DNA from: a virus
IMG/VR virus record: IMGVR_UViG_3300045988_163332
Location: 1-37,329 of that record
Length of the DNA: 37,329 bases
Reading direction: 5' to 3' (one strand)
Shown: in pieces, positions 1 to 37,329 of the stretch
Position numbering within the stretch: position 1 is the stretch's first letter
Layout of the letters: every line of letters starts with the position of its first letter
Made by a program: the position numbers and the translations under genes
The notes under the pieces: model-generated
What the model was told of the DNA's origin: nothing
What the model saw: the letters and a program-made list of their open reading frames with translations, nothing else
Database searches by the model: none

Positions 1-89
1 ATTTTTTTTTAAAAAATCTCTTGACGTCCCAGTGGGATAGGGTTAATATTTTCTTAACTTGCAAGTGAAAAAATACTTGACGGTCTCAG
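1..89. repeat. Left copy of the 89-bp direct repeat, identical to 37241..37329. Terminal direct repeat of a linear genome or circular-contig overlap.
   Basis: Bases 1..89 are base-for-base identical to 37241..37329. The window ends inside the palindrome ggtctcagagacc, which is complete at 82..94. Confidence 0.9.
21..49 (+). promoter_or_regulatory. Sigma-70-like promoter P1: TTGACG, 17-nt spacer, TAATAT.
   Basis: -35 ttgacg at 21..26, 17-nt spacer, -10 taatat at 44..49. Lies inside the terminal repeat upstream of gene 134..418. Confidence 0.6.
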
Positions 90-105
90 AGACCAGATGT
101 ATGAT
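77..105 (+). promoter_or_regulatory. Sigma-70-like promoter P2 (TTGACG, 17-nt spacer, TATGAT). A 13-bp perfect palindrome ggtctcagagacc (82..94) sits in its spacer and is a candidate operator.
   Basis: -35 at 77..82, -10 at 100..105. The palindrome has 6-bp arms around one central base. The promoter runs across the repeat boundary at 89. Confidence 0.55.
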
Positions 106-133
106 AAGAAAAAACTAATAGGAGAGTGATATA

Positions 134-418
134 ATGAAAGCTTATAGTGTTAGCGAAATAATAGAAGAAGCAGAGGTTTACAATGACTTAGGTGTTTATA
201 CTCTTGAAGATTTAAAAGAGATGACAGAAGAATTTAGTAACAGTAAAAACTTTTTGTCAGATGATGAAATTTTTGCAATAAGAGAAGCATTGGCTGCTGA
301 AGATGGAAAGAGTTTAATTTGGATATTGCTAAATAATGATATTATTGTTTTTGACAGTTATTGTCCACATGAATTAAGAGATAATATTGTAATTAGTGAA
401 TTTGAAATAGAAGATTAA
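134..418 (+). CDS. Strongly acidic 94-aa hypothetical protein. First gene at the left genome end; candidate DNA-mimic or anti-restriction protein.
   Basis: ATG at 134 with SD aggagag 7 nt upstream. About 24 Asp/Glu against about 7 basic residues. Two tandem strong promoters upstream and a hairpin terminator downstream. Confidence 0.6.
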   Translation: MKAYSVSEIIEEAEVYNDLGVYTLEDLKEMTEEFSNSKNFLSDDEIFAIREALAAEDGKSLIWILLNNDIIVFDSYCPHELRDNIVISEFEIED

Positions 419-457
419 TACATGAGCCTTTTAAATCGTTTTTAAGAGGTTTAAAAA

Positions 458-490
458 AGAGAGGTATATATTTACCTCTCTTTTTGTTTT
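458..490. terminator. Bidirectional rho-independent terminator between gene 134..418 (plus) and the holin gene (minus).
   Basis: Stem agagaggta / tacctctct with loop tatatt. T-run on the plus strand and A-run upstream, so it reads as a terminator on both strands. Confidence 0.6.
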
Positions 491-525
491 GACCTACCCT
501 ATTCTAAGGCTCATAAGCTCACATT

Positions 526-981
526 TTATTTTTTCTTGTATTCTTGATATTGAACTAATACTTTTTTTATTTTCTCTGGAATAGGTACTCCACAGATACT
601 TGCATTTTCTAATATAGAAAGTCCCTCATTTGAAATAAAAACTCCTATTGTTAATGTCTTTATTCCTAATTTACTACCAAGTAGTATGTCTAAGTGGTAT
701 GCTAATACTATAACTAGAATTATCATAACCTTTTTTAGCATTCCTATTATACCTAGTTTACTATTAGCAGTACAAGTAATGTAAGCTTTGATAACTCCAG
801 ATATATAATCAACTGCCATAAGTATAAGTAATATTCTTAAAGCTTCATCTTGCCCACCTGTAATCATAAAGATAAAGGCTACTAAACTTCCTATTCCTAT
901 TGCTACACAATTACTTAAAATTTTTATTACATCAACCAACAACCAAAAGAAATCTGTTGCTATTCTAGTAAAATCTCCCAT
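526..981 (-). CDS. Holin of the TcdE / phage_holin_4_1 family.
   Basis: 151 aa with several hydrophobic segments and a charged C-terminus. The C-terminal block SILENASICGVPIPEKIKK matches the TcdE-family motif SILKNMCLCGLPVPKRLKEK. Last gene of the lysis cassette. Confidence 0.75.
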   Translation of the reverse strand: MGDFTRIATDFFWLLVDVIKILSNCVAIGIGSLVAFIFMITGGQDEALRILLILMAVDYISGVIKAYITCTANSKLGIIGMLKKVMIILVIVLAYHLDILLGSKLGIKTLTIGVFISNEGLSILENASICGVPIPEKIKKVLVQYQEYKKK

Positions 982-1232
982 TAATTTCCTCCTATCATAT
1001 AGTCTAGTATCTTTTCAAAAATATTGTAAAACCAAGGTGTTATTTGTAAATTTAAGATATTATCTAATATGAGTAATAATAGTAATATCATAAAGGCAGT
1101 ACCAAGGTAATAGTTAAAACTTGTTAGTTTTTGCTTTTCTATCTCTTGGTCTACCTCGGCATTTCTAGTCCTTTTAAAGATTATACCCAGAGTATCTTTT
1201 ATAACTTCTATTACTGAACCTATAATATTCAA
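981..1232 (-). CDS. Small membrane protein (83 aa), a possible holin accessory or spanin-like component.
   Basis: Hydrophobic stretch AFMILLLLLILDNIL. Sits between the endolysin and holin genes; its stop overlaps the holin start. Confidence 0.45.
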   Translation of the reverse strand: MNIIGSVIEVIKDTLGIIFKRTRNAEVDQEIEKQKLTSFNYYLGTAFMILLLLLILDNILNLQITPWFYNIFEKILDYMIGGN

Positions 1233-1245
1233 GTTATCACTTCCC

Positions 1246-1650
1246 TTAATCTTCCATCAACTCAAAATGTCCTCCATCAAATGAGCCTCTTGCTATCTCA
1301 TCATCATATTTGCCATTCATATTCCAATCTCCACCCCATCTAACTTTAATACCAAGTTTTTCAGCCTCTTCTTTTAGTACATCAGCAATTTTTTTAAATC
1401 CCTCTAAGTCGTTCCAATCTTTAAATGGGTATGGAATAAAATCAAAAGCATATGATTTAGGTTTTTTACAATGCTTAGATTTATTTGTCCAGCTAGTTCC
1501 TTTAGCTTGATTTTCCTTTGCCTCTTCCTCTGTTCTAGCTCCATCTATTATAGAGAAGTCTATTCTTTTTATAGCTTGGCTTGCTATTAATTTTAATCTA
1601 TCATCACACTCTTCTAAGTGTTTTAAACTTCTTTCACTAAATTTAGGCAT
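1246..1650 (-). CDS. Endolysin: single-domain zinc peptidase of the M15 family (L-alanyl-D-glutamate or VanY-like peptidase), with no cell-wall-binding domain.
   Basis: 134 aa with the M15-type C-terminal motif W..GGDW....D..HFEL (GGDWNMNGKYDDEIARGSFDGGHFELMED). Size and architecture match T5-type single-domain endolysins. Lies beside the holin. Confidence 0.7.
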   Translation of the reverse strand: MPKFSERSLKHLEECDDRLKLIASQAIKRIDFSIIDGARTEEEAKENQAKGTSWTNKSKHCKKPKSYAFDFIPYPFKDWNDLEGFKKIADVLKEEAEKLGIKVRWGGDWNMNGKYDDEIARGSFDGGHFELMED

Positions 1651-1669
1651 ATCATCAACCCCTTATTTT

Positions 1670-2521
1670 CTAAATAGATACTTGTGATGTTTCAAGTTTT
1701 TTTAATTCTTCAATAAAATCGTCTATAGTTAAGTCTATTCTATCTTTAGTTTTTAACTTGTCAGCAACAACATAGCATTTAACAACAAAGTCTAAGCATT
1801 GTAATGCTAAAGAATTAAACTCTTCTATAGTTAATAATAGACTATCAGAGCCATCATCATTAAATGACCAAGGAACATTTGTTATAGCCTGTCTAACATT
1901 ATTAGCTATCATAATTCCAGACCCAGTTGAAGATAACATAAGTAACTTTCTACTATCTAAGGTTTGTATGTGAGATTCTTCTCTTATAGTTACTTCACAA
2001 CCTTTAGCAAGGACTTGCATTAGGAGTTCATCTCCTATGTATTTACCTATATAGTCTTTTCTTTCTTCTGAAGTTGCTTTATCTTCATATATCCAAGTAT
2101 CATAGTTCCACTCAATTCTTACTCCTTTTGGTTTTTCAACCTTAACTATTTTGTTATCTTCAATTTTCTCTCCCTCTTGGAGTTTACTTCTGTCAATTAC
2201 CCAATTAGGACTTTCCCATTTGTACTGCCAACTTGGTTGAGGTATTTTTTTGATGTTATCTCCATCTAATATCTCTCCGTCTGTTAGAGTTAAAAGCCCT
2301 AAATCTATAAGTTCTTTTTCAGTAGCTTTTCTAACTGTATCTCCTTCAATAATAGGGTGCCCTATTAGAACTGTATCTCCTGTATAGGTAACTGCATTTT
2401 CATATAACTTTTCTTTTCCTTGTTCTTGCATTTCTTCTGATGTTAAAACTTTTTCTTCTTGCCCTAAACAAAACAAAATACCTTGTTCTGCTTTTTCTTT
2501 ATCATAATAAAATACTATCAT
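1670..2521 (-). CDS. Hypothetical protein in the fibre or lysis-proximal module (283 aa).
   Basis: Long ORF tightly packed with its neighbours. No recognised motif. Confidence 0.5.
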   Translation of the reverse strand: MIVFYYDKEKAEQGILFCLGQEEKVLTSEEMQEQGKEKLYENAVTYTGDTVLIGHPIIEGDTVRKATEKELIDLGLLTLTDGEILDGDNIKKIPQPSWQYKWESPNWVIDRSKLQEGEKIEDNKIVKVEKPKGVRIEWNYDTWIYEDKATSEERKDYIGKYIGDELLMQVLAKGCEVTIREESHIQTLDSRKLLMLSSTGSGIMIANNVRQAITNVPWSFNDDGSDSLLLTIEEFNSLALQCLDFVVKCYVVADKLKTKDRIDLTIDDFIEELKKLETSQVSI

Positions 2522-3022
2522 TTATACCTCCTGTACTTTTACTGAATATTTTTCAGTTACATTCCATCTACCATAAGTATCATCTGAACTCTTTTTAGCT
2601 GTATAAACAATACTAATATTTTTTGTTCCTTTTGGAATATCAACATTGTATGTTCCATAATTTGAAAACTCTTTGCCTAGCACACTTATTGTAGGGTAAC
2701 AACTTTCAACATATTTATTAATAGAAATTGTCAAAGTTCCACCTATAACACTATCTTCTAAAGTAATAGTTCTTGTTGTAGGTGAGCCATATTTAACAAA
2801 CAATTGACCATTATATGTTGTTTTTTCTATTTGCTTTATATTTTTAATATATTTTTTCAAATTTCCTTTTATGAAATAAACTTTATTATCAGAAGTTAAA
2901 TTACTATCAGCTGTTAAATCTAAATATCCATTACCTATTTGAATATAATCTTCTTCTGAATGAGATGTTTTCGTTGAAAAAGAGTGTATAATTTGCCCTT
3001 TCGTAAATTTAATCTTAGCCAT
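2522..3022 (-). CDS. Hypothetical protein (166 aa), probably fibre-associated.
   Basis: ORF packed between the collagen-like fibre gene and the 283-aa gene. Confidence 0.5.
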   Translation of the reverse strand: MAKIKFTKGQIIHSFSTKTSHSEEDYIQIGNGYLDLTADSNLTSDNKVYFIKGNLKKYIKNIKQIEKTTYNGQLFVKYGSPTTRTITLEDSVIGGTLTISINKYVESCYPTISVLGKEFSNYGTYNVDIPKGTKNISIVYTAKKSSDDTYGRWNVTEKYSVKVQEV

Positions 3023-3035
3023 ATTGCACCTTCTT

Positions 3036-3914
3036 CTAATCTGTTATTATTAAAGTCCAACCATTAATTATTAAACTTCCACAAGTTAAACCAGAGTTAG
3101 TAACTATTGCTCCTAATACTGTTAGATTTTGTGTAATAGTTCCACCAGATGTTGGAAGTTTTGTATTATCAGCTATTGTAATATTGGCACTACCATTAAA
3201 ACTAACTCCGTTGATAGTTCTAGCAGTTTGCAATTTTGTAGCAGTAGCAGAGTTTCCTATACAAACATCAGCACTATCAGCAGTTGTAGCACTCTTTGCT
3301 TTATCTTCTTTACCTAATTTATTATCTAATAAATTATTAGTTTCAGTTTTAGTATATATATCTGGTTTATTTATTAGTTTTTCATAATCAGTAGTTCCAG
3401 GTTGACCGCTTTGTCCTGGTATCCCTTGTTGACCTCTAGGGGCAGTAAAATCATATGTGCTACCATTAGTTAAAGTCACAGTATAAACATTTCCACCATC
3501 TTCATTAGTATTCTTAAATGTTATACTTTTTACTCCTACTCCATCAGCTCCTTTAGGACCTTGAATACCTTGCTCTCCAGTATCTCCCTTAGGTCCTTGA
3601 GGACCAGTATTTCCAGTTATACCTTGTTCCCCTTTATCTCCCTTAGGTCCTTGAATACCTTGAGGACCTTGGGGACCTTGTGGTCCAGTATCTCCCTTAT
3701 CTCCTTTAGGACCTTGAATACCTTGCTCTCCAGTATCTCCTTTAGGACCTTGAGGACCTTGTATTCCTTGCTCTCCTTTTGCACCAGGTAAACCTTGAAT
3801 ACCTTGTTCCCCTTGTATTCCTTGTTCTCCTTTAGGACCTTGAGGTCCGATATCTCCTTGTTCTCCTTTAGGACCTTGAGGACCTACAACATTACCTATA
3901 ATTAATTTTGGCAT
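3036..3914 (-). CDS. Collagen-like repeat protein, a second tail fibre or fibre subunit.
   Basis: Residues 11..125 are continuous Gly-X-Y triplets (nt about 3540..3884), mostly GPQ, GPK, GEQ and GIQ. The C-terminal part is globular and rich in Thr, Asn and Gly. Confidence 0.6.
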
Positions 3915-3927
3915 AATTAAAACCTCC

Positions 3928-5307
3928 TTATTCTAAAATTTCTAATACCAAATTCCCATCTTCATCTATTGAAAAATTTGGTTGAGTATCATTCTCGTTA
4001 TAATATACAACTAAGTTTCCATCTTCTATTTGGAATATGTACTGACTATTTATAGGAGTGATTACAGCAGTTCCATTATCTCCTTTATCTCCCTTATCTC
4101 CTTTAGGACCTTGTATTCCTTGAGGACCTTGGGGTCCGATATCTCCCTGCTCTCCCTTAGGTCCTTGTTCTCCTTGTATTCCTTGAATGCCTTGTTCGCC
4201 TTTTAGTCCTTGAAGTCCTCTTTCTCCTTGAATACCTTGTTCCCCTTGTATTCCTTGAATACCTTGAGGACCTGTTATTCCTTGAGGACCTTGAGGTCCA
4301 ACTTCTCCTTGTATTCCTTGCTCTCCTTGAATACCTTGAGGTCCATTTTCCCCTCTTTCTCCTTGGTCTCCTTTATCTCCTTTGAATCCTCTTTCTCCTC
4401 TTTCCCCTTTCGGTCCTTCTGGTCCATCATTGCCTTGAATACCTTGAGGACCTCTTCGTGCTAATAATTCTCCTATAATTTCTCCGTCTTCACGGTAGAC
4501 TGTATAGACGTTTCCTTCTGGTAATTCTTTATTAAAACCAACACTTGCTATTGAGTACCCTCTTTCTCCTTTTAAATCTTGCATATGATAGTCTATATAA
4601 TCTTGGATTTCTTTTTCTGCTTCTTCTATTTTTTCTTGTGTATATTTATCTAATTTTAAATAACTATCTGTTTTAAGATAATTATCAATAATTTCTTTTA
4701 AATCTTTTTCTAATTGAATAACTAGCTCTTTTACTCTATTATCCAAATCTTCAAGTAATATTTTTTTTGTATCTTCATAAATCTTATTGAGCAACTCTTG
4801 ATATTTCTCAAATAGTGTAGTTACAGGATAAGTAGCTATCCCATCATCTGACATATACCAGATAGAACCTTTTGGTAAATCTGGTAAACCTAATTGTTTG
4901 GGTATTCCACTATCTACAAATAATTGAGATTTTATAATTTCTTTTTCTGTTCCAAGTATTGCAGCTTTTATTTTAGTAAACATATTATTTAGATTTTCTG
5001 GTGTAATATCTCCTGTACTACTAAAAGTAAAATCTAAATCAAAATAAGGTTCAGACTTAACTATCTTAATATCTGTGTAATCATTCCATATGTCATCTGG
5101 GTAGTTAGTAAAATCAATGTTTCCAGCATTGTATGTGTAATAATCTTTAGGTATAAGGAATATAAAAGCTGTGCTAGTTATAGGATTTTGTTTTTTCCCA
5201 TAGACTTCACAACTTGTCATTAAGTCTGAAAAGCTAGTAGCATACTGTTGTCTATTCTCTTCTAACTTAAAATACTCTTTTTTAAAATTTAACATTTGCT
5301 TAAACAC
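3928..5307 (-). CDS. Tail fibre protein with an internal collagen-like triple-helix region.
   Basis: 459 aa. The N-terminal part is globular. Residues 286..412 are Gly-X-Y repeats (nt about 4072..4452), followed by a short C-terminal beta-rich tail. Confidence 0.6.
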
Positions 5308-5315
5308 CTCTTTTC

Positions 5316-6827
5316 TTAATAATAAGTTGTTAGTGGTCCATCAAAACTATCTTTTAGATATATGCTAGCAAATATCATAGCAGTTCTAAATGAATCTGCG
5401 TCATCAGAAGCTTTATCATTTGCGTCGTGGTCTGGTATATCTAAGTAACAGTTCATGGACTTGTTATATTTTTTGACATAGCCTCCTAATTGTATAACTC
5501 CTATGTTACACTCGTTATTATCTATCTCTACATTTTCAAACTCCTTTCTTATATAGTTGATTTGATTTATTAATGTAGTCATATCATTTTTAGCTAGCTC
5601 TGTCTTAGATAGAGTTCTTACATCACTAAAATAATTTAATCTTATGTAGTCACTTCTTTTTGAAGTTGCACTCCATTCCTCGACATCTCCATCATGTGGT
5701 AGTACCATAGTAGGCTGCATATAGTACCCATTATCTTTGCACCATTTTTTTATATATTGGCAGCAGTGGTCTGGTCCTTGTCCAGTAACTCTATAATGTT
5801 TTATGAATCTAATTCTATTATTGTGAGGGTTCTTTTGAAAAAACCATAATACTGTATGGTCCCTTTTTCCTATATCCCAAGCAACATATAAAGGTTGTTG
5901 TGTCCAGAAATGCCCTGTGTATATTTGAGTATATCTTCTACTTACACTATCCAATAACTCTTCATACCTACCATAAAACTTTATCCTTTCATCTTCATAA
6001 GCTTTTTTTAGTTGTTCTCCATACCAAGCACCAACTAGATGAGTATTGATTTTACATTCCCACTCTTGAGCGTATGAATCGGGGTCCATAGTAAGAGCTT
6101 GTTTTCTAAGTTCTTTATCATTTATTACCCTCTCCCCTTTATAGTTCAAGGAATCTTTTCCAGATTGAATATCTACATACCACATATCTTTAATTTCTTT
6201 ATTTTCTGGTTTACTTAGGATAGTGAAGTAATCTATAAAAAGTTTAGTAAACCAATTATATTTACCCCTTGGTGTAGAGATAAATATTACAAAACCAAAG
6301 TCTGTGTTATTGATAACCATATCAACTGCAGGTTTCATATATTGATAGAACTTTTCTTTTATAAGTGCTGCCTCTGTATAAATAACTCCTCTAGCTCCTA
6401 CCCCTACACTTGCGTCTGGGTTATCTCCTCCACGAAAGAAGATTTTTGCTCCGTTAAATAAAGTTACACTCCAATCTGATTTATTAACTTTAGGTCCTCT
6501 TGGATTTGCTAGTATTTCATCTGGTATAAGATTTTCAAGTAAAGGTAACCCGTTTAATGTCTTCCCATCTACAACTATCTCCTTTACCTGTCTAAAATAT
6601 GGTGCATAGATATAGTAGTTTCCTGGGTGTTGAATAGCTGCTAGTATCATAATGAGTAGTGAAATAAAGTCCTTTCCATATCTTCTATGAGCCATTAGTG
6701 CAAAATACTTTTTCTTATTTTCCAAGACATTGTCCAGAAGTTCTTTCTGTCCTTTGTGTAGATATTTAATAACTTTTTTATAACTGATGGTTACTCTTCT
6801 TTTTGCTGCTCTTCCTAAAAAATTCAA
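5316..6827 (-). CDS. terL: Terminase large subunit (ATPase plus RNaseH-like nuclease).
   Basis: N-terminal deviant Walker A (AHRRYGKDF, nt about 6669..6680). A Walker B-like block follows ([12 protein letters not shown]). Nuclease motifs in the C-terminal half include [21 protein letters not shown] and [13 protein letters not shown]. Its location, separated from the small subunit gene, is unusual. Confidence 0.6.
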
Positions 6828-6852
6828 AACTCCACCTCCTTACCTGTTTGAT

Positions 6853-6889
6853 AAAATAAAAAAAGGACAACCCTTTTAGGTTGTCCTTT
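6853..6889 (-). terminator. Rho-independent terminator (minus orientation) between the giant virion gene and terL.
   Basis: Stem aaaggacaacc / ggttgtccttt with loop ctttta. On the minus-strand RNA it is followed by a U-run (plus-strand A-run 6855..6864). Confidence 0.55.
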
Positions 6890-6905
6890 GATTTTTCTGT
6901 AAATG

Positions 6906-6932
6906 GAAAAAGGCAACTCTAAAAGGTTGCCT
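6906..6932 (-). terminator. Second hairpin with a U-rich tail, in tandem with 6853..6889.
   Basis: Stem aggcaac / gttgcct with loop tctaaaag. A short A-run sits upstream on the plus strand, which is a U-run for minus-strand RNA. Confidence 0.4.
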
Positions 6933-7217
6933 GATTTTCTTAAAATTATTATATCATTAAATACTAAAAAAGTCTATAAAAAGAAAATGGCTGGTATAGT
7001 TGCAGCTATACCAGCGATGAACATACTAAGTCTTTCGTTCTTCTTAGTAATTAAATTATAACAAAAATAACTAGAAAGTTCAAGATATTTTTGTTATAAT
7101 AAGTCTAGCCCACCAAGAAAGGGGGTGAACATCATTAAGTCTTTCGTTCTAAGACTAATAATACTGGTTATTCTGTTTTTCTTAGTAAACAGAGTTGCAT
7201 TATAATTAGTCAAAAAA

Positions 7218-7246
7218 GGGGAGTGTTGCAGCACTCCTCCTTTTTT
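7218..7246. terminator. Bidirectional hairpin terminator just downstream of the stop of the 1633-aa gene.
   Basis: Stem ggagtg / cactcc with loop ttgcag. T6 on the plus strand (7241..7246) and T5 on the minus strand. Confidence 0.55.
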
Positions 7247-10200
7247 ATTCTCCTACTATTTTTTCTGCTAAATCATATCCTGTTTTAGCCATATTAACAT
7301 TTGATGTACCTAGTCCTAGTTTTAAAATATTTGCTCCAGCTTTTTCAAAATCTCCTTTAGATAAATTTTGAGCTATCTGTATAGGTCTTCTTGCTACTGC
7401 TGAACCATTAACTAAAGCCCAAGAGTTTATTTGAGAATCTAGTACTTCCCAAAATGCACTACCTGGACTATCTATTAAATCATCTATTTTTTCATTGATA
7501 GTTGCTATTGGGTCAGTGTAAAAATCTAAGTCGGTTACAAGTGCTAGTCCTCCATATAGTCCTGTTACTCCTAAGATATGTTTGAATAATCTTTTTTGCC
7601 ATATCTTATTGCCCCAATCAAAATGCCCATCTACTATATTAGAGGCGTATAAATCTCTTCCCAATCTTCTCCATTGTTCTTGTATAGAAGTTTTGAAGTT
7701 TCCCATCAACCTCATAAAATTTCTGTGGATAGGATTTTCAATATTTTCAATGACAGCTCTCATAGAAGCATTAGTTTCAGTAGGGGAAATATCAGTAACT
7801 ATTTTGTCATGTAACTTAGTTATTTTTTCAGTAATATTTTTTCTTATTAAGTCAAATTCTTCATTGTATAGAACTCTTCCTAATTGTTTTTCTACTTCTG
7901 ATTTATTTATAAAATCAAATAAGTCAACTTCATTAAATACACCTAACTCATTAAATTCTGGAATATCTTTTAATTTTTTTATGAAATAAAAGTCTAAATC
8001 ATCTATACCTACATTTTTAAATAAATTTTTCATATAGGCAGTATTATTTTTAAATAAATCATCTAAGTCTTGAAATTTACTCATATTTCTTAAAATCTCT
8101 GCACCCTCAAAAAAAGCTGCAAGTTTCATAACCTTTTGGCTCTCTCCATAAAAATTTAATTTATTAAGTCCTGTGTCTATTCCACTAATTATCTTTTCCC
8201 ATTTGCTACCATACTTATTTATCCTTTCTGCTATCTCTCCTGTTACATCATCTGCCTTATCCATAATAGAATTGAAAAATTTTAAAGGTACTGAATATTC
8301 AAATCTACTTCCTAAAGCTTTATCATATTTATCAAACATTTCTTTACTTAGATATAGCACTTGTGCAGCCTTTAAAAAATTTTTATAAGTTTCAGTAATA
8401 CCTGCTGAATTATATAACATAGTGCTAGCCCTTGCCATTGTTGGTGCTTCAAATATAAAGTCCTTTGTAAATTTAAGCCCTGTTAAACTAACTTTATTAC
8501 TATAACTTAAAAAATTAGTAATAGCTTTGTCTGCTATTGTTTTTGGTGGTTTTGTAATTCTTCCTAAATCCATTCCTATTCTATCATCTATTTTTTTCTC
8601 AATGGCTCTAACTAAAGTTTTATAAGTATCATTTGCAGTTTTTCTTTGAGTTTCATTCAAGATTCTTTCTATACCATTCATTCCATGTCCTGGTAAATTA
8701 TCTTTAATGGCTTTAGCTACTGAAATTTCTCTTATAAATCTTCTAATAGCTGTTCTATCAGAAGTCTTATTTTTATTTACAAGTCTTGTTAGATTTTTTC
8801 TTTTTATAATTTTTTCTCCATTAATAAAGTCATCAAATCTACCAAATCTATGAAGATGTCCTCCGAGAAATTTATTTTTGTAACTTCCTTTCTTACTCAT
8901 CATATCCATAGTATAAAAATATTTTGCATTATTTTTTCTACTTTCTAATATATTTTGAGCTATAAGGTTAGTATCCACCTCTTTGTAAAAGTCTGATTTT
9001 TCAATAAATTCTTTTATTTGTGGTATTCCCTCAAGTTTATATTTTTTAACAAGTGCTTTCTTATCTGATGAACTCATACACTCATTAGCTTTAGCCATTA
9101 ATTTTATAATTTTTTCTTTAGGAGCTTTATTCTTTCCTTTAAGATTATTAATTAAAGTTTCTGGTGTTGATTCAAAGAACTCTAAATTATCTTCTGCAAA
9201 AGCATTTCTTATAGTAAGCAATCTTTCTGGGATATTAAGTTCTACTAAATCATCATAACTCAAATCTCCTCTTATAAATTTATCTAAATCAACCTTTTTA
9301 TCATCTCCTAGATACTTCAATATATCTTCTTGTCTTATATATTTTTCTGCACTTAGGTTGTGGTCAAACATAAAATTATTGACAATGTCATCTACTGTTA
9401 TCTCATAACCATTTGTCAATTCTTTCATAGTGCTATAAAACTCTTCTCTTAATCTTAGTATCTCTGGTTCAAGCTCTTTTAAGCTATCTGGTAAACTTTT
9501 ATAATTCCATCTAAATAGATAATGAGTTAGATTTTCTCCATTCTCTTCAAATAAACTTATTAATTTATCTGGATTTAATTTCTCGCCTTTATAAGTTATA
9601 TTGAAAGCATTAGTTAGCATACCTTCCATTTGTTGCTTAGTTTTCTCGTATGGAATAAATAAATTTGTTTCAAGATATTCGCTCATAAGTGATGAAGCTT
9701 GTCCAACGTCTTTAGCTTTCCAAAATATTTCTGGTATATCATTTTTCCACTTAGCATACTTACTAAAACTTTTTCTAAGTTCTGCTATTTTTTTACCTGG
9801 GTCTTTTATTCCTTTTACAGAATCAATCATATTTGAAAATGCTACTATGTCTTCAGTTCCTGTATTTTTAGGTAATTGTAAATCAAGTAATTCTACAGTT
9901 TCAGAATTTATTTTACCATTTTTTAACATGTTATTTATTTTGTCATTTATTATATAACTAATCTCAAAATTTACATCTGGATATTTAGAAAAATGTCCTT
10001 TTGTCATATCTTCTATAGCTTCTCCAAATGTCATATCTGCTATATCTTTTTTTTGAAATTTTATACTCTTAAATCCTGGAGCTTGGTATTTGTCTATTGC
10101 GTGTTCTATTTCATGCCTTAAAGTACCTAGTTTTAAATCTAAATCATCTTTCATCATTAATGGATTTAAACTTATTTTTATTTCTCTTTGGTTACTTGAA

Positions 10201-12146
10201 TTTATCCTACTTCTAGTAACTCCATAAACACTTGTAAATTGCTCTTCAGTTTCTCCTAAATATTCAAAATCTATTTTATATTTTTTCTTATAAAATTCAG
10301 CCATTTCTTCTGGAGTGTTTATATTATATTTTTTTCTAACTGTCTCCCCTGCTTTTTTTATTATTTTTTCATGTATATCTCTTATTTGTGTCTTGTCAAC
10401 TGTGCTATCAAGTCCTAGTTCTTTATAAACTATTTTTTTTACTTCTTCAACACTTATAGGTTTTATTGGCTCTGGGGTTCCATTCATATCATCTACTATA
10501 TTAGTTACTTTTCTTTGAGGTGTTATATTTTTTTGTGTTCCTGGTGCTGCATTAACATCAAGCTCGTATGTATCTCCTAAATATCCATATTGCTCTGTAA
10601 GTCTATAATCTCCATAATATTTCTTACCATCTATTTCATATTCAAAGTTGATATGGGCATCTCCCTTTAACCATTTTTTTCTAGTAATTGGAGTTCCATG
10701 TTCTGTAATATGTACTAAGTCTTGATATGGTGTTTTCTCAATAGCTCCTCTTACATACTTAACATTTGCACCTGGTGGAATAATTCCATCTTTTTCAAGA
10801 TTTGCTTGTAATGTTCCTGTTGGAAAATCTCTATAATTATGCTTTATTTTTCTTTTTTTTCTTTCAAAAGTTTCATTATCAACTATATGATGTTGTACTT
10901 TCATATCTTCAAATAAAGGTTCATAGCCACTATCATTGCCATTAAGATTTTTATCAACCTCTTCCATCATTCCTGGAACATCAACTCTTACATCAGTTAT
11001 CTTGTCTGGGTTAGTCAAGTCTAAAAAGAACTCAAAAGCTTTCTTTTCTCCCTCTCCAAGCTTTCCACTATCAATATATTCTTTTGCTAAATTTCTTATA
11101 AGAATTGGATTTTCATTTAAAATTTTATTGAAGTCAGCTCCGTTTTTAATAAAGTCTATATCTGGGTCATCTATCATTTTCAAGACAATAGACCTAGCAT
11201 ATAAGTCAGCTTGAAATTTATTAACATCATTTATATATAAATGCTTAAATAAAAATCTTTCACTACCTTGAGAGCCTTTATATTCATTTATAATACCTAG
11301 ATTATCTTTTATTCCTACTGTATTTTCTAAATCTTTTATAGTCATATCTCCATTATTTAATATAGAGCTTTCTTGTATTTTTTTATCAGCCTCTGAAAAT
11401 AGATTTATTATTATTTCTTGGGATTTCTTTTTTCTTGCTATATTATCAAACTTAGTTTCTATTTTATTAGCTACCTTACCTATTCCCATTCCTAGACCAG
11501 CAAATAAAAGTCCTGCACCAGCTCCACCAACTCCAGAATAAATAATCTCATCAAGTTCTGGAGTTCTACCCTCTGATATATAAATATCTGCACTTTCTTG
11601 TACCATATTTTCTATACCATTTAAAACTGCCGTTGTTCCAAGTCTACCAGCTACAGAAGTAGCTCCTATATATCCTGCAACATATGGACTTAAAAGAGTA
11701 GTCCCAAGTAATACAGGGAGTTGTCTTACATCAGTAGCAACTCTTAAACTCTCTGCTCCTGCACTCATAGCCCACTTTTGAGTTATATTGGGTTCTAATT
11801 CTATTTTTTTTCTAAAGCTATCTTTAAAGTTACTTGCAAAATCTTTATATTTTATATGGTTTTCCTCTGCCGTTTTTAAAAAATCTATAGGTTTTGTTTC
11901 TCCTGTTGCACTTTTATATGCAGCTCCTAACCAACTATAGTAAGTTGATTTTGCAATATTTTTAGAACTAGATAATATATCTCCTATAATTTCTAATTGT
12001 GGTATATCGTAAGATACTTTATTACCTACAACGTTGAATTTTTCTATATTTTCTTTGTTAGCCTCATAATATTCTTTATTTATTTTAATTACATCATCAT
12101 TACCCTCTAAAGATAATTTATTACCATAAGTTACAAGTCCTGCCAT
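7245..12146 (-). CDS. Giant (1633 aa) internal virion or ejection protein, gp16-like by position. It carries an embedded thermolysin-like (gluzincin) metallopeptidase motif and an N-terminal glycine-rich hydrophobic region.
   Basis: HEIEH is encoded at 10101..10115 and GEAIED at 10008..10025, matching the thermolysin pattern HExxH...NEAISD. A Gly/Ala-rich hydrophobic stretch spans residues about 145..225 (nt about 11472..11714). It is the last of a small/medium/giant trio (178, 694 and 1633 aa). Confidence 0.6.
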   Translation of the reverse strand: MAGLVTYGNKLSLEGNDDVIKINKEYYEANKENIEKFNVVGNKVSYDIPQLEIIGDILSSSKNIAKSTYYSWLGAAYKSATGETKPIDFLKTAEENHIKYKDFASNFKDSFRKKIELEPNITQKWAMSAGAESLRVATDVRQLPVLLGTTLLSPYVAGYIGATSVAGRLGTTAVLNGIENMVQESADIYISEGRTPELDEIIYSGVGGAGAGLLFAGLGMGIGKVANKIETKFDNIARKKKSQEIIINLFSEADKKIQESSILNNGDMTIKDLENTVGIKDNLGIINEYKGSQGSERFLFKHLYINDVNKFQADLYARSIVLKMIDDPDIDFIKNGADFNKILNENPILIRNLAKEYIDSGKLGEGEKKAFEFFLDLTNPDKITDVRVDVPGMMEEVDKNLNGNDSGYEPLFEDMKVQHHIVDNETFERKKRKIKHNYRDFPTGTLQANLEKDGIIPPGANVKYVRGAIEKTPYQDLVHITEHGTPITRKKWLKGDAHINFEYEIDGKKYYGDYRLTEQYGYLGDTYELDVNAAPGTQKNITPQRKVTNIVDDMNGTPEPIKPISVEEVKKIVYKELGLDSTVDKTQIRDIHEKIIKKAGETVRKKYNINTPEEMAEFYKKKYKIDFEYLGETEEQFTSVYGVTRSRINSSNQREIKISLNPLMMKDDLDLKLGTLRHEIEHAIDKYQAPGFKSIKFQKKDIADMTFGEAIEDMTKGHFSKYPDVNFEISYIINDKINNMLKNGKINSETVELLDLQLPKNTGTEDIVAFSNMIDSVKGIKDPGKKIAELRKSFSKYAKWKNDIPEIFWKAKDVGQASSLMSEYLETNLFIPYEKTKQQMEGMLTNAFNITYKGEKLNPDKLISLFEENGENLTHYLFRWNYKSLPDSLKELEPEILRLREEFYSTMKELTNGYEITVDDIVNNFMFDHNLSAEKYIRQEDILKYLGDDKKVDLDKFIRGDLSYDDLVELNIPERLLTIRNAFAEDNLEFFESTPETLINNLKGKNKAPKEKIIKLMAKANECMSSSDKKALVKKYKLEGIPQIKEFIEKSDFYKEVDTNLIAQNILESRKNNAKYFYTMDMMSKKGSYKNKFLGGHLHRFGRFDDFINGEKIIKRKNLTRLVNKNKTSDRTAIRRFIREISVAKAIKDNLPGHGMNGIERILNETQRKTANDTYKTLVRAIEKKIDDRIGMDLGRITKPPKTIADKAITNFLSYSNKVSLTGLKFTKDFIFEAPTMARASTMLYNSAGITETYKNFLKAAQVLYLSKEMFDKYDKALGSRFEYSVPLKFFNSIMDKADDVTGEIAERINKYGSKWEKIISGIDTGLNKLNFYGESQKVMKLAAFFEGAEILRNMSKFQDLDDLFKNNTAYMKNLFKNVGIDDLDFYFIKKLKDIPEFNELGVFNEVDLFDFINKSEVEKQLGRVLYNEEFDLIRKNITEKITKLHDKIVTDISPTETNASMRAVIENIENPIHRNFMRLMGNFKTSIQEQWRRLGRDLYASNIVDGHFDWGNKIWQKRLFKHILGVTGLYGGLALVTDLDFYTDPIATINEKIDDLIDSPGSAFWEVLDSQINSWALVNGSAVARRPIQIAQNLSKGDFEKAGANILKLGLGTSNVNMAKTGYDLAEKIVGE

Positions 12147-14230
12147 TATTCCTCCTTAATAAACTCTTCTACATCAAATACTGCATATCCATTATCAGTA
12201 AATACAGGTTGCCCACCATAGAAAAGTCTTACCTTTGTGCTCCCTATATCTTGTACAAAAGTTATATTTTTCTTATCTCCTATTTCTTTAATAGTTCCAT
12301 TGTAATTAACTTTATATGTATTTTTAGCTATCATTTCATTTATAGCTTTTTGAGTTTTTTCTATATCTCTTTCTTTACCAACAAAACCTCTATCTATTTG
12401 ACCTGTTATAAAGTTAGTTCTCTCCTCTTCTTTTATTATTTTAGGTGCAAATATAACTCTATTATTCCCTAGATTAATAGTATCTAGTCCCTCTGTCATA
12501 GCATTAACTACATTTTCTACCCTGGAATTTACAGTTTCTCTTATTGATTTATCATTTTCTAAAACTCCTTTAAGGAAAGTTCTTTGTTGCTCTGGGGTTA
12601 AACTAGCTATAGGTTGACCTACATATTTTTCTTTTAGTCCTCCTTTATCAGCTAAATCATCTGTTATTACACCACCATATTTAGAATACAATTCTAGTAT
12701 TAGTGTGTCAGTTGCTATTTGAGTTATATCTTTAGTTGCTCTTGTAGCTGCTAAACTTCCATTATTTGCTGCAGCTTGTAGTCCTGCTATTTTACCACCT
12801 GCAGCTATTGAAGTTGTTTTTTTAGGAGCAGCATAGTAAGGAGTATTATTATCAAATTCATAATAAAATTCTGTGTTAAATTCCTTTAGTTCTGAAAAAT
12901 CAGTTATTTGAACTTTATCAAAATTAGCAAGTATTTTTCTATTATCAGAACTATATACTTTGTCAAATTCATCTTTAAAGGTAGTATTCATCTGGTATGT
13001 TTCCATAAGCATACTTCCACCTATTATATTCTCATCTGTGGTATCATAGAAGTTTTTTACTGCTTCATATCCATAACCATTAGCCATCAATTCAGCTTCT
13101 TGTTGCCTAAAATTCATTATCCCTTCCCCAGCTAAATTAGGATTTTTATATACTTCTGTGGTGTCATTTAAACCTTTTTCTTTCCAAGGAATACTATATC
13201 CTAAATTTATAGCTTCATTTACTCCTGTTACAGTTACCCCATTTTTATAGTTTATAGCTTTTACCATTGTACTCTCTGGTATATATCCATCTGCTGCTAC
13301 TTGGTCTTCTTTTAAAGATAATTCCAAAGGATTTGTTTTTTTCTTTTGTTCATATTTTAATCTCTCAACCATAGTATTTTGCTTATTTAATTTTTCTTTA
13401 TTATTTATTCTTGTAAGTCCACTTGTTATAGTAGATTGAAATTTGTTATAGTCATCTACTGTCAAATAAAATTCTCCTGTATCATTTTTAAAGTTGAGAT
13501 CTGAAAACTTTTCCATAAATTGAGAAGTATTCCAAGTAGACATATTTTCAAGAACTGATTTACCATTTGGTTGATTTACAAAAGATGACACATAACTTAC
13601 TATAATATCTTGTCTTTGCTTGCTAGCAAGTTCAATAGCTTTTGTCCCATCTATATATCCTGCTTCTATTGCTCTATCTAAATCTTGAGCTACATTGTAA
13701 AAACCTTGTACTGCTCCTTGATAATCTCCAAGCATAGCAACTGATGAAAGATTATCTCCTTTCATTCTTATAATTCTGTTAGCTTCATCTTTTTGAATTT
13801 TCTCATTATAGTCATTGTATTCAACTAAATAATTTACATTTGATTTTTCAAGTTCTCCTGTTACCATAGAACTATATTTTTCTAATATAGAACCATCTAT
13901 CCCTAATTCCTTTCCATCTTTTTTAAATTGCTCTATATTAGCTTTTATTTCACTCTCTAAAGAGTTATAAGAATCAAAATTATGGAATAATTTTTTATTT
14001 ATTTTTCCCTGGTTATCTCTATCTAATATCATTTTAGACATAGAGGCAGCAAATTGCTGCCCGAATGTTTCTGCTTGTATTAAGTCTTGCTTTTGTTTTT
14101 TCTGGAAAAGTTCCTCAAGTTTACTAGCTACATTTCTCTCTACTCCAAAATCTGCAGCTATATTTAATTGTGGTACTGCTCTACCACTTGGTCTATTTAT
14201 TTTTAAAGGTTGTATTAGTGTTCCTGCCAT
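12146..14230 (-). CDS. Internal virion protein (694 aa), gp15-like by position.
   Basis: Start and stop codons overlap those of the neighbouring genes. No enzymatic motif recognised. Confidence 0.5.
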   Translation of the reverse strand: MAGTLIQPLKINRPSGRAVPQLNIAADFGVERNVASKLEELFQKKQKQDLIQAETFGQQFAASMSKMILDRDNQGKINKKLFHNFDSYNSLESEIKANIEQFKKDGKELGIDGSILEKYSSMVTGELEKSNVNYLVEYNDYNEKIQKDEANRIIRMKGDNLSSVAMLGDYQGAVQGFYNVAQDLDRAIEAGYIDGTKAIELASKQRQDIIVSYVSSFVNQPNGKSVLENMSTWNTSQFMEKFSDLNFKNDTGEFYLTVDDYNKFQSTITSGLTRINNKEKLNKQNTMVERLKYEQKKKTNPLELSLKEDQVAADGYIPESTMVKAINYKNGVTVTGVNEAINLGYSIPWKEKGLNDTTEVYKNPNLAGEGIMNFRQQEAELMANGYGYEAVKNFYDTTDENIIGGSMLMETYQMNTTFKDEFDKVYSSDNRKILANFDKVQITDFSELKEFNTEFYYEFDNNTPYYAAPKKTTSIAAGGKIAGLQAAANNGSLAATRATKDITQIATDTLILELYSKYGGVITDDLADKGGLKEKYVGQPIASLTPEQQRTFLKGVLENDKSIRETVNSRVENVVNAMTEGLDTINLGNNRVIFAPKIIKEEERTNFITGQIDRGFVGKERDIEKTQKAINEMIAKNTYKVNYNGTIKEIGDKKNITFVQDIGSTKVRLFYGGQPVFTDNGYAVFDVEEFIKEE

Positions 14231-14766
14231 TATTTACCACCCCATAAACTTCCTATCATACTTCCATATCCTCCACCTTGAATACCTTTATTTTTGTTTA
14301 TACTTGTTATTTCGTCCATTTTTTTCATATGTGTGTAGTCCATAAAAGCATTAGCTACACTTAACCCTGCACTCAATCCAAGTTGCTTATAAGTTGCTCC
14401 TAAATTATAATTATTTTGAGCTTTGGTTAATTTAAGTCCTCCTTGTATATCTGTCAGTGCTTCACTCTGTCCTGTCTTAGCTTCTAGGAATGATTTTTCA
14501 TGTGCTTTCATTCCTTTACTAAATAATGTGCTAGCCGTATCTATTCCAGCATTAGCAAAAGCTGCTTTTTGAGATTTCATTCTAGTTGTTATCTCTTCCA
14601 TAGCTGATGTATAACTCCTCATAGTGTTGGTAGTTTCTTTAGCTGCATTTACATCAGCTACCATATTATTTAATTTTGTTTGATTCTTTGCTCTTCCAGC
14701 GTCTGCCACTGAACCGAATAGACTTAGTCCAGTGCTTGCTAATTGCATTATCATTAATGGATTCAT
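14230..14766 (-). CDS. Small internal virion protein (178 aa), gp14-like by position.
   Basis: Translationally coupled to the 694-aa gene. Sequence is Ala, Gly and Ser rich. Confidence 0.45.
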   Translation of the reverse strand: MNPLMIMQLASTGLSLFGSVADAGRAKNQTKLNNMVADVNAAKETTNTMRSYTSAMEEITTRMKSQKAAFANAGIDTASTLFSKGMKAHEKSFLEAKTGQSEALTDIQGGLKLTKAQNNYNLGATYKQLGLSAGLSVANAFMDYTHMKKMDEITSINKNKGIQGGGYGSMIGSLWGGK

Positions 14767-14781
14767 ATTCTCACACTCCTA

Positions 14782-16578
14782 TTATCCTATTTCTGCAAAT
14801 ATTCCTACTATTTCAATTTTCTCATTATTGAGTTGCTCTATAACTAATTCCTCTTTTCCAATGTTGGCCATGTCTATGTAGTGAATTTTTTCATAAAAAT
14901 TATCTGTGTTTTCTCCAAAGCCTACTGATTTAGTTTGATTATTTATTTTTAAGTTATAATTTCCATAACACAAAATCTTACAATTTTTAAATCTTGCTTT
15001 CATTAAAAATTCTGGAATTGGCATTTGGTAGTTTTGTGACATAGTTGTTTTTGGTAGTTTTAACTTTAAAGGCTCTACTTCTGTTTCTGAATAAGTATAT
15101 ATATCTATATTTTCATTATTAACATTGAAGATATAGAGTTTATCATCTATATTAAGATATTCATTTATTCCAGGCAATTTAGGTACTCTAGTCCAACATA
15201 ATATATTTTCTGAATAATTATAGCTTAATGCTCTTCCACCACTTACTGTATCTACTCCTATAATGTTGTTTTTACCAATTTTATGAAAGTAAATATCATT
15301 GATGTTATCCATTAAGTGTCCAGAATATAGTGTTACTTCCTGCACTACATAAGCACTATCTGCCCCTACGTCTTGTATTTGATAGATTCTATTTGAGCTA
15401 TCAACATAGTATATTGCGTCGTCTGCCTCTGTCCAATACCCAAGCCCTTTAGGTCTTGGTAGTTTTTGGTCGTACAGTGCTGATGTTTCAGTAGTTAGTC
15501 CCTCATTTAATTGTGTGGAATAAATTCCTCTATCTGTTATTACTATCAAGGATTTATAAGCTATAAACTCTTTAACAGTATTAACTTCATTACCAGTAAC
15601 AAAGGTAGTAAATCCATCATTATCATCTGTTGATTGTCTAAAGTTAGTAGAGTCATATACCCTACTTGACACTATCGCTGATGGGTTACCTGCAACATTC
15701 CCAAATATAACTCTTCCTTTATACTCTGCCACTACTGCTGGATAACCACCATTGAATAAAGATTCAGAGAAAGTTATATCCAGGATATTTATTTTTCTTT
15801 CAGCTTCTGGAGTTGATGAGGTAGGAATATCTATTCCAGTTGCTGGTGCTGTAACTTGTGTAGTAGTTATCTTTTGTTTTCCATCTCTATTCTCTATTTT
15901 ATTGATTCTAAATTCTCCAGCCATATAGGAAATAGTTCCCTCTTTTAATTTGTCCAGGAATGTAGGTTTAAATACAGGACTTGAGATAGTAGATTCAAAG
16001 ACAACACTTGCTCCAGATTGATACCATTGAAATACTTGTTTTTCTTCATCTGTATATTGATATTGAGTTTCCACTCTTTTTACTGGAGGATTTACTATAT
16101 TTTCCCAATACTCTACTACATCAAACTCTTGAGTATCTTCCGTAACTCTTATCATTTCTGGTTTTTTATTAGCTACACAAGTTATAACACTATTTTGGAA
16201 TTGTGCTATACTTAGATTCTCAATCTCTTCATCTGTGTAATTTACTTCTATTTCCTTTATAACTTCAAAGTTATCTTCTCTTAATATAATTACTTTTAAT
16301 TCAGTAAATAAAAAAAGATACCCACTAAGCGAGGTATCTTTCTTTTGAATTTTATATTTAAAAATCTTGAAAGCATTTATAATAGTTTTGGTTGTAACTG
16401 CTAGAATAGTAGCAACTTTTTTTAATGCTGGGAAATTAGTTATTCCTGCTGAAGAGGTTATAAGTCCATTTTCTAAATAGGCTAATCCTCTGTTTGGTAT
16501 ATCTGTATCTACCCTAAAACATAGTGGTGGGTCTATCTCCCCTAAAGAGAACCTCCCCTTTTTTTCATAATATTTCAT
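14782..16578 (-). CDS. Virion structural protein (598 aa), in the position of a tail tubular protein B.
   Basis: Long ORF following the 167-aa gene. Assignment rests on synteny only. Confidence 0.4.
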   Translation of the reverse strand: MKYYEKKGRFSLGEIDPPLCFRVDTDIPNRGLAYLENGLITSSAGITNFPALKKVATILAVTTKTIINAFKIFKYKIQKKDTSLSGYLFLFTELKVIILREDNFEVIKEIEVNYTDEEIENLSIAQFQNSVITCVANKKPEMIRVTEDTQEFDVVEYWENIVNPPVKRVETQYQYTDEEKQVFQWYQSGASVVFESTISSPVFKPTFLDKLKEGTISYMAGEFRINKIENRDGKQKITTTQVTAPATGIDIPTSSTPEAERKINILDITFSESLFNGGYPAVVAEYKGRVIFGNVAGNPSAIVSSRVYDSTNFRQSTDDNDGFTTFVTGNEVNTVKEFIAYKSLIVITDRGIYSTQLNEGLTTETSALYDQKLPRPKGLGYWTEADDAIYYVDSSNRIYQIQDVGADSAYVVQEVTLYSGHLMDNINDIYFHKIGKNNIIGVDTVSGGRALSYNYSENILCWTRVPKLPGINEYLNIDDKLYIFNVNNENIDIYTYSETEVEPLKLKLPKTTMSQNYQMPIPEFLMKARFKNCKILCYGNYNLKINNQTKSVGFGENTDNFYEKIHYIDMANIGKEELVIEQLNNEKIEIVGIFAEIG

Positions 16579-16587
16579 TGTTGCCTC

Positions 16588-17091
16588 CTATCTTAAATCC
16601 TCTATATTAATTATTGGAGGATTGTCATGTATAAATTTATTTTGCTCTGCTAAGAAAAGTTCATATAATCTACTTAATTCTCCAGCTTTAGAAAGTGGAG
16701 CTGCCATCATAATTGCAAGTGAAATACTAGCAAGTCTTGTATATTTCTCATCTATTTCTTCTGGGTCTATATTTTTCAAATATTTAAATAAAAAATTATT
16801 TTTTGAACTGATTAATTTATCCCTATAAGCCTCCACACCACTTGTTAATGATTTAATATACCCATCTGGTTTTAAGTAAATTATCTTCCCAAGCATATTT
16901 TGTACATCAGCTTTTCTTAGTACCACTTCATCTATATTAATTCCATAATTTTCATTTTGTAACATATCATTTATCATCATCATATAATAGTTATCTCCAA
17001 CCTTATAAGCTGATGATGTTTCCTGGTCTGCCTCATCATAAGGAAAGCCAAGTTCTAACATAGCTGCTCTAATTACTTTGTGTTTTTCCAA
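16588..17091 (-). CDS. Virion structural protein (167 aa), in the position of a tail tubular protein A.
   Basis: ORF with an RBS. Assignment rests on synteny only. Confidence 0.4.
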   Translation of the reverse strand: MEKHKVIRAAMLELGFPYDEADQETSSAYKVGDNYYMMMINDMLQNENYGINIDEVVLRKADVQNMLGKIIYLKPDGYIKSLTSGVEAYRDKLISSKNNFLFKYLKNIDPEEIDEKYTRLASISLAIMMAAPLSKAGELSRLYELFLAEQNKFIHDNPPIINIEDLR

Positions 17092-17266
17092 TTATCCTGT
17101 TACCTCCTTCTATAAATTTTTTCATTACTTTTAGTTGCTCTGGAGTATTTGCTAATTCAACTCCAATTTTTCCTACAACTAAAAAGAAAGTTCTTGCTTT
17201 GATATATTTGTTTTTTAATAAAAATCTCATAAATTTAAAAAATATTATAAATAATTTACCTTTCAT
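17069..17266 (-). CDS. Small hypothetical protein (65 aa) that overlaps the recombinase stop.
   Basis: Good RBS: ggagg, 8-nt spacer, then ATG. Its start overlaps the recombinase stop codon. Confidence 0.35.
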   Translation of the reverse strand: MKGKLFIIFFKFMRFLLKNKYIKARTFFLVVGKIGVELANTPEQLKVMKKFIEGGNRIIGKTQSN

Positions 17267-17954
17267 TTTCCTGTGCCTCCTCTAGTATAATATTTTTCTT
17301 ATACTTGTAATATGTATTCTTAGTTATCCCTAGCAGTGTAAAGACTTCTATATCTTTAAGATTTCCTCCAAAATCTTTAGCTAGTTTTTTAATTTTCTCT
17401 CTCATCTCCTTTTCTTTCTTGGTAGTATAAGTATCTCCTTGTTTTCTACCTAATATAGTTCCTTTAGCTTTAGTAACTCTTAGTCCCTCTTTTGTCCTTT
17501 CTCTAAGGTCTAATACTTCCTTTTCAGCTTGGTCAAATGCTATTTTAATTTGTTCTTGAGCTAATATCTTCAATACTTCATTGGTTGCGTCTATGTATAT
17601 ATCAGCTATTTTATTTCCTGTTGAATCTATTTTATTCTCTAAAGCTTTTTTATAAAGGGCTGTATTGATATATCCCTCTTTTAAAAATATAAGTTCAATA
17701 CCTCTTTCTACAAAATTAAAATATTCTTTTATTCCCTCTTCTGCATTTCTACTCATTCTACTAACAGAATCAAATATAATTGTATCTCCAGGTTTAACTA
17801 TTTTTTTTAGCTTACTCCATTCTTTTCTATCTGTTGTAGTTCCTGTATATGCTTCTTGAAATACTTTAGCAGTTGGATATATCTTTATGATATTTTCCAC
17901 CTGTCTTAAAATATTTTGTTTTTTTGTAGATACTCTGCAATAACCGTATATCAT
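17256..17954 (-). CDS. Small serine recombinase (resolvase or invertase family) with a C-terminal HTH.
   Basis: The N-terminal block YGYCRVSTKKQ contains the catalytic Ser motif of serine recombinases. 232 aa, with a C-terminal helix-turn-helix (LLGITKNTYYKY). Confidence 0.8.
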   Translation of the reverse strand: MIYGYCRVSTKKQNILRQVENIIKIYPTAKVFQEAYTGTTTDRKEWSKLKKIVKPGDTIIFDSVSRMSRNAEEGIKEYFNFVERGIELIFLKEGYINTALYKKALENKIDSTGNKIADIYIDATNEVLKILAQEQIKIAFDQAEKEVLDLRERTKEGLRVTKAKGTILGRKQGDTYTTKKEKEMREKIKKLAKDFGGNLKDIEVFTLLGITKNTYYKYKKNIILEEAQENER

Positions 17955-18008
17955 CTTTTATCTCTCCTTTTAGTATTTATTCTGTCGTTCGTTTCACTTA
18001 ATACCATA

Positions 18009-18037
18009 ATTATACTATTTTTAGAGATAAAAAACAA
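18009..18037 (-). promoter_or_regulatory. Candidate promoter for the recombinase gene: TTGTTT, 17-nt spacer, TATAAT on the minus strand.
   Basis: -10 is the reverse complement of attata at 18009..18014. -35 is the reverse complement of aaacaa at 18032..18037. Confidence 0.4.
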
Positions 18038-18056
18038 TGTACTTTTAATACTTTTT

Positions 18057-18311
18057 TTAATAGGTTTGTTTTGATACTTTTTTGTGTTTTCTACTTTTTA
18101 TATTAGTAGTTAAAACTATAAGTAAAAATTGTTTAGGTACAAAGTCACAATCTTTGTATTTTTTACACCTACAATATCTAACTTTACTTATAACACTTAC
18201 TATTTTTTTACCTCTCGGTAAAACTTTATATTTTACTTTGCTATGGTGCTTAGGTTTTTTCTTTTTGTTCCAGGTTTTCATTTGTTGCCTCCACAAAGAT
18301 AACACATTCAT
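18057..18311 (-). CDS. Very basic Lys-rich small protein (84 aa). Uncertain.
   Basis: ORF with a CRCKKYKDCD cysteine cluster. It overlaps gene 18250..18540 by 62 nt, so the start is unsure. Confidence 0.3.
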   Translation of the reverse strand: MNVLSLWRQQMKTWNKKKKPKHHSKVKYKVLPRGKKIVSVISKVRYCRCKKYKDCDFVPKQFLLIVLTTNIKSRKHKKVSKQTY

Positions 18312-18540
18312 TATCTTTTCTTTTGTAGTTGTAACATTCTGGAATGAATCCAGCCGTTTCTAAAGCAGTGCAATTAATTTTAAGGTTTCTAAATATACAG
18401 TCTAAGCAGCTCCCTCCAGCTGACTTTAATACTAATATTTTTTTGTTTCCAAAAGTAAATTCTTTTCCAATTTCAAGATTTTTAAACTCTTCATCTGTTA
18501 TATTATCTACTGTTTTTCCTATTCTGCTGCACTTATCCAT
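18250..18540 (-). CDS. Small Cys-rich protein (96 aa), a possible zinc-binding protein.
   Basis: Cysteine-containing blocks GGSCLDCIF, NCT and IPECYNYKRKDNECV. Confidence 0.4.
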   Translation of the reverse strand: MDKCSRIGKTVDNITDEEFKNLEIGKEFTFGNKKILVLKSAGGSCLDCIFRNLKINCTALETAGFIPECYNYKRKDNECVIFVEATNENLEQKEKT

Positions 18541-18713
18541 ACTTTTCTCTCACCTATATCAAAATTTGGGTTATGAGTTCTGTCTTCAATATGTAGTTTA
18601 ACAATTCCATTTCCAGTATATCCGAAGATTTCTACCTCGAAATCTTCAATATTATGCTTTTCTCCATATTCTTTTATCTCTTTTATTCTCTCTTCTAGCT
18701 CTTTTAATGTCAT
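18519..18713 (-). CDS. Small hypothetical protein (64 aa).
   Basis: ORF packed within the accessory island. Confidence 0.4.
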   Translation of the reverse strand: MTLKELEERIKEIKEYGEKHNIEDFEVEIFGYTGNGIVKLHIEDRTHNPNFDIGERKVWISAAE

Positions 18714-18922
18714 TTCTTATCTTCTCCCATTCTATAAATTCTTACCTTTGTTTCTTCTTTTAGTGTTGGTGTAGTCAAACCATCATAATATCTTCTTCTT
18801 TTTTCTAAGTTTTTAGCTATCAACTCATCACACATTTTAGAAATTTTTTTAATTCTTTCTATTTCTTGTATTTTTTCTAAAACAATAGGTGCAACTCCCC
18901 AAGGACATCGCTTTCTTTCCAT
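18710..18922 (-). CDS. Small hypothetical protein (70 aa).
   Basis: ORF with overlapping start and stop codons. Confidence 0.4.
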   Translation of the reverse strand: MERKRCPWGVAPIVLEKIQEIERIKKISKMCDELIAKNLEKRRRYYDGLTTPTLKEETKVRIYRMGEDKK

Positions 18923-18940
18923 TTATCCCCCTTTTATACC

Positions 18941-19171
18941 TCAAGGTATAATTTTAACTCTTGAGTATTTATCTGCTTCTTTCCAAAATCTTTGTAATTT
19001 TCTTTTTTGCAATATAGAACTTATAGTTCTACCTAATTTTAAACTAATATCTTTTAAATCATTTCTATAATCTAGTGCATACTCTAAGTCTTTACTTGTC
19101 CAAGGTTTGTTATGATTAAAATGATATTTAGGGTTGTAATTGATTAAATCTTTATTTTTTACCTTTTCCAA
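18941..19171 (-). CDS. Small hypothetical protein (76 aa).
   Basis: ORF in the accessory island. Confidence 0.4.
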   Translation of the reverse strand: MEKVKNKDLINYNPKYHFNHNKPWTSKDLEYALDYRNDLKDISLKLGRTISSILQKRKLQRFWKEADKYSRVKIIP

Positions 19172-19247
19172 CTCTACCCCCTTATCTTTTGTAATACATC
19201 AATTACTATTACTGCTGCTGCTAACATTAATATAATCTTAGGTCTTG

Positions 19248-19937
19248 TCATTTCAACTCCTTGTTTTTGACTTTTATTCTTTTTATATTCCTATCCATTT
19301 TCCTTTTATACTCTTCTTCTAACTCTTCATCATCAAAGTTGTAAATTTCTTTTAAAAGTTGGAGGCAGATATAAACGTCTGCCATCTCTTCTTTTATCTC
19401 TTCTCTCCTATCAAAACCCCTTAAATCCTTACAAATTTCTTTTTGCAACTCTGATAATTCCTCTACTGCTATCATTTTGTTGACGTCAACACTTTGGTTT
19501 TCTAATAAGAGTTTTATATCTGGATTTTTTATTAAAATATTTTTATTTAATTTTTTGTTTTCTAATTCTATTTCTTTTTTGGTAGCAAATCCAATATGAG
19601 AACTTTTTTTATTTTTCCATAAAAAATTAAATTTTTGTAATTTGAAAAATGTTTCTTCTTTTTCAATAAACCATTTATCAAAAATTAAAGTATATCTTCC
19701 AATTCTTATAACAGTTTGTTGAAAATATGGTATATCATCAATTGAAAAATTTTCTGTATAATGTTCAAGAAGATATTTAAAAGCTTTTTCATTTTTTAAT
19801 ACAAAATCCATGTGATTTATTTTTGTTTCTTTCTCAAAATCTTTTCTTATTTCCTCTTCCATTTCCTCTTTAGTTTTTTTACTATCTATAGACAAATCCA
19901 ATATTGAACCTGGAATAATATTAAAGCCTCTAAGCAT
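19248..19937 (-). CDS. Protein with a C-terminal MazG-like nucleoside-triphosphate pyrophosphohydrolase domain.
   Basis: The C-terminal block EELSELQKEICKDLRGFDRREEIKEEMADVYICLQLL matches the MazG pattern EE..E...divalent-cation site followed by E..D. The N-terminal 150 aa are unassigned. Confidence 0.55.
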   Translation of the reverse strand: MLRGFNIIPGSILDLSIDSKKTKEEMEEEIRKDFEKETKINHMDFVLKNEKAFKYLLEHYTENFSIDDIPYFQQTVIRIGRYTLIFDKWFIEKEETFFKLQKFNFLWKNKKSSHIGFATKKEIELENKKLNKNILIKNPDIKLLLENQSVDVNKMIAVEELSELQKEICKDLRGFDRREEIKEEMADVYICLQLLKEIYNFDDEELEEEYKRKMDRNIKRIKVKNKELK

Positions 19938-19948
19938 TTTTACCCCTC

Positions 19949-20458
19949 CTAGAAAGGAAACTCTCCATCATCTTCTATTATTTTTCCATATTTTTGACTG
20001 TATTTTCTCCAAGTAATTGGTTCTTCTATGGTGTCCTTTATCTCTTTAGCTGTTCTCTTACTCTTAATTTCCACAAACGATTGAACTCTTCTTTCTGTTC
20101 TTCCGTCTACATTATGTTTACACTCAACTATAATACCTATTCCTTTTCCCTCAAGTTCTTCTATAACAAACTTTTCTCCTCTAACCACTGGACTTAATTC
20201 TGGTTTATTCTTAGTTAAATACATAAGATGTGCTATGTGTCTTAAATTAAATGCTATATCTTTTCCATCTTTAGCCTTAAAGAAAAGGCTTAAAGGTAAT
20301 ATATCTTCATTTACCTTTACTGTAAGATTTAATGCTACTGCCTTGCTATCTCCTGCCTCAAATAACTCTGCTTTTGTTATAACTCCTGTATAACAACCAC
20401 TATCTTCAATTATTACGCTATCTGCCTGTTCGTTTAAGTATTTTTCATCTAATGTCAT
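19949..20458 (-). CDS. Hypothetical protein (169 aa).
   Basis: ORF whose RBS (aagaggtg) sits at the end of the upstream small ORF. Confidence 0.5.
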   Translation of the reverse strand: MTLDEKYLNEQADSVIIEDSGCYTGVITKAELFEAGDSKAVALNLTVKVNEDILPLSLFFKAKDGKDIAFNLRHIAHLMYLTKNKPELSPVVRGEKFVIEELEGKGIGIIVECKHNVDGRTERRVQSFVEIKSKRTAKEIKDTIEEPITWRKYSQKYGKIIEDDGEFPF

Positions 20459-20460
20459 AA

Positions 20461-20643
20461 TTACACCTCTTTATGTTCCCAAGTTATTATAAAAATCATT
20501 TCAAAATTATTTTCAAAAATTGTTATATCTCTTATTTTTCTGATAAAGCTTTCTCCAGAACTTGCTTTTACTATTTCAATATATAATTCCTCATCATCTG
20601 GCAACTTATTTTCATTCTCTAATTGTTTCTTATACATTTGCTT
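20461..20643 (-). CDS. Possible unannotated small ORF. The minimal ATG version gives a 60-aa product. The open frame runs up to about 20850 with no ATG, GTG or TTG start.
   Basis: Translation of the minus-strand gap 20461..20776 is open. A canonical ATG gives MYKKQLENENKLPDDEELYIEIVKASSGESFIRKIRDITIFENNFEMIFIITWEHKEV. Its stop lies 2 nt before the start of gene 19949..20458. Confidence 0.3.
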   Translation of the reverse strand, partial: KQMYKKQLENENKLPDDEELYIEIVKASSGESFIRKIRDITIFENNFEMIFIITWEHKEV

Positions 20644-20776
20644 TAATATAGCAAATCTCTCATCTTTCTCATCTACTTCTGAAAATTTCTCATATATTCT
20701 TACTGTATTATTTTTTATTCCACTCTTTTCTTTTATGTAAAAATGTGGGTCGCTTTTAAATTTTACTTTTACAATA

Positions 20777-21040
20777 TTACGCCTCCTGTTCCCATTTATC
20801 TTTTTGAAATTTTTTATTAAATATTTTAGGTGGATTTACAAACCACTCTACACTGTCAAAGCCTGTATAGATATAGTTGTTAGGTTCTACTTTCTCATAA
20901 TCTATCATTATACAGTCCTCAACTTTTCTAACTTGATGGTTTGATAATACCTCTGCTACTTCCTTATGGTTTTTACCATTAAAAAATACTGCTTTTACTC
21001 TGAAATTACTTTCAATATTTCTATATATCATTCCACTCAT
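20777..21040 (-). CDS. Small hypothetical protein (87 aa).
   Basis: ORF. ATGA overlap with the upstream gene. Confidence 0.45.
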   Translation of the reverse strand: MSGMIYRNIESNFRVKAVFFNGKNHKEVAEVLSNHQVRKVEDCIMIDYEKVEPNNYIYTGFDSVEWFVNPPKIFNKKFQKDKWEQEA

Positions 21041-21375
21041 TATTTCTTTTCTCCTTTTTTAGCTTTATCAAATGGTAACTGTTCTTTTTTTATAGCTTCC
21101 TCTATCTCTTCTGGACTTAGTCCTGCTTCAAATTTTTCAAGGAATTTATCATAATCTACATTTTTATATTTTCCTTGAGATTTTTCACTATCAAAATATA
21201 CTTGTAATGCTTGTTTCTTAGATAGTTTTATAGATATTTCTAAATCTCCATCTTTGTATTTTAAGATAACATTAGCATTACTTACTTGATGTCCAGAAGG
21301 AACTAACTTAGTTGTAGGTTTATATTTTTTTCTAAATGATGTATCTACAACCTCCATAACTTTAATATCTACCAT
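21040..21375 (-). CDS. Small Lys-rich hypothetical protein (111 aa).
   Basis: ORF. Confidence 0.45.
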   Translation of the reverse strand: MVDIKVMEVVDTSFRKKYKPTTKLVPSGHQVSNANVILKYKDGDLEISIKLSKKQALQVYFDSEKSQGKYKNVDYDKFLEKFEAGLSPEEIEEAIKKEQLPFDKAKKGEKK

Positions 21376-21659
21376 TCTTCATCAACTCCTTTTAAAGCTC
21401 TTCTAGCTTTTTCTGTTTTATTTTTCTTTATCTTTTTTAATAAGTTTTCAATACTAATTTCTTTCCAGCCCTCTGCTCCTCTTTCTAGTATTTTTATAGG
21501 ATTTTTAGCTTTAGGTTTCATTCTAAAAAAATATCTAGCTGCCTCATACATAGTTATGAACGATTCCTTAAATTCCATTCTTTTATACTCTTCTCCATTT
21601 ATAACTACTATTTCTTTGATTGATTCTACTATGTAGTTATAGCTTTCTAAATTTATCAT
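21369..21659 (-). CDS. Small hypothetical protein (96 aa).
   Basis: ORF. Confidence 0.45.
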   Translation of the reverse strand: MINLESYNYIVESIKEIVVINGEEYKRMEFKESFITMYEAARYFFRMKPKAKNPIKILERGAEGWKEISIENLLKKIKKNKTEKARRALKGVDEEW

Positions 21660-21768
21660 TGTTACCCCCTTTTTGCTTATAATCTAATTAAAACATTCAA
21701 GTCTTTAAATGCTTTAACTAGAGCATAAGCTCTAGCTTTGTGTGTGTTGTAAGTTATTTTAAGAAAGG

Positions 21769-21984
21769 TTATGAGTTTTCGCCCTCTTGCCAATCTTCCG
21801 CTAAGCAATCATTGACACTTGGTACCCATGTACTTTTAGTTCCGTTTACATTTTTTATAATAAAGTGAGAATTTAATTCTTCTGTTGCTGGAATTAAGCA
21901 TACATACATTCCTTTTCCATTCCAACCTTTACGTGATACTATTCCACCGTGTTTTAAAAGTTCTAAAGCTTCTCCAAAATTCAT
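21769..21984 (-). CDS. Small protein (71 aa) resembling the DUF2829 family. This is the fold of Tad2 Thoeris anti-defence sponges.
   Basis: The N-terminal pattern MNFGEALELLKHGGIVSRKGWNGKGMYV matches the remembered DUF2829 signature F.EAl..lk.Gk.v.R.gWng. Recalled from memory, not searched. Confidence 0.4.
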   Translation of the reverse strand: MNFGEALELLKHGGIVSRKGWNGKGMYVCLIPATEELNSHFIIKNVNGTKSTWVPSVNDCLAEDWQEGENS

Positions 21985-21996
21985 ATTTATTCCTCC

Positions 21997-22464
21997 TTAT
22001 TTTCTGGTACAATCTTCTACCGCTTGGTCGTAGTCTCCTGATGTTGAGCATGATGTATCTTCTGTTTTTTCTATCTTTTCCATCTTTGACTTAAACTTAT
22101 CAATACCTATTCTTTCTAGCAATACAGAATAATATCTAATCATAAGGTCTCTTTGAATAGCTAGTAATTGTCTTTGATATTCATCTGTATATTTTTTCTC
22201 TTCCATTTCTTTTGATAAGAAAGTTGAAAGCTTATCTATTTTAATCTCTAGTTCTTGTGCTTCCTCTTCCATTCTTTCTATATGATTTTTTGGTCTTGTC
22301 TCTATACAACTAGGTTCTAGTATTTCCATAGCCCCAAGCTCTTCAATCTCTTTTTTTAATTCTTGCCAAGCAACAAGACCACTTAAATATCCAGCTTCAC
22401 ATTCAAATCCTACCCCCTCTATATCTTGGATAAGTTTTTTCATTTTTTCATATTTACCACTCAT
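21997..22464 (-). CDS. Acidic, coiled-coil-rich hypothetical protein (155 aa).
   Basis: ORF with RBS aggagg, 9-nt spacer, then ATG. Confidence 0.45.
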   Translation of the reverse strand: MSGKYEKMKKLIQDIEGVGFECEAGYLSGLVAWQELKKEIEELGAMEILEPSCIETRPKNHIERMEEEAQELEIKIDKLSTFLSKEMEEKKYTDEYQRQLLAIQRDLMIRYYSVLLERIGIDKFKSKMEKIEKTEDTSCSTSGDYDQAVEDCTRK

Positions 22465-22490
22465 TCCTACTACCTCCTACCAGTTCCTAC

Positions 22491-22610
22491 CTATTTATCT
22501 ATCCATTCTTTTTTTATCCAAGTAGGAACTTCTTTACCTTTTTTATATCCTAAAAAATATCCTATTACTCCAGCTACCACCAATGATATTATTAATGTTA
22601 TTACTGCCAC
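22491..22610 (-). CDS. Candidate small hydrophobic peptide (39 aa, GTG start).
   Basis: Translation gives (M)AVITLIISLVVAGVIGYFLGYKKGKEVPTWIKKEWIDK. It fits a single transmembrane segment. Below the ORF-track size cutoff. Confidence 0.3.
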   Translation of the reverse strand: MAVITLIISLVVAGVIGYFLGYKKGKEVPTWIKKEWIDK

Positions 22611-22613
22611 TTT

Positions 22614-22718
22614 TTATCCTTTTATCTTATAATCTCTTTTACATTTTCTATATCCCCATACAAAACCACCAGCTACTGCAATGGCTGCTCCAAATAATTC
22701 AATTATTAATCTTGACAT
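22614..22718 (-). CDS. Candidate small hydrophobic peptide (34 aa).
   Basis: Translation gives MSRLIIELFGAAIAVAGGFVWGYRKCKRDYKIKG. Strong RBS aaggagga placed 5 nt upstream of the ATG. Confidence 0.35.
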   Translation of the reverse strand: MSRLIIELFGAAIAVAGGFVWGYRKCKRDYKIKG

Positions 22719-22804
22719 ATTATCTCCTCCTTATAAAAAATAGAGGGAAAATGCAGTATCCCTCTATTCAGTTGTAATGGTTAAATTAAATTGTTGCTTC
22801 CTGT

Positions 22805-24067
22805 CTATTCTGATTTTTTAGCTGCTTTTGTAGTTGTAGTAGTTGTTGCTGGTGCTTCTTGTGTTTCAGTAACTGCTGCTTGTTTGTTAGCTGCTCTTAA
22901 TCTTTCTAGTTCTAACTCTTTTTCTACTCTCTCCATTCTCATTTTTTCAATCTCTTTTTCTTGCTCTAGTTGTTCATTATTTGCTAATGACATTACTGAC
23001 ATTTTTTCTGTTTCTATTGAAGCTGCTGCTGCTCCTGTTGTTCTTTTATATTCAAAAATGAATACTCCCTCTGGATTTAATAATTCTGTTGAGTTATATA
23101 CTTCAACATCTAATAAATATGCTTTTTTATCAGCTATATAGTTAGCTTCTGGTGTTACTGATACATCTTTATTATCTTGACCGAAACTTCTTTCGACCAT
23201 AACTAGAAAATATCCTACCTCTTCTGAACCTAAAGGATATAAAGTTTTGTCAAATTGGAATAATCTTTCTACATGTCCACCCATCAACATAGATAATGGT
23301 TGTCCTGTTTTTCTTGTTTCCCCTTCTCCAAAATCTTTACTTGAGAATCTTTCAGCATTTGCAAGTTCTGTATTACCTTCAATTCCAGAAACTATCGCTA
23401 TTCTTAAACCTTGATTTGACGCCGCCTCTTGTGCTTGTAACATCATTTTTCTAAATAATTTTATATTTTCTGGAGTGTCAAATTCTTTTGTTTTATCTCC
23501 AAAAAATTGACTATCTGGTATCACTAAATCAAAAGTTTTATTGTCGCTACCTGTAACTGTTCTTTTTTTATTAGTTATACAATCTTTGAAAAGTTCAGCT
23601 ACTCTTATAGCACATCTTCCATATGTTGCTGCCACTTGAGCGTCTATTATTGTTGATTTTTCATCTAGTTGAGAACGGTTAAAATCTCTTCTCTTAACAT
23701 ATACAGGGCATTCCATTCCTGTTGGTATAACTTTAATACTTCTTAAAAAAGTTCCTGTATCTTGTCCTTTTACTTCTGCTGGTGTATAGTTAGGTCCTGA
23801 TATAGCTTGTTTGTCATCTATATCCCTAGATTCTAATCTTCCAGATACATAGAATAAAGAGTAAGCTTCATTTGTTGAAGCTGATTTTTCAAACCAACCT
23901 TCAAGTGGCATTTTCTTAGTTGTGTTTAAGGCTCTCTTTACACTATTAGCGTATTTAGCTTGTTCTCCTGCTGAAAGGTTTACGTTTCCGTATTCATATC
24001 CACCTTCTCCAGCAAATAACTGGATATTTAATCCTGTGCTTCCTAATAAAGTTTTTTCATTTCTCAA
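22805..24067 (-). CDS. Major capsid protein with an N-terminal L27-like Prp cleavage motif.
   Basis: 420 aa. TTG start after RBS aaggagga. N-terminus MRNEKTLLGSTGLNIQLFAGEGG. Follows the portal and scaffold genes. The C-terminus has a coiled-coil region and an ATTTTTT tail. Confidence 0.6.
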   Translation of the reverse strand: MRNEKTLLGSTGLNIQLFAGEGGYEYGNVNLSAGEQAKYANSVKRALNTTKKMPLEGWFEKSASTNEAYSLFYVSGRLESRDIDDKQAISGPNYTPAEVKGQDTGTFLRSIKVIPTGMECPVYVKRRDFNRSQLDEKSTIIDAQVAATYGRCAIRVAELFKDCITNKKRTVTGSDNKTFDLVIPDSQFFGDKTKEFDTPENIKLFRKMMLQAQEAASNQGLRIAIVSGIEGNTELANAERFSSKDFGEGETRKTGQPLSMLMGGHVERLFQFDKTLYPLGSEEVGYFLVMVERSFGQDNKDVSVTPEANYIADKKAYLLDVEVYNSTELLNPEGVFIFEYKRTTGAAAASIETEKMSVMSLANNEQLEQEKEIEKMRMERVEKELELERLRAANKQAAVTETQEAPATTTTTTKAAKKSE

Positions 24068-24085
24068 GTATTCCTCCTTAAAATC

Positions 24086-24748
24086 TTATTTTATAAAATC
24101 CCAATAAAATGGGTCATCTTGCTTTTTAGCTTGTGCATATTCTCTTAATTTATTCATTAAACCTTTATCATTTGTATCTAAAGCTTGATTATAAGCCTCA
24201 ATGAATCCATCATGTGTATAATCTGTTGAAAGCTGTGTTTTTCCAACTCCTACTACACTTCCTGTACTTCCTGCTTTCATTTCCATGTATTCCTTTAGGA
24301 TTTGAGCTCCTATTGCATTTTCTGCCATAGCTCTATATACTATCTGTCTATCTGTGTCTTTCTCTGCTCCTATGAAGTTATTTATTGCTTCCATACTTGC
24401 ATTAAGTTCTGGAGTGAAAGCTGCTTTTTGTTCTGCTAGATAAGCTTTTCTATCATCTAGTCTTGATTTAATGTACTCTGGAGTGTAACCTTTTTCTTGA
24501 GCCTCTGTGATATATGGTGCTATATCTCCAATCTCTTGGTAATCTTCTGCCTTTATTCCTTCCCAAGTTAATGGCTCTACTTTAGGTTCTGCCCCTGCCC
24601 TATTATCTCCACTTGGTTGTGGTGGTTCTCCTCCAGATCCTGTATTTATTGTTGGCTCTGGATTTGGTGTAGGTTCTCCTCCTGTATCTCCTCCCTCTGT
24701 TCCTCCAAATAATTGGATATTAAATTTAAATCTTTCTTTATCAGTCAT
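24086..24748 (-). CDS. Scaffolding-like head protein with an N-terminal Prp-type motif.
   Basis: 220 aa and acidic. N-terminus MTDKERFKFNIQLFGGTEGG. Lies between the portal and capsid genes. Confidence 0.5.
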   Translation of the reverse strand: MTDKERFKFNIQLFGGTEGGDTGGEPTPNPEPTINTGSGGEPPQPSGDNRAGAEPKVEPLTWEGIKAEDYQEIGDIAPYITEAQEKGYTPEYIKSRLDDRKAYLAEQKAAFTPELNASMEAINNFIGAEKDTDRQIVYRAMAENAIGAQILKEYMEMKAGSTGSVVGVGKTQLSTDYTHDGFIEAYNQALDTNDKGLMNKLREYAQAKKQDDPFYWDFIK

Positions 24749-24962
24749 TTTCTTCTTTTACCTCCTTCGTAAATATCTCCATGTATAAACTGTTTACTCC
24801 AGTTATTTCCTTCACTTTCCCTACTGTATCAACTCCTTTGTCGTTCATGATAGAAACTCTATTGAGTTCGAGCATTAAGTATAGTTCGATTAGTCTTTTT
24901 AAAGCTCTATCATCTCTATATCTTCTTTTTAACTCTTCGTACTCTTTTCTCTCTTCTGTCAT
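24741..24962 (-). CDS. Small hypothetical protein (73 aa).
   Basis: ORF with overlapping stop and start codons. Confidence 0.4.
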   Translation of the reverse strand: MTEERKEYEELKRRYRDDRALKRLIELYLMLELNRVSIMNDKGVDTVGKVKEITGVNSLYMEIFTKEVKEEND

Positions 24963-26467
24963 TGTTCTATCATTCCCCCTTGTTGTGCAGCTATCATAGC
25001 GTTCATTTCCTCAACTTGTTTTTCTGTTTCCTCTCCAGATTTCCACTCTTTATTATTGATTCTAAATCTTTTTTGTTGAGCGTCTATATATTCAGCTTGG
25101 TTCATATTAGCTGCTGCAACCTGTGGTCCTAGAGTGCTTGCTATATTTTGGAAATACAACATATTTCTTTCAAGGTCATCTTGGTCTTGTGCTATTGTTA
25201 GTGCATTGTAGAATCTTATCTTTAATCTTGGATTTTCCTGTAAAGCTTTAATTTTAGATATATCTATAATGCTAATCTTTTGTAGACATTGGAAAACTTT
25301 TATAACTATCTCTCTTAAAAGTTCCCTTTGCATTAGAGCATAGGTTGGCTCTATTTGCTTAGCGAACTCTGTTGTTACTAGTTGTGTTGTTGTAGCAGTA
25401 ACATTCTTTAGCTGGTCTAAGTTTTGAGCCGTTTCAAATATATTGATATAGAATATATCTCTCAAAAGTTCCTTGTACATGTCTAGGTTAAAGAACTCCA
25501 TATTAGCATTTTCTCCCCTGTTGAATGGTATTATCTGATTTTGTACTGGCGACATTCCCATCATAGATATAGCTCCTGGTTCATCTATTCTTGAGTTCTG
25601 AATATATTTAGCCTCTCCATACCCCAGATAACTTGGTCTAGCTTGTTTCTTAGCAATACGTCTGATGTTGGCTTTAACTTCTTTTAGTCCTTCAATTTCC
25701 ATTATTGCTTTAACACAAGGTCCTATACCATATGGACTATCTCCAATACTTTCATATCTTGCAACTATCCACGGATTGTAAGTGTCTATCCTATAATCTA
25801 AAACGTCTGCAAACTCATTTGAAGTAGATACTACATAGTGAAACATTTTAGTTTCTTGGTCGTATATTGTACCTTCCCACAACTCTATCTCATCATCTTG
25901 TGACATTCTTTGAACCTTTTCAGAGTTATAAGCATTTTCTCCGAAAAGATTAAGAATCTGATGTTTTCTCACTTTACCTGCATTGTAGAATGTATCTCCA
26001 GGTTGTTTACCTCTTCTTTTAGTAAGATAAACATTTATATTGGGTACTGGTTGAAATTCCACAGGATTTGCAATTTTACCAGTAAATCTAACTTTGAATA
26101 CTGCTGTTCCTATTAGATAGTCCATAAGAATTACAGCTTTCTCTGTTTCAAAGTTAGAATTTTCTTGAATCTCATCAAATACTATTTCTGTTATGCGTCT
26201 AAAGATAATCTTGTCATCTCTTGATATATCTTCAAACCTTGGTGTTTCTATCCAAGCCCAGATATGATTACTATTAAGTATCATAGCTGACAACTTGTTA
26301 GCTAACTTAGTAGCATATGCTAGTCCTGTACTGTCTACACCATTTAAATTAATTTCTCTTGGTAGAAAATGTGCTCTAGCTTTCAAATACCAAGCTAGTA
26401 TTACATTTCTTTCCTGTTGTGCCTCCTGGAATCTACTACGAAATAGATTTTTAATTCTATCTTCCAC
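24959..26467 (-). CDS. Portal protein (502 aa), assigned by size and position.
   Basis: Long ORF immediately upstream of the scaffold and capsid genes. No family-level motif verified. Confidence 0.5.
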   Translation of the reverse strand: MEDRIKNLFRSRFQEAQQERNVILAWYLKARAHFLPREINLNGVDSTGLAYATKLANKLSAMILNSNHIWAWIETPRFEDISRDDKIIFRRITEIVFDEIQENSNFETEKAVILMDYLIGTAVFKVRFTGKIANPVEFQPVPNINVYLTKRRGKQPGDTFYNAGKVRKHQILNLFGENAYNSEKVQRMSQDDEIELWEGTIYDQETKMFHYVVSTSNEFADVLDYRIDTYNPWIVARYESIGDSPYGIGPCVKAIMEIEGLKEVKANIRRIAKKQARPSYLGYGEAKYIQNSRIDEPGAISMMGMSPVQNQIIPFNRGENANMEFFNLDMYKELLRDIFYINIFETAQNLDQLKNVTATTTQLVTTEFAKQIEPTYALMQRELLREIVIKVFQCLQKISIIDISKIKALQENPRLKIRFYNALTIAQDQDDLERNMLYFQNIASTLGPQVAAANMNQAEYIDAQQKRFRINNKEWKSGEETEKQVEEMNAMIAAQQGGMIEQ

Positions 26468-26476
26468 AGTATCTCC

Positions 26477-26725
26477 TTATCCTATTGTCTGGGTACTACT
26501 CTTCTTAAGTAGTCCTAGATTACCTTGTCTTAGGCTCTCCTGGAATTGTATTGCAGTTTTTCTTTGTTTGTCTTTTTCGGCTTGCTGCTTTTTAGCCTCT
26601 GTCTCTCTTTGCTTTTTGAGTTCTTCTTCCATTCTTTTTTGCTGCTTTTTAGTACCACTAAAGTCAGTAGCTCCTAAAGTAATGGTATCAACAAGTCCTC
26701 CTAATACATTTCCACCACCAAACAA
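26477..26725 (-). CDS. Small Lys/Glu/Gln-rich head-associated protein. The real start is probably upstream, near 26749, at a non-ATG codon.
   Basis: The ORF track begins at the TTG inside NIQLFGG. The frame stays open upstream and encodes I-K-F-K-P-N-I-Q-L-F-G-G, which parallels the scaffold N-terminus. An RBS ggaggagag sits 5 nt before the ATA at 26747..26749. Confidence 0.45.
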   Translation of the reverse strand: MFGGGNVLGGLVDTITLGATDFSGTKKQQKRMEEELKKQRETEAKKQQAEKDKQRKTAIQFQESLRQGNLGLLKKSSTQTIG

Positions 26726-26750
26726 TTGGATATTTGGTTTAAATTTTATA

Positions 26751-27230
26751 TTATCTCTCCTCCTTTTCCCATGCTTCTACATCATAGAATTTATCAAGGA
26801 TTTTTCTTGCTTTTCTAAAAGTCCCAACTTTTCTAAAGTTATATCTTTTAAAAAACTTCATAGCCAGTTTATATGCTGGACTTTCTGGAACTATATTTAA
26901 TTCTATTTTTTTATAAAGCTTATCAAGCATGCTACAAAATTTAGCGAAATCATCTAAGAACTCTTTTCTCTCTGTGAGGTTATCTCCTAGAAAAATAAAG
27001 TCTAGTGATATTATTTTGTCATGTGGTATGTTATAGATACAGCCCATATAACCTACTATGTGTCCATCATGGATAGATAACATCATCAGTTCATCTAGCC
27101 CTTTTATATTTAGGTCATCTAATGAACCTGTGAAAAACTTATATTTTTCAACGTTTGCTTGTTGCTCCTCTTCTAGTATTTCTTTTAGCACTAGAAAAGC
27201 TTTATCTTCTCTTGATACTCCCTCAAGCAT
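26751..27230 (-). CDS. Hypothetical protein (159 aa) with a weak acetyltransferase-like C-terminus.
   Basis: ORF between the terminase small subunit gene and the head genes. Confidence 0.4.
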   Translation of the reverse strand: MLEGVSREDKAFLVLKEILEEEQQANVEKYKFFTGSLDDLNIKGLDELMMLSIHDGHIVGYMGCIYNIPHDKIISLDFIFLGDNLTERKEFLDDFAKFCSMLDKLYKKIELNIVPESPAYKLAMKFFKRYNFRKVGTFRKARKILDKFYDVEAWEKEER

Positions 27231-27719
27231 TTACACAACCCCCTCAACTTGTAAGAATTTCTTAGTCTTGTCATCTCTTTGCTCTTGCTTGTCCTCTGTC
27301 TTTTCTCCTAGCTCTAATGAAACCTCAATGTTATTAGTTCCACCTTGCTTGTCCCAGCCTGCCAGAGTTTCTATTCTTTGCGACAGTTGAACTGCTGCTT
27401 TAAAATCTACAAATTTACCTGTTTTTTCTAGTAGTCCTTTGTCTGTAAGTCTTATAATCTTTGTATCTTCCAGTCCTGCTGCCTGTTCAAATAGTCCTTG
27501 CATTATTGCTAAGTGTCCCATTTTATCTCTTCCAAGCATAAAGTCCACCATTTCCAAGTGTTCCTCTATTTGCTTGTTGATTTTCTTGCTACTCATTAGC
27601 TTGTGCATTAGCTTTAGGTCGAATGGGATTCCAGCAGCTTGCATGGCTTTAAGTCCATTTTTGCAAACTAGAAATGATGATATGAACTTCTCTTCTTGCT
27701 CTTTGGTTATTCCTGCCAT
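27231..27719 (-). CDS. terS: Terminase small subunit.
   Basis: 162 aa. N-terminal block NGLKAMQAAGIP resembles the terminase small subunit HTH signature ...A.kaAGys. It sits upstream of the head genes. Confidence 0.5.
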   Translation of the reverse strand: MAGITKEQEEKFISSFLVCKNGLKAMQAAGIPFDLKLMHKLMSSKKINKQIEEHLEMVDFMLGRDKMGHLAIMQGLFEQAAGLEDTKIIRLTDKGLLEKTGKFVDFKAAVQLSQRIETLAGWDKQGGTNNIEVSLELGEKTEDKQEQRDDKTKKFLQVEGVV

Positions 27720-28795
27720 TCTAACTCTGCCCCCTCTTCTCCTAGTCTTATTTTTATACTAACTTTAGCTATTTTTTTGAGTAGTTTTTCCAATCTTTCA
27801 AAGTTCTTGGAATAAGACTTTTTAATCTCTCCAAGTTTTTCTAACTCTTCCAGCTTTTCAATAACTTTCTTTTTCTGGTATTGAATAGCTCTTTTTTTAA
27901 TACTCATATTATTTTCAGTCATTACAACATCAAGTAATCTAATATCAAATATTAAATACTCTTTCATCATTAGTCTTTCTGCTAGCCCCTTAGTTCCTGG
28001 AACAACTATCTTTTTCAATTCTTTGATATCATAGTTTAACTCTTTGACTATCTGCTCTGTAAGTATTGCTCCTATTGTTTTTCTAAGTGCTGCAGCTAGA
28101 TTATCTTTAGTTATTCCACCTAGATGATTTAAATTATAGGTCTTGAGGTGTGGAGGTCTTAGCGTCAACTCTCCTCTTAATGCTTGTCTTTTCTTTGCTA
28201 CCTCTTTTCCTGTATCTTCCATCTCTTTTCTTTTGGAATAGATTTTAAAATAGCTAGTTGTTTCTCTGGACTTTTTCCCTCTCTCTTTGAAGTCTACTCC
28301 ATCAAGTTCCAATCTTTTTTTATTGTCTGTATCAAAATACATTCTTGAAGTTGGAAAGATATTTTTATATGCTCTATATATCAAATTTAAAACTTGATAA
28401 TAATTTCTGATGTTCTCAACTTCTAATTGGTTTGATAAGTCCAGACTAACTACTCTAATATCTTCTCCTTTTACAAGTTCTCCTGTTATGCTTCTAAGTA
28501 TTAAGATTAATTCTTGATGTACTTGAGCAATAACTTTTTGATTTGTTACTAGCTTGTAATTGTCATTGTTATCATATCTGGAATAACTGAAAGAGATTAA
28601 TATATTTTTTTTCTCATCAATGCTGATGTAGTTTAACCAGTTATATTTTTTTAATCTGGTATTTTTAAATATTATTTTTTTATTTTCATTTCGTGCCTCT
28701 TCTTCCAGTAGTATGCTAGTTGATTGAATTATGAAGTCTAGTTCATTCAACTTGGCTGGATAACTTATACTTGCAGTATCTACAATCCAACCCAC
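27707..28795 (-). CDS. Hypothetical protein (362 aa), first gene of the late block.
   Basis: ORF with a GTG start after a G-rich SD. C-terminal coiled-coil. Confidence 0.5.
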   Translation of the reverse strand: MGWIVDTASISYPAKLNELDFIIQSTSILLEEEARNENKKIIFKNTRLKKYNWLNYISIDEKKNILISFSYSRYDNNDNYKLVTNQKVIAQVHQELILILRSITGELVKGEDIRVVSLDLSNQLEVENIRNYYQVLNLIYRAYKNIFPTSRMYFDTDNKKRLELDGVDFKERGKKSRETTSYFKIYSKRKEMEDTGKEVAKKRQALRGELTLRPPHLKTYNLNHLGGITKDNLAAALRKTIGAILTEQIVKELNYDIKELKKIVVPGTKGLAERLMMKEYLIFDIRLLDVVMTENNMSIKKRAIQYQKKKVIEKLEELEKLGEIKKSYSKNFERLEKLLKKIAKVSIKIRLGEEGAELEWQE

Positions 28796-28993
28796 CCCCC
28801 TTTTAATTTTCTAAAAGATAGCTTTAATAATTTAAAACTATCTCTAAGAAAATCAGGTATATTTTATTTTTTTATAGTTAAACCCTTGCAGGATATACAA
28901 GGGAGCTTTATTATATATTTAGCTGAGTTTCAATTTTCTAAAACATAGAATTTATGCTAGTTTCAGAAGATTTTTTCTTACTTTTATACCCTC

Positions 28994-29020
28994 AAAAACG
29001 CAATTTTTTTTGCGTTTTTT
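28994..29020. terminator. Bidirectional hairpin terminator.
   Basis: Stem aacgcaa / ttgcgtt with loop tttttt, flanked by an A-run and a T-run. Confidence 0.55.
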
Positions 29021-29046
29021 GGGTAAAAAAATATTTATTAGTATGT

Positions 29047-29184
29047 TTTAAAATTCTATATCTCTTATTTTTCTTTCATAGAACATCATTAACATATGTT
29101 CTTTGACTTCGTTTCTCAAGTCCATTTTGTCTAGCTCTTCTTTAAAATACTTCAATGTCTCAACGAGTTCTTTTGTTTCTTCCA
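29047..29184 (-). CDS. Candidate small protein (45 aa) just downstream of the Cro-like gene.
   Basis: Translation gives MEETKELVETLKYFKEELDKMDLRNEVKEHMLMMFYERKIRDIEF. RBS aggagg 7 nt upstream. Followed by the terminator at 28994..29020. Below the ORF-track cutoff. Confidence 0.35.
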
Positions 29185-29221
29185 TTCCTGCACCTCCTTT
29201 CGTTTTCTTGGTGTTAAAATG

Positions 29222-29422
29222 TTATTTGCTATTTAATACCTTTTCTATTTTCACTAAAATTTCATTGCTTGGGACTTGGTTATTTCTTAATCTCAACATA
29301 ATATTTGCAAATGAAGCTTTAGGAATCCCAGCAAGTTCTGCAAATTCTGCCTGTGTTATTTTTTTTCTTTTTTTAAATTTTTCAATTTCATTTATAATCA
29401 AATCAGTTATTTTTTTAATCAC
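29222..29422 (-). CDS. XRE-family helix-turn-helix regulator (Cro-like, 66 aa).
   Basis: HTH block ITQAEFAELAGIPKASFANI. GTG start. Confidence 0.6.
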   Translation of the reverse strand: MIKKITDLIINEIEKFKKRKKITQAEFAELAGIPKASFANIMLRLRNNQVPSNEILVKIEKVLNSK

Positions 29423-29446
29423 AATATAACCCCCTTTTAGTTATAT

Positions 29447-29475
29447 TATATATCCTTTTTAGTTATTTTTGTCAA
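29447..29475 (-). promoter_or_regulatory. Promoter for the Cro-like gene: TTGACA, 17-nt spacer, TATATA (minus strand).
   Basis: -35 is the reverse complement of tgtcaa at 29470..29475. -10 is the reverse complement of tatata at 29447..29452. Confidence 0.5.
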
Positions 29476-29539
29476 GCATTAAAATTTTATATTGGTTATG
29501 TGAGTTATAAAAAAGCTATAATATAAAGGATTTTGAGCA

Positions 29540-29568
29540 ATAAAAAAGAGGAGAAAATTTTCTCCTCT
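29540..29568 (-). terminator. Hairpin terminator after the CI and secreted-protein operon.
   Basis: Stem agaggag / ctcctct with loop aaaatttt. A U-run follows on the minus-strand RNA. Confidence 0.55.
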
Positions 29569-29621
29569 TAGTATATTTTTTTATTTTTGGTTTTTGGCTA
29601 ATAATTCTTATAAAAATATTT

Positions 29622-30173
29622 TTAATTATAAATTTTTTCTAAAATTTCCCCTATTCTTTGTTGATTATATCCAACTAATTCAGCTGTTTTTTTTCTAAAT
29701 AACATTATTCCAGAAATACTATTTTCCCCTAAAATTTCTTTTTCTTTTTCTAAACCAAATTTAATATAAATTATTTCTTGAAACATATTTTTACTTTGTA
29801 ATCCTCTTATATTTTCCAATGTTGAAAATATATATTTTCTTTGTTGTTGAACCTCTTTTATATTTTTAAATTTCTCATCTGTAACCTCTTTTAAAAGCAG
29901 CATTCCTAAAGAAGTTTGATATATATCATAGGCTGAGTTTTCAAGTTCTGTTAAATATTGCGTTTTATCTTCTTTGGGATTTTTAGTTAAAATTTCTACA
30001 ACCTCTTTATAATTATTCATTATTTGTTTAAAATCTTTTTCATAGTCATTAGTTTGATATGCAACAATAAACATTTCAAAAGTTTTATCAGTTATACTTT
30101 TTATAATTATATCGTTTTCAGCATAGATATTAAAATTAAAAATCAAAAATAACATTAAAAATACTTTTTTCAT
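29622..30173 (-). CDS. Secreted protein with a signal peptide, co-transcribed with the CI repressor. Candidate superinfection-exclusion or lysogenic-conversion protein.
   Basis: N-terminus MKKVFLMLFLIFNFNIYA followed by ENDII is a signal peptide without a lipobox Cys. The ATG is 8 nt after the CI stop. Confidence 0.55.
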   Translation of the reverse strand: MKKVFLMLFLIFNFNIYAENDIIIKSITDKTFEMFIVAYQTNDYEKDFKQIMNNYKEVVEILTKNPKEDKTQYLTELENSAYDIYQTSLGMLLLKEVTDEKFKNIKEVQQQRKYIFSTLENIRGLQSKNMFQEIIYIKFGLEKEKEILGENSISGIMLFRKKTAELVGYNQQRIGEILEKIYN

Positions 30174-30181
30174 AAATCCCC

Positions 30182-30832
30182 CTAATAATATCTCATAACA
30201 CTTCTTAATCTTCCAATGACTCTAAGCTCTGATTGGTCCATTATTTTAATTTTAGGGTAATATGGATTTATACTTTTTAAAAAAATATCTCCCTCATCTT
30301 GTACGAATTTTTTTAAATATACTGCTCCTTGATAATTGACAACTATAATTTTATTTAAAATACAGTCTATGTTTTTAGTGTCAACTATAACTATATCTCC
30401 ATCTTTTATCTCTGGTTCCATAGAATCTCCAGCAACTCTTATAGCTATATTTCCTGTTTTTGCTAAATCTTCTGGCACTTCTATATATTCCAGAGTTCCA
30501 TAATCATTAAAACAACCATATCCAGCTGAAGCTTGAATATCTGGATAAAATGGGATCTTTTTTTGATTAACATTTTTTATTTGCTTTAATTGTAAAAACT
30601 CTTCTTTTAAACTCTCTGGTGCCTTTTCTAAATCTACTAATTTTAATAACTGAGCATAACTTTCTTTATCCATTATTTGTCCTAATTGCTCAATCGTTGT
30701 TGCTGGAATCTTTCTTTTTCCATTTTCAATATTTGTAATAAAAACTTGACTACATAGCAATTTATCGGCTAAATCGACTGCTCTTAAATTATTTTTCTTT
30801 CTAAATTCCTTAATAAATTCTCCTGCTGTCAT
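30182..30832 (-). CDS. CI-type repressor: N-terminal XRE HTH fused to a LexA/S24 autopeptidase domain.
   Basis: HTH block LRAVDLADKLLCSQVFITNIENGKR. S24 motifs GDSMEP and a K further downstream (VAGDSMEPEIKDGDIVIVD). Confidence 0.8.
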   Translation of the reverse strand: MTAGEFIKEFRKKNNLRAVDLADKLLCSQVFITNIENGKRKIPATTIEQLGQIMDKESYAQLLKLVDLEKAPESLKEEFLQLKQIKNVNQKKIPFYPDIQASAGYGCFNDYGTLEYIEVPEDLAKTGNIAIRVAGDSMEPEIKDGDIVIVDTKNIDCILNKIIVVNYQGAVYLKKFVQDEGDIFLKSINPYYPKIKIMDQSELRVIGRLRSVMRYY

Positions 30833-30862
30833 ACTTTTTCAACTCCTTTTATAACTAATTTG

Positions 30863-30891
30863 ATTATACAATAAAAAAAATAACTTGACAA
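30863..30891 (-). promoter_or_regulatory. Repressor promoter (minus strand): TTGTCA, 17-nt spacer, TATAAT.
   Basis: -10 is the reverse complement of attata at 30863..30868. -35 is the reverse complement of tgacaa at 30886..30891. Confidence 0.5.
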
Positions 30892-30913
30892 ATAACTTTC
30901 TTGGTTATATAAT
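30885..30913 (+). promoter_or_regulatory. Early rightward promoter: TTGACA, 17-nt spacer, TATAAT (perfect consensus). Its -35 box overlaps the divergent repressor promoter face to face.
   Basis: -35 ttgaca at 30885..30890, -10 tataat at 30908..30913. Repeated AAATAACT and TTATAT(A/G)AT motifs flank it. Confidence 0.6.
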
Positions 30914-30996
30914 CATATCAAATAGATAACTTAGTTAGTTATATGATAATCCTAAAAAAACATAAAAGCAAGTAGAAAATATAAGGAGTTGGTAAT

Positions 30997-31443
30997 ATGT
31001 ATAAATACTTTAACAGTAACGAGGATTTAAAAAAACAATATAGAGAATTATGTAAGAGATTACACCCAGACCACGGCGGAAATGAAGAGGACTTCAAAGA
31101 GATGATGGCAGAGTATGAAAGAATACAACTTGAGGGATTTAAACAACAAGCAAGGGAAGCAGGGGAAGAGATAGCCCCAGAGGTTATGGAGATACTAAAG
31201 AAAATAATACATTTCCATGGTTTAGAGATTGATGTTGTAGGTTCTTGGATATGGGTATCTGGTAATACTTTCTTATACAAGGAACAGTTAAAAGAACTTG
31301 GTTTTAGATGGAGTGCTAAAAGAAAAAAATGGTACTTTGGAGAGAAAAAAGGAAAAGGAACATTCAAGGGAGATTATGAAGAGTTAAAACAAAAATATGG
31401 TTGGCAAAGAGTACAAGGAAGCAACCTACAAGCGATAGCATAG
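30997..31443 (+). CDS. J-domain (DnaJ-like) protein. First gene of the early operon.
   Basis: N-terminal J-domain with the HPD motif (KQYRELCKRLHPDHGGNEEDFKEMMAEYERI). The C-terminal 90 aa are unassigned and Trp rich. Confidence 0.7.
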   Translation: MYKYFNSNEDLKKQYRELCKRLHPDHGGNEEDFKEMMAEYERIQLEGFKQQAREAGEEIAPEVMEILKKIIHFHGLEIDVVGSWIWVSGNTFLYKEQLKELGFRWSAKRKKWYFGEKKGKGTFKGDYEELKQKYGWQRVQGSNLQAIA

Positions 31444-31513
31444 TTAAGTTTTTATAGGTTCCCTAAGAGCCTTGGGGAACTTGTTAAAAACTTAAAAGGG
31501 GGCGGTCAATATG
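31443..31513 (+). repeat. Copy 1 of a triplicated early intergenic unit of about 70 bp, with a 23-bp palindrome (31458..31480) followed by an RBS and atgact.
   Basis: Sequence agtttttataggttccctaagagccttggggaacttgttaaaaacttaaaagggggcggtcaatatgact. Very similar to the copies at 32474 and 33191. Confidence 0.7.
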
Positions 31514-31711
31514 ACTGATGAACAAATTAGATTTTTTATAAAAGATTATATTTTACCAGAGATTAGAAAATACAAATCTGAAAGTATAGAAGTATTTTAC
31601 AAAGAAAAAAATGGTGTCTATACAGTTAGTATAGATGGCAAAGAATTTAAAGATTCTGATATTAAATCTTGCCTAGAAGAAGCAAGAGGATATTTTAAGG
31701 GGTGGTTCTAA
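31511..31711 (+). CDS. Small hypothetical early protein (66 aa).
   Basis: ATG directly downstream of repeat copy 1. Confidence 0.5.
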   Translation: MTDEQIRFFIKDYILPEIRKYKSESIEVFYKEKNGVYTVSIDGKEFKDSDIKSCLEEARGYFKGWF

Positions 31712-31890
31712 TGTCACAAGATGTAATGTTCTTAAAATATATCAATGAGAAATGGGGAGTTCTTACAGTAAGAAGATTTAAAAAATTTTATATAGTAAAC
31801 GCTGGAGAGTTCCACGGATATGGTTTAACAGTATCTGAAGCGATAGCAAATTTAGCACTTAATAATCAAGAGGAGGGAAAACTATGTTAG
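31711..31890 (+). CDS. Small hypothetical early protein. The ATG at 31711 overlaps the upstream stop; the ORF-track GTG at 31702 is less likely.
   Basis: taATG overlap with the stop of the upstream gene. Confidence 0.45.
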   Translation: MSQDVMFLKYINEKWGVLTVRRFKKFYIVNAGEFHGYGLTVSEAIANLALNNQEEGKLC

Positions 31891-32159
31891 ATAAAGAATT
31901 ATTAGAAGGATTTGAAACAATGCAACAATTACAAGATGATGGACTAATTGATTCTTATAATTATAACTCGAAAACAGGAGATTTTATGGTATTTTCTGGA
32001 CTTGGTAAAAAAGAAGTTAAGTTCCAGGTAGATATGGATAGTATGATGGAGTTTTTAGAAGAATGGGAAAAAGAAGTTGAAGAAGCTTTCCAAGATAAAA
32101 AAAGAGAAGAACAAGACAGAGAAGCAGCTTACTGGGCAGTCCAAGGGGTTAGATATTAA
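31884..32159 (+). CDS. Acidic hypothetical early protein (91 aa).
   Basis: ORF with RBS gaggaggg. Confidence 0.5.
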   Translation: MLDKELLEGFETMQQLQDDGLIDSYNYNSKTGDFMVFSGLGKKEVKFQVDMDSMMEFLEEWEKEVEEAFQDKKREEQDREAAYWAVQGVRY

Positions 32160-32226
32160 TGATAGCTTGGATAAAACATATATTAAAATTCAAAATTAAA
32201 TATAGCAAAATGTAGGGGGAATAAAA

Positions 32227-32475
32227 ATGTTAGCAGTAATGATGGAGAATTTAAAAGAAAAATACAGTATTAAAAATTTAGTTTGGGAGATAAAAAACAA
32301 TATAGTTTTCTTTAGTGGAGAACTTAAAAAAAATATAGTTGCTGGATATGTAGGAGAAAAACCAGTAAGTTATGAGAAAAAATTAGATTTTAATAGCTTT
32401 AGGGTAGCAGATGAAAAAGTAGAAAAAGAAATTGATGACTTTTTCCAAATGCTTGAAAATGTTTTTAATAAATAA
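32227..32475 (+). CDS. Small hypothetical early protein (82 aa).
   Basis: ORF with RBS taggggga. Confidence 0.5.
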   Translation: MLAVMMENLKEKYSIKNLVWEIKNNIVFFSGELKKNIVAGYVGEKPVSYEKKLDFNSFRVADEKVEKEIDDFFQMLENVFNK

Positions 32476-32548
32476 TTTAGTTTTTATAGGTTCCCCAAGA
32501 GCCTTGGGGGACTTATTAAAAATTAAATTGGAGGTGGTCTTTATGACT
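32474..32548 (+). repeat. Copy 2 of the triplicated intergenic unit (palindrome 32490..32512).
   Basis: Sequence tttagtttttataggttccccaagagccttgggggacttattaaaaattaaattggaggtggtctttatgact. Confidence 0.7.
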
Positions 32549-32680
32549 GATGTTAGATTAGAAAGACTTGATAACTACTTTGATGAGGAGTTAGAAGAAG
32601 TTAGAGAAGCTGCAGCAGATATGACAGAAAAAGAGCTTAGAGAATTTTTAGAACTTTTAAATATTGAGGAGTGGTTTTAA
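32543..32680 (+). CDS. Small acidic protein (45 aa) starting MTDVRLERL. The ORF-track start at 32432 is a spurious upstream extension through the repeat.
   Basis: The ATG at 32543 is preceded by ggaggtgg inside the repeat unit. Confidence 0.45.
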   Translation: MTDVRLERLDNYFDEELEEVREAAADMTEKELREFLELLNIEEWF

Positions 32681-33192
32681 TGGCAAATATAATAAATTTA
32701 TTAGAGGACAAATTAGCATTAAATGAACTTTGGGAAAATTCCATTGATGAGAACACAGGAGAAATAAAAGAGTGTGAAGCTTTAGAGGCTTTAACAAAAG
32801 AAATAGAGCAAGATTTGAGCAGTAAAACAGGTAGAATTATACAGGTATTTCAAAATAATAAAGCACAAATAGAAGTGCTGGACAAGGAAATAAAAAGGCT
32901 TGAAGCTAGAAAAAAATCTTTAGAGAATAAAGATAAAAATTTTAAAAACTTTTTAAAATATACTCTTGAAAGAATAGGAGTAAAAAAAATAGATACTATC
33001 TTTGGAATAATAGGAATAAAAAATAATCCTGCAAGTGTAGAGCTTATAGACAAAGACAAAATACCTGCAGAATTTAAGACAATAAAATATGTTGAAGATA
33101 TTTCAAAAACTGAAATTTCAAAAGCTTTAAAGGCTGGGGTAGAAGTTCCAGGAGCAGAACTTAAACAAAGTACAAGTTTATATATTAAATGA
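32680..33192 (+). CDS. Gp157-like protein (Sipho_Gp157 family), of the kind commonly paired with phage annealing proteins.
   Basis: 170 aa and coiled-coil rich. The ATG at 32680 overlaps the upstream stop. It sits just upstream of the Rad52-like gene, as in other Firmicute phages. Family call from memory. Confidence 0.4.
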   Translation: MANIINLLEDKLALNELWENSIDENTGEIKECEALEALTKEIEQDLSSKTGRIIQVFQNNKAQIEVLDKEIKRLEARKKSLENKDKNFKNFLKYTLERIGVKKIDTIFGIIGIKNNPASVELIDKDKIPAEFKTIKYVEDISKTEISKALKAGVEVPGAELKQSTSLYIK

Positions 33193-33265
33193 TTTAGTTT
33201 TTATAGGTTCCCCAAGAGTCTTGGGGTACTTATTAAAAATTAAATTGGAGGTGGTCTTTATGACT
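33191..33265 (+). repeat. Copy 3 of the triplicated intergenic unit (palindrome 33208..33229).
   Basis: Sequence atttagtttttataggttccccaagagtcttggggtacttattaaaaattaaattggaggtggtctttatgact. Confidence 0.7.
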
Positions 33266-33883
33266 AAAGAAAAATTTCAAGAAATGTATTTAAAAGATTT
33301 AACAGGTATGATAGAAACAATAGACACAGGAAAAAGAAAGCTATCATATATTAGCTGGGCTAATGCTTACAAAATGGCTATGGAGCAAGACCTATCAATG
33401 AGTTATGAAATATTAGAAGATTTAGAGGGGTTTCCTTTATTCTCAAGAGGGGATTGCCACTTTGTAAAAACTACTGTTACTATGTTTGGAGTAACTAAAA
33501 AAATGATGTTACCTATTATGGACAATAGACATAATTCTATAAGCAAACCTAACAGTAGAGATATAAACGACAGTATAATGAGATGTCTTGTAAAAAATAT
33601 AGCAATGTTTGGTATAGGACTATCATTATACACTGGAGAGGATTTAGAAAAGTATAAGGAATCTAAAGAAGATAAAGAGGTTAAGGAAGTTGAAGAGCAA
33701 ATTACACCAGAAGAGAGGTCTAAATTTATAGAAGTTATAAACAAAAAATACTCTAAAGAGGATATAGACAAGGCTATATACTTAGTTAAGGAAAATGGTA
33801 GATTTGAATTTAATATCTACACAGCAAGTAAAAAAGAATTAAACTATTTAAAAGCAACTTTAAGAAGTTTAAAAACTGCATAA
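33260..33883 (+). CDS. Rad52-like single-strand annealing protein (Sak family).
   Basis: The ATG at 33260 follows the repeat RBS. YISWANAY and DSIMRCLVKNIAMFGIGLSLY resemble the Rad52 N-terminal-domain motifs YIS and D.lkRaL.sFGnaLG. Acidic C-terminal tail. Confidence 0.5.
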   Translation: MTKEKFQEMYLKDLTGMIETIDTGKRKLSYISWANAYKMAMEQDLSMSYEILEDLEGFPLFSRGDCHFVKTTVTMFGVTKKMMLPIMDNRHNSISKPNSRDINDSIMRCLVKNIAMFGIGLSLYTGEDLEKYKESKEDKEVKEVEEQITPEERSKFIEVINKKYSKEDIDKAIYLVKENGRFEFNIYTASKKELNYLKATLRSLKTA

Positions 33884-33889
33884 AATAAA

Positions 33890-33919
33890 AATGGCAGGTT
33901 TATTCCTGCCACTTTTATT
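33890..33919 (+). terminator. Rho-independent terminator ending the early operon.
   Basis: Stem ggcagg / cctgcc with loop tttatt, followed by acttttatt. Confidence 0.6.
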
Positions 33920-34035
33920 AAAGAATCTCGAATAACATATGACGATTAAAAAAAGCATCTTATATGGGGTTAAAAATTTGGATACAGTAGTATAATATAC
34001 TTTTAGGTATAAGTCAATATCTTTTTAAACAAAAA

Positions 34036-34375
34036 GTATAGAGGTACAAAATCCAATTTTTATAGGTACAACATCAAAATTAATGTACCTTTAAAAACTA
34101 CAAAATCCAAATTATAACTACATGTCCTTTTATTATTGTAGTTAATTTATTTCCTATTTAGAAGAATATCTTTATATTCTTGTTTCTTTTAATATATTTC
34201 GACACCTCTCAAACCTTTAATTTTAGAGGGCTAGAGAAGACAAAAAACGACAAAATCCAGAGTATTTAACTACAAAATCCAAAGCAAAAAACGACAAAAT
34301 CCAGAGTATTTAACTACAAAATCCAAAATATAGAACTACAAAATCCAAAATTTAACGACATTATTTATTGACTAT
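34036..34375. repeat. Iteron-type replication origin. About 8 copies of ACAAAATCCA(A/G), including a 45-bp unit repeated twice in tandem. Inverted repeats and an AT-rich unwinding stretch lie alongside.
   Basis: Copies at about 34044, 34094, 34250, 34272, 34295, 34317, 34339 and 34352. The sequence caaaaaacgacaaaatccagagtatttaactacaaaatccaaag occurs twice in tandem. Inverted repeats aggtaca..tgtacct and actaca..tgtagt. AT-rich stretch at 34140..34200. Confidence 0.65.
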
Positions 34376-34386
34376 GTAGTTTTAAT

Positions 34387-35544
34387 ATGATAAACTTTTC
34401 TATAAAAGGAGGGGTAAGCTTGGGAAAGGAAAACTACAATTTGATACACCACAAAGATTTTCATAAACTGCAACTGCAGAATTACAATGTAAAAGAAAGA
34501 GCAATATTTTTAACTCTATGTTTGAAACTTATGGAACAGGAAGATGATGTTGTTAGTTTAAAAATATCAGAACTAACAAAAATATCCAATTATTCTCCAA
34601 GAAAAAAAGGGGATAATATAATACTTTTTCTTAAAGAATTAAATGACAAATTAAAAACTATGGAAATAATACAAACTAAAGAAAATGGAGATTTTAAAAG
34701 TATAACATTGTTTCCAACTTTTGAAGTCAACCAAGATTTTGGAGAGGTAAAAATAAGAGTAAATCCAGATTATAAATATCTTTTAAATCATTTGCAACCA
34801 CCATTTACAATACAAGATGTAGTTGAATACTCTGGACTTAAAAGTGGATATTCTCAACTGATGTATAGCATTTTAAAAAATTGGAATAAAGCTAAGAAGA
34901 TTAGTTTTAAATTAGATGACTTTAAAAAAGAGATGGGAATACCTGAAAATTATAGAATTTGTGATATAGATAGCAGGGTTATAGCTCCAATAACATCAGA
35001 GCTTTCAGTTTTATTTCATGGGCTAAAGGTTGAAAAAATAAAAAATGGAAGGTCGGTAGCTGGGTTTGAGTTTACCTGGAAAGATAACAAGGTTGATGAT
35101 GTAGTAGTTGATGAAGAGGAAATAGAGATTTCAGAAGAGTTGCTATCAGCTATTGAGAAAGCAGAGAAAAACAGATTTATAAAACCTTTCTTGACTGATG
35201 ATAATATAATAAAACTTTTAGATAAATTTAGCCAAGAGCAATTAGAAAAAGGATTGAAAGCTGCTTATGATTTAATTAAAACAGAATTTACAAGTCTTAA
35301 TTATTTGATAAAAGTTATTGAAGATAGTTTGAATAAACCTAAAAGAAAAATAGTTATAAGAAGAACTAAGGAAGCAGAAAAAATAAAAGAAGTTGAAGAG
35401 CCAGTAGTCAAGAAAAAAACAACTCCACTAACTAATGAAGAATATCAAAATGCTATGAAGATATATCAAGCTACTGGAGAAGATTTTGGTTATGAACCAG
35501 AGGAAGTAAGAGAGTATATAAAAAAATATAAGGATTTAATATAG
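34387..35544 (+). CDS. rep: Plasmid-type replication initiator (iteron-binding Rep). Start may be the ATG at 34387 or the TTG at 34430.
   Basis: 385 aa, immediately downstream of the iterons. Strong RBS aaggaggggtaagc before the TTG at 34430. Followed by parA. Confidence 0.55.
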   Translation: MINFSIKGGVSLGKENYNLIHHKDFHKLQLQNYNVKERAIFLTLCLKLMEQEDDVVSLKISELTKISNYSPRKKGDNIILFLKELNDKLKTMEIIQTKENGDFKSITLFPTFEVNQDFGEVKIRVNPDYKYLLNHLQPPFTIQDVVEYSGLKSGYSQLMYSILKNWNKAKKISFKLDDFKKEMGIPENYRICDIDSRVIAPITSELSVLFHGLKVEKIKNGRSVAGFEFTWKDNKVDDVVVDEEEIEISEELLSAIEKAEKNRFIKPFLTDDNIIKLLDKFSQEQLEKGLKAAYDLIKTEFTSLNYLIKVIEDSLNKPKRKIVIRRTKEAEKIKEVEEPVVKKKTTPLTNEEYQNAMKIYQATGEDFGYEPEEVREYIKKYKDLI

Positions 35545-35553
35545 GGGGGTAAA

Positions 35554-36312
35554 ATGAAAATAATATCATTTATAACAGAAAAAGGTGGCACTGGTAAGAC
35601 TACTGGTGCCAGAGAAGTTGCTGGGGTACTATCTCTAGTTCATAATAAAAAAGTTTTGCTTATTGATTGTGACTTTCAACAAAATCTAACTGAGAGTTTA
35701 ATAGAAGCAGACCAAGAAAAAAATATATTTAGAGCCATAAAAGAGAAAGATTTAAAAGGAAATATAATTCCTATTGAAAGAGATGGAAAACATATATTAG
35801 ATTTAATACCTGCAAGTCTTAATTTAAAGGACTTGGAATATAAAAAAGACAGTGTTGATATGGAAATGATTTACCTAGATTTAAAAAAAGGACTAGAGCA
35901 ACTCCAAGAATATGACTATATAATTATAGATTGTAGACCAGATATGAGAGCAATAGAAAGGGCTGTGTTAAAGTGCAGTAATTATGTTATCACTCCTGTT
36001 GAAGCTCATCTATTTAGTTTTAGAGGGTTTGAATTATTAGAGAACTTTATACAAGCTCTTAAAAAGGATTTAAACACTCCATTCATTCATTTTGGATATA
36101 TAAACAGGCTACAAAATGACAAAGAGATATTAGAAGCCACTGAAGATGTCAGAAGTTCTTTTGATAACATATTAGATACTCCTATAAGAGATAACCTTAA
36201 AATATTTAAAGCCTCACAGACAGGACATTTTATAATAGAATATAGTTCTACATCAAATGGGGCTAAGGATTTTAAAGCTCTTACAAAGGAGTTGTTGAAT
36301 AAATGGCAATAA
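35554..36312 (+). CDS. parA: ParA/Soj-type partition ATPase.
   Basis: Deviant Walker A KGGTGKTT near the N-terminus (MKIISFITEKGGTGKTTGA). 252 aa. Confidence 0.85.
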   Translation: MKIISFITEKGGTGKTTGAREVAGVLSLVHNKKVLLIDCDFQQNLTESLIEADQEKNIFRAIKEKDLKGNIIPIERDGKHILDLIPASLNLKDLEYKKDSVDMEMIYLDLKKGLEQLQEYDYIIIDCRPDMRAIERAVLKCSNYVITPVEAHLFSFRGFELLENFIQALKKDLNTPFIHFGYINRLQNDKEILEATEDVRSSFDNILDTPIRDNLKIFKASQTGHFIIEYSSTSNGAKDFKALTKELLNKWQ

Positions 36313-36968
36313 AAATAAATAGAAAACCTATAATTTTAAAAAAGAAAGAAAATACAGAAGTAATTATTCCAGAAAAAAATGACATAGAAGATATATTGAA
36401 ATACGATTATAACAAATTGGAAAATTTTTCAGATGATGATAAAAATCAATTAATTATATTTGAGAAAAGTATTATCACTAAAAAAGAAAATATCTCTTCT
36501 TTAGCACTACAAATAGGGCAAAATTTGGAAGAGGCAAGAAAACTATTTGATAGATACTCTGAAAATCCAAGTTCATATATGGAGTGGTACCAAGCTTTAG
36601 GATTTAATAAAGACCAAGTATCACTACTTAGAGGGAGATATAAGTTATCTTTAAGCTATCCACAATACAACAATTTAATTTCAGACTTTTCAGACAGAGA
36701 AGTAAAAGCTTTAGTGAATAAAAAGGTTAATGTAAGAATCCTTGAGAATATTTTATCTTCTGGAATAAGAACAGATAAAGAAATAAGAAAAGCTATTTCG
36801 AGCATGCTCGAAATAGAAGATGCCGAGATAGTAGAGGAATCTGAAAAAGATAAGCTGGTATCCAGACTATCGGAGGTAGAGGCGAAAATCAGAAAATTAG
36901 AGGAAGAGTTGAAAGAGTTGAAAACTGTTAAGGCTGAACTAAAAGAAAAGATAAAGGGGTTGAGCTAA
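36303..36968 (+). CDS. ParB-like or centromere-binding partner (221 aa) with a C-terminal coiled-coil.
   Basis: Overlaps the parA stop. Assigned by position only. Confidence 0.4.
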   Translation: MAIKINRKPIILKKKENTEVIIPEKNDIEDILKYDYNKLENFSDDDKNQLIIFEKSIITKKENISSLALQIGQNLEEARKLFDRYSENPSSYMEWYQALGFNKDQVSLLRGRYKLSLSYPQYNNLISDFSDREVKALVNKKVNVRILENILSSGIRTDKEIRKAISSMLEIEDAEIVEESEKDKLVSRLSEVEAKIRKLEEELKELKTVKAELKEKIKGLS

Positions 36969-37225
36969 TGAAATTAAAGGATTTATTAAAAGGAAATAGA
37001 GAAAATATTCAAAGTATAACTATAACAAATGGGTTGATAACATATTTTAAAAATGATGTAGAAGTTTTAGATATTATAGACATACAAGATGGATATAAAA
37101 TTATTGTTGGGGATATTACTTTAAAATTAGATGAGTTCCAAGCGAGTATAGAAAGTTATTATAGTACAGATAAAATATTTTATTTTGACTTAATTGATTT
37201 TAAGGTTGATTTAAAATTAAAATAG
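36968..37225 (+). CDS. Small hypothetical protein (85 aa), last gene before the terminal repeat.
   Basis: ATGA overlap with the upstream gene. Terminator immediately downstream. Confidence 0.4.
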   Translation: MKLKDLLKGNRENIQSITITNGLITYFKNDVEVLDIIDIQDGYKIIVGDITLKLDEFQASIESYYSTDKIFYFDLIDFKVDLKLK

Positions 37226-37250
37226 AGGAATTTTTCCTCTATTTTTTTTT
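37224..37250 (+). terminator. Rho-independent terminator abutting the start of the right terminal repeat.
   Basis: Stem agagg / cctct with loop aattttt, followed by T9. Confidence 0.6.
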
Positions 37251-37329
37251 AAAAAATCTCTTGACGTCCCAGTGGGATAGGGTTAATATTTTCTTAACTT
37301 GCAAGTGAAAAAATACTTGACGGTCTCAG
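37241..37329. repeat. Right copy of the 89-bp direct repeat. Contains a complete copy of the first left-end promoter.
   Basis: Identical to 1..89. It begins right after the hairpin terminator at 37224..37250. Confidence 0.9.

Follow-up and report, generated by a model that had tools for sequence, protein, structure and literature searches.

The window (the whole 37,329-nucleotide stretch of DNA that was analyzed, from an uncultured gut phage) contains a head module whose genes, as described here, all lie on the minus strand. The portal protein (24959-26467), of the T7 gp8 type, matches PF12236 (Head-tail_con; E 5.5e-29; 101.4 bits over residues 9-463, with a cutoff of 27) and phrog_332 (E 1.3e-38). 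Directly upstream of the portal gene lies the gene for a small basic protein (26477-26749; 90 residues when counted from an ATA codon, pI 10), which is translationally coupled to the gene for a GNAT-like protein of 159 residues (26751-27230; PF13420, E 0.044), whose homologue in the related locus L010 gives a “weak” match as well. On the other side of the portal gene lie a 73-residue ORF without a family match (24741-24962), the gene for a putative scaffolding protein precursor of 220 residues (24086-24748), and the gene for the major capsid protein precursor of 420 residues (22805-24067), which has a TTG start 5 nt after AAGGAGG.

The capsid protein has no Pfam or PHROG match, and its family is rare, with just 26 representatives among 1.84e9 proteins. 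An AF2 model (pLDDT 73.5), in which residues 1-25 are disordered, was compared with the PDB using Foldseek. Each of the 50 top matches listed is a shell protein with the HK97 fold, in most cases a phage capsid protein or an encapsulin, with a probability of 1.00 and a modest TM-score of 0.3 to 0.6. The product of ORF 22805-24067 is thus shown by its predicted fold to be an HK97-fold capsid protein. The putative scaffold matches no family, fold, or PDB entry, and we infer its function from the gene position, a pI of 4.6, and an AF2 model in which a disordered G/P/E/T-rich linker (residues 1-56) precedes an all-helical region (residues 61-220). Its C-terminal ~45 residues occur in two types among homologues. 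The small protein weakly matches phrog_26964, a family of unknown function; homologues occur in the equivalent position in all related loci, and this position makes it a putative head protein.

A shared N-terminal motif in three head-module proteins

Capsid, scaffold, and small protein each carry an in-frame N-I-Q-L-F-(A/G)-G motif at most 20 residues from the start, namely at residues 14-20 (24028-24008), 10-16 (24721-24701), and 6-12 (26734-26714), respectively. A six-frame scan with the pattern N[ILVM]Q[LFHMY]F[AGS] returned four matches, three of which are these; the fourth, NIQLFS at 34581 on the plus strand, sits in a 20-codon stop-to-stop fragment and was set aside as noise. Given the amino acid frequencies of the window, 1.3e-3 matches to NIQLF[AG] are expected in 12,400 residues and 1.2e-4 inside N-termini, and the Poisson probability of three matches is approximately 3e-10. 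As controls, we used the Fusobacterium nucleatum phages Funu1 and Funu2 (30 kb of the latter; ~70 kb together), where the motif does not occur near any long-ORF start. The scan and the ORF translations thus bear out the earlier note, which had described a motif common to three N-termini, and the observation is real.

If the motif marks a site for the cysteine protease Prp, the segments preceding the predicted cuts are leaders of 18, 14, and 10 residues. The capsid leader, MRNEKTLLGSTGLNIQLF (24014-24067), would end at F18|A19, a predicted cut spanned by the sequence LNIQLFAG (24031-24008), leaving residues 19-420 as the predicted mature form. For the scaffold, with leader MTDKERFKFNIQLF (24707-24748) and motif NIQLFGG, cleavage is predicted at F14|G15, with residues 15-220 as the mature form, whereas for the small protein, with leader (M)KFKPNIQLF (26720-26749), the site would be F10|G11 and the mature form residues 11-90. 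Both the capsid and the scaffold leader fall in regions predicted by AF2 to be disordered.

Homologues of the capsid protein with identities down to 31% keep LN[ILV]Q[LV]F, with variable flanking residues, and all 12 of the scaffold homologues compared share N10, I11, Q12, L13, and F14. The scaffold motif of more distant loci (L007, L008, L010, L011, and L014) reads NIQLFAE, NIQIFAE, or KIQLFAE, so that P1′ is Ala in these relatives versus Gly in the window, and in L012 the scaffold site is degenerate. Across the 17 distinct motif copies that the window and 14 related loci provide, N, Q, and F hardly vary, and Phe at P1 and a small residue at P1′ are strictly kept. The codons, on the other hand, vary synonymously at every position (AAT/AAC, ATC/ATT/ATA, CAA/CAG, TTA/TTG/CTA/CTT, and TTT/TTC), which shows that selection acts on the peptide.

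This variation bears on two readings in which the motif would be something other than an N-terminal peptide of three proteins. The three copies in the window are alike as DNA too (AATATCCA[AG]TT[AG]TTTG) and could represent a nucleotide-level element near three start codons, such as a translational enhancer or an RNA or DNA site, or a chance repeat. We give this virtually no credence, considering that relatives swap codons freely while retaining the amino acids, that the spacing between start codon and motif is unequal among the genes (5, 9, and 13 codons), that only ~1e-3 chance repeats are expected, and that an Rfam search gave no match. The other reading concerns the small protein, for which ORF finders and public gene calls place the start at TTG 26725, the codon for the motif Leu, yielding 82 to 83 residues; the motif would then occur on only two proteins, with K-F-K-P-N-I-Q, upstream of the start, belonging to an untranslated leader. 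In favor of this reading, TTG is among the canonical start codons, whereas ATA is very rare as a start, and the leaderless homologues of the small protein (A5) begin near this TTG, at the predicted mature Gly. However, the TTG lacks a Shine-Dalgarno sequence, the nearby GGAGG being located 33 nt upstream of it and 9 nt upstream of the ATA (26749-26747), which itself follows the stop codon of the preceding gene by 1 nt. An in-frame stop is found at 26779-26777, with no ATG, GTG, or TTG between this stop and the motif. In comparison with L010, the leader codons show three synonymous and no nonsynonymous changes; in L014, a stop lies two codons upstream of a conserved IGS, leaving ATA as the sole possible start, and the ATA is likewise conserved in L011 and L012. 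Finally, an in-frame N-I-Q preceding L-F-G-G is improbable by chance. A start at TTG 26725 therefore seems very improbable to us, and the third protein would need a noncanonical ATA start, which is supported by the relatives and by the synonymous changes. The “82-aa head protein” of the earlier note accordingly keeps its N-terminal motif, while its length would become 90 residues and its role in the head is one suggested by gene position. The leader of this protein is confined to the clade of the window.

Relation to the L27 leader and to the host

The phage motif equals P5 to P1 of the leader of ribosomal protein L27 in Fusobacterium and Cetobacterium (P6 to P1′ for the capsid), for which the retrieved L27 proteins give the consensus M..[LF]NIQLF|A[HK]KK. 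Examples are F. necrophorum (MKFILNIQLFAHKK) and Cetobacterium (MLFTLNIQLFAKKK), both identical to the capsid L-N-I-Q-L-F-A at P6 to P1′, and F. nucleatum (MQFLFNIQLF′AHKK; PMC9405229, Table 2), whose leader of 10 residues is as long as that of the small protein. Comparison with rpmA thus yields an exact match and supports the idea, put forward earlier, that the motif copies an L27 leader. In Leptotrichiaceae the L27 sequence is LNLQLF rather than of the NIQLF type. The L27 search was seeded with a NIQLF-type query, and whether bacteria outside Fusobacteriaceae also have NIQLF lies beyond its reach. Past the leader the proteins differ, with no homology between the phage proteins and L27: the basic A-[HK]-K-K-G follows the cut in L27, and an acidic, Gly-rich stretch follows it in the phage proteins.

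Known Prp sites have the consensus (D/N)-(L/I)-Q-(F/L)-F followed by a small residue (PMC9405229). Specificity is set by P1 to P3 and by Asn at P5, and Prp enzymes are species-selective (PMC9261936); in addition, there is a size limit at P1′ (PMC9405229). The phage sites agree with this consensus, reading N-I-Q-L-F-A in the capsid and N-I-Q-L-F-G in the scaffold and small protein, where the Gly at P1′ is small, though not a documented Prp substrate residue. P1′ is Ala in nearly all L27 proteins retrieved and in both substrates of Staphylococcus phage 80alpha (PMC5744158, PMC9405229). As in Fusobacteriaceae L27, the phage sites have Ile at P4 and Leu at P2, and the predicted scissile bonds, after residues 18, 14, and 10, fall within the first ~10 to 20 residues of the precursors, as for Prp substrates. 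An F. nucleatum enzyme, FnPrp, is listed in PMC9405229. We found an rplU-prp(PF04327)-rpmA operon in F. necrophorum GCA_022787675.1 and also on a contig with an L27 that groups with those of Cetobacterium; a GH...DIVCAA motif occurs in each of the two Prp proteins.

Several other features of the window bear on the host. Its Rep3 initiator is closest to those of plasmids of Cetobacterium somerae (41%) and F. varium (37%), the GC content is 30%, and the endolysin is a single-domain protein of a type found in phages of Gram-negative bacteria. From Rep3, GC content, and the lysis genes, we infer a Fusobacteriaceae host, and the host-range clue that had been drawn from the motif agrees with these independent lines of evidence. 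Pointing away from this host are a holin that resembles those of Firmicute phages, best ParA matches to Bacteroidota plasmids (35% identity), and a 6.6-kb contig assigned to a “Faecalimonas” MAG, which is the only match in species-representative genomes.

Predicted processing by host Prp

Taken together, the data probably reflect a Fusobacteriaceae phage with three L27-leader precursors that are predicted to be cut by host Prp; the absence of the motif from Funu1 and Funu2 counts against this explanation. The window would represent a complete, ~37.3-kb temperate and probably plasmid-like phage of podovirus type, infecting a gut Fusobacteriaceae host. Capsid, putative scaffold, and small protein would be made as precursors, each with a leader ending in N-I-Q-L-F that copies the L27 leader of the host. 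Prp, whose normal role is to remove the leader from pre-L27, would recognize Asn at P5, Gln at P3, and hydrophobic residues at P4, P2, and P1, and would cut after Phe and before a small residue, producing the new N-termini AGEGG.. (capsid), GGTEGG.. (scaffold), and GGGNV.. (small protein). With its leaders removed by the host enzyme, the phage would need no protease of its own. Trimming of the three head-module proteins by host Prp is the most likely reading of these sequences, and both the cleavage and its timing are to be understood as predictions.

For the role of the cut itself there is 80alpha, the precedent cited in the earlier note and confirmed by the literature. Host Prp processes its capsid and scaffold at a site resembling that of L27 (PMC5744158, PMC9405229), and phages with an uncleavable or precleaved capsid, or with an uncleavable scaffold, are viable, only the presence of the scaffold leader being essential (PMC5744158). 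The earlier statement that capsid maturation depends on host Prp is therefore too strong. In the related locus L009, moreover, a recombinant capsid has neither leader nor motif and goes with the alternative scaffold C-terminal type; this leaderless capsid and the degenerate scaffold site of L012 imply that heads of this type can do without the cut. Judging by 80alpha, having the leader, above all on the scaffold, may be more important to folding or assembly than removing it.

The 80alpha results also lend some weight to the notion that the L27-like leader serves as a signal for binding or assembly and either stays uncut or is cut to no effect; it might recruit Prp or another factor as a chaperone or coordinate folding of scaffold and capsid. 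The Gly that scaffold and small protein have at P1′, a departure from L27, points the same way, although Gly is within the P1′ size limit described in PMC9405229. We consider this notion unlikely. The N-termini of leaderless homologues coincide with the predicted scissile bond, as would be the case for a removable add-on: the capsid homologue P0230 begins with MAGTKDVKLTAGEQARY and aligns with the predicted mature AGEGG..LSAGEQAKY, and the A5 homologues of the small protein behave alike. Furthermore, Phe at P1 and a small P1′ residue, both important for catalysis, are strictly kept. A leader with such a function overlaps with cleavage by Prp and does not exclude it. Removal of the leaders by an unrecognized phage-encoded protease or by autocatalysis, with a convergent or incidental likeness to L27, would be favored by the large share of window ORFs without a family assignment (more than half) and by the existence of phage-encoded Prp relatives, the bacteriophage CP-1 protease being the other member of MEROPS clan CR (PMC9405229, PMC9261936). 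Nonetheless, Pfam and PHROG searches of all ORFs of at least 70 residues gave no S49, S78, S14, U9, U35, or C108 (PF04327) match, and two Fusobacteriaceae Prp proteins had no homologue in the six frames of the window (best phmmer E 0.15, tblastn E 1.5), in keeping with the earlier remark that a prohead protease gene is lacking. The only peptidase domain, S24, is part of a CI-type repressor. Between portal and scaffold, the usual place of a prohead protease gene, there is a single ORF of just 73 residues, which is too small; the GNAT-like neighbor is ruled out by the lack of any Cys or His conserved across seven homologues; and the scaffold is all helical. A phage protease would also leave the six- or seven-residue identity with host L27 hard to explain, and we regard it as quite improbable. 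To our knowledge, T7-type head modules normally lack a protease, and its absence is therefore not remarkable in itself.

Comparison with known systems

Cleavage by host Prp, as preferred here, resembles the 80alpha system in that capsid and scaffold (gp47 and gp46 in 80alpha, with leaders of 13 to 14 residues ending in N-L-Q-(F/H)-F|A) have N-terminal L27-like leaders, that 80alpha has no protease gene and none was detected in the window, and that the motif copies L27 of the bacterium which the phage infects, or probably infects in the case of the window (PMC5744158, PMC9405229). In contrast to 80alpha, a siphovirus of Bacillota, the phage of the window has a T7-type portal and a podovirus-like structural module, and its host would be a diderm of the Fusobacteriota. 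In sequence, its capsid and scaffold are unrelated to the 80alpha proteins, the site is N-I-Q-L-F with Gly at P1′ in two proteins, a third, small protein carries the leader, and the processing is a prediction from sequence. The extension of 80alpha-type use of host Prp to a new phylum and phage type is well supported, with cleavage as a prediction, and the leader also points to the phage's host.

Several phages use proteases of their own, such as HK97 gp4 (S78), lambda C (S49), ClpP-like enzymes (S14), T4 gp21 (U9), and the CP-1 protease. These too remove an N-terminal segment from capsid and scaffold, as is predicted here, whereas the window has no detectable gene of this kind, the segment is a mere 10 to 18 residues instead of a delta domain, and the cut site is modeled on a substrate of the host. 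The T7 head module consists of gp8 (portal), gp9 (scaffold), and gp10 (capsid). The window shares with T7-like phages the PF12236 portal family and the gene order of portal, scaffold, capsid, tail-tube proteins, large internal proteins, and fibers, but its capsid family is unrelated in sequence to T7 gp10 and the phage appears temperate and plasmid-like; we know of no proteolytic processing of the T7 capsid and scaffold proteins. L27-like motifs have also been noted, from sequence only, in the phage 80 capsid protein and the phi13 major tail protein (PMC5744158, Discussion). In these Bacillota phages, the motif appears as a portable tag on nonhomologous structural proteins, which parallels the clade-specific gain of the leader by the small protein in the window.

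Head operon and its motif-bearing proteins

The head-morphogenesis operon lies on the minus strand (22805–28795) and encodes, in order, a 362-aa protein (27707–28795), a TerS-like protein (27231–27719; PF03592, E 0.011), a 159-aa GNAT-like protein with weak matches to GNAT only (26751–27230), a small protein (ATA start at 26749, end at 26477), a T7-type portal (24959–26467; PF12236, E 5.5e-29), a 73-aa protein between the portal and the next gene, a 220-aa putative scaffold (24086–24748), and a 420-aa capsid candidate (22805–24067). The 420-aa protein has no match in Pfam or PHROG. Because its AlphaFold model (pLDDT 73.5) matches HK97-fold phage capsids and encapsulins with a probability of 1.00, we assign it, on this model, as the major capsid protein. 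Its family is rare and accounts for 26 of 1.84 billion cluster representatives. The 220-aa protein is acidic (pI 4.6) and is predicted to have an all-helical domain after a disordered G/P/E/T-rich linker; it matched no known family or fold, and its predicted model gave no significant fold match. The C-terminal ~45 residues of its homologues occur in two versions, and one related locus, L009, pairs the alternative C terminus with an alternative, motif-less capsid; the scaffold C terminus and the capsid thus appear, from these sequences, to be exchanged together. From its position between the portal and capsid genes, its acidity, its helical prediction, and this swap, we reasonably infer that the 220-aa protein is the scaffold. 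The small protein is basic and keeps its position in all relatives, a position from which we likewise infer a head protein.

The earlier note had proposed that these three proteins share an L27-like N-terminal leader. When all six frames of the window were scanned, long reading frames held N-I-Q-L-F-(A/G)-G three times and no more: the 420-aa protein has it at residues 14–20, the 220-aa protein at residues 10–16, and the small ORF just ahead of its annotated TTG start. A fourth match, at 34581 on the plus strand, lies inside a 20-codon fragment. Given the amino-acid composition of the window, approximately 1.3e-3 matches are expected anywhere, as against three that are all at the N termini of adjacent genes; the copies are therefore not due to chance, and the observation is confirmed. 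Funu1 and Funu2, two Fusobacterium nucleatum phages examined as potential positive cases, served as negative controls instead, since ~70 kb from them held no comparable N-terminal match.

In the capsid, LN[ILV]Q[LV]F is kept in homologues down to 31% identity, with the preceding residues varying freely, and more distant representatives have NIQLFA, NIQVFS, or NIQIFA, or have no leader. In the scaffold, N-I-Q-L-F is invariant in 12 of 12 homologues, and distant loci carry the related forms NIQIF and KIQLF. Conservation of this kind could reflect an element acting at the nucleotide level; across 17 distinct copies, every codon shows synonymous variation and the amino acid stays the same, which excludes this explanation and leaves selection on the peptide. 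Homologues without a leader begin exactly where cleavage is predicted: capsid P0230 has MAGTKDVKLTAGEQARY at its start, compared with ..NIQLF|AGEGGYEYGNVNLSAGEQAKY in the window, and leaderless small-protein homologues start with M-G-S.., aligned with F10|G11. For this reason, the leader, which lies within a region predicted to be disordered, seems from alignment to behave like a unit that can be detached. Among the small proteins, only those in the clade of the window gained it; one recombinant capsid (L009) lacks the leader, and in one scaffold (locus L012) it is degenerate.

Several features of the operon are observations in their own right. Capsid residues ~345–420 (22805–23035, minus strand) form an optional C-terminal extension, made up of a predicted long helix or coiled coil and then a T/K-rich tail, which is missing from the 334–344 aa homologues P0026 and P0028–P0030 and might serve as an integral arm for decoration or cementing. 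Mosaicism is evident in the head module (L009 4154–6009; proteins P0032, P0219, P0221, P0225, and P0226), where the L009 capsid joins a different N-terminal two-thirds, in which the L27-like leader is missing, to an unchanged C-terminal tail. The GNAT-like gene is kept between the TerS and small-protein genes in all relatives. The 362-aa protein, conserved as the first gene of the late operon, has the invariant motifs ISFSYSRY, YFKIYSKRKE, and ALRGELTL, which by eye resemble those of Rep_trans-type replication initiators; searches gave no Pfam match and no PDB sequence match.

Start codon of the small gene

In public gene calls and the output of ORF finders, the small gene begins at TTG 26725, which is the motif Leu, so that the leader would fall outside the protein. 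Four lines of evidence argue against this start and for ATA 26749. The only Shine-Dalgarno sequence (GGAGG) sits 9 nt upstream of the ATA, with an in-frame stop another ten codons upstream. When the window is compared with the diverged locus L010, the ten leader codons show three synonymous and zero non-synonymous differences. In leaderless relatives, the conserved sequence of the small protein again begins at an ATA after GGAGG, and in locus L014, a stop codon two codons upstream leaves the ATA without an alternative. Finally, the GNAT-like gene has its stop codon next to the ATA or overlapping it (26747–26753); the junction reads TAA-T-ATA in the window and ATAG in L011, L012, and L014, a sequence that indicates translational coupling by termination-reinitiation. 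On these grounds, we accept the boundary at 26749 that the earlier note had used, which predicts a 90-aa precursor with the 10-residue leader MKFKPNIQLF.

The capsid genes in L011, L014, and L007 also start at ATA, and capsid genes across this phage group use TTG or ATA directly after a strong GGAGG; gene callers therefore truncate these head proteins, often at the Leu of NIQLF. Annotations of such phages call for caution, since with ATA and TTG starts, the leader is hidden.

Predicted processing by host Prp

The L27 protein of F. nucleatum reads MQFLFNIQLF'AHKK (PMC9405229, Table 2). Of about 30 species compared there, no other has NIQLF, and most have NLQ(F/L)F (PMC9405229). When the best 120 matches to an L27-like query were listed, the named ones were all from Fusobacteriota; among the named cluster members listed, NIQLF-type L27 belongs to Fusobacterium and Cetobacterium, and the named Leptotrichiaceae matches listed read LNLQLF. 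In F. necrophorum, rplU and a gene for a 111-aa Peptidase_Prp precede the L27 gene, and a contig whose L27 clusters with that of Cetobacterium likewise has rplU and a 111-aa Peptidase_Prp gene upstream; both Fusobacteriaceae Prp proteins carry the GH...DIVCAA catalytic motif. Prp specificity resides in P1–P3, an Asn at P5, and a size-limited P1', the cut falling between P1 and P1' (PMC9261936, PMC9405229). The window leaders agree with this specificity at each of these positions, with Gly rather than Ala at P1' in two proteins.

Host Prp processes both the capsid and the scaffold of Staphylococcus phage 80alpha, cutting each at an L27-like F|A site (PMC5744158), and the same model is predicted here, the window differing in probable host phylum, in site variant, in its podovirus-type head module, and in having a third predicted substrate. 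By analogy, trimming of all three precursors by host Prp is the best-supported model. The cut itself is dispensable in 80alpha, where only the scaffold leader is required (PMC5744158). Hence, while sequence analysis supports the cleavage reading of the earlier note to the extent that such analysis allows, the note's statement that maturation depends on Prp has to be softened to the three proteins being predicted Prp substrates. The literature searched contains no report of Fusobacterium phages using this strategy.

A protease encoded by the phage would offer another route to the same cleavage, and the earlier note had seen no prohead protease gene. Our searches agree: window ORFs of at least 70 aa, compared with Pfam, PHROGs, or both, gave no protease match apart from an S24 domain, which is the sole peptidase domain and belongs to the CI-type repressor (30182–30832, minus strand), and phmmer and tblastn searches with the two Fusobacteriaceae Prp proteins against all six frames returned only noise. 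The stretch DGHIVGYMGC made the 159-aa ORF a candidate Prp-like protein; it was rejected, as the protein has no conserved Cys or His and weak matches only to GNAT. The structural module is in T7 order, with tail proteins (16588–17091 and 14782–16578), large internal proteins, and TerL (5316–6827), and T7-type structural modules are not known to include a maturation protease.

The leaders could also do more than be removed. Late in infection, abundant capsid and scaffold precursors could occupy Prp, an essential host protease, which could block maturation of pre-L27 and shut down the assembly of new ribosomes; alternatively, Prp could serve as an assembly chaperone or checkpoint for the T7-type head. 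The mature N terminus of the small protein would be Gly in most homologues, so that N-terminal acyl or acetyl transfer is conceivable, and the GNAT-like enzyme might modify this Gly, which Prp would expose here and Met removal in relatives. The data do not contradict these roles, whose support comes from gene arrangement; we regard them as very improbable.

Trimming of three head precursors by host Prp would extend the sole documented case of a phage relying on host Prp, 80alpha in Staphylococcus, to another phylum and virion architecture, which suggests that mimicry of L27 provides a portable tag of general use and is no peculiarity of staphylococci. Since Prp enzymes and L27 leaders co-vary between taxa, the exact motif variant on phage proteins can help to predict the hosts of uncultured phages; in the window, it indicates Fusobacteriaceae, in line with the independent evidence. 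Efforts to target Prp with antibiotics are under way, and Prp inhibitors might therefore also affect the maturation of such phages.

Host and surrounding element

Evidence independent of the motif agrees with the earlier note's use of it as a host-range clue. The Rep3 initiator (34387–35544, plus strand) has its nearest relatives on plasmids of Cetobacterium somerae (41%) and F. varium (37%), and the GC content of the window is 30%. The lysis cassette, encoded with two collagen-repeat proteins that are probably tail fibres (526–1650 and 3036–5307, minus strand), is of mixed ancestry: the endolysin is a single-domain, T5-type L-Ala-D-Glu peptidase, a type found in phages of Gram-negative bacteria and closest to enterobacterial and Stenotrophomonas phages (46%), and the holin (PF05105) is closest to Clostridium phages (43% identity). 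This mixture suits the diderm Fusobacteriota, and we think it quite likely that the host is a member of the Fusobacteriaceae. The best matches of ParA are Bacteroidota plasmids (35% identity) and are uninformative for the host.

A scan of species-representative genomes gave a single match, a 6.6-kb, 31%-GC contig in a ‘Faecalimonas’ metagenome-assembled genome (Lachnospiraceae). This contig, L007 (JAHHTN010000092.1), has a related head module with NIQIF leaders, unlike the NLQFF-type L27 expected in Lachnospiraceae; it was therefore probably binned wrongly and was not counted as host evidence. When 15 kb and 25 kb of the window were compared by megablast with isolated phages and with plasmids, there was no match, nor did tblastn of the capsid against isolated phages give one; among isolated phages, the portal matched only distant marine podoviruses (23–24% identity).

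The window regions 34387–36312 (plus strand), 17256–17954 (minus strand), and 30182–30832 (minus strand) encode a Rep3 initiator, a ParA-like ATPase, a small serine resolvase, and the CI/S24 repressor; no integrase was detected in the window, and the element looks like a phage-plasmid. An 89-bp terminal direct repeat (1–89 = 37241–37329) indicates a complete circular assembly. The capsid occurs on contigs of numerous samples, the QINJ12 assemblies included. Directly downstream of the capsid gene lie anti-defence-type genes (21769–22464, minus strand), with precomputed Pfam labels on identical loci for Sequestin (PF21825) and a Tad2-like protein (PF11195), and the region between the capsid and tail genes carries variable cargo. 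A PDB sequence search with the 1633-aa internal protein gave no match, and the window has no tRNA genes and no Rfam matches, including at 6828–7244. This 417-bp non-coding stretch, which separates the 1633-aa protein gene from TerL, contains several hairpins as well as direct repeats (TAAGTCTTTCGTTCT occurs twice) and may be a packaging or regulatory site. Near-identical contigs of ~37.3 kb occur in many human gut metagenomes.

Follow-up and report, generated by a model that had tools for sequence, protein, structure and literature searches.

Our analysis of the window, the whole 37,329-nt stretch of viral DNA studied herein, revealed that its early operon carries three units in which a long, conserved hairpin is joined to the translation start region of the next gene. 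We hold, with confidence a little above even, that each unit is a cis-acting element of a polycistronic mRNA, namely, an intercistronic processing or stability hairpin fused to a start region, which additionally serves as a homology patch. The structure is conserved and well supported, and its molecular function is proposed by analogy with known systems. The carrier appears to be a 37-kb temperate phage-plasmid of the Fusobacterium type, with the host assigned by protein similarity.

The first-pass annotation had placed three near-identical units at 31443-31513 (U1), 32474-32548 (U2), and 33191-33265 (U3), and all of them are present: the plus strand holds three copies of the core, GGTTCCCYAAGAGYCTTGGGG, against zero expected (100 shuffles), and a repeat search groups the units into one family (D3), spaced by 1032 and 717 nt. 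Near-identity holds for U2 and U3 (about 95 to 97% across ~80 nt) and fails for the more divergent U1, which has TTAAG in its 5' arm where the U2/U3 type has TTTAG, CCCT instead of CCCC in its core, and ACTTGTTAAAAACTTAAAAGGGGGCGGTCAATATGACT as its 3' part. The identical translation initiation region ascribed to all three is therefore true only for U2 and U3. The ATG codons lie at 31511, 32543, and 33260, and the products begin, as proposed, with M-T-(D/K) (MTD, MTD, and MTK). The ATGACT start common to the three does not extend to the family, as the same hairpin in relatives precedes ATGTCA, ATGCCA, ATGAAA, ATGTTA, or ATGATA, and the genes downstream of the units differ among relatives.

The palindrome is far longer than had been described. 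The reported 10-bp arms are the tip of an inverted repeat of about 25 to 26 bp per arm, which folds as plus-strand RNA into 24 to 27 pairs with one bulged U; as DNA complements, even these tips are imperfect in all three units (T opposite G in U1 and U2, T opposite T in U3). The hairpins span 52 to 58 nt (about 25 bp), and the Shine-Dalgarno (SD) sequence begins 0 to 3 nt past the 3' arm and is not sequestered in the fold. Stretches of 77 nt containing the units fold at -27 to -32 kcal/mol, with z-scores of -4.6 to -5.8 against shuffles, and the hairpins themselves reach -24 to -28 kcal/mol in the sense strand versus -15 to -18 in the antisense strand. The upstream stop codon, a feature absent from the earlier description, adjoins or falls within the 5' arm in U1 to U3, either at the helix base or 4 to 6 nt inside it, and the same placement of stop and SD recurs in most intergenic units of the relatives.

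All three units occupy gaps between genes, with a PR-like promoter ahead of them and a terminator after them, an arrangement from which we infer a single transcript. The promoter, a sigma-70 site of the form TTGACA-17-TATAAT (30885..30913, plus strand) matching 12/12 consensus positions, points away from a cI-like S24 repressor gene (30182-30832, minus strand; Pfam HTH_3 and Peptidase_S24) and, judging from its position, presumably drives the rightward operon carrying the units. The remaining features are all on the plus strand. The first operon gene (30997..31443) encodes 148 aa with a weak DnaJ-like N-terminus, and its TAG stop (31441-31443) adjoins the U1 hairpin (31444..31495; 24 pairs, a 3-nt loop, and one bulged U; -26.7 kcal/mol sense versus -17.6 antisense), which is followed by a start region at 31498..31513 (SD GGGGG at 31498-31502, ATG at 31511-31513). 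Module 1 (31511..32475) comprises four small ORFs of 66, 59, 91, and 82 aa, none of which matched Pfam or PHROG; the first three have overlapping or adjacent stop and start codons, and the gene call at 31511-31711 was confirmed by independent callers on identical contigs. The U2 hairpin (32473..32530; 27 pairs; -28.4 kcal/mol sense versus -16.4 antisense) holds the upstream TAA stop (32473-32475) in its basal helix and is joined to a start region at 32530..32545 (SD GGAGG at 32530-32534, ATG at 32543-32545). Module 2 (32543..33192) consists of a 45-aa ORF (32543-32680) followed by Gp157 (32680-33192; Pfam PF05565, 9e-35), the TGA stop of which (33190-33192) overlaps the helix base of U3 (33191..33246; 25 pairs and one U.U mismatch; -24.5 kcal/mol sense versus -15.4 antisense). 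The third start region (33247..33262; SD GGAGG at 33247-33251, ATG at 33260-33262) opens module 3, the single-strand annealing protein Sak (33260..33883; Pfam PF06378, 1.5e-32). The division of the operon into modules by the units was borne out; as regards the unit said to precede the Gp157 and Sak pair, U2 lies ahead of the 45-aa ORF and Gp157, and U3 between Gp157 and Sak. A canonical intrinsic terminator (33892..33911), a GC stem followed by CTTTTATT, closes the operon and exemplifies the genuine terminator form in this genome.

Two further hairpin and SD cassettes, of unrelated sequence, lie on the minus strand. The first (28804..28855) is AU-rich and is followed by AAAAGGGGGG and the start of a 362-aa gene (27707-28795); it folds at -22.1 kcal/mol sense versus -12.5 antisense and scores 27 bits with model R1. 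A weak Rfam match to mir-1502 coincides with this hairpin, and we regard that family assignment as false. The second (21675..21730) has 25 pairs and is followed by AAAAGGGGGTAACAATG, the start of the gene at 21369-21659, with -26.5 kcal/mol sense versus -13.2 antisense. Hence, in all five window hairpins, including both on the minus strand, the strand of the flanking genes is the more stable by 9 to 13 kcal/mol. Hairpins acting in single-stranded DNA or replication should, on one side of the origin, favor the same strand in all five cases, which was not observed; we rejected this reading because strand preference tracks gene direction and not fork direction.

The hairpin is conserved in eight close relatives (~37-kb contigs), and L001 has the same hairpins together with a different immunity region. 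In a sister clade, with Sak ~55% identical, hairpins occupy the same positions with entirely different core sequences, and the pairing is kept. The case that the first-pass annotation named as a refutation, a recent duplication lacking conservation in related elements, therefore does not apply, as the element is kept in relatives and its structure persists although the core sequence has turned over completely. Across 16 distinct window-clade variants, 94.4% of positions were paired over 27 pairs, with shuffle and slide controls all lower, and double compensatory changes occurred at four pairs, although these covariation counts do not represent independent events, because the copies are homogenized by recombination. 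In the sister clade, 15 units were 83.7% paired, with 11 compensatory pairs (47 cells) and a covariation score of 0.333, compared with 0.159 in shuffles (0/500 reached it) and at most 0.16 when partners were slid. Among non-Watson-Crick oppositions in the window clade, G.U exceeded A.C by 32 to 1, against a ratio of ~1.5 predicted by composition; the sister-clade ratio of 30:22 is not above the composition expectation, and about four units there, of two sequence types (L077 and L078; L078 and L081), have an antisense fold that is equal or better. When both clades were pooled, RNAalifold recovered the apical stem only, owing to a one-column register shift between them, and each clade was therefore analyzed on its own. 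A Fusobacterium necrophorum prophage with a Sak homologue has tightly packed genes, and the units were not found there.

These observations bear on whether the palindrome acts as DNA, either as the operator of a dimeric or tetrameric regulator, the former having been among the roles initially suggested, or as a cruciform or structure-specific recombination site. We consider this very improbable. The near-identity of the three palindromic cores in the window, the retention of the outer AT-rich arms across clades, and the mapping of recombination junctions onto the units speak for a DNA site. An operator, however, would be expected to show symmetric arms and half-sites conserved within one genome, and what we found instead was that sister-clade genomes carry three to five units each with cores that differ within one genome while retaining pairing, and that the arm imperfections (T:G oppositions and one bulge) are of the kind RNA tolerates, reading as G.U on the sense strand. 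Further, for plus- and minus-strand genes alike, the more stable fold is that in the sense of the gene, L001 combines the same hairpins with another immunity region, and the cI/PR control region holds no copy of the unit. The evidence thus favors an mRNA structure over a DNA operator, based on sense-strand stability, conservation within and between clades, compensatory changes, and the sense-stable minus-strand cassettes. Of the candidate roles offered by the first-pass annotation, an RNA-level processing or stability element is the best supported.

Within an RNA reading, the units could attenuate transcription between modules, either weakly or with the help of a factor, so that an antiterminator would allow read-through or polarity would be graded along the operon, a possibility to which we assign the lowest probability of the readings weighed. 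The apical stem is GC-rich, the window-clade stem is followed by ACUUAUU (4 U in 7), U3 was flagged as terminator-like, and the similarly placed stem-loops of promoter-early stem-loop (PeSL) cassettes lowered downstream reporter expression (PMC2839356). Yet U3 is the only one of the three units to pass even a lenient scan (5 T in 8), and the post-apical sequence pairs with the U-rich 5' arm, so that on both strands a U-tract precedes the stem and an A-tract comes after it, opposite to the order in a terminator. In the sister clade, the sequence after the stem is the A-rich UCACUAUAAAAA, GAUAUAAAAA, or UUCCACAAAAAA, and canonical U-tract terminators are found elsewhere in the same genome. The earlier view that the hairpins are not classical terminators, given that they lack a U-tract, is upheld. 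Nor did the units contain a promoter: no site with at least 9/12 matches was found in 31443-31513, 32474-32548, or 33191-33265 by the same scan that finds the 12/12 site at 30885-30913.

An aspect that had gone unremarked is that the units coincide with junctions of mosaic recombination. Homology breakpoints relative to the other genomes fall at 31444 and 32541, and identity between the window and L004 runs, segment by segment, 67%, then 98% in U2, 88% and 85% in the next two segments, 94.5% in U3, and 99% in Sak. The slot after U1 has four alternative contents among relatives, and downstream of U2 in L002, L003, L005, and L036, the 45-aa ORF, Gp157, U3, and Sak are replaced by a block encoding a small ORF, a YqaJ exonuclease, and a 319-aa protein, a partner of the exonuclease that gave no Pfam match. 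In L005, the unit combines a 5' arm of the U1 type with a U2 3' arm of the L002 type; the intervening 1-kb module is missing, and this chimera was left behind when the block between two units was deleted. Derived variants are common to the units of one genome (AAAAGCC twice in L004, GGAAC twice in L009), a sharing that indicates gene conversion. On these sequence comparisons, whole gene blocks were exchanged, lost, or gained exactly at the units. Since the units are near-identical within a genome and common to relatives, their demonstrated consequence is that of ~50- to 80-bp homology patches for the exchange, deletion, and insertion of early-gene modules in a phage that encodes the annealase Sak.

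It could be argued that this is all they are, i.e., linkers without any role in expression that persist as recombination-spread, homogenized homology patches (PeSL-like, minus the promoter) and give the lineage its modular exchange. The breakpoints, the L005 chimera, the alternative cassettes, the within-genome sharing of variants, and the presence of Sak, or of YqaJ and its 319-aa partner in relatives, would all fit. We nevertheless think it improbable, because homology patches require conserved sequence and not conserved pairing, whereas sister-clade cores differ from each other and yet all pair, with compensatory changes. The two single-copy minus-strand hairpins, moreover, share the hairpin-SD layout despite their unrelated sequence, and the fixed orientation and sense-strand stability would be left unexplained.

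Returning to the mRNA element, the hairpin is probably a substrate of RNase III, by analogy with phage processing sites. Its helix, at least two turns of double-stranded RNA, would be long enough for cleavage by the host enzyme (F. nucleatum is reported to have a putative RNase III [PMC11039985]), and/or could impede exonucleases working in the 3'-to-5' and 5'-to-3' directions. In both cases, the transcript of the operon would be split into segments, each with its own stability, and each downstream cistron would receive a defined, context-independent start region composed of the hairpin, an A-rich spacer, and a strong SD. To reach a stop codon in the basal helix, a ribosome has to unwind the AU-rich lower stem as it terminates, which could make folding or cleavage depend on whether the upstream gene is being translated. 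This same arrangement also counts against our best reading, since the base of the hairpin would be opened each time a ribosome terminates there, which is not usual for a 3' stabilizer. A double-strand cut in a near-perfect helix would strip the protective hairpin from both products; hence, a role in processing or decay fits better than one in stabilization.

The placement of the stop also suggests a translational-coupling operator, which we regard as unlikely, yet compatible with the mRNA-processing explanation and not exclusive of it. In such an operator, the closed hairpin would hold the A-rich standby region by the SD in a rigid helix, limiting de novo 30S binding, until a ribosome ending at the in-arm stop opens the lower stem; with the stop and SD brought close by the helix, the downstream gene would be translated mainly when the upstream gene is. 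Consistent with this are the stop at the base or 4 to 6 nt inside the 5' arm in U1 to U3 and most sister-clade units, the SD 0 to 3 nt past the 3' arm, and an outer stem that is AU-rich and conserved (UUAAUUUUU / AAAAAUUAA) below an apical stem that is GC-rich and variable. Against it, the SD itself is free in the fold, the hairpin at 21675-21730 departs from the stop-in-helix placement, being separated from the upstream stop by about 37 nt, and no SD follows the post-Sak hairpins of L076, L078, L080, and L081, so a hairpin can exist uncoupled from a start site.

The RNase III sites of the Bacillus phage SP82 reportedly share sequence with one another. Like the T7 and SP82 sites (for the latter, Panganiban and Whiteley 1983, as cited in PMC4838370), the units are long, mostly paired hairpins of ~50 to 60 nt in the sense transcript, with several copies of a common architecture per operon, in gaps between early genes shortly before the next ribosome-binding site, and their 24 to 27 pairs at -24 to -28 kcal/mol exceed the ~20 bp of mostly continuous sense double-stranded RNA expected of such sites. 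They differ in that sequence similarity is absent, the units belong to no Rfam family, RNase III cleavage is putative here, and a stop codon is built into the helix. T7 sites also typically contain an internal loop, whereas window-clade helices are near-perfect with one bulge; the sister-clade versions carry 2x2 internal loops.

Three other repeat systems share parts of this layout. The PeSL of T4-type phages (PMC2839356, PMC4122927) are likewise repeated intergenic stem-loop motifs of ~70 to 100 bp with the SD and start at the 3' end, flanking small variable ORFs, and recombination between copies yields deletions, insertions, replacements, and chimeric motifs, as we observed for the units. 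PeSL are, however, defined by a strong sigma-70 promoter and a stem-loop acting as a terminator, whereas the units have neither a promoter-like site nor a terminator tail, and PeSL occur in large lytic myoviruses, unlike the present genome, which is that of a 37-kb temperate phage-plasmid-like element. The extended start-associated sequences (ESAS/SAS) of Cluster K mycobacteriophages (PMC3203893), suspected of acting in translation, are also one-orientation repeats directly upstream of the starts of some nonstructural genes, with an imperfect inverted repeat, a short variable spacer, and a conserved SD-containing sequence. Their 17-bp half-sites are conserved in sequence, compatible with protein binding, whereas unit cores are free to change if pairing is kept; the arms of the units are longer (about 25 bp), and mosaic junctions are not a reported feature of ESAS. 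The 13-bp SAS (GGGATAGGAGCCC, 3 to 8 bp before the start) and the conserved 17-bp inverted repeats are unrelated in sequence to the units, such that the layout alone is analogous. Finally, REP/BIME palindromes and puf-type hairpins, which stabilize the mRNA segments upstream of them (reviewed in PMC7509114), are intercistronic as well, and the units could similarly block exonucleases and give operon segments different stability, but REPs belong to repeat families of host chromosomes and, unlike the units, are not joined to the SD of the next gene.

An Rfam scan of 28500-37329 (E<=1) gave no match at the units, a distant blastn search of GenBank phages gave none for the 3.6-kb region, and the sole match in PLSDB plasmids was 64 nt of the Sak gene in Enterococcus plasmids. 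With the pattern used, the element was not found in 185,579 species-representative genomes, which gave chance matches only, lacking the unit palindrome; in the genome and metagenome pattern scans, most matches were chance hits in coding regions, removed by a palindromicity filter, and the only true extra relatives were L036/L043 and L061. A portal-based locus search returned the same six viral contigs only, and the plasmids with the nearest Rep3 (Cetobacterium, ZRK30) are ordinary plasmids from which the element is absent. With the pattern used, a host REP-like repeat or MITE found no support, given these chance matches and the lack of visible target-site duplications. Mimicry of CRISPR repeats (an RNA anti-CRISPR) found no support either: the repeats of the two Fusobacteriota arrays compared (L070, type I-B; L069, type VI-C) are unlike the hairpin, and the differing cores within one sister-clade genome argue against it.

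If our reading is correct, Fusobacteria, whose RNA biology is little explored, would possess a compact RNA element of ~55 nt that segments and insulates the genes of an operon, and a regulatory RNA structure would double as the very place where genomes exchange modules in a prevalent gut and oral phage lineage. The long-standing notion of “linker sequences” in modular phage evolution can thereby be tested in a temperate phage-plasmid that encodes an annealase of its own, and the element could serve as a portable intercistronic insulator. More speculatively, and as a suggestion to which we give a low probability, the unit may be a “cassette linker” of common uncultured human-associated Fusobacterium phage-plasmids, combining start insulation, coupling through the in-helix stop with RNase III cutting the untranslated, closed form, and DNA homology for Sak- or YqaJ-led cassette exchange. 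Were this so, temperate phages would possess a promoter-less equivalent of PeSLs or integron cassettes that is based on RNA structure.

The three near-identical intergenic units of the rightward early operon (U1, U2 and U3) were found where the first-pass annotation had placed them, at 31443-31513, 32474-32548 and 33191-33265 on the plus strand, and their core, GGTTCCCYAAGAGYCTTGGGG, occurs three times in the window and in none of 100 shuffles. The 23-bp palindrome that this annotation had described is present, but merely as the apex of a longer hairpin. Specifically, as plus-strand RNA each unit folds into one hairpin of 24-27 pairs, capped by a 3-nt loop and interrupted by a single bulged U (31444-31495 for U1, 32473-32530 for U2, and 33191-33246 for U3), and the 77-nt unit stretches have fold energies of -27 to -32 kcal/mol, with z-scores of -4.6 to -5.8. 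The upstream stop codons (TAG at 31441-31443, TAA at 32473-32475, and TGA at 33190-33192, respectively) adjoin the basal helix or belong to it, while the Shine-Dalgarno sequence (SD) starts 0-2 nt past the 3' arm and is followed 8 nt later by the ATG; thus, the unit exactly spans the stop-to-SD gap. The proposal that all three share an identical translation start region holds for U2 and U3, which are about 95-97% identical across ~80 nt, with the SD, spacer, and ATGACT included, but not for U1, which has the same hairpin and a different SD region.

The genome that carries these units is complete, circularly permuted, and ~37.24 kb long, with a G+C content of 30% and a phage-plasmid-like gene layout; the exact 89-bp terminal direct repeat (1-89 = 37241-37329) is most simply an overlap left by the assembly of a 37,240-bp molecule that is circular or circularly permuted. 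The minus strand encodes a T7-type portal (PF12236), collagen-repeat fibre genes, a holin, and a cI-like HTH+S24 repressor (30182-30832). A perfect, rightward-facing sigma-70 promoter match (30885-30913) is followed by the rightward operon (30997-33883), which is closed by a canonical terminator (33892-33911). Further on, 22-bp iterons (five copies at 34241-34350 and related ones at 34037-34113) precede a stretch (34387-36968) that encodes a Rep3 initiator, then ParA, and a 221-aa product where ParB would be expected. No integrase was seen among the scanned ORFs of the window, which, together with the iterons, Rep3, and ParA, suggests an extrachromosomal phage-plasmid lifestyle. Given that the closest Rep3 relatives are found on Cetobacterium and Fusobacterium plasmids, and that F. 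necrophorum and F. polymorphum are the sources of the Sak homologues with species names, the host is probably a Fusobacterium. The lineage is frequent in metagenomes, as a single Sak cluster represents >200 contigs, many of ~37 kb; its GenBank entry is a TPA "Caudoviricetes sp." only. ERZ27293587, ERZ1311048, and JGI 3300055906 are examples of samples with these ~37-kb contigs. Two neighbouring minus-strand genes (3036-3914 and 3928-5307) encode long collagen-like Gly-X-Y repeats, with 9-bp periodic DNA repeats and Pfam PF01391, and are presumably tail fibres. Elsewhere, symmetric GC-poor hairpins flanked by A-runs and T-runs (29546-29569, 37219-37245, and 28975-29035) look like bidirectional terminators bordering transcription units.

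The units themselves are not classical terminators, as had been noticed at the outset. Beyond the GC stem comes an A-rich sequence that pairs with the U-rich 5' arm, a layout that is the reverse of an intrinsic terminator on either strand, and the stems of more distant relatives likewise have A-rich tails. Under a lenient terminator scan, U3 alone among the units passes, and ordinary U-tract terminators exist elsewhere in this genome. A promoter cassette was rejected, as no promoter-like site lies inside any unit. Rfam returned no family for the units, and they showed no similarity to the repeats of two Fusobacteriota CRISPR arrays.

Exact-pattern scans yielded six IMG/VR and two metagenome contigs with the element, all of ~37 kb or fragments thereof, and no match in 185,579 species-representative genomes. 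These close relatives (the window clade) carry one (in contig L005) to four copies per locus, every one of them oriented sense to the early operon. Across 16 distinct window-clade variants, aligned and scored on a 27-pair structure, pairing was retained in 94.4% of cells, with all shuffle and slide controls below this value. Both sides had changed at four pairs, among them 7-57, which is U-A in 8 variants but A-U in 6, and 22-41, where C-G changes to U-A. Loops of 6 nt occur in two divergent variants, of which one (L009, 12913-12981) has its closing G-C pair changed to U-A. The non-Watson-Crick positions are of the G.U type on the plus strand, as at pairs 18-45 (G.U in 16/16), 16-47 (U.G in 9 variants), and 21-42 (U.G in 10), with no A.C at these pairs.

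Beyond this clade, Sak homologues with ~55% identity identified more ~37-kb contigs (the sister clade) with a Sak-Rep3-ParA layout identical to that of the window, and their early operons contain gaps of 61-64 nt holding hairpins of the same build. The outer stem is AU-rich (UUAAUUUUU... / ...AAAAAUUAA), with the stop codon 4-6 nt inside, and leads up to a short middle stem, a 2x2 internal loop, and a GC-rich apical stem of 8-10 bp, while the SD lies 0-3 nt past the 3' arm. The apical sequences bear no relation to the window core, and the apical arms vary even between units of one genome (GCCCTCGAAC/GTTCGAGAGC, GGGCTGGA/TTCCAGCC, and AGCTCTTGA/TCGAGAGCT). In an alignment of 15 sister-clade units, pairing was kept in 83.7% of cells, with compensatory double changes at eleven pairs (47 cells) and a covariation score of 0.333, against 0.159 in shuffles (0/500 reached 0.333) and at most 0.16 when partners were slid. 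Hence, what is conserved across the clades is pairing and position, not sequence, which excludes a recent duplication as the origin of the units. That the cores vary while the pairing stays also speaks strongly against a DNA operator recognised by its sequence, one of the roles initially put forward. Four related contigs additionally carry hairpins of the same build with no SD following (L078, 6605-6660; L080, 6608-6663; L081, 7052-7107; and L076, 6648-6703). These sit immediately behind the operon's final gene, which in L078 and L080 means behind the Sak stop codon, a place that the window fills with its canonical terminator; the hairpin can therefore exist without a downstream start site. 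L078 also contains a 256-nt non-coding stretch between early genes (3544-3801), with two long hairpins at its ends (3540-3595 and 3730-3785), that could be a small RNA or a structured leader and has no counterpart in the window.

A hairpin scan of both strands of the entire window revealed two further hairpin-SD cassettes, unrelated in sequence to U1-U3, on the minus strand ahead of minus-strand genes. The first (28804-28855), which corresponds to a sub-threshold Rfam match to "mir-1502", leads into AAAAGGGGGG and the start of a 362-aa gene; the second (21675-21730), followed by AAAAGGGGGTAACAATG, precedes gene 21369-21659 and lies about 37 nt beyond the upstream stop rather than adjoining it. 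Both continue directly into AAAAGGGGG and then the start codon. In all five window hairpins, the strand of the flanking genes folds 9-13 kcal/mol more stably than its complement. A role as single-stranded DNA in replication, which predicts one favoured strand per side of the origin, was rejected, since the observed preference follows gene direction. Over 28 units, G.U oppositions outnumber A.C (62 vs 23; 32 vs 1 in the window clade alone), against a ratio of about 1.4-1.6 expected from the composition of the sense strand. This argument for an RNA-level role is supportive rather than decisive, because the sister-clade ratio (30:22) does not exceed the compositional expectation and, for about four sister-clade units (two sequence types), the antisense fold is equal or better.

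Blast comparisons of relatives with the window showed that homology begins or ends exactly at the units. Contig L001 is unrelated over 29204-31443 and 98.8% identical from 31444 on, while in L002 (aligned over 31444-32541) and L003 homology stops at 32541 and returns at 33883, the Sak stop. Past the U2 hairpin, L002 (9695-11794, minus strand), L003, L005, and L036 have a small ORF together with a YqaJ exonuclease and a 319-aa protein, possibly an annealase, with no Pfam match, in place of the 45-aa ORF, Gp157, U3, and Sak; this is a swap of the entire recombination module. The slot after U1 holds a 66-aa gene in the window, L001, and L002, nothing in L003, L043, and L061, a 78-aa gene plus an extra unit in L004, and a 72-aa gene in L009. 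The single unit of L005 combines a U1-type 5' arm with the 3' arm of an L002-type U2, the intervening module being entirely missing, and is the footprint of unit-to-unit recombination. Identity between the window and L004 jumps across the units (67%, 98% at U2, 88%, 85%, 94.5% at U3, and 99% in Sak), and derived variants common to the units within one genome indicate gene conversion. A mosaic boundary also falls at a unit-less gene junction (31711); thus, the units are preferred, not sole, recombination sites. Separately, a 67-nt intergenic stretch devoid of a long hairpin (32160-32226) is 97% identical in L002 and 88% in L004, where its flanking genes are 68-80% identical, and is overlapped by an out-of-frame 40-aa ORF (32077-32199) that is kept in relatives.

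The units are reminiscent of PeSLs (PMC2839356, PMC4122927), which also combine a stem-loop, an SD, small variable ORFs, and recombination, but which are defined by a promoter that the units lack; for PeSLs, inverse PCR has been used to look for circles excised between copies. Similarly, the ESAS/SAS elements of Cluster K mycobacteriophages (PMC3203893) place an inverted repeat directly before a start-associated sequence, in sense orientation at non-structural genes, although their sequence is unrelated and the ESAS half-sites are conserved in sequence.

The element is real and conserved: a sense-strand hairpin of ~25 bp that lies between stop codon and SD and coincides with recombination junctions. 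A standard substrate of RNase III is double-stranded RNA of two helical turns, a length that a ~25-bp hairpin would provide. A rival to a processing or stability role, or a refinement of it, would be translational coupling: with the stop codon inside the basal helix, terminating translation must open the lower stem, and the closed, cleavable form would therefore be tied to translation of the upstream gene. The closest functional models are the RNase III sites that separate T7 and SP82 early genes, as cited in PMC4838370, and the stabilising hairpins between cistrons (PMC7509114). We therefore favour a reading in which the unit would act as a processing or stability element of the early mRNA and would also define the 5' limit of the translation start region of the following gene.
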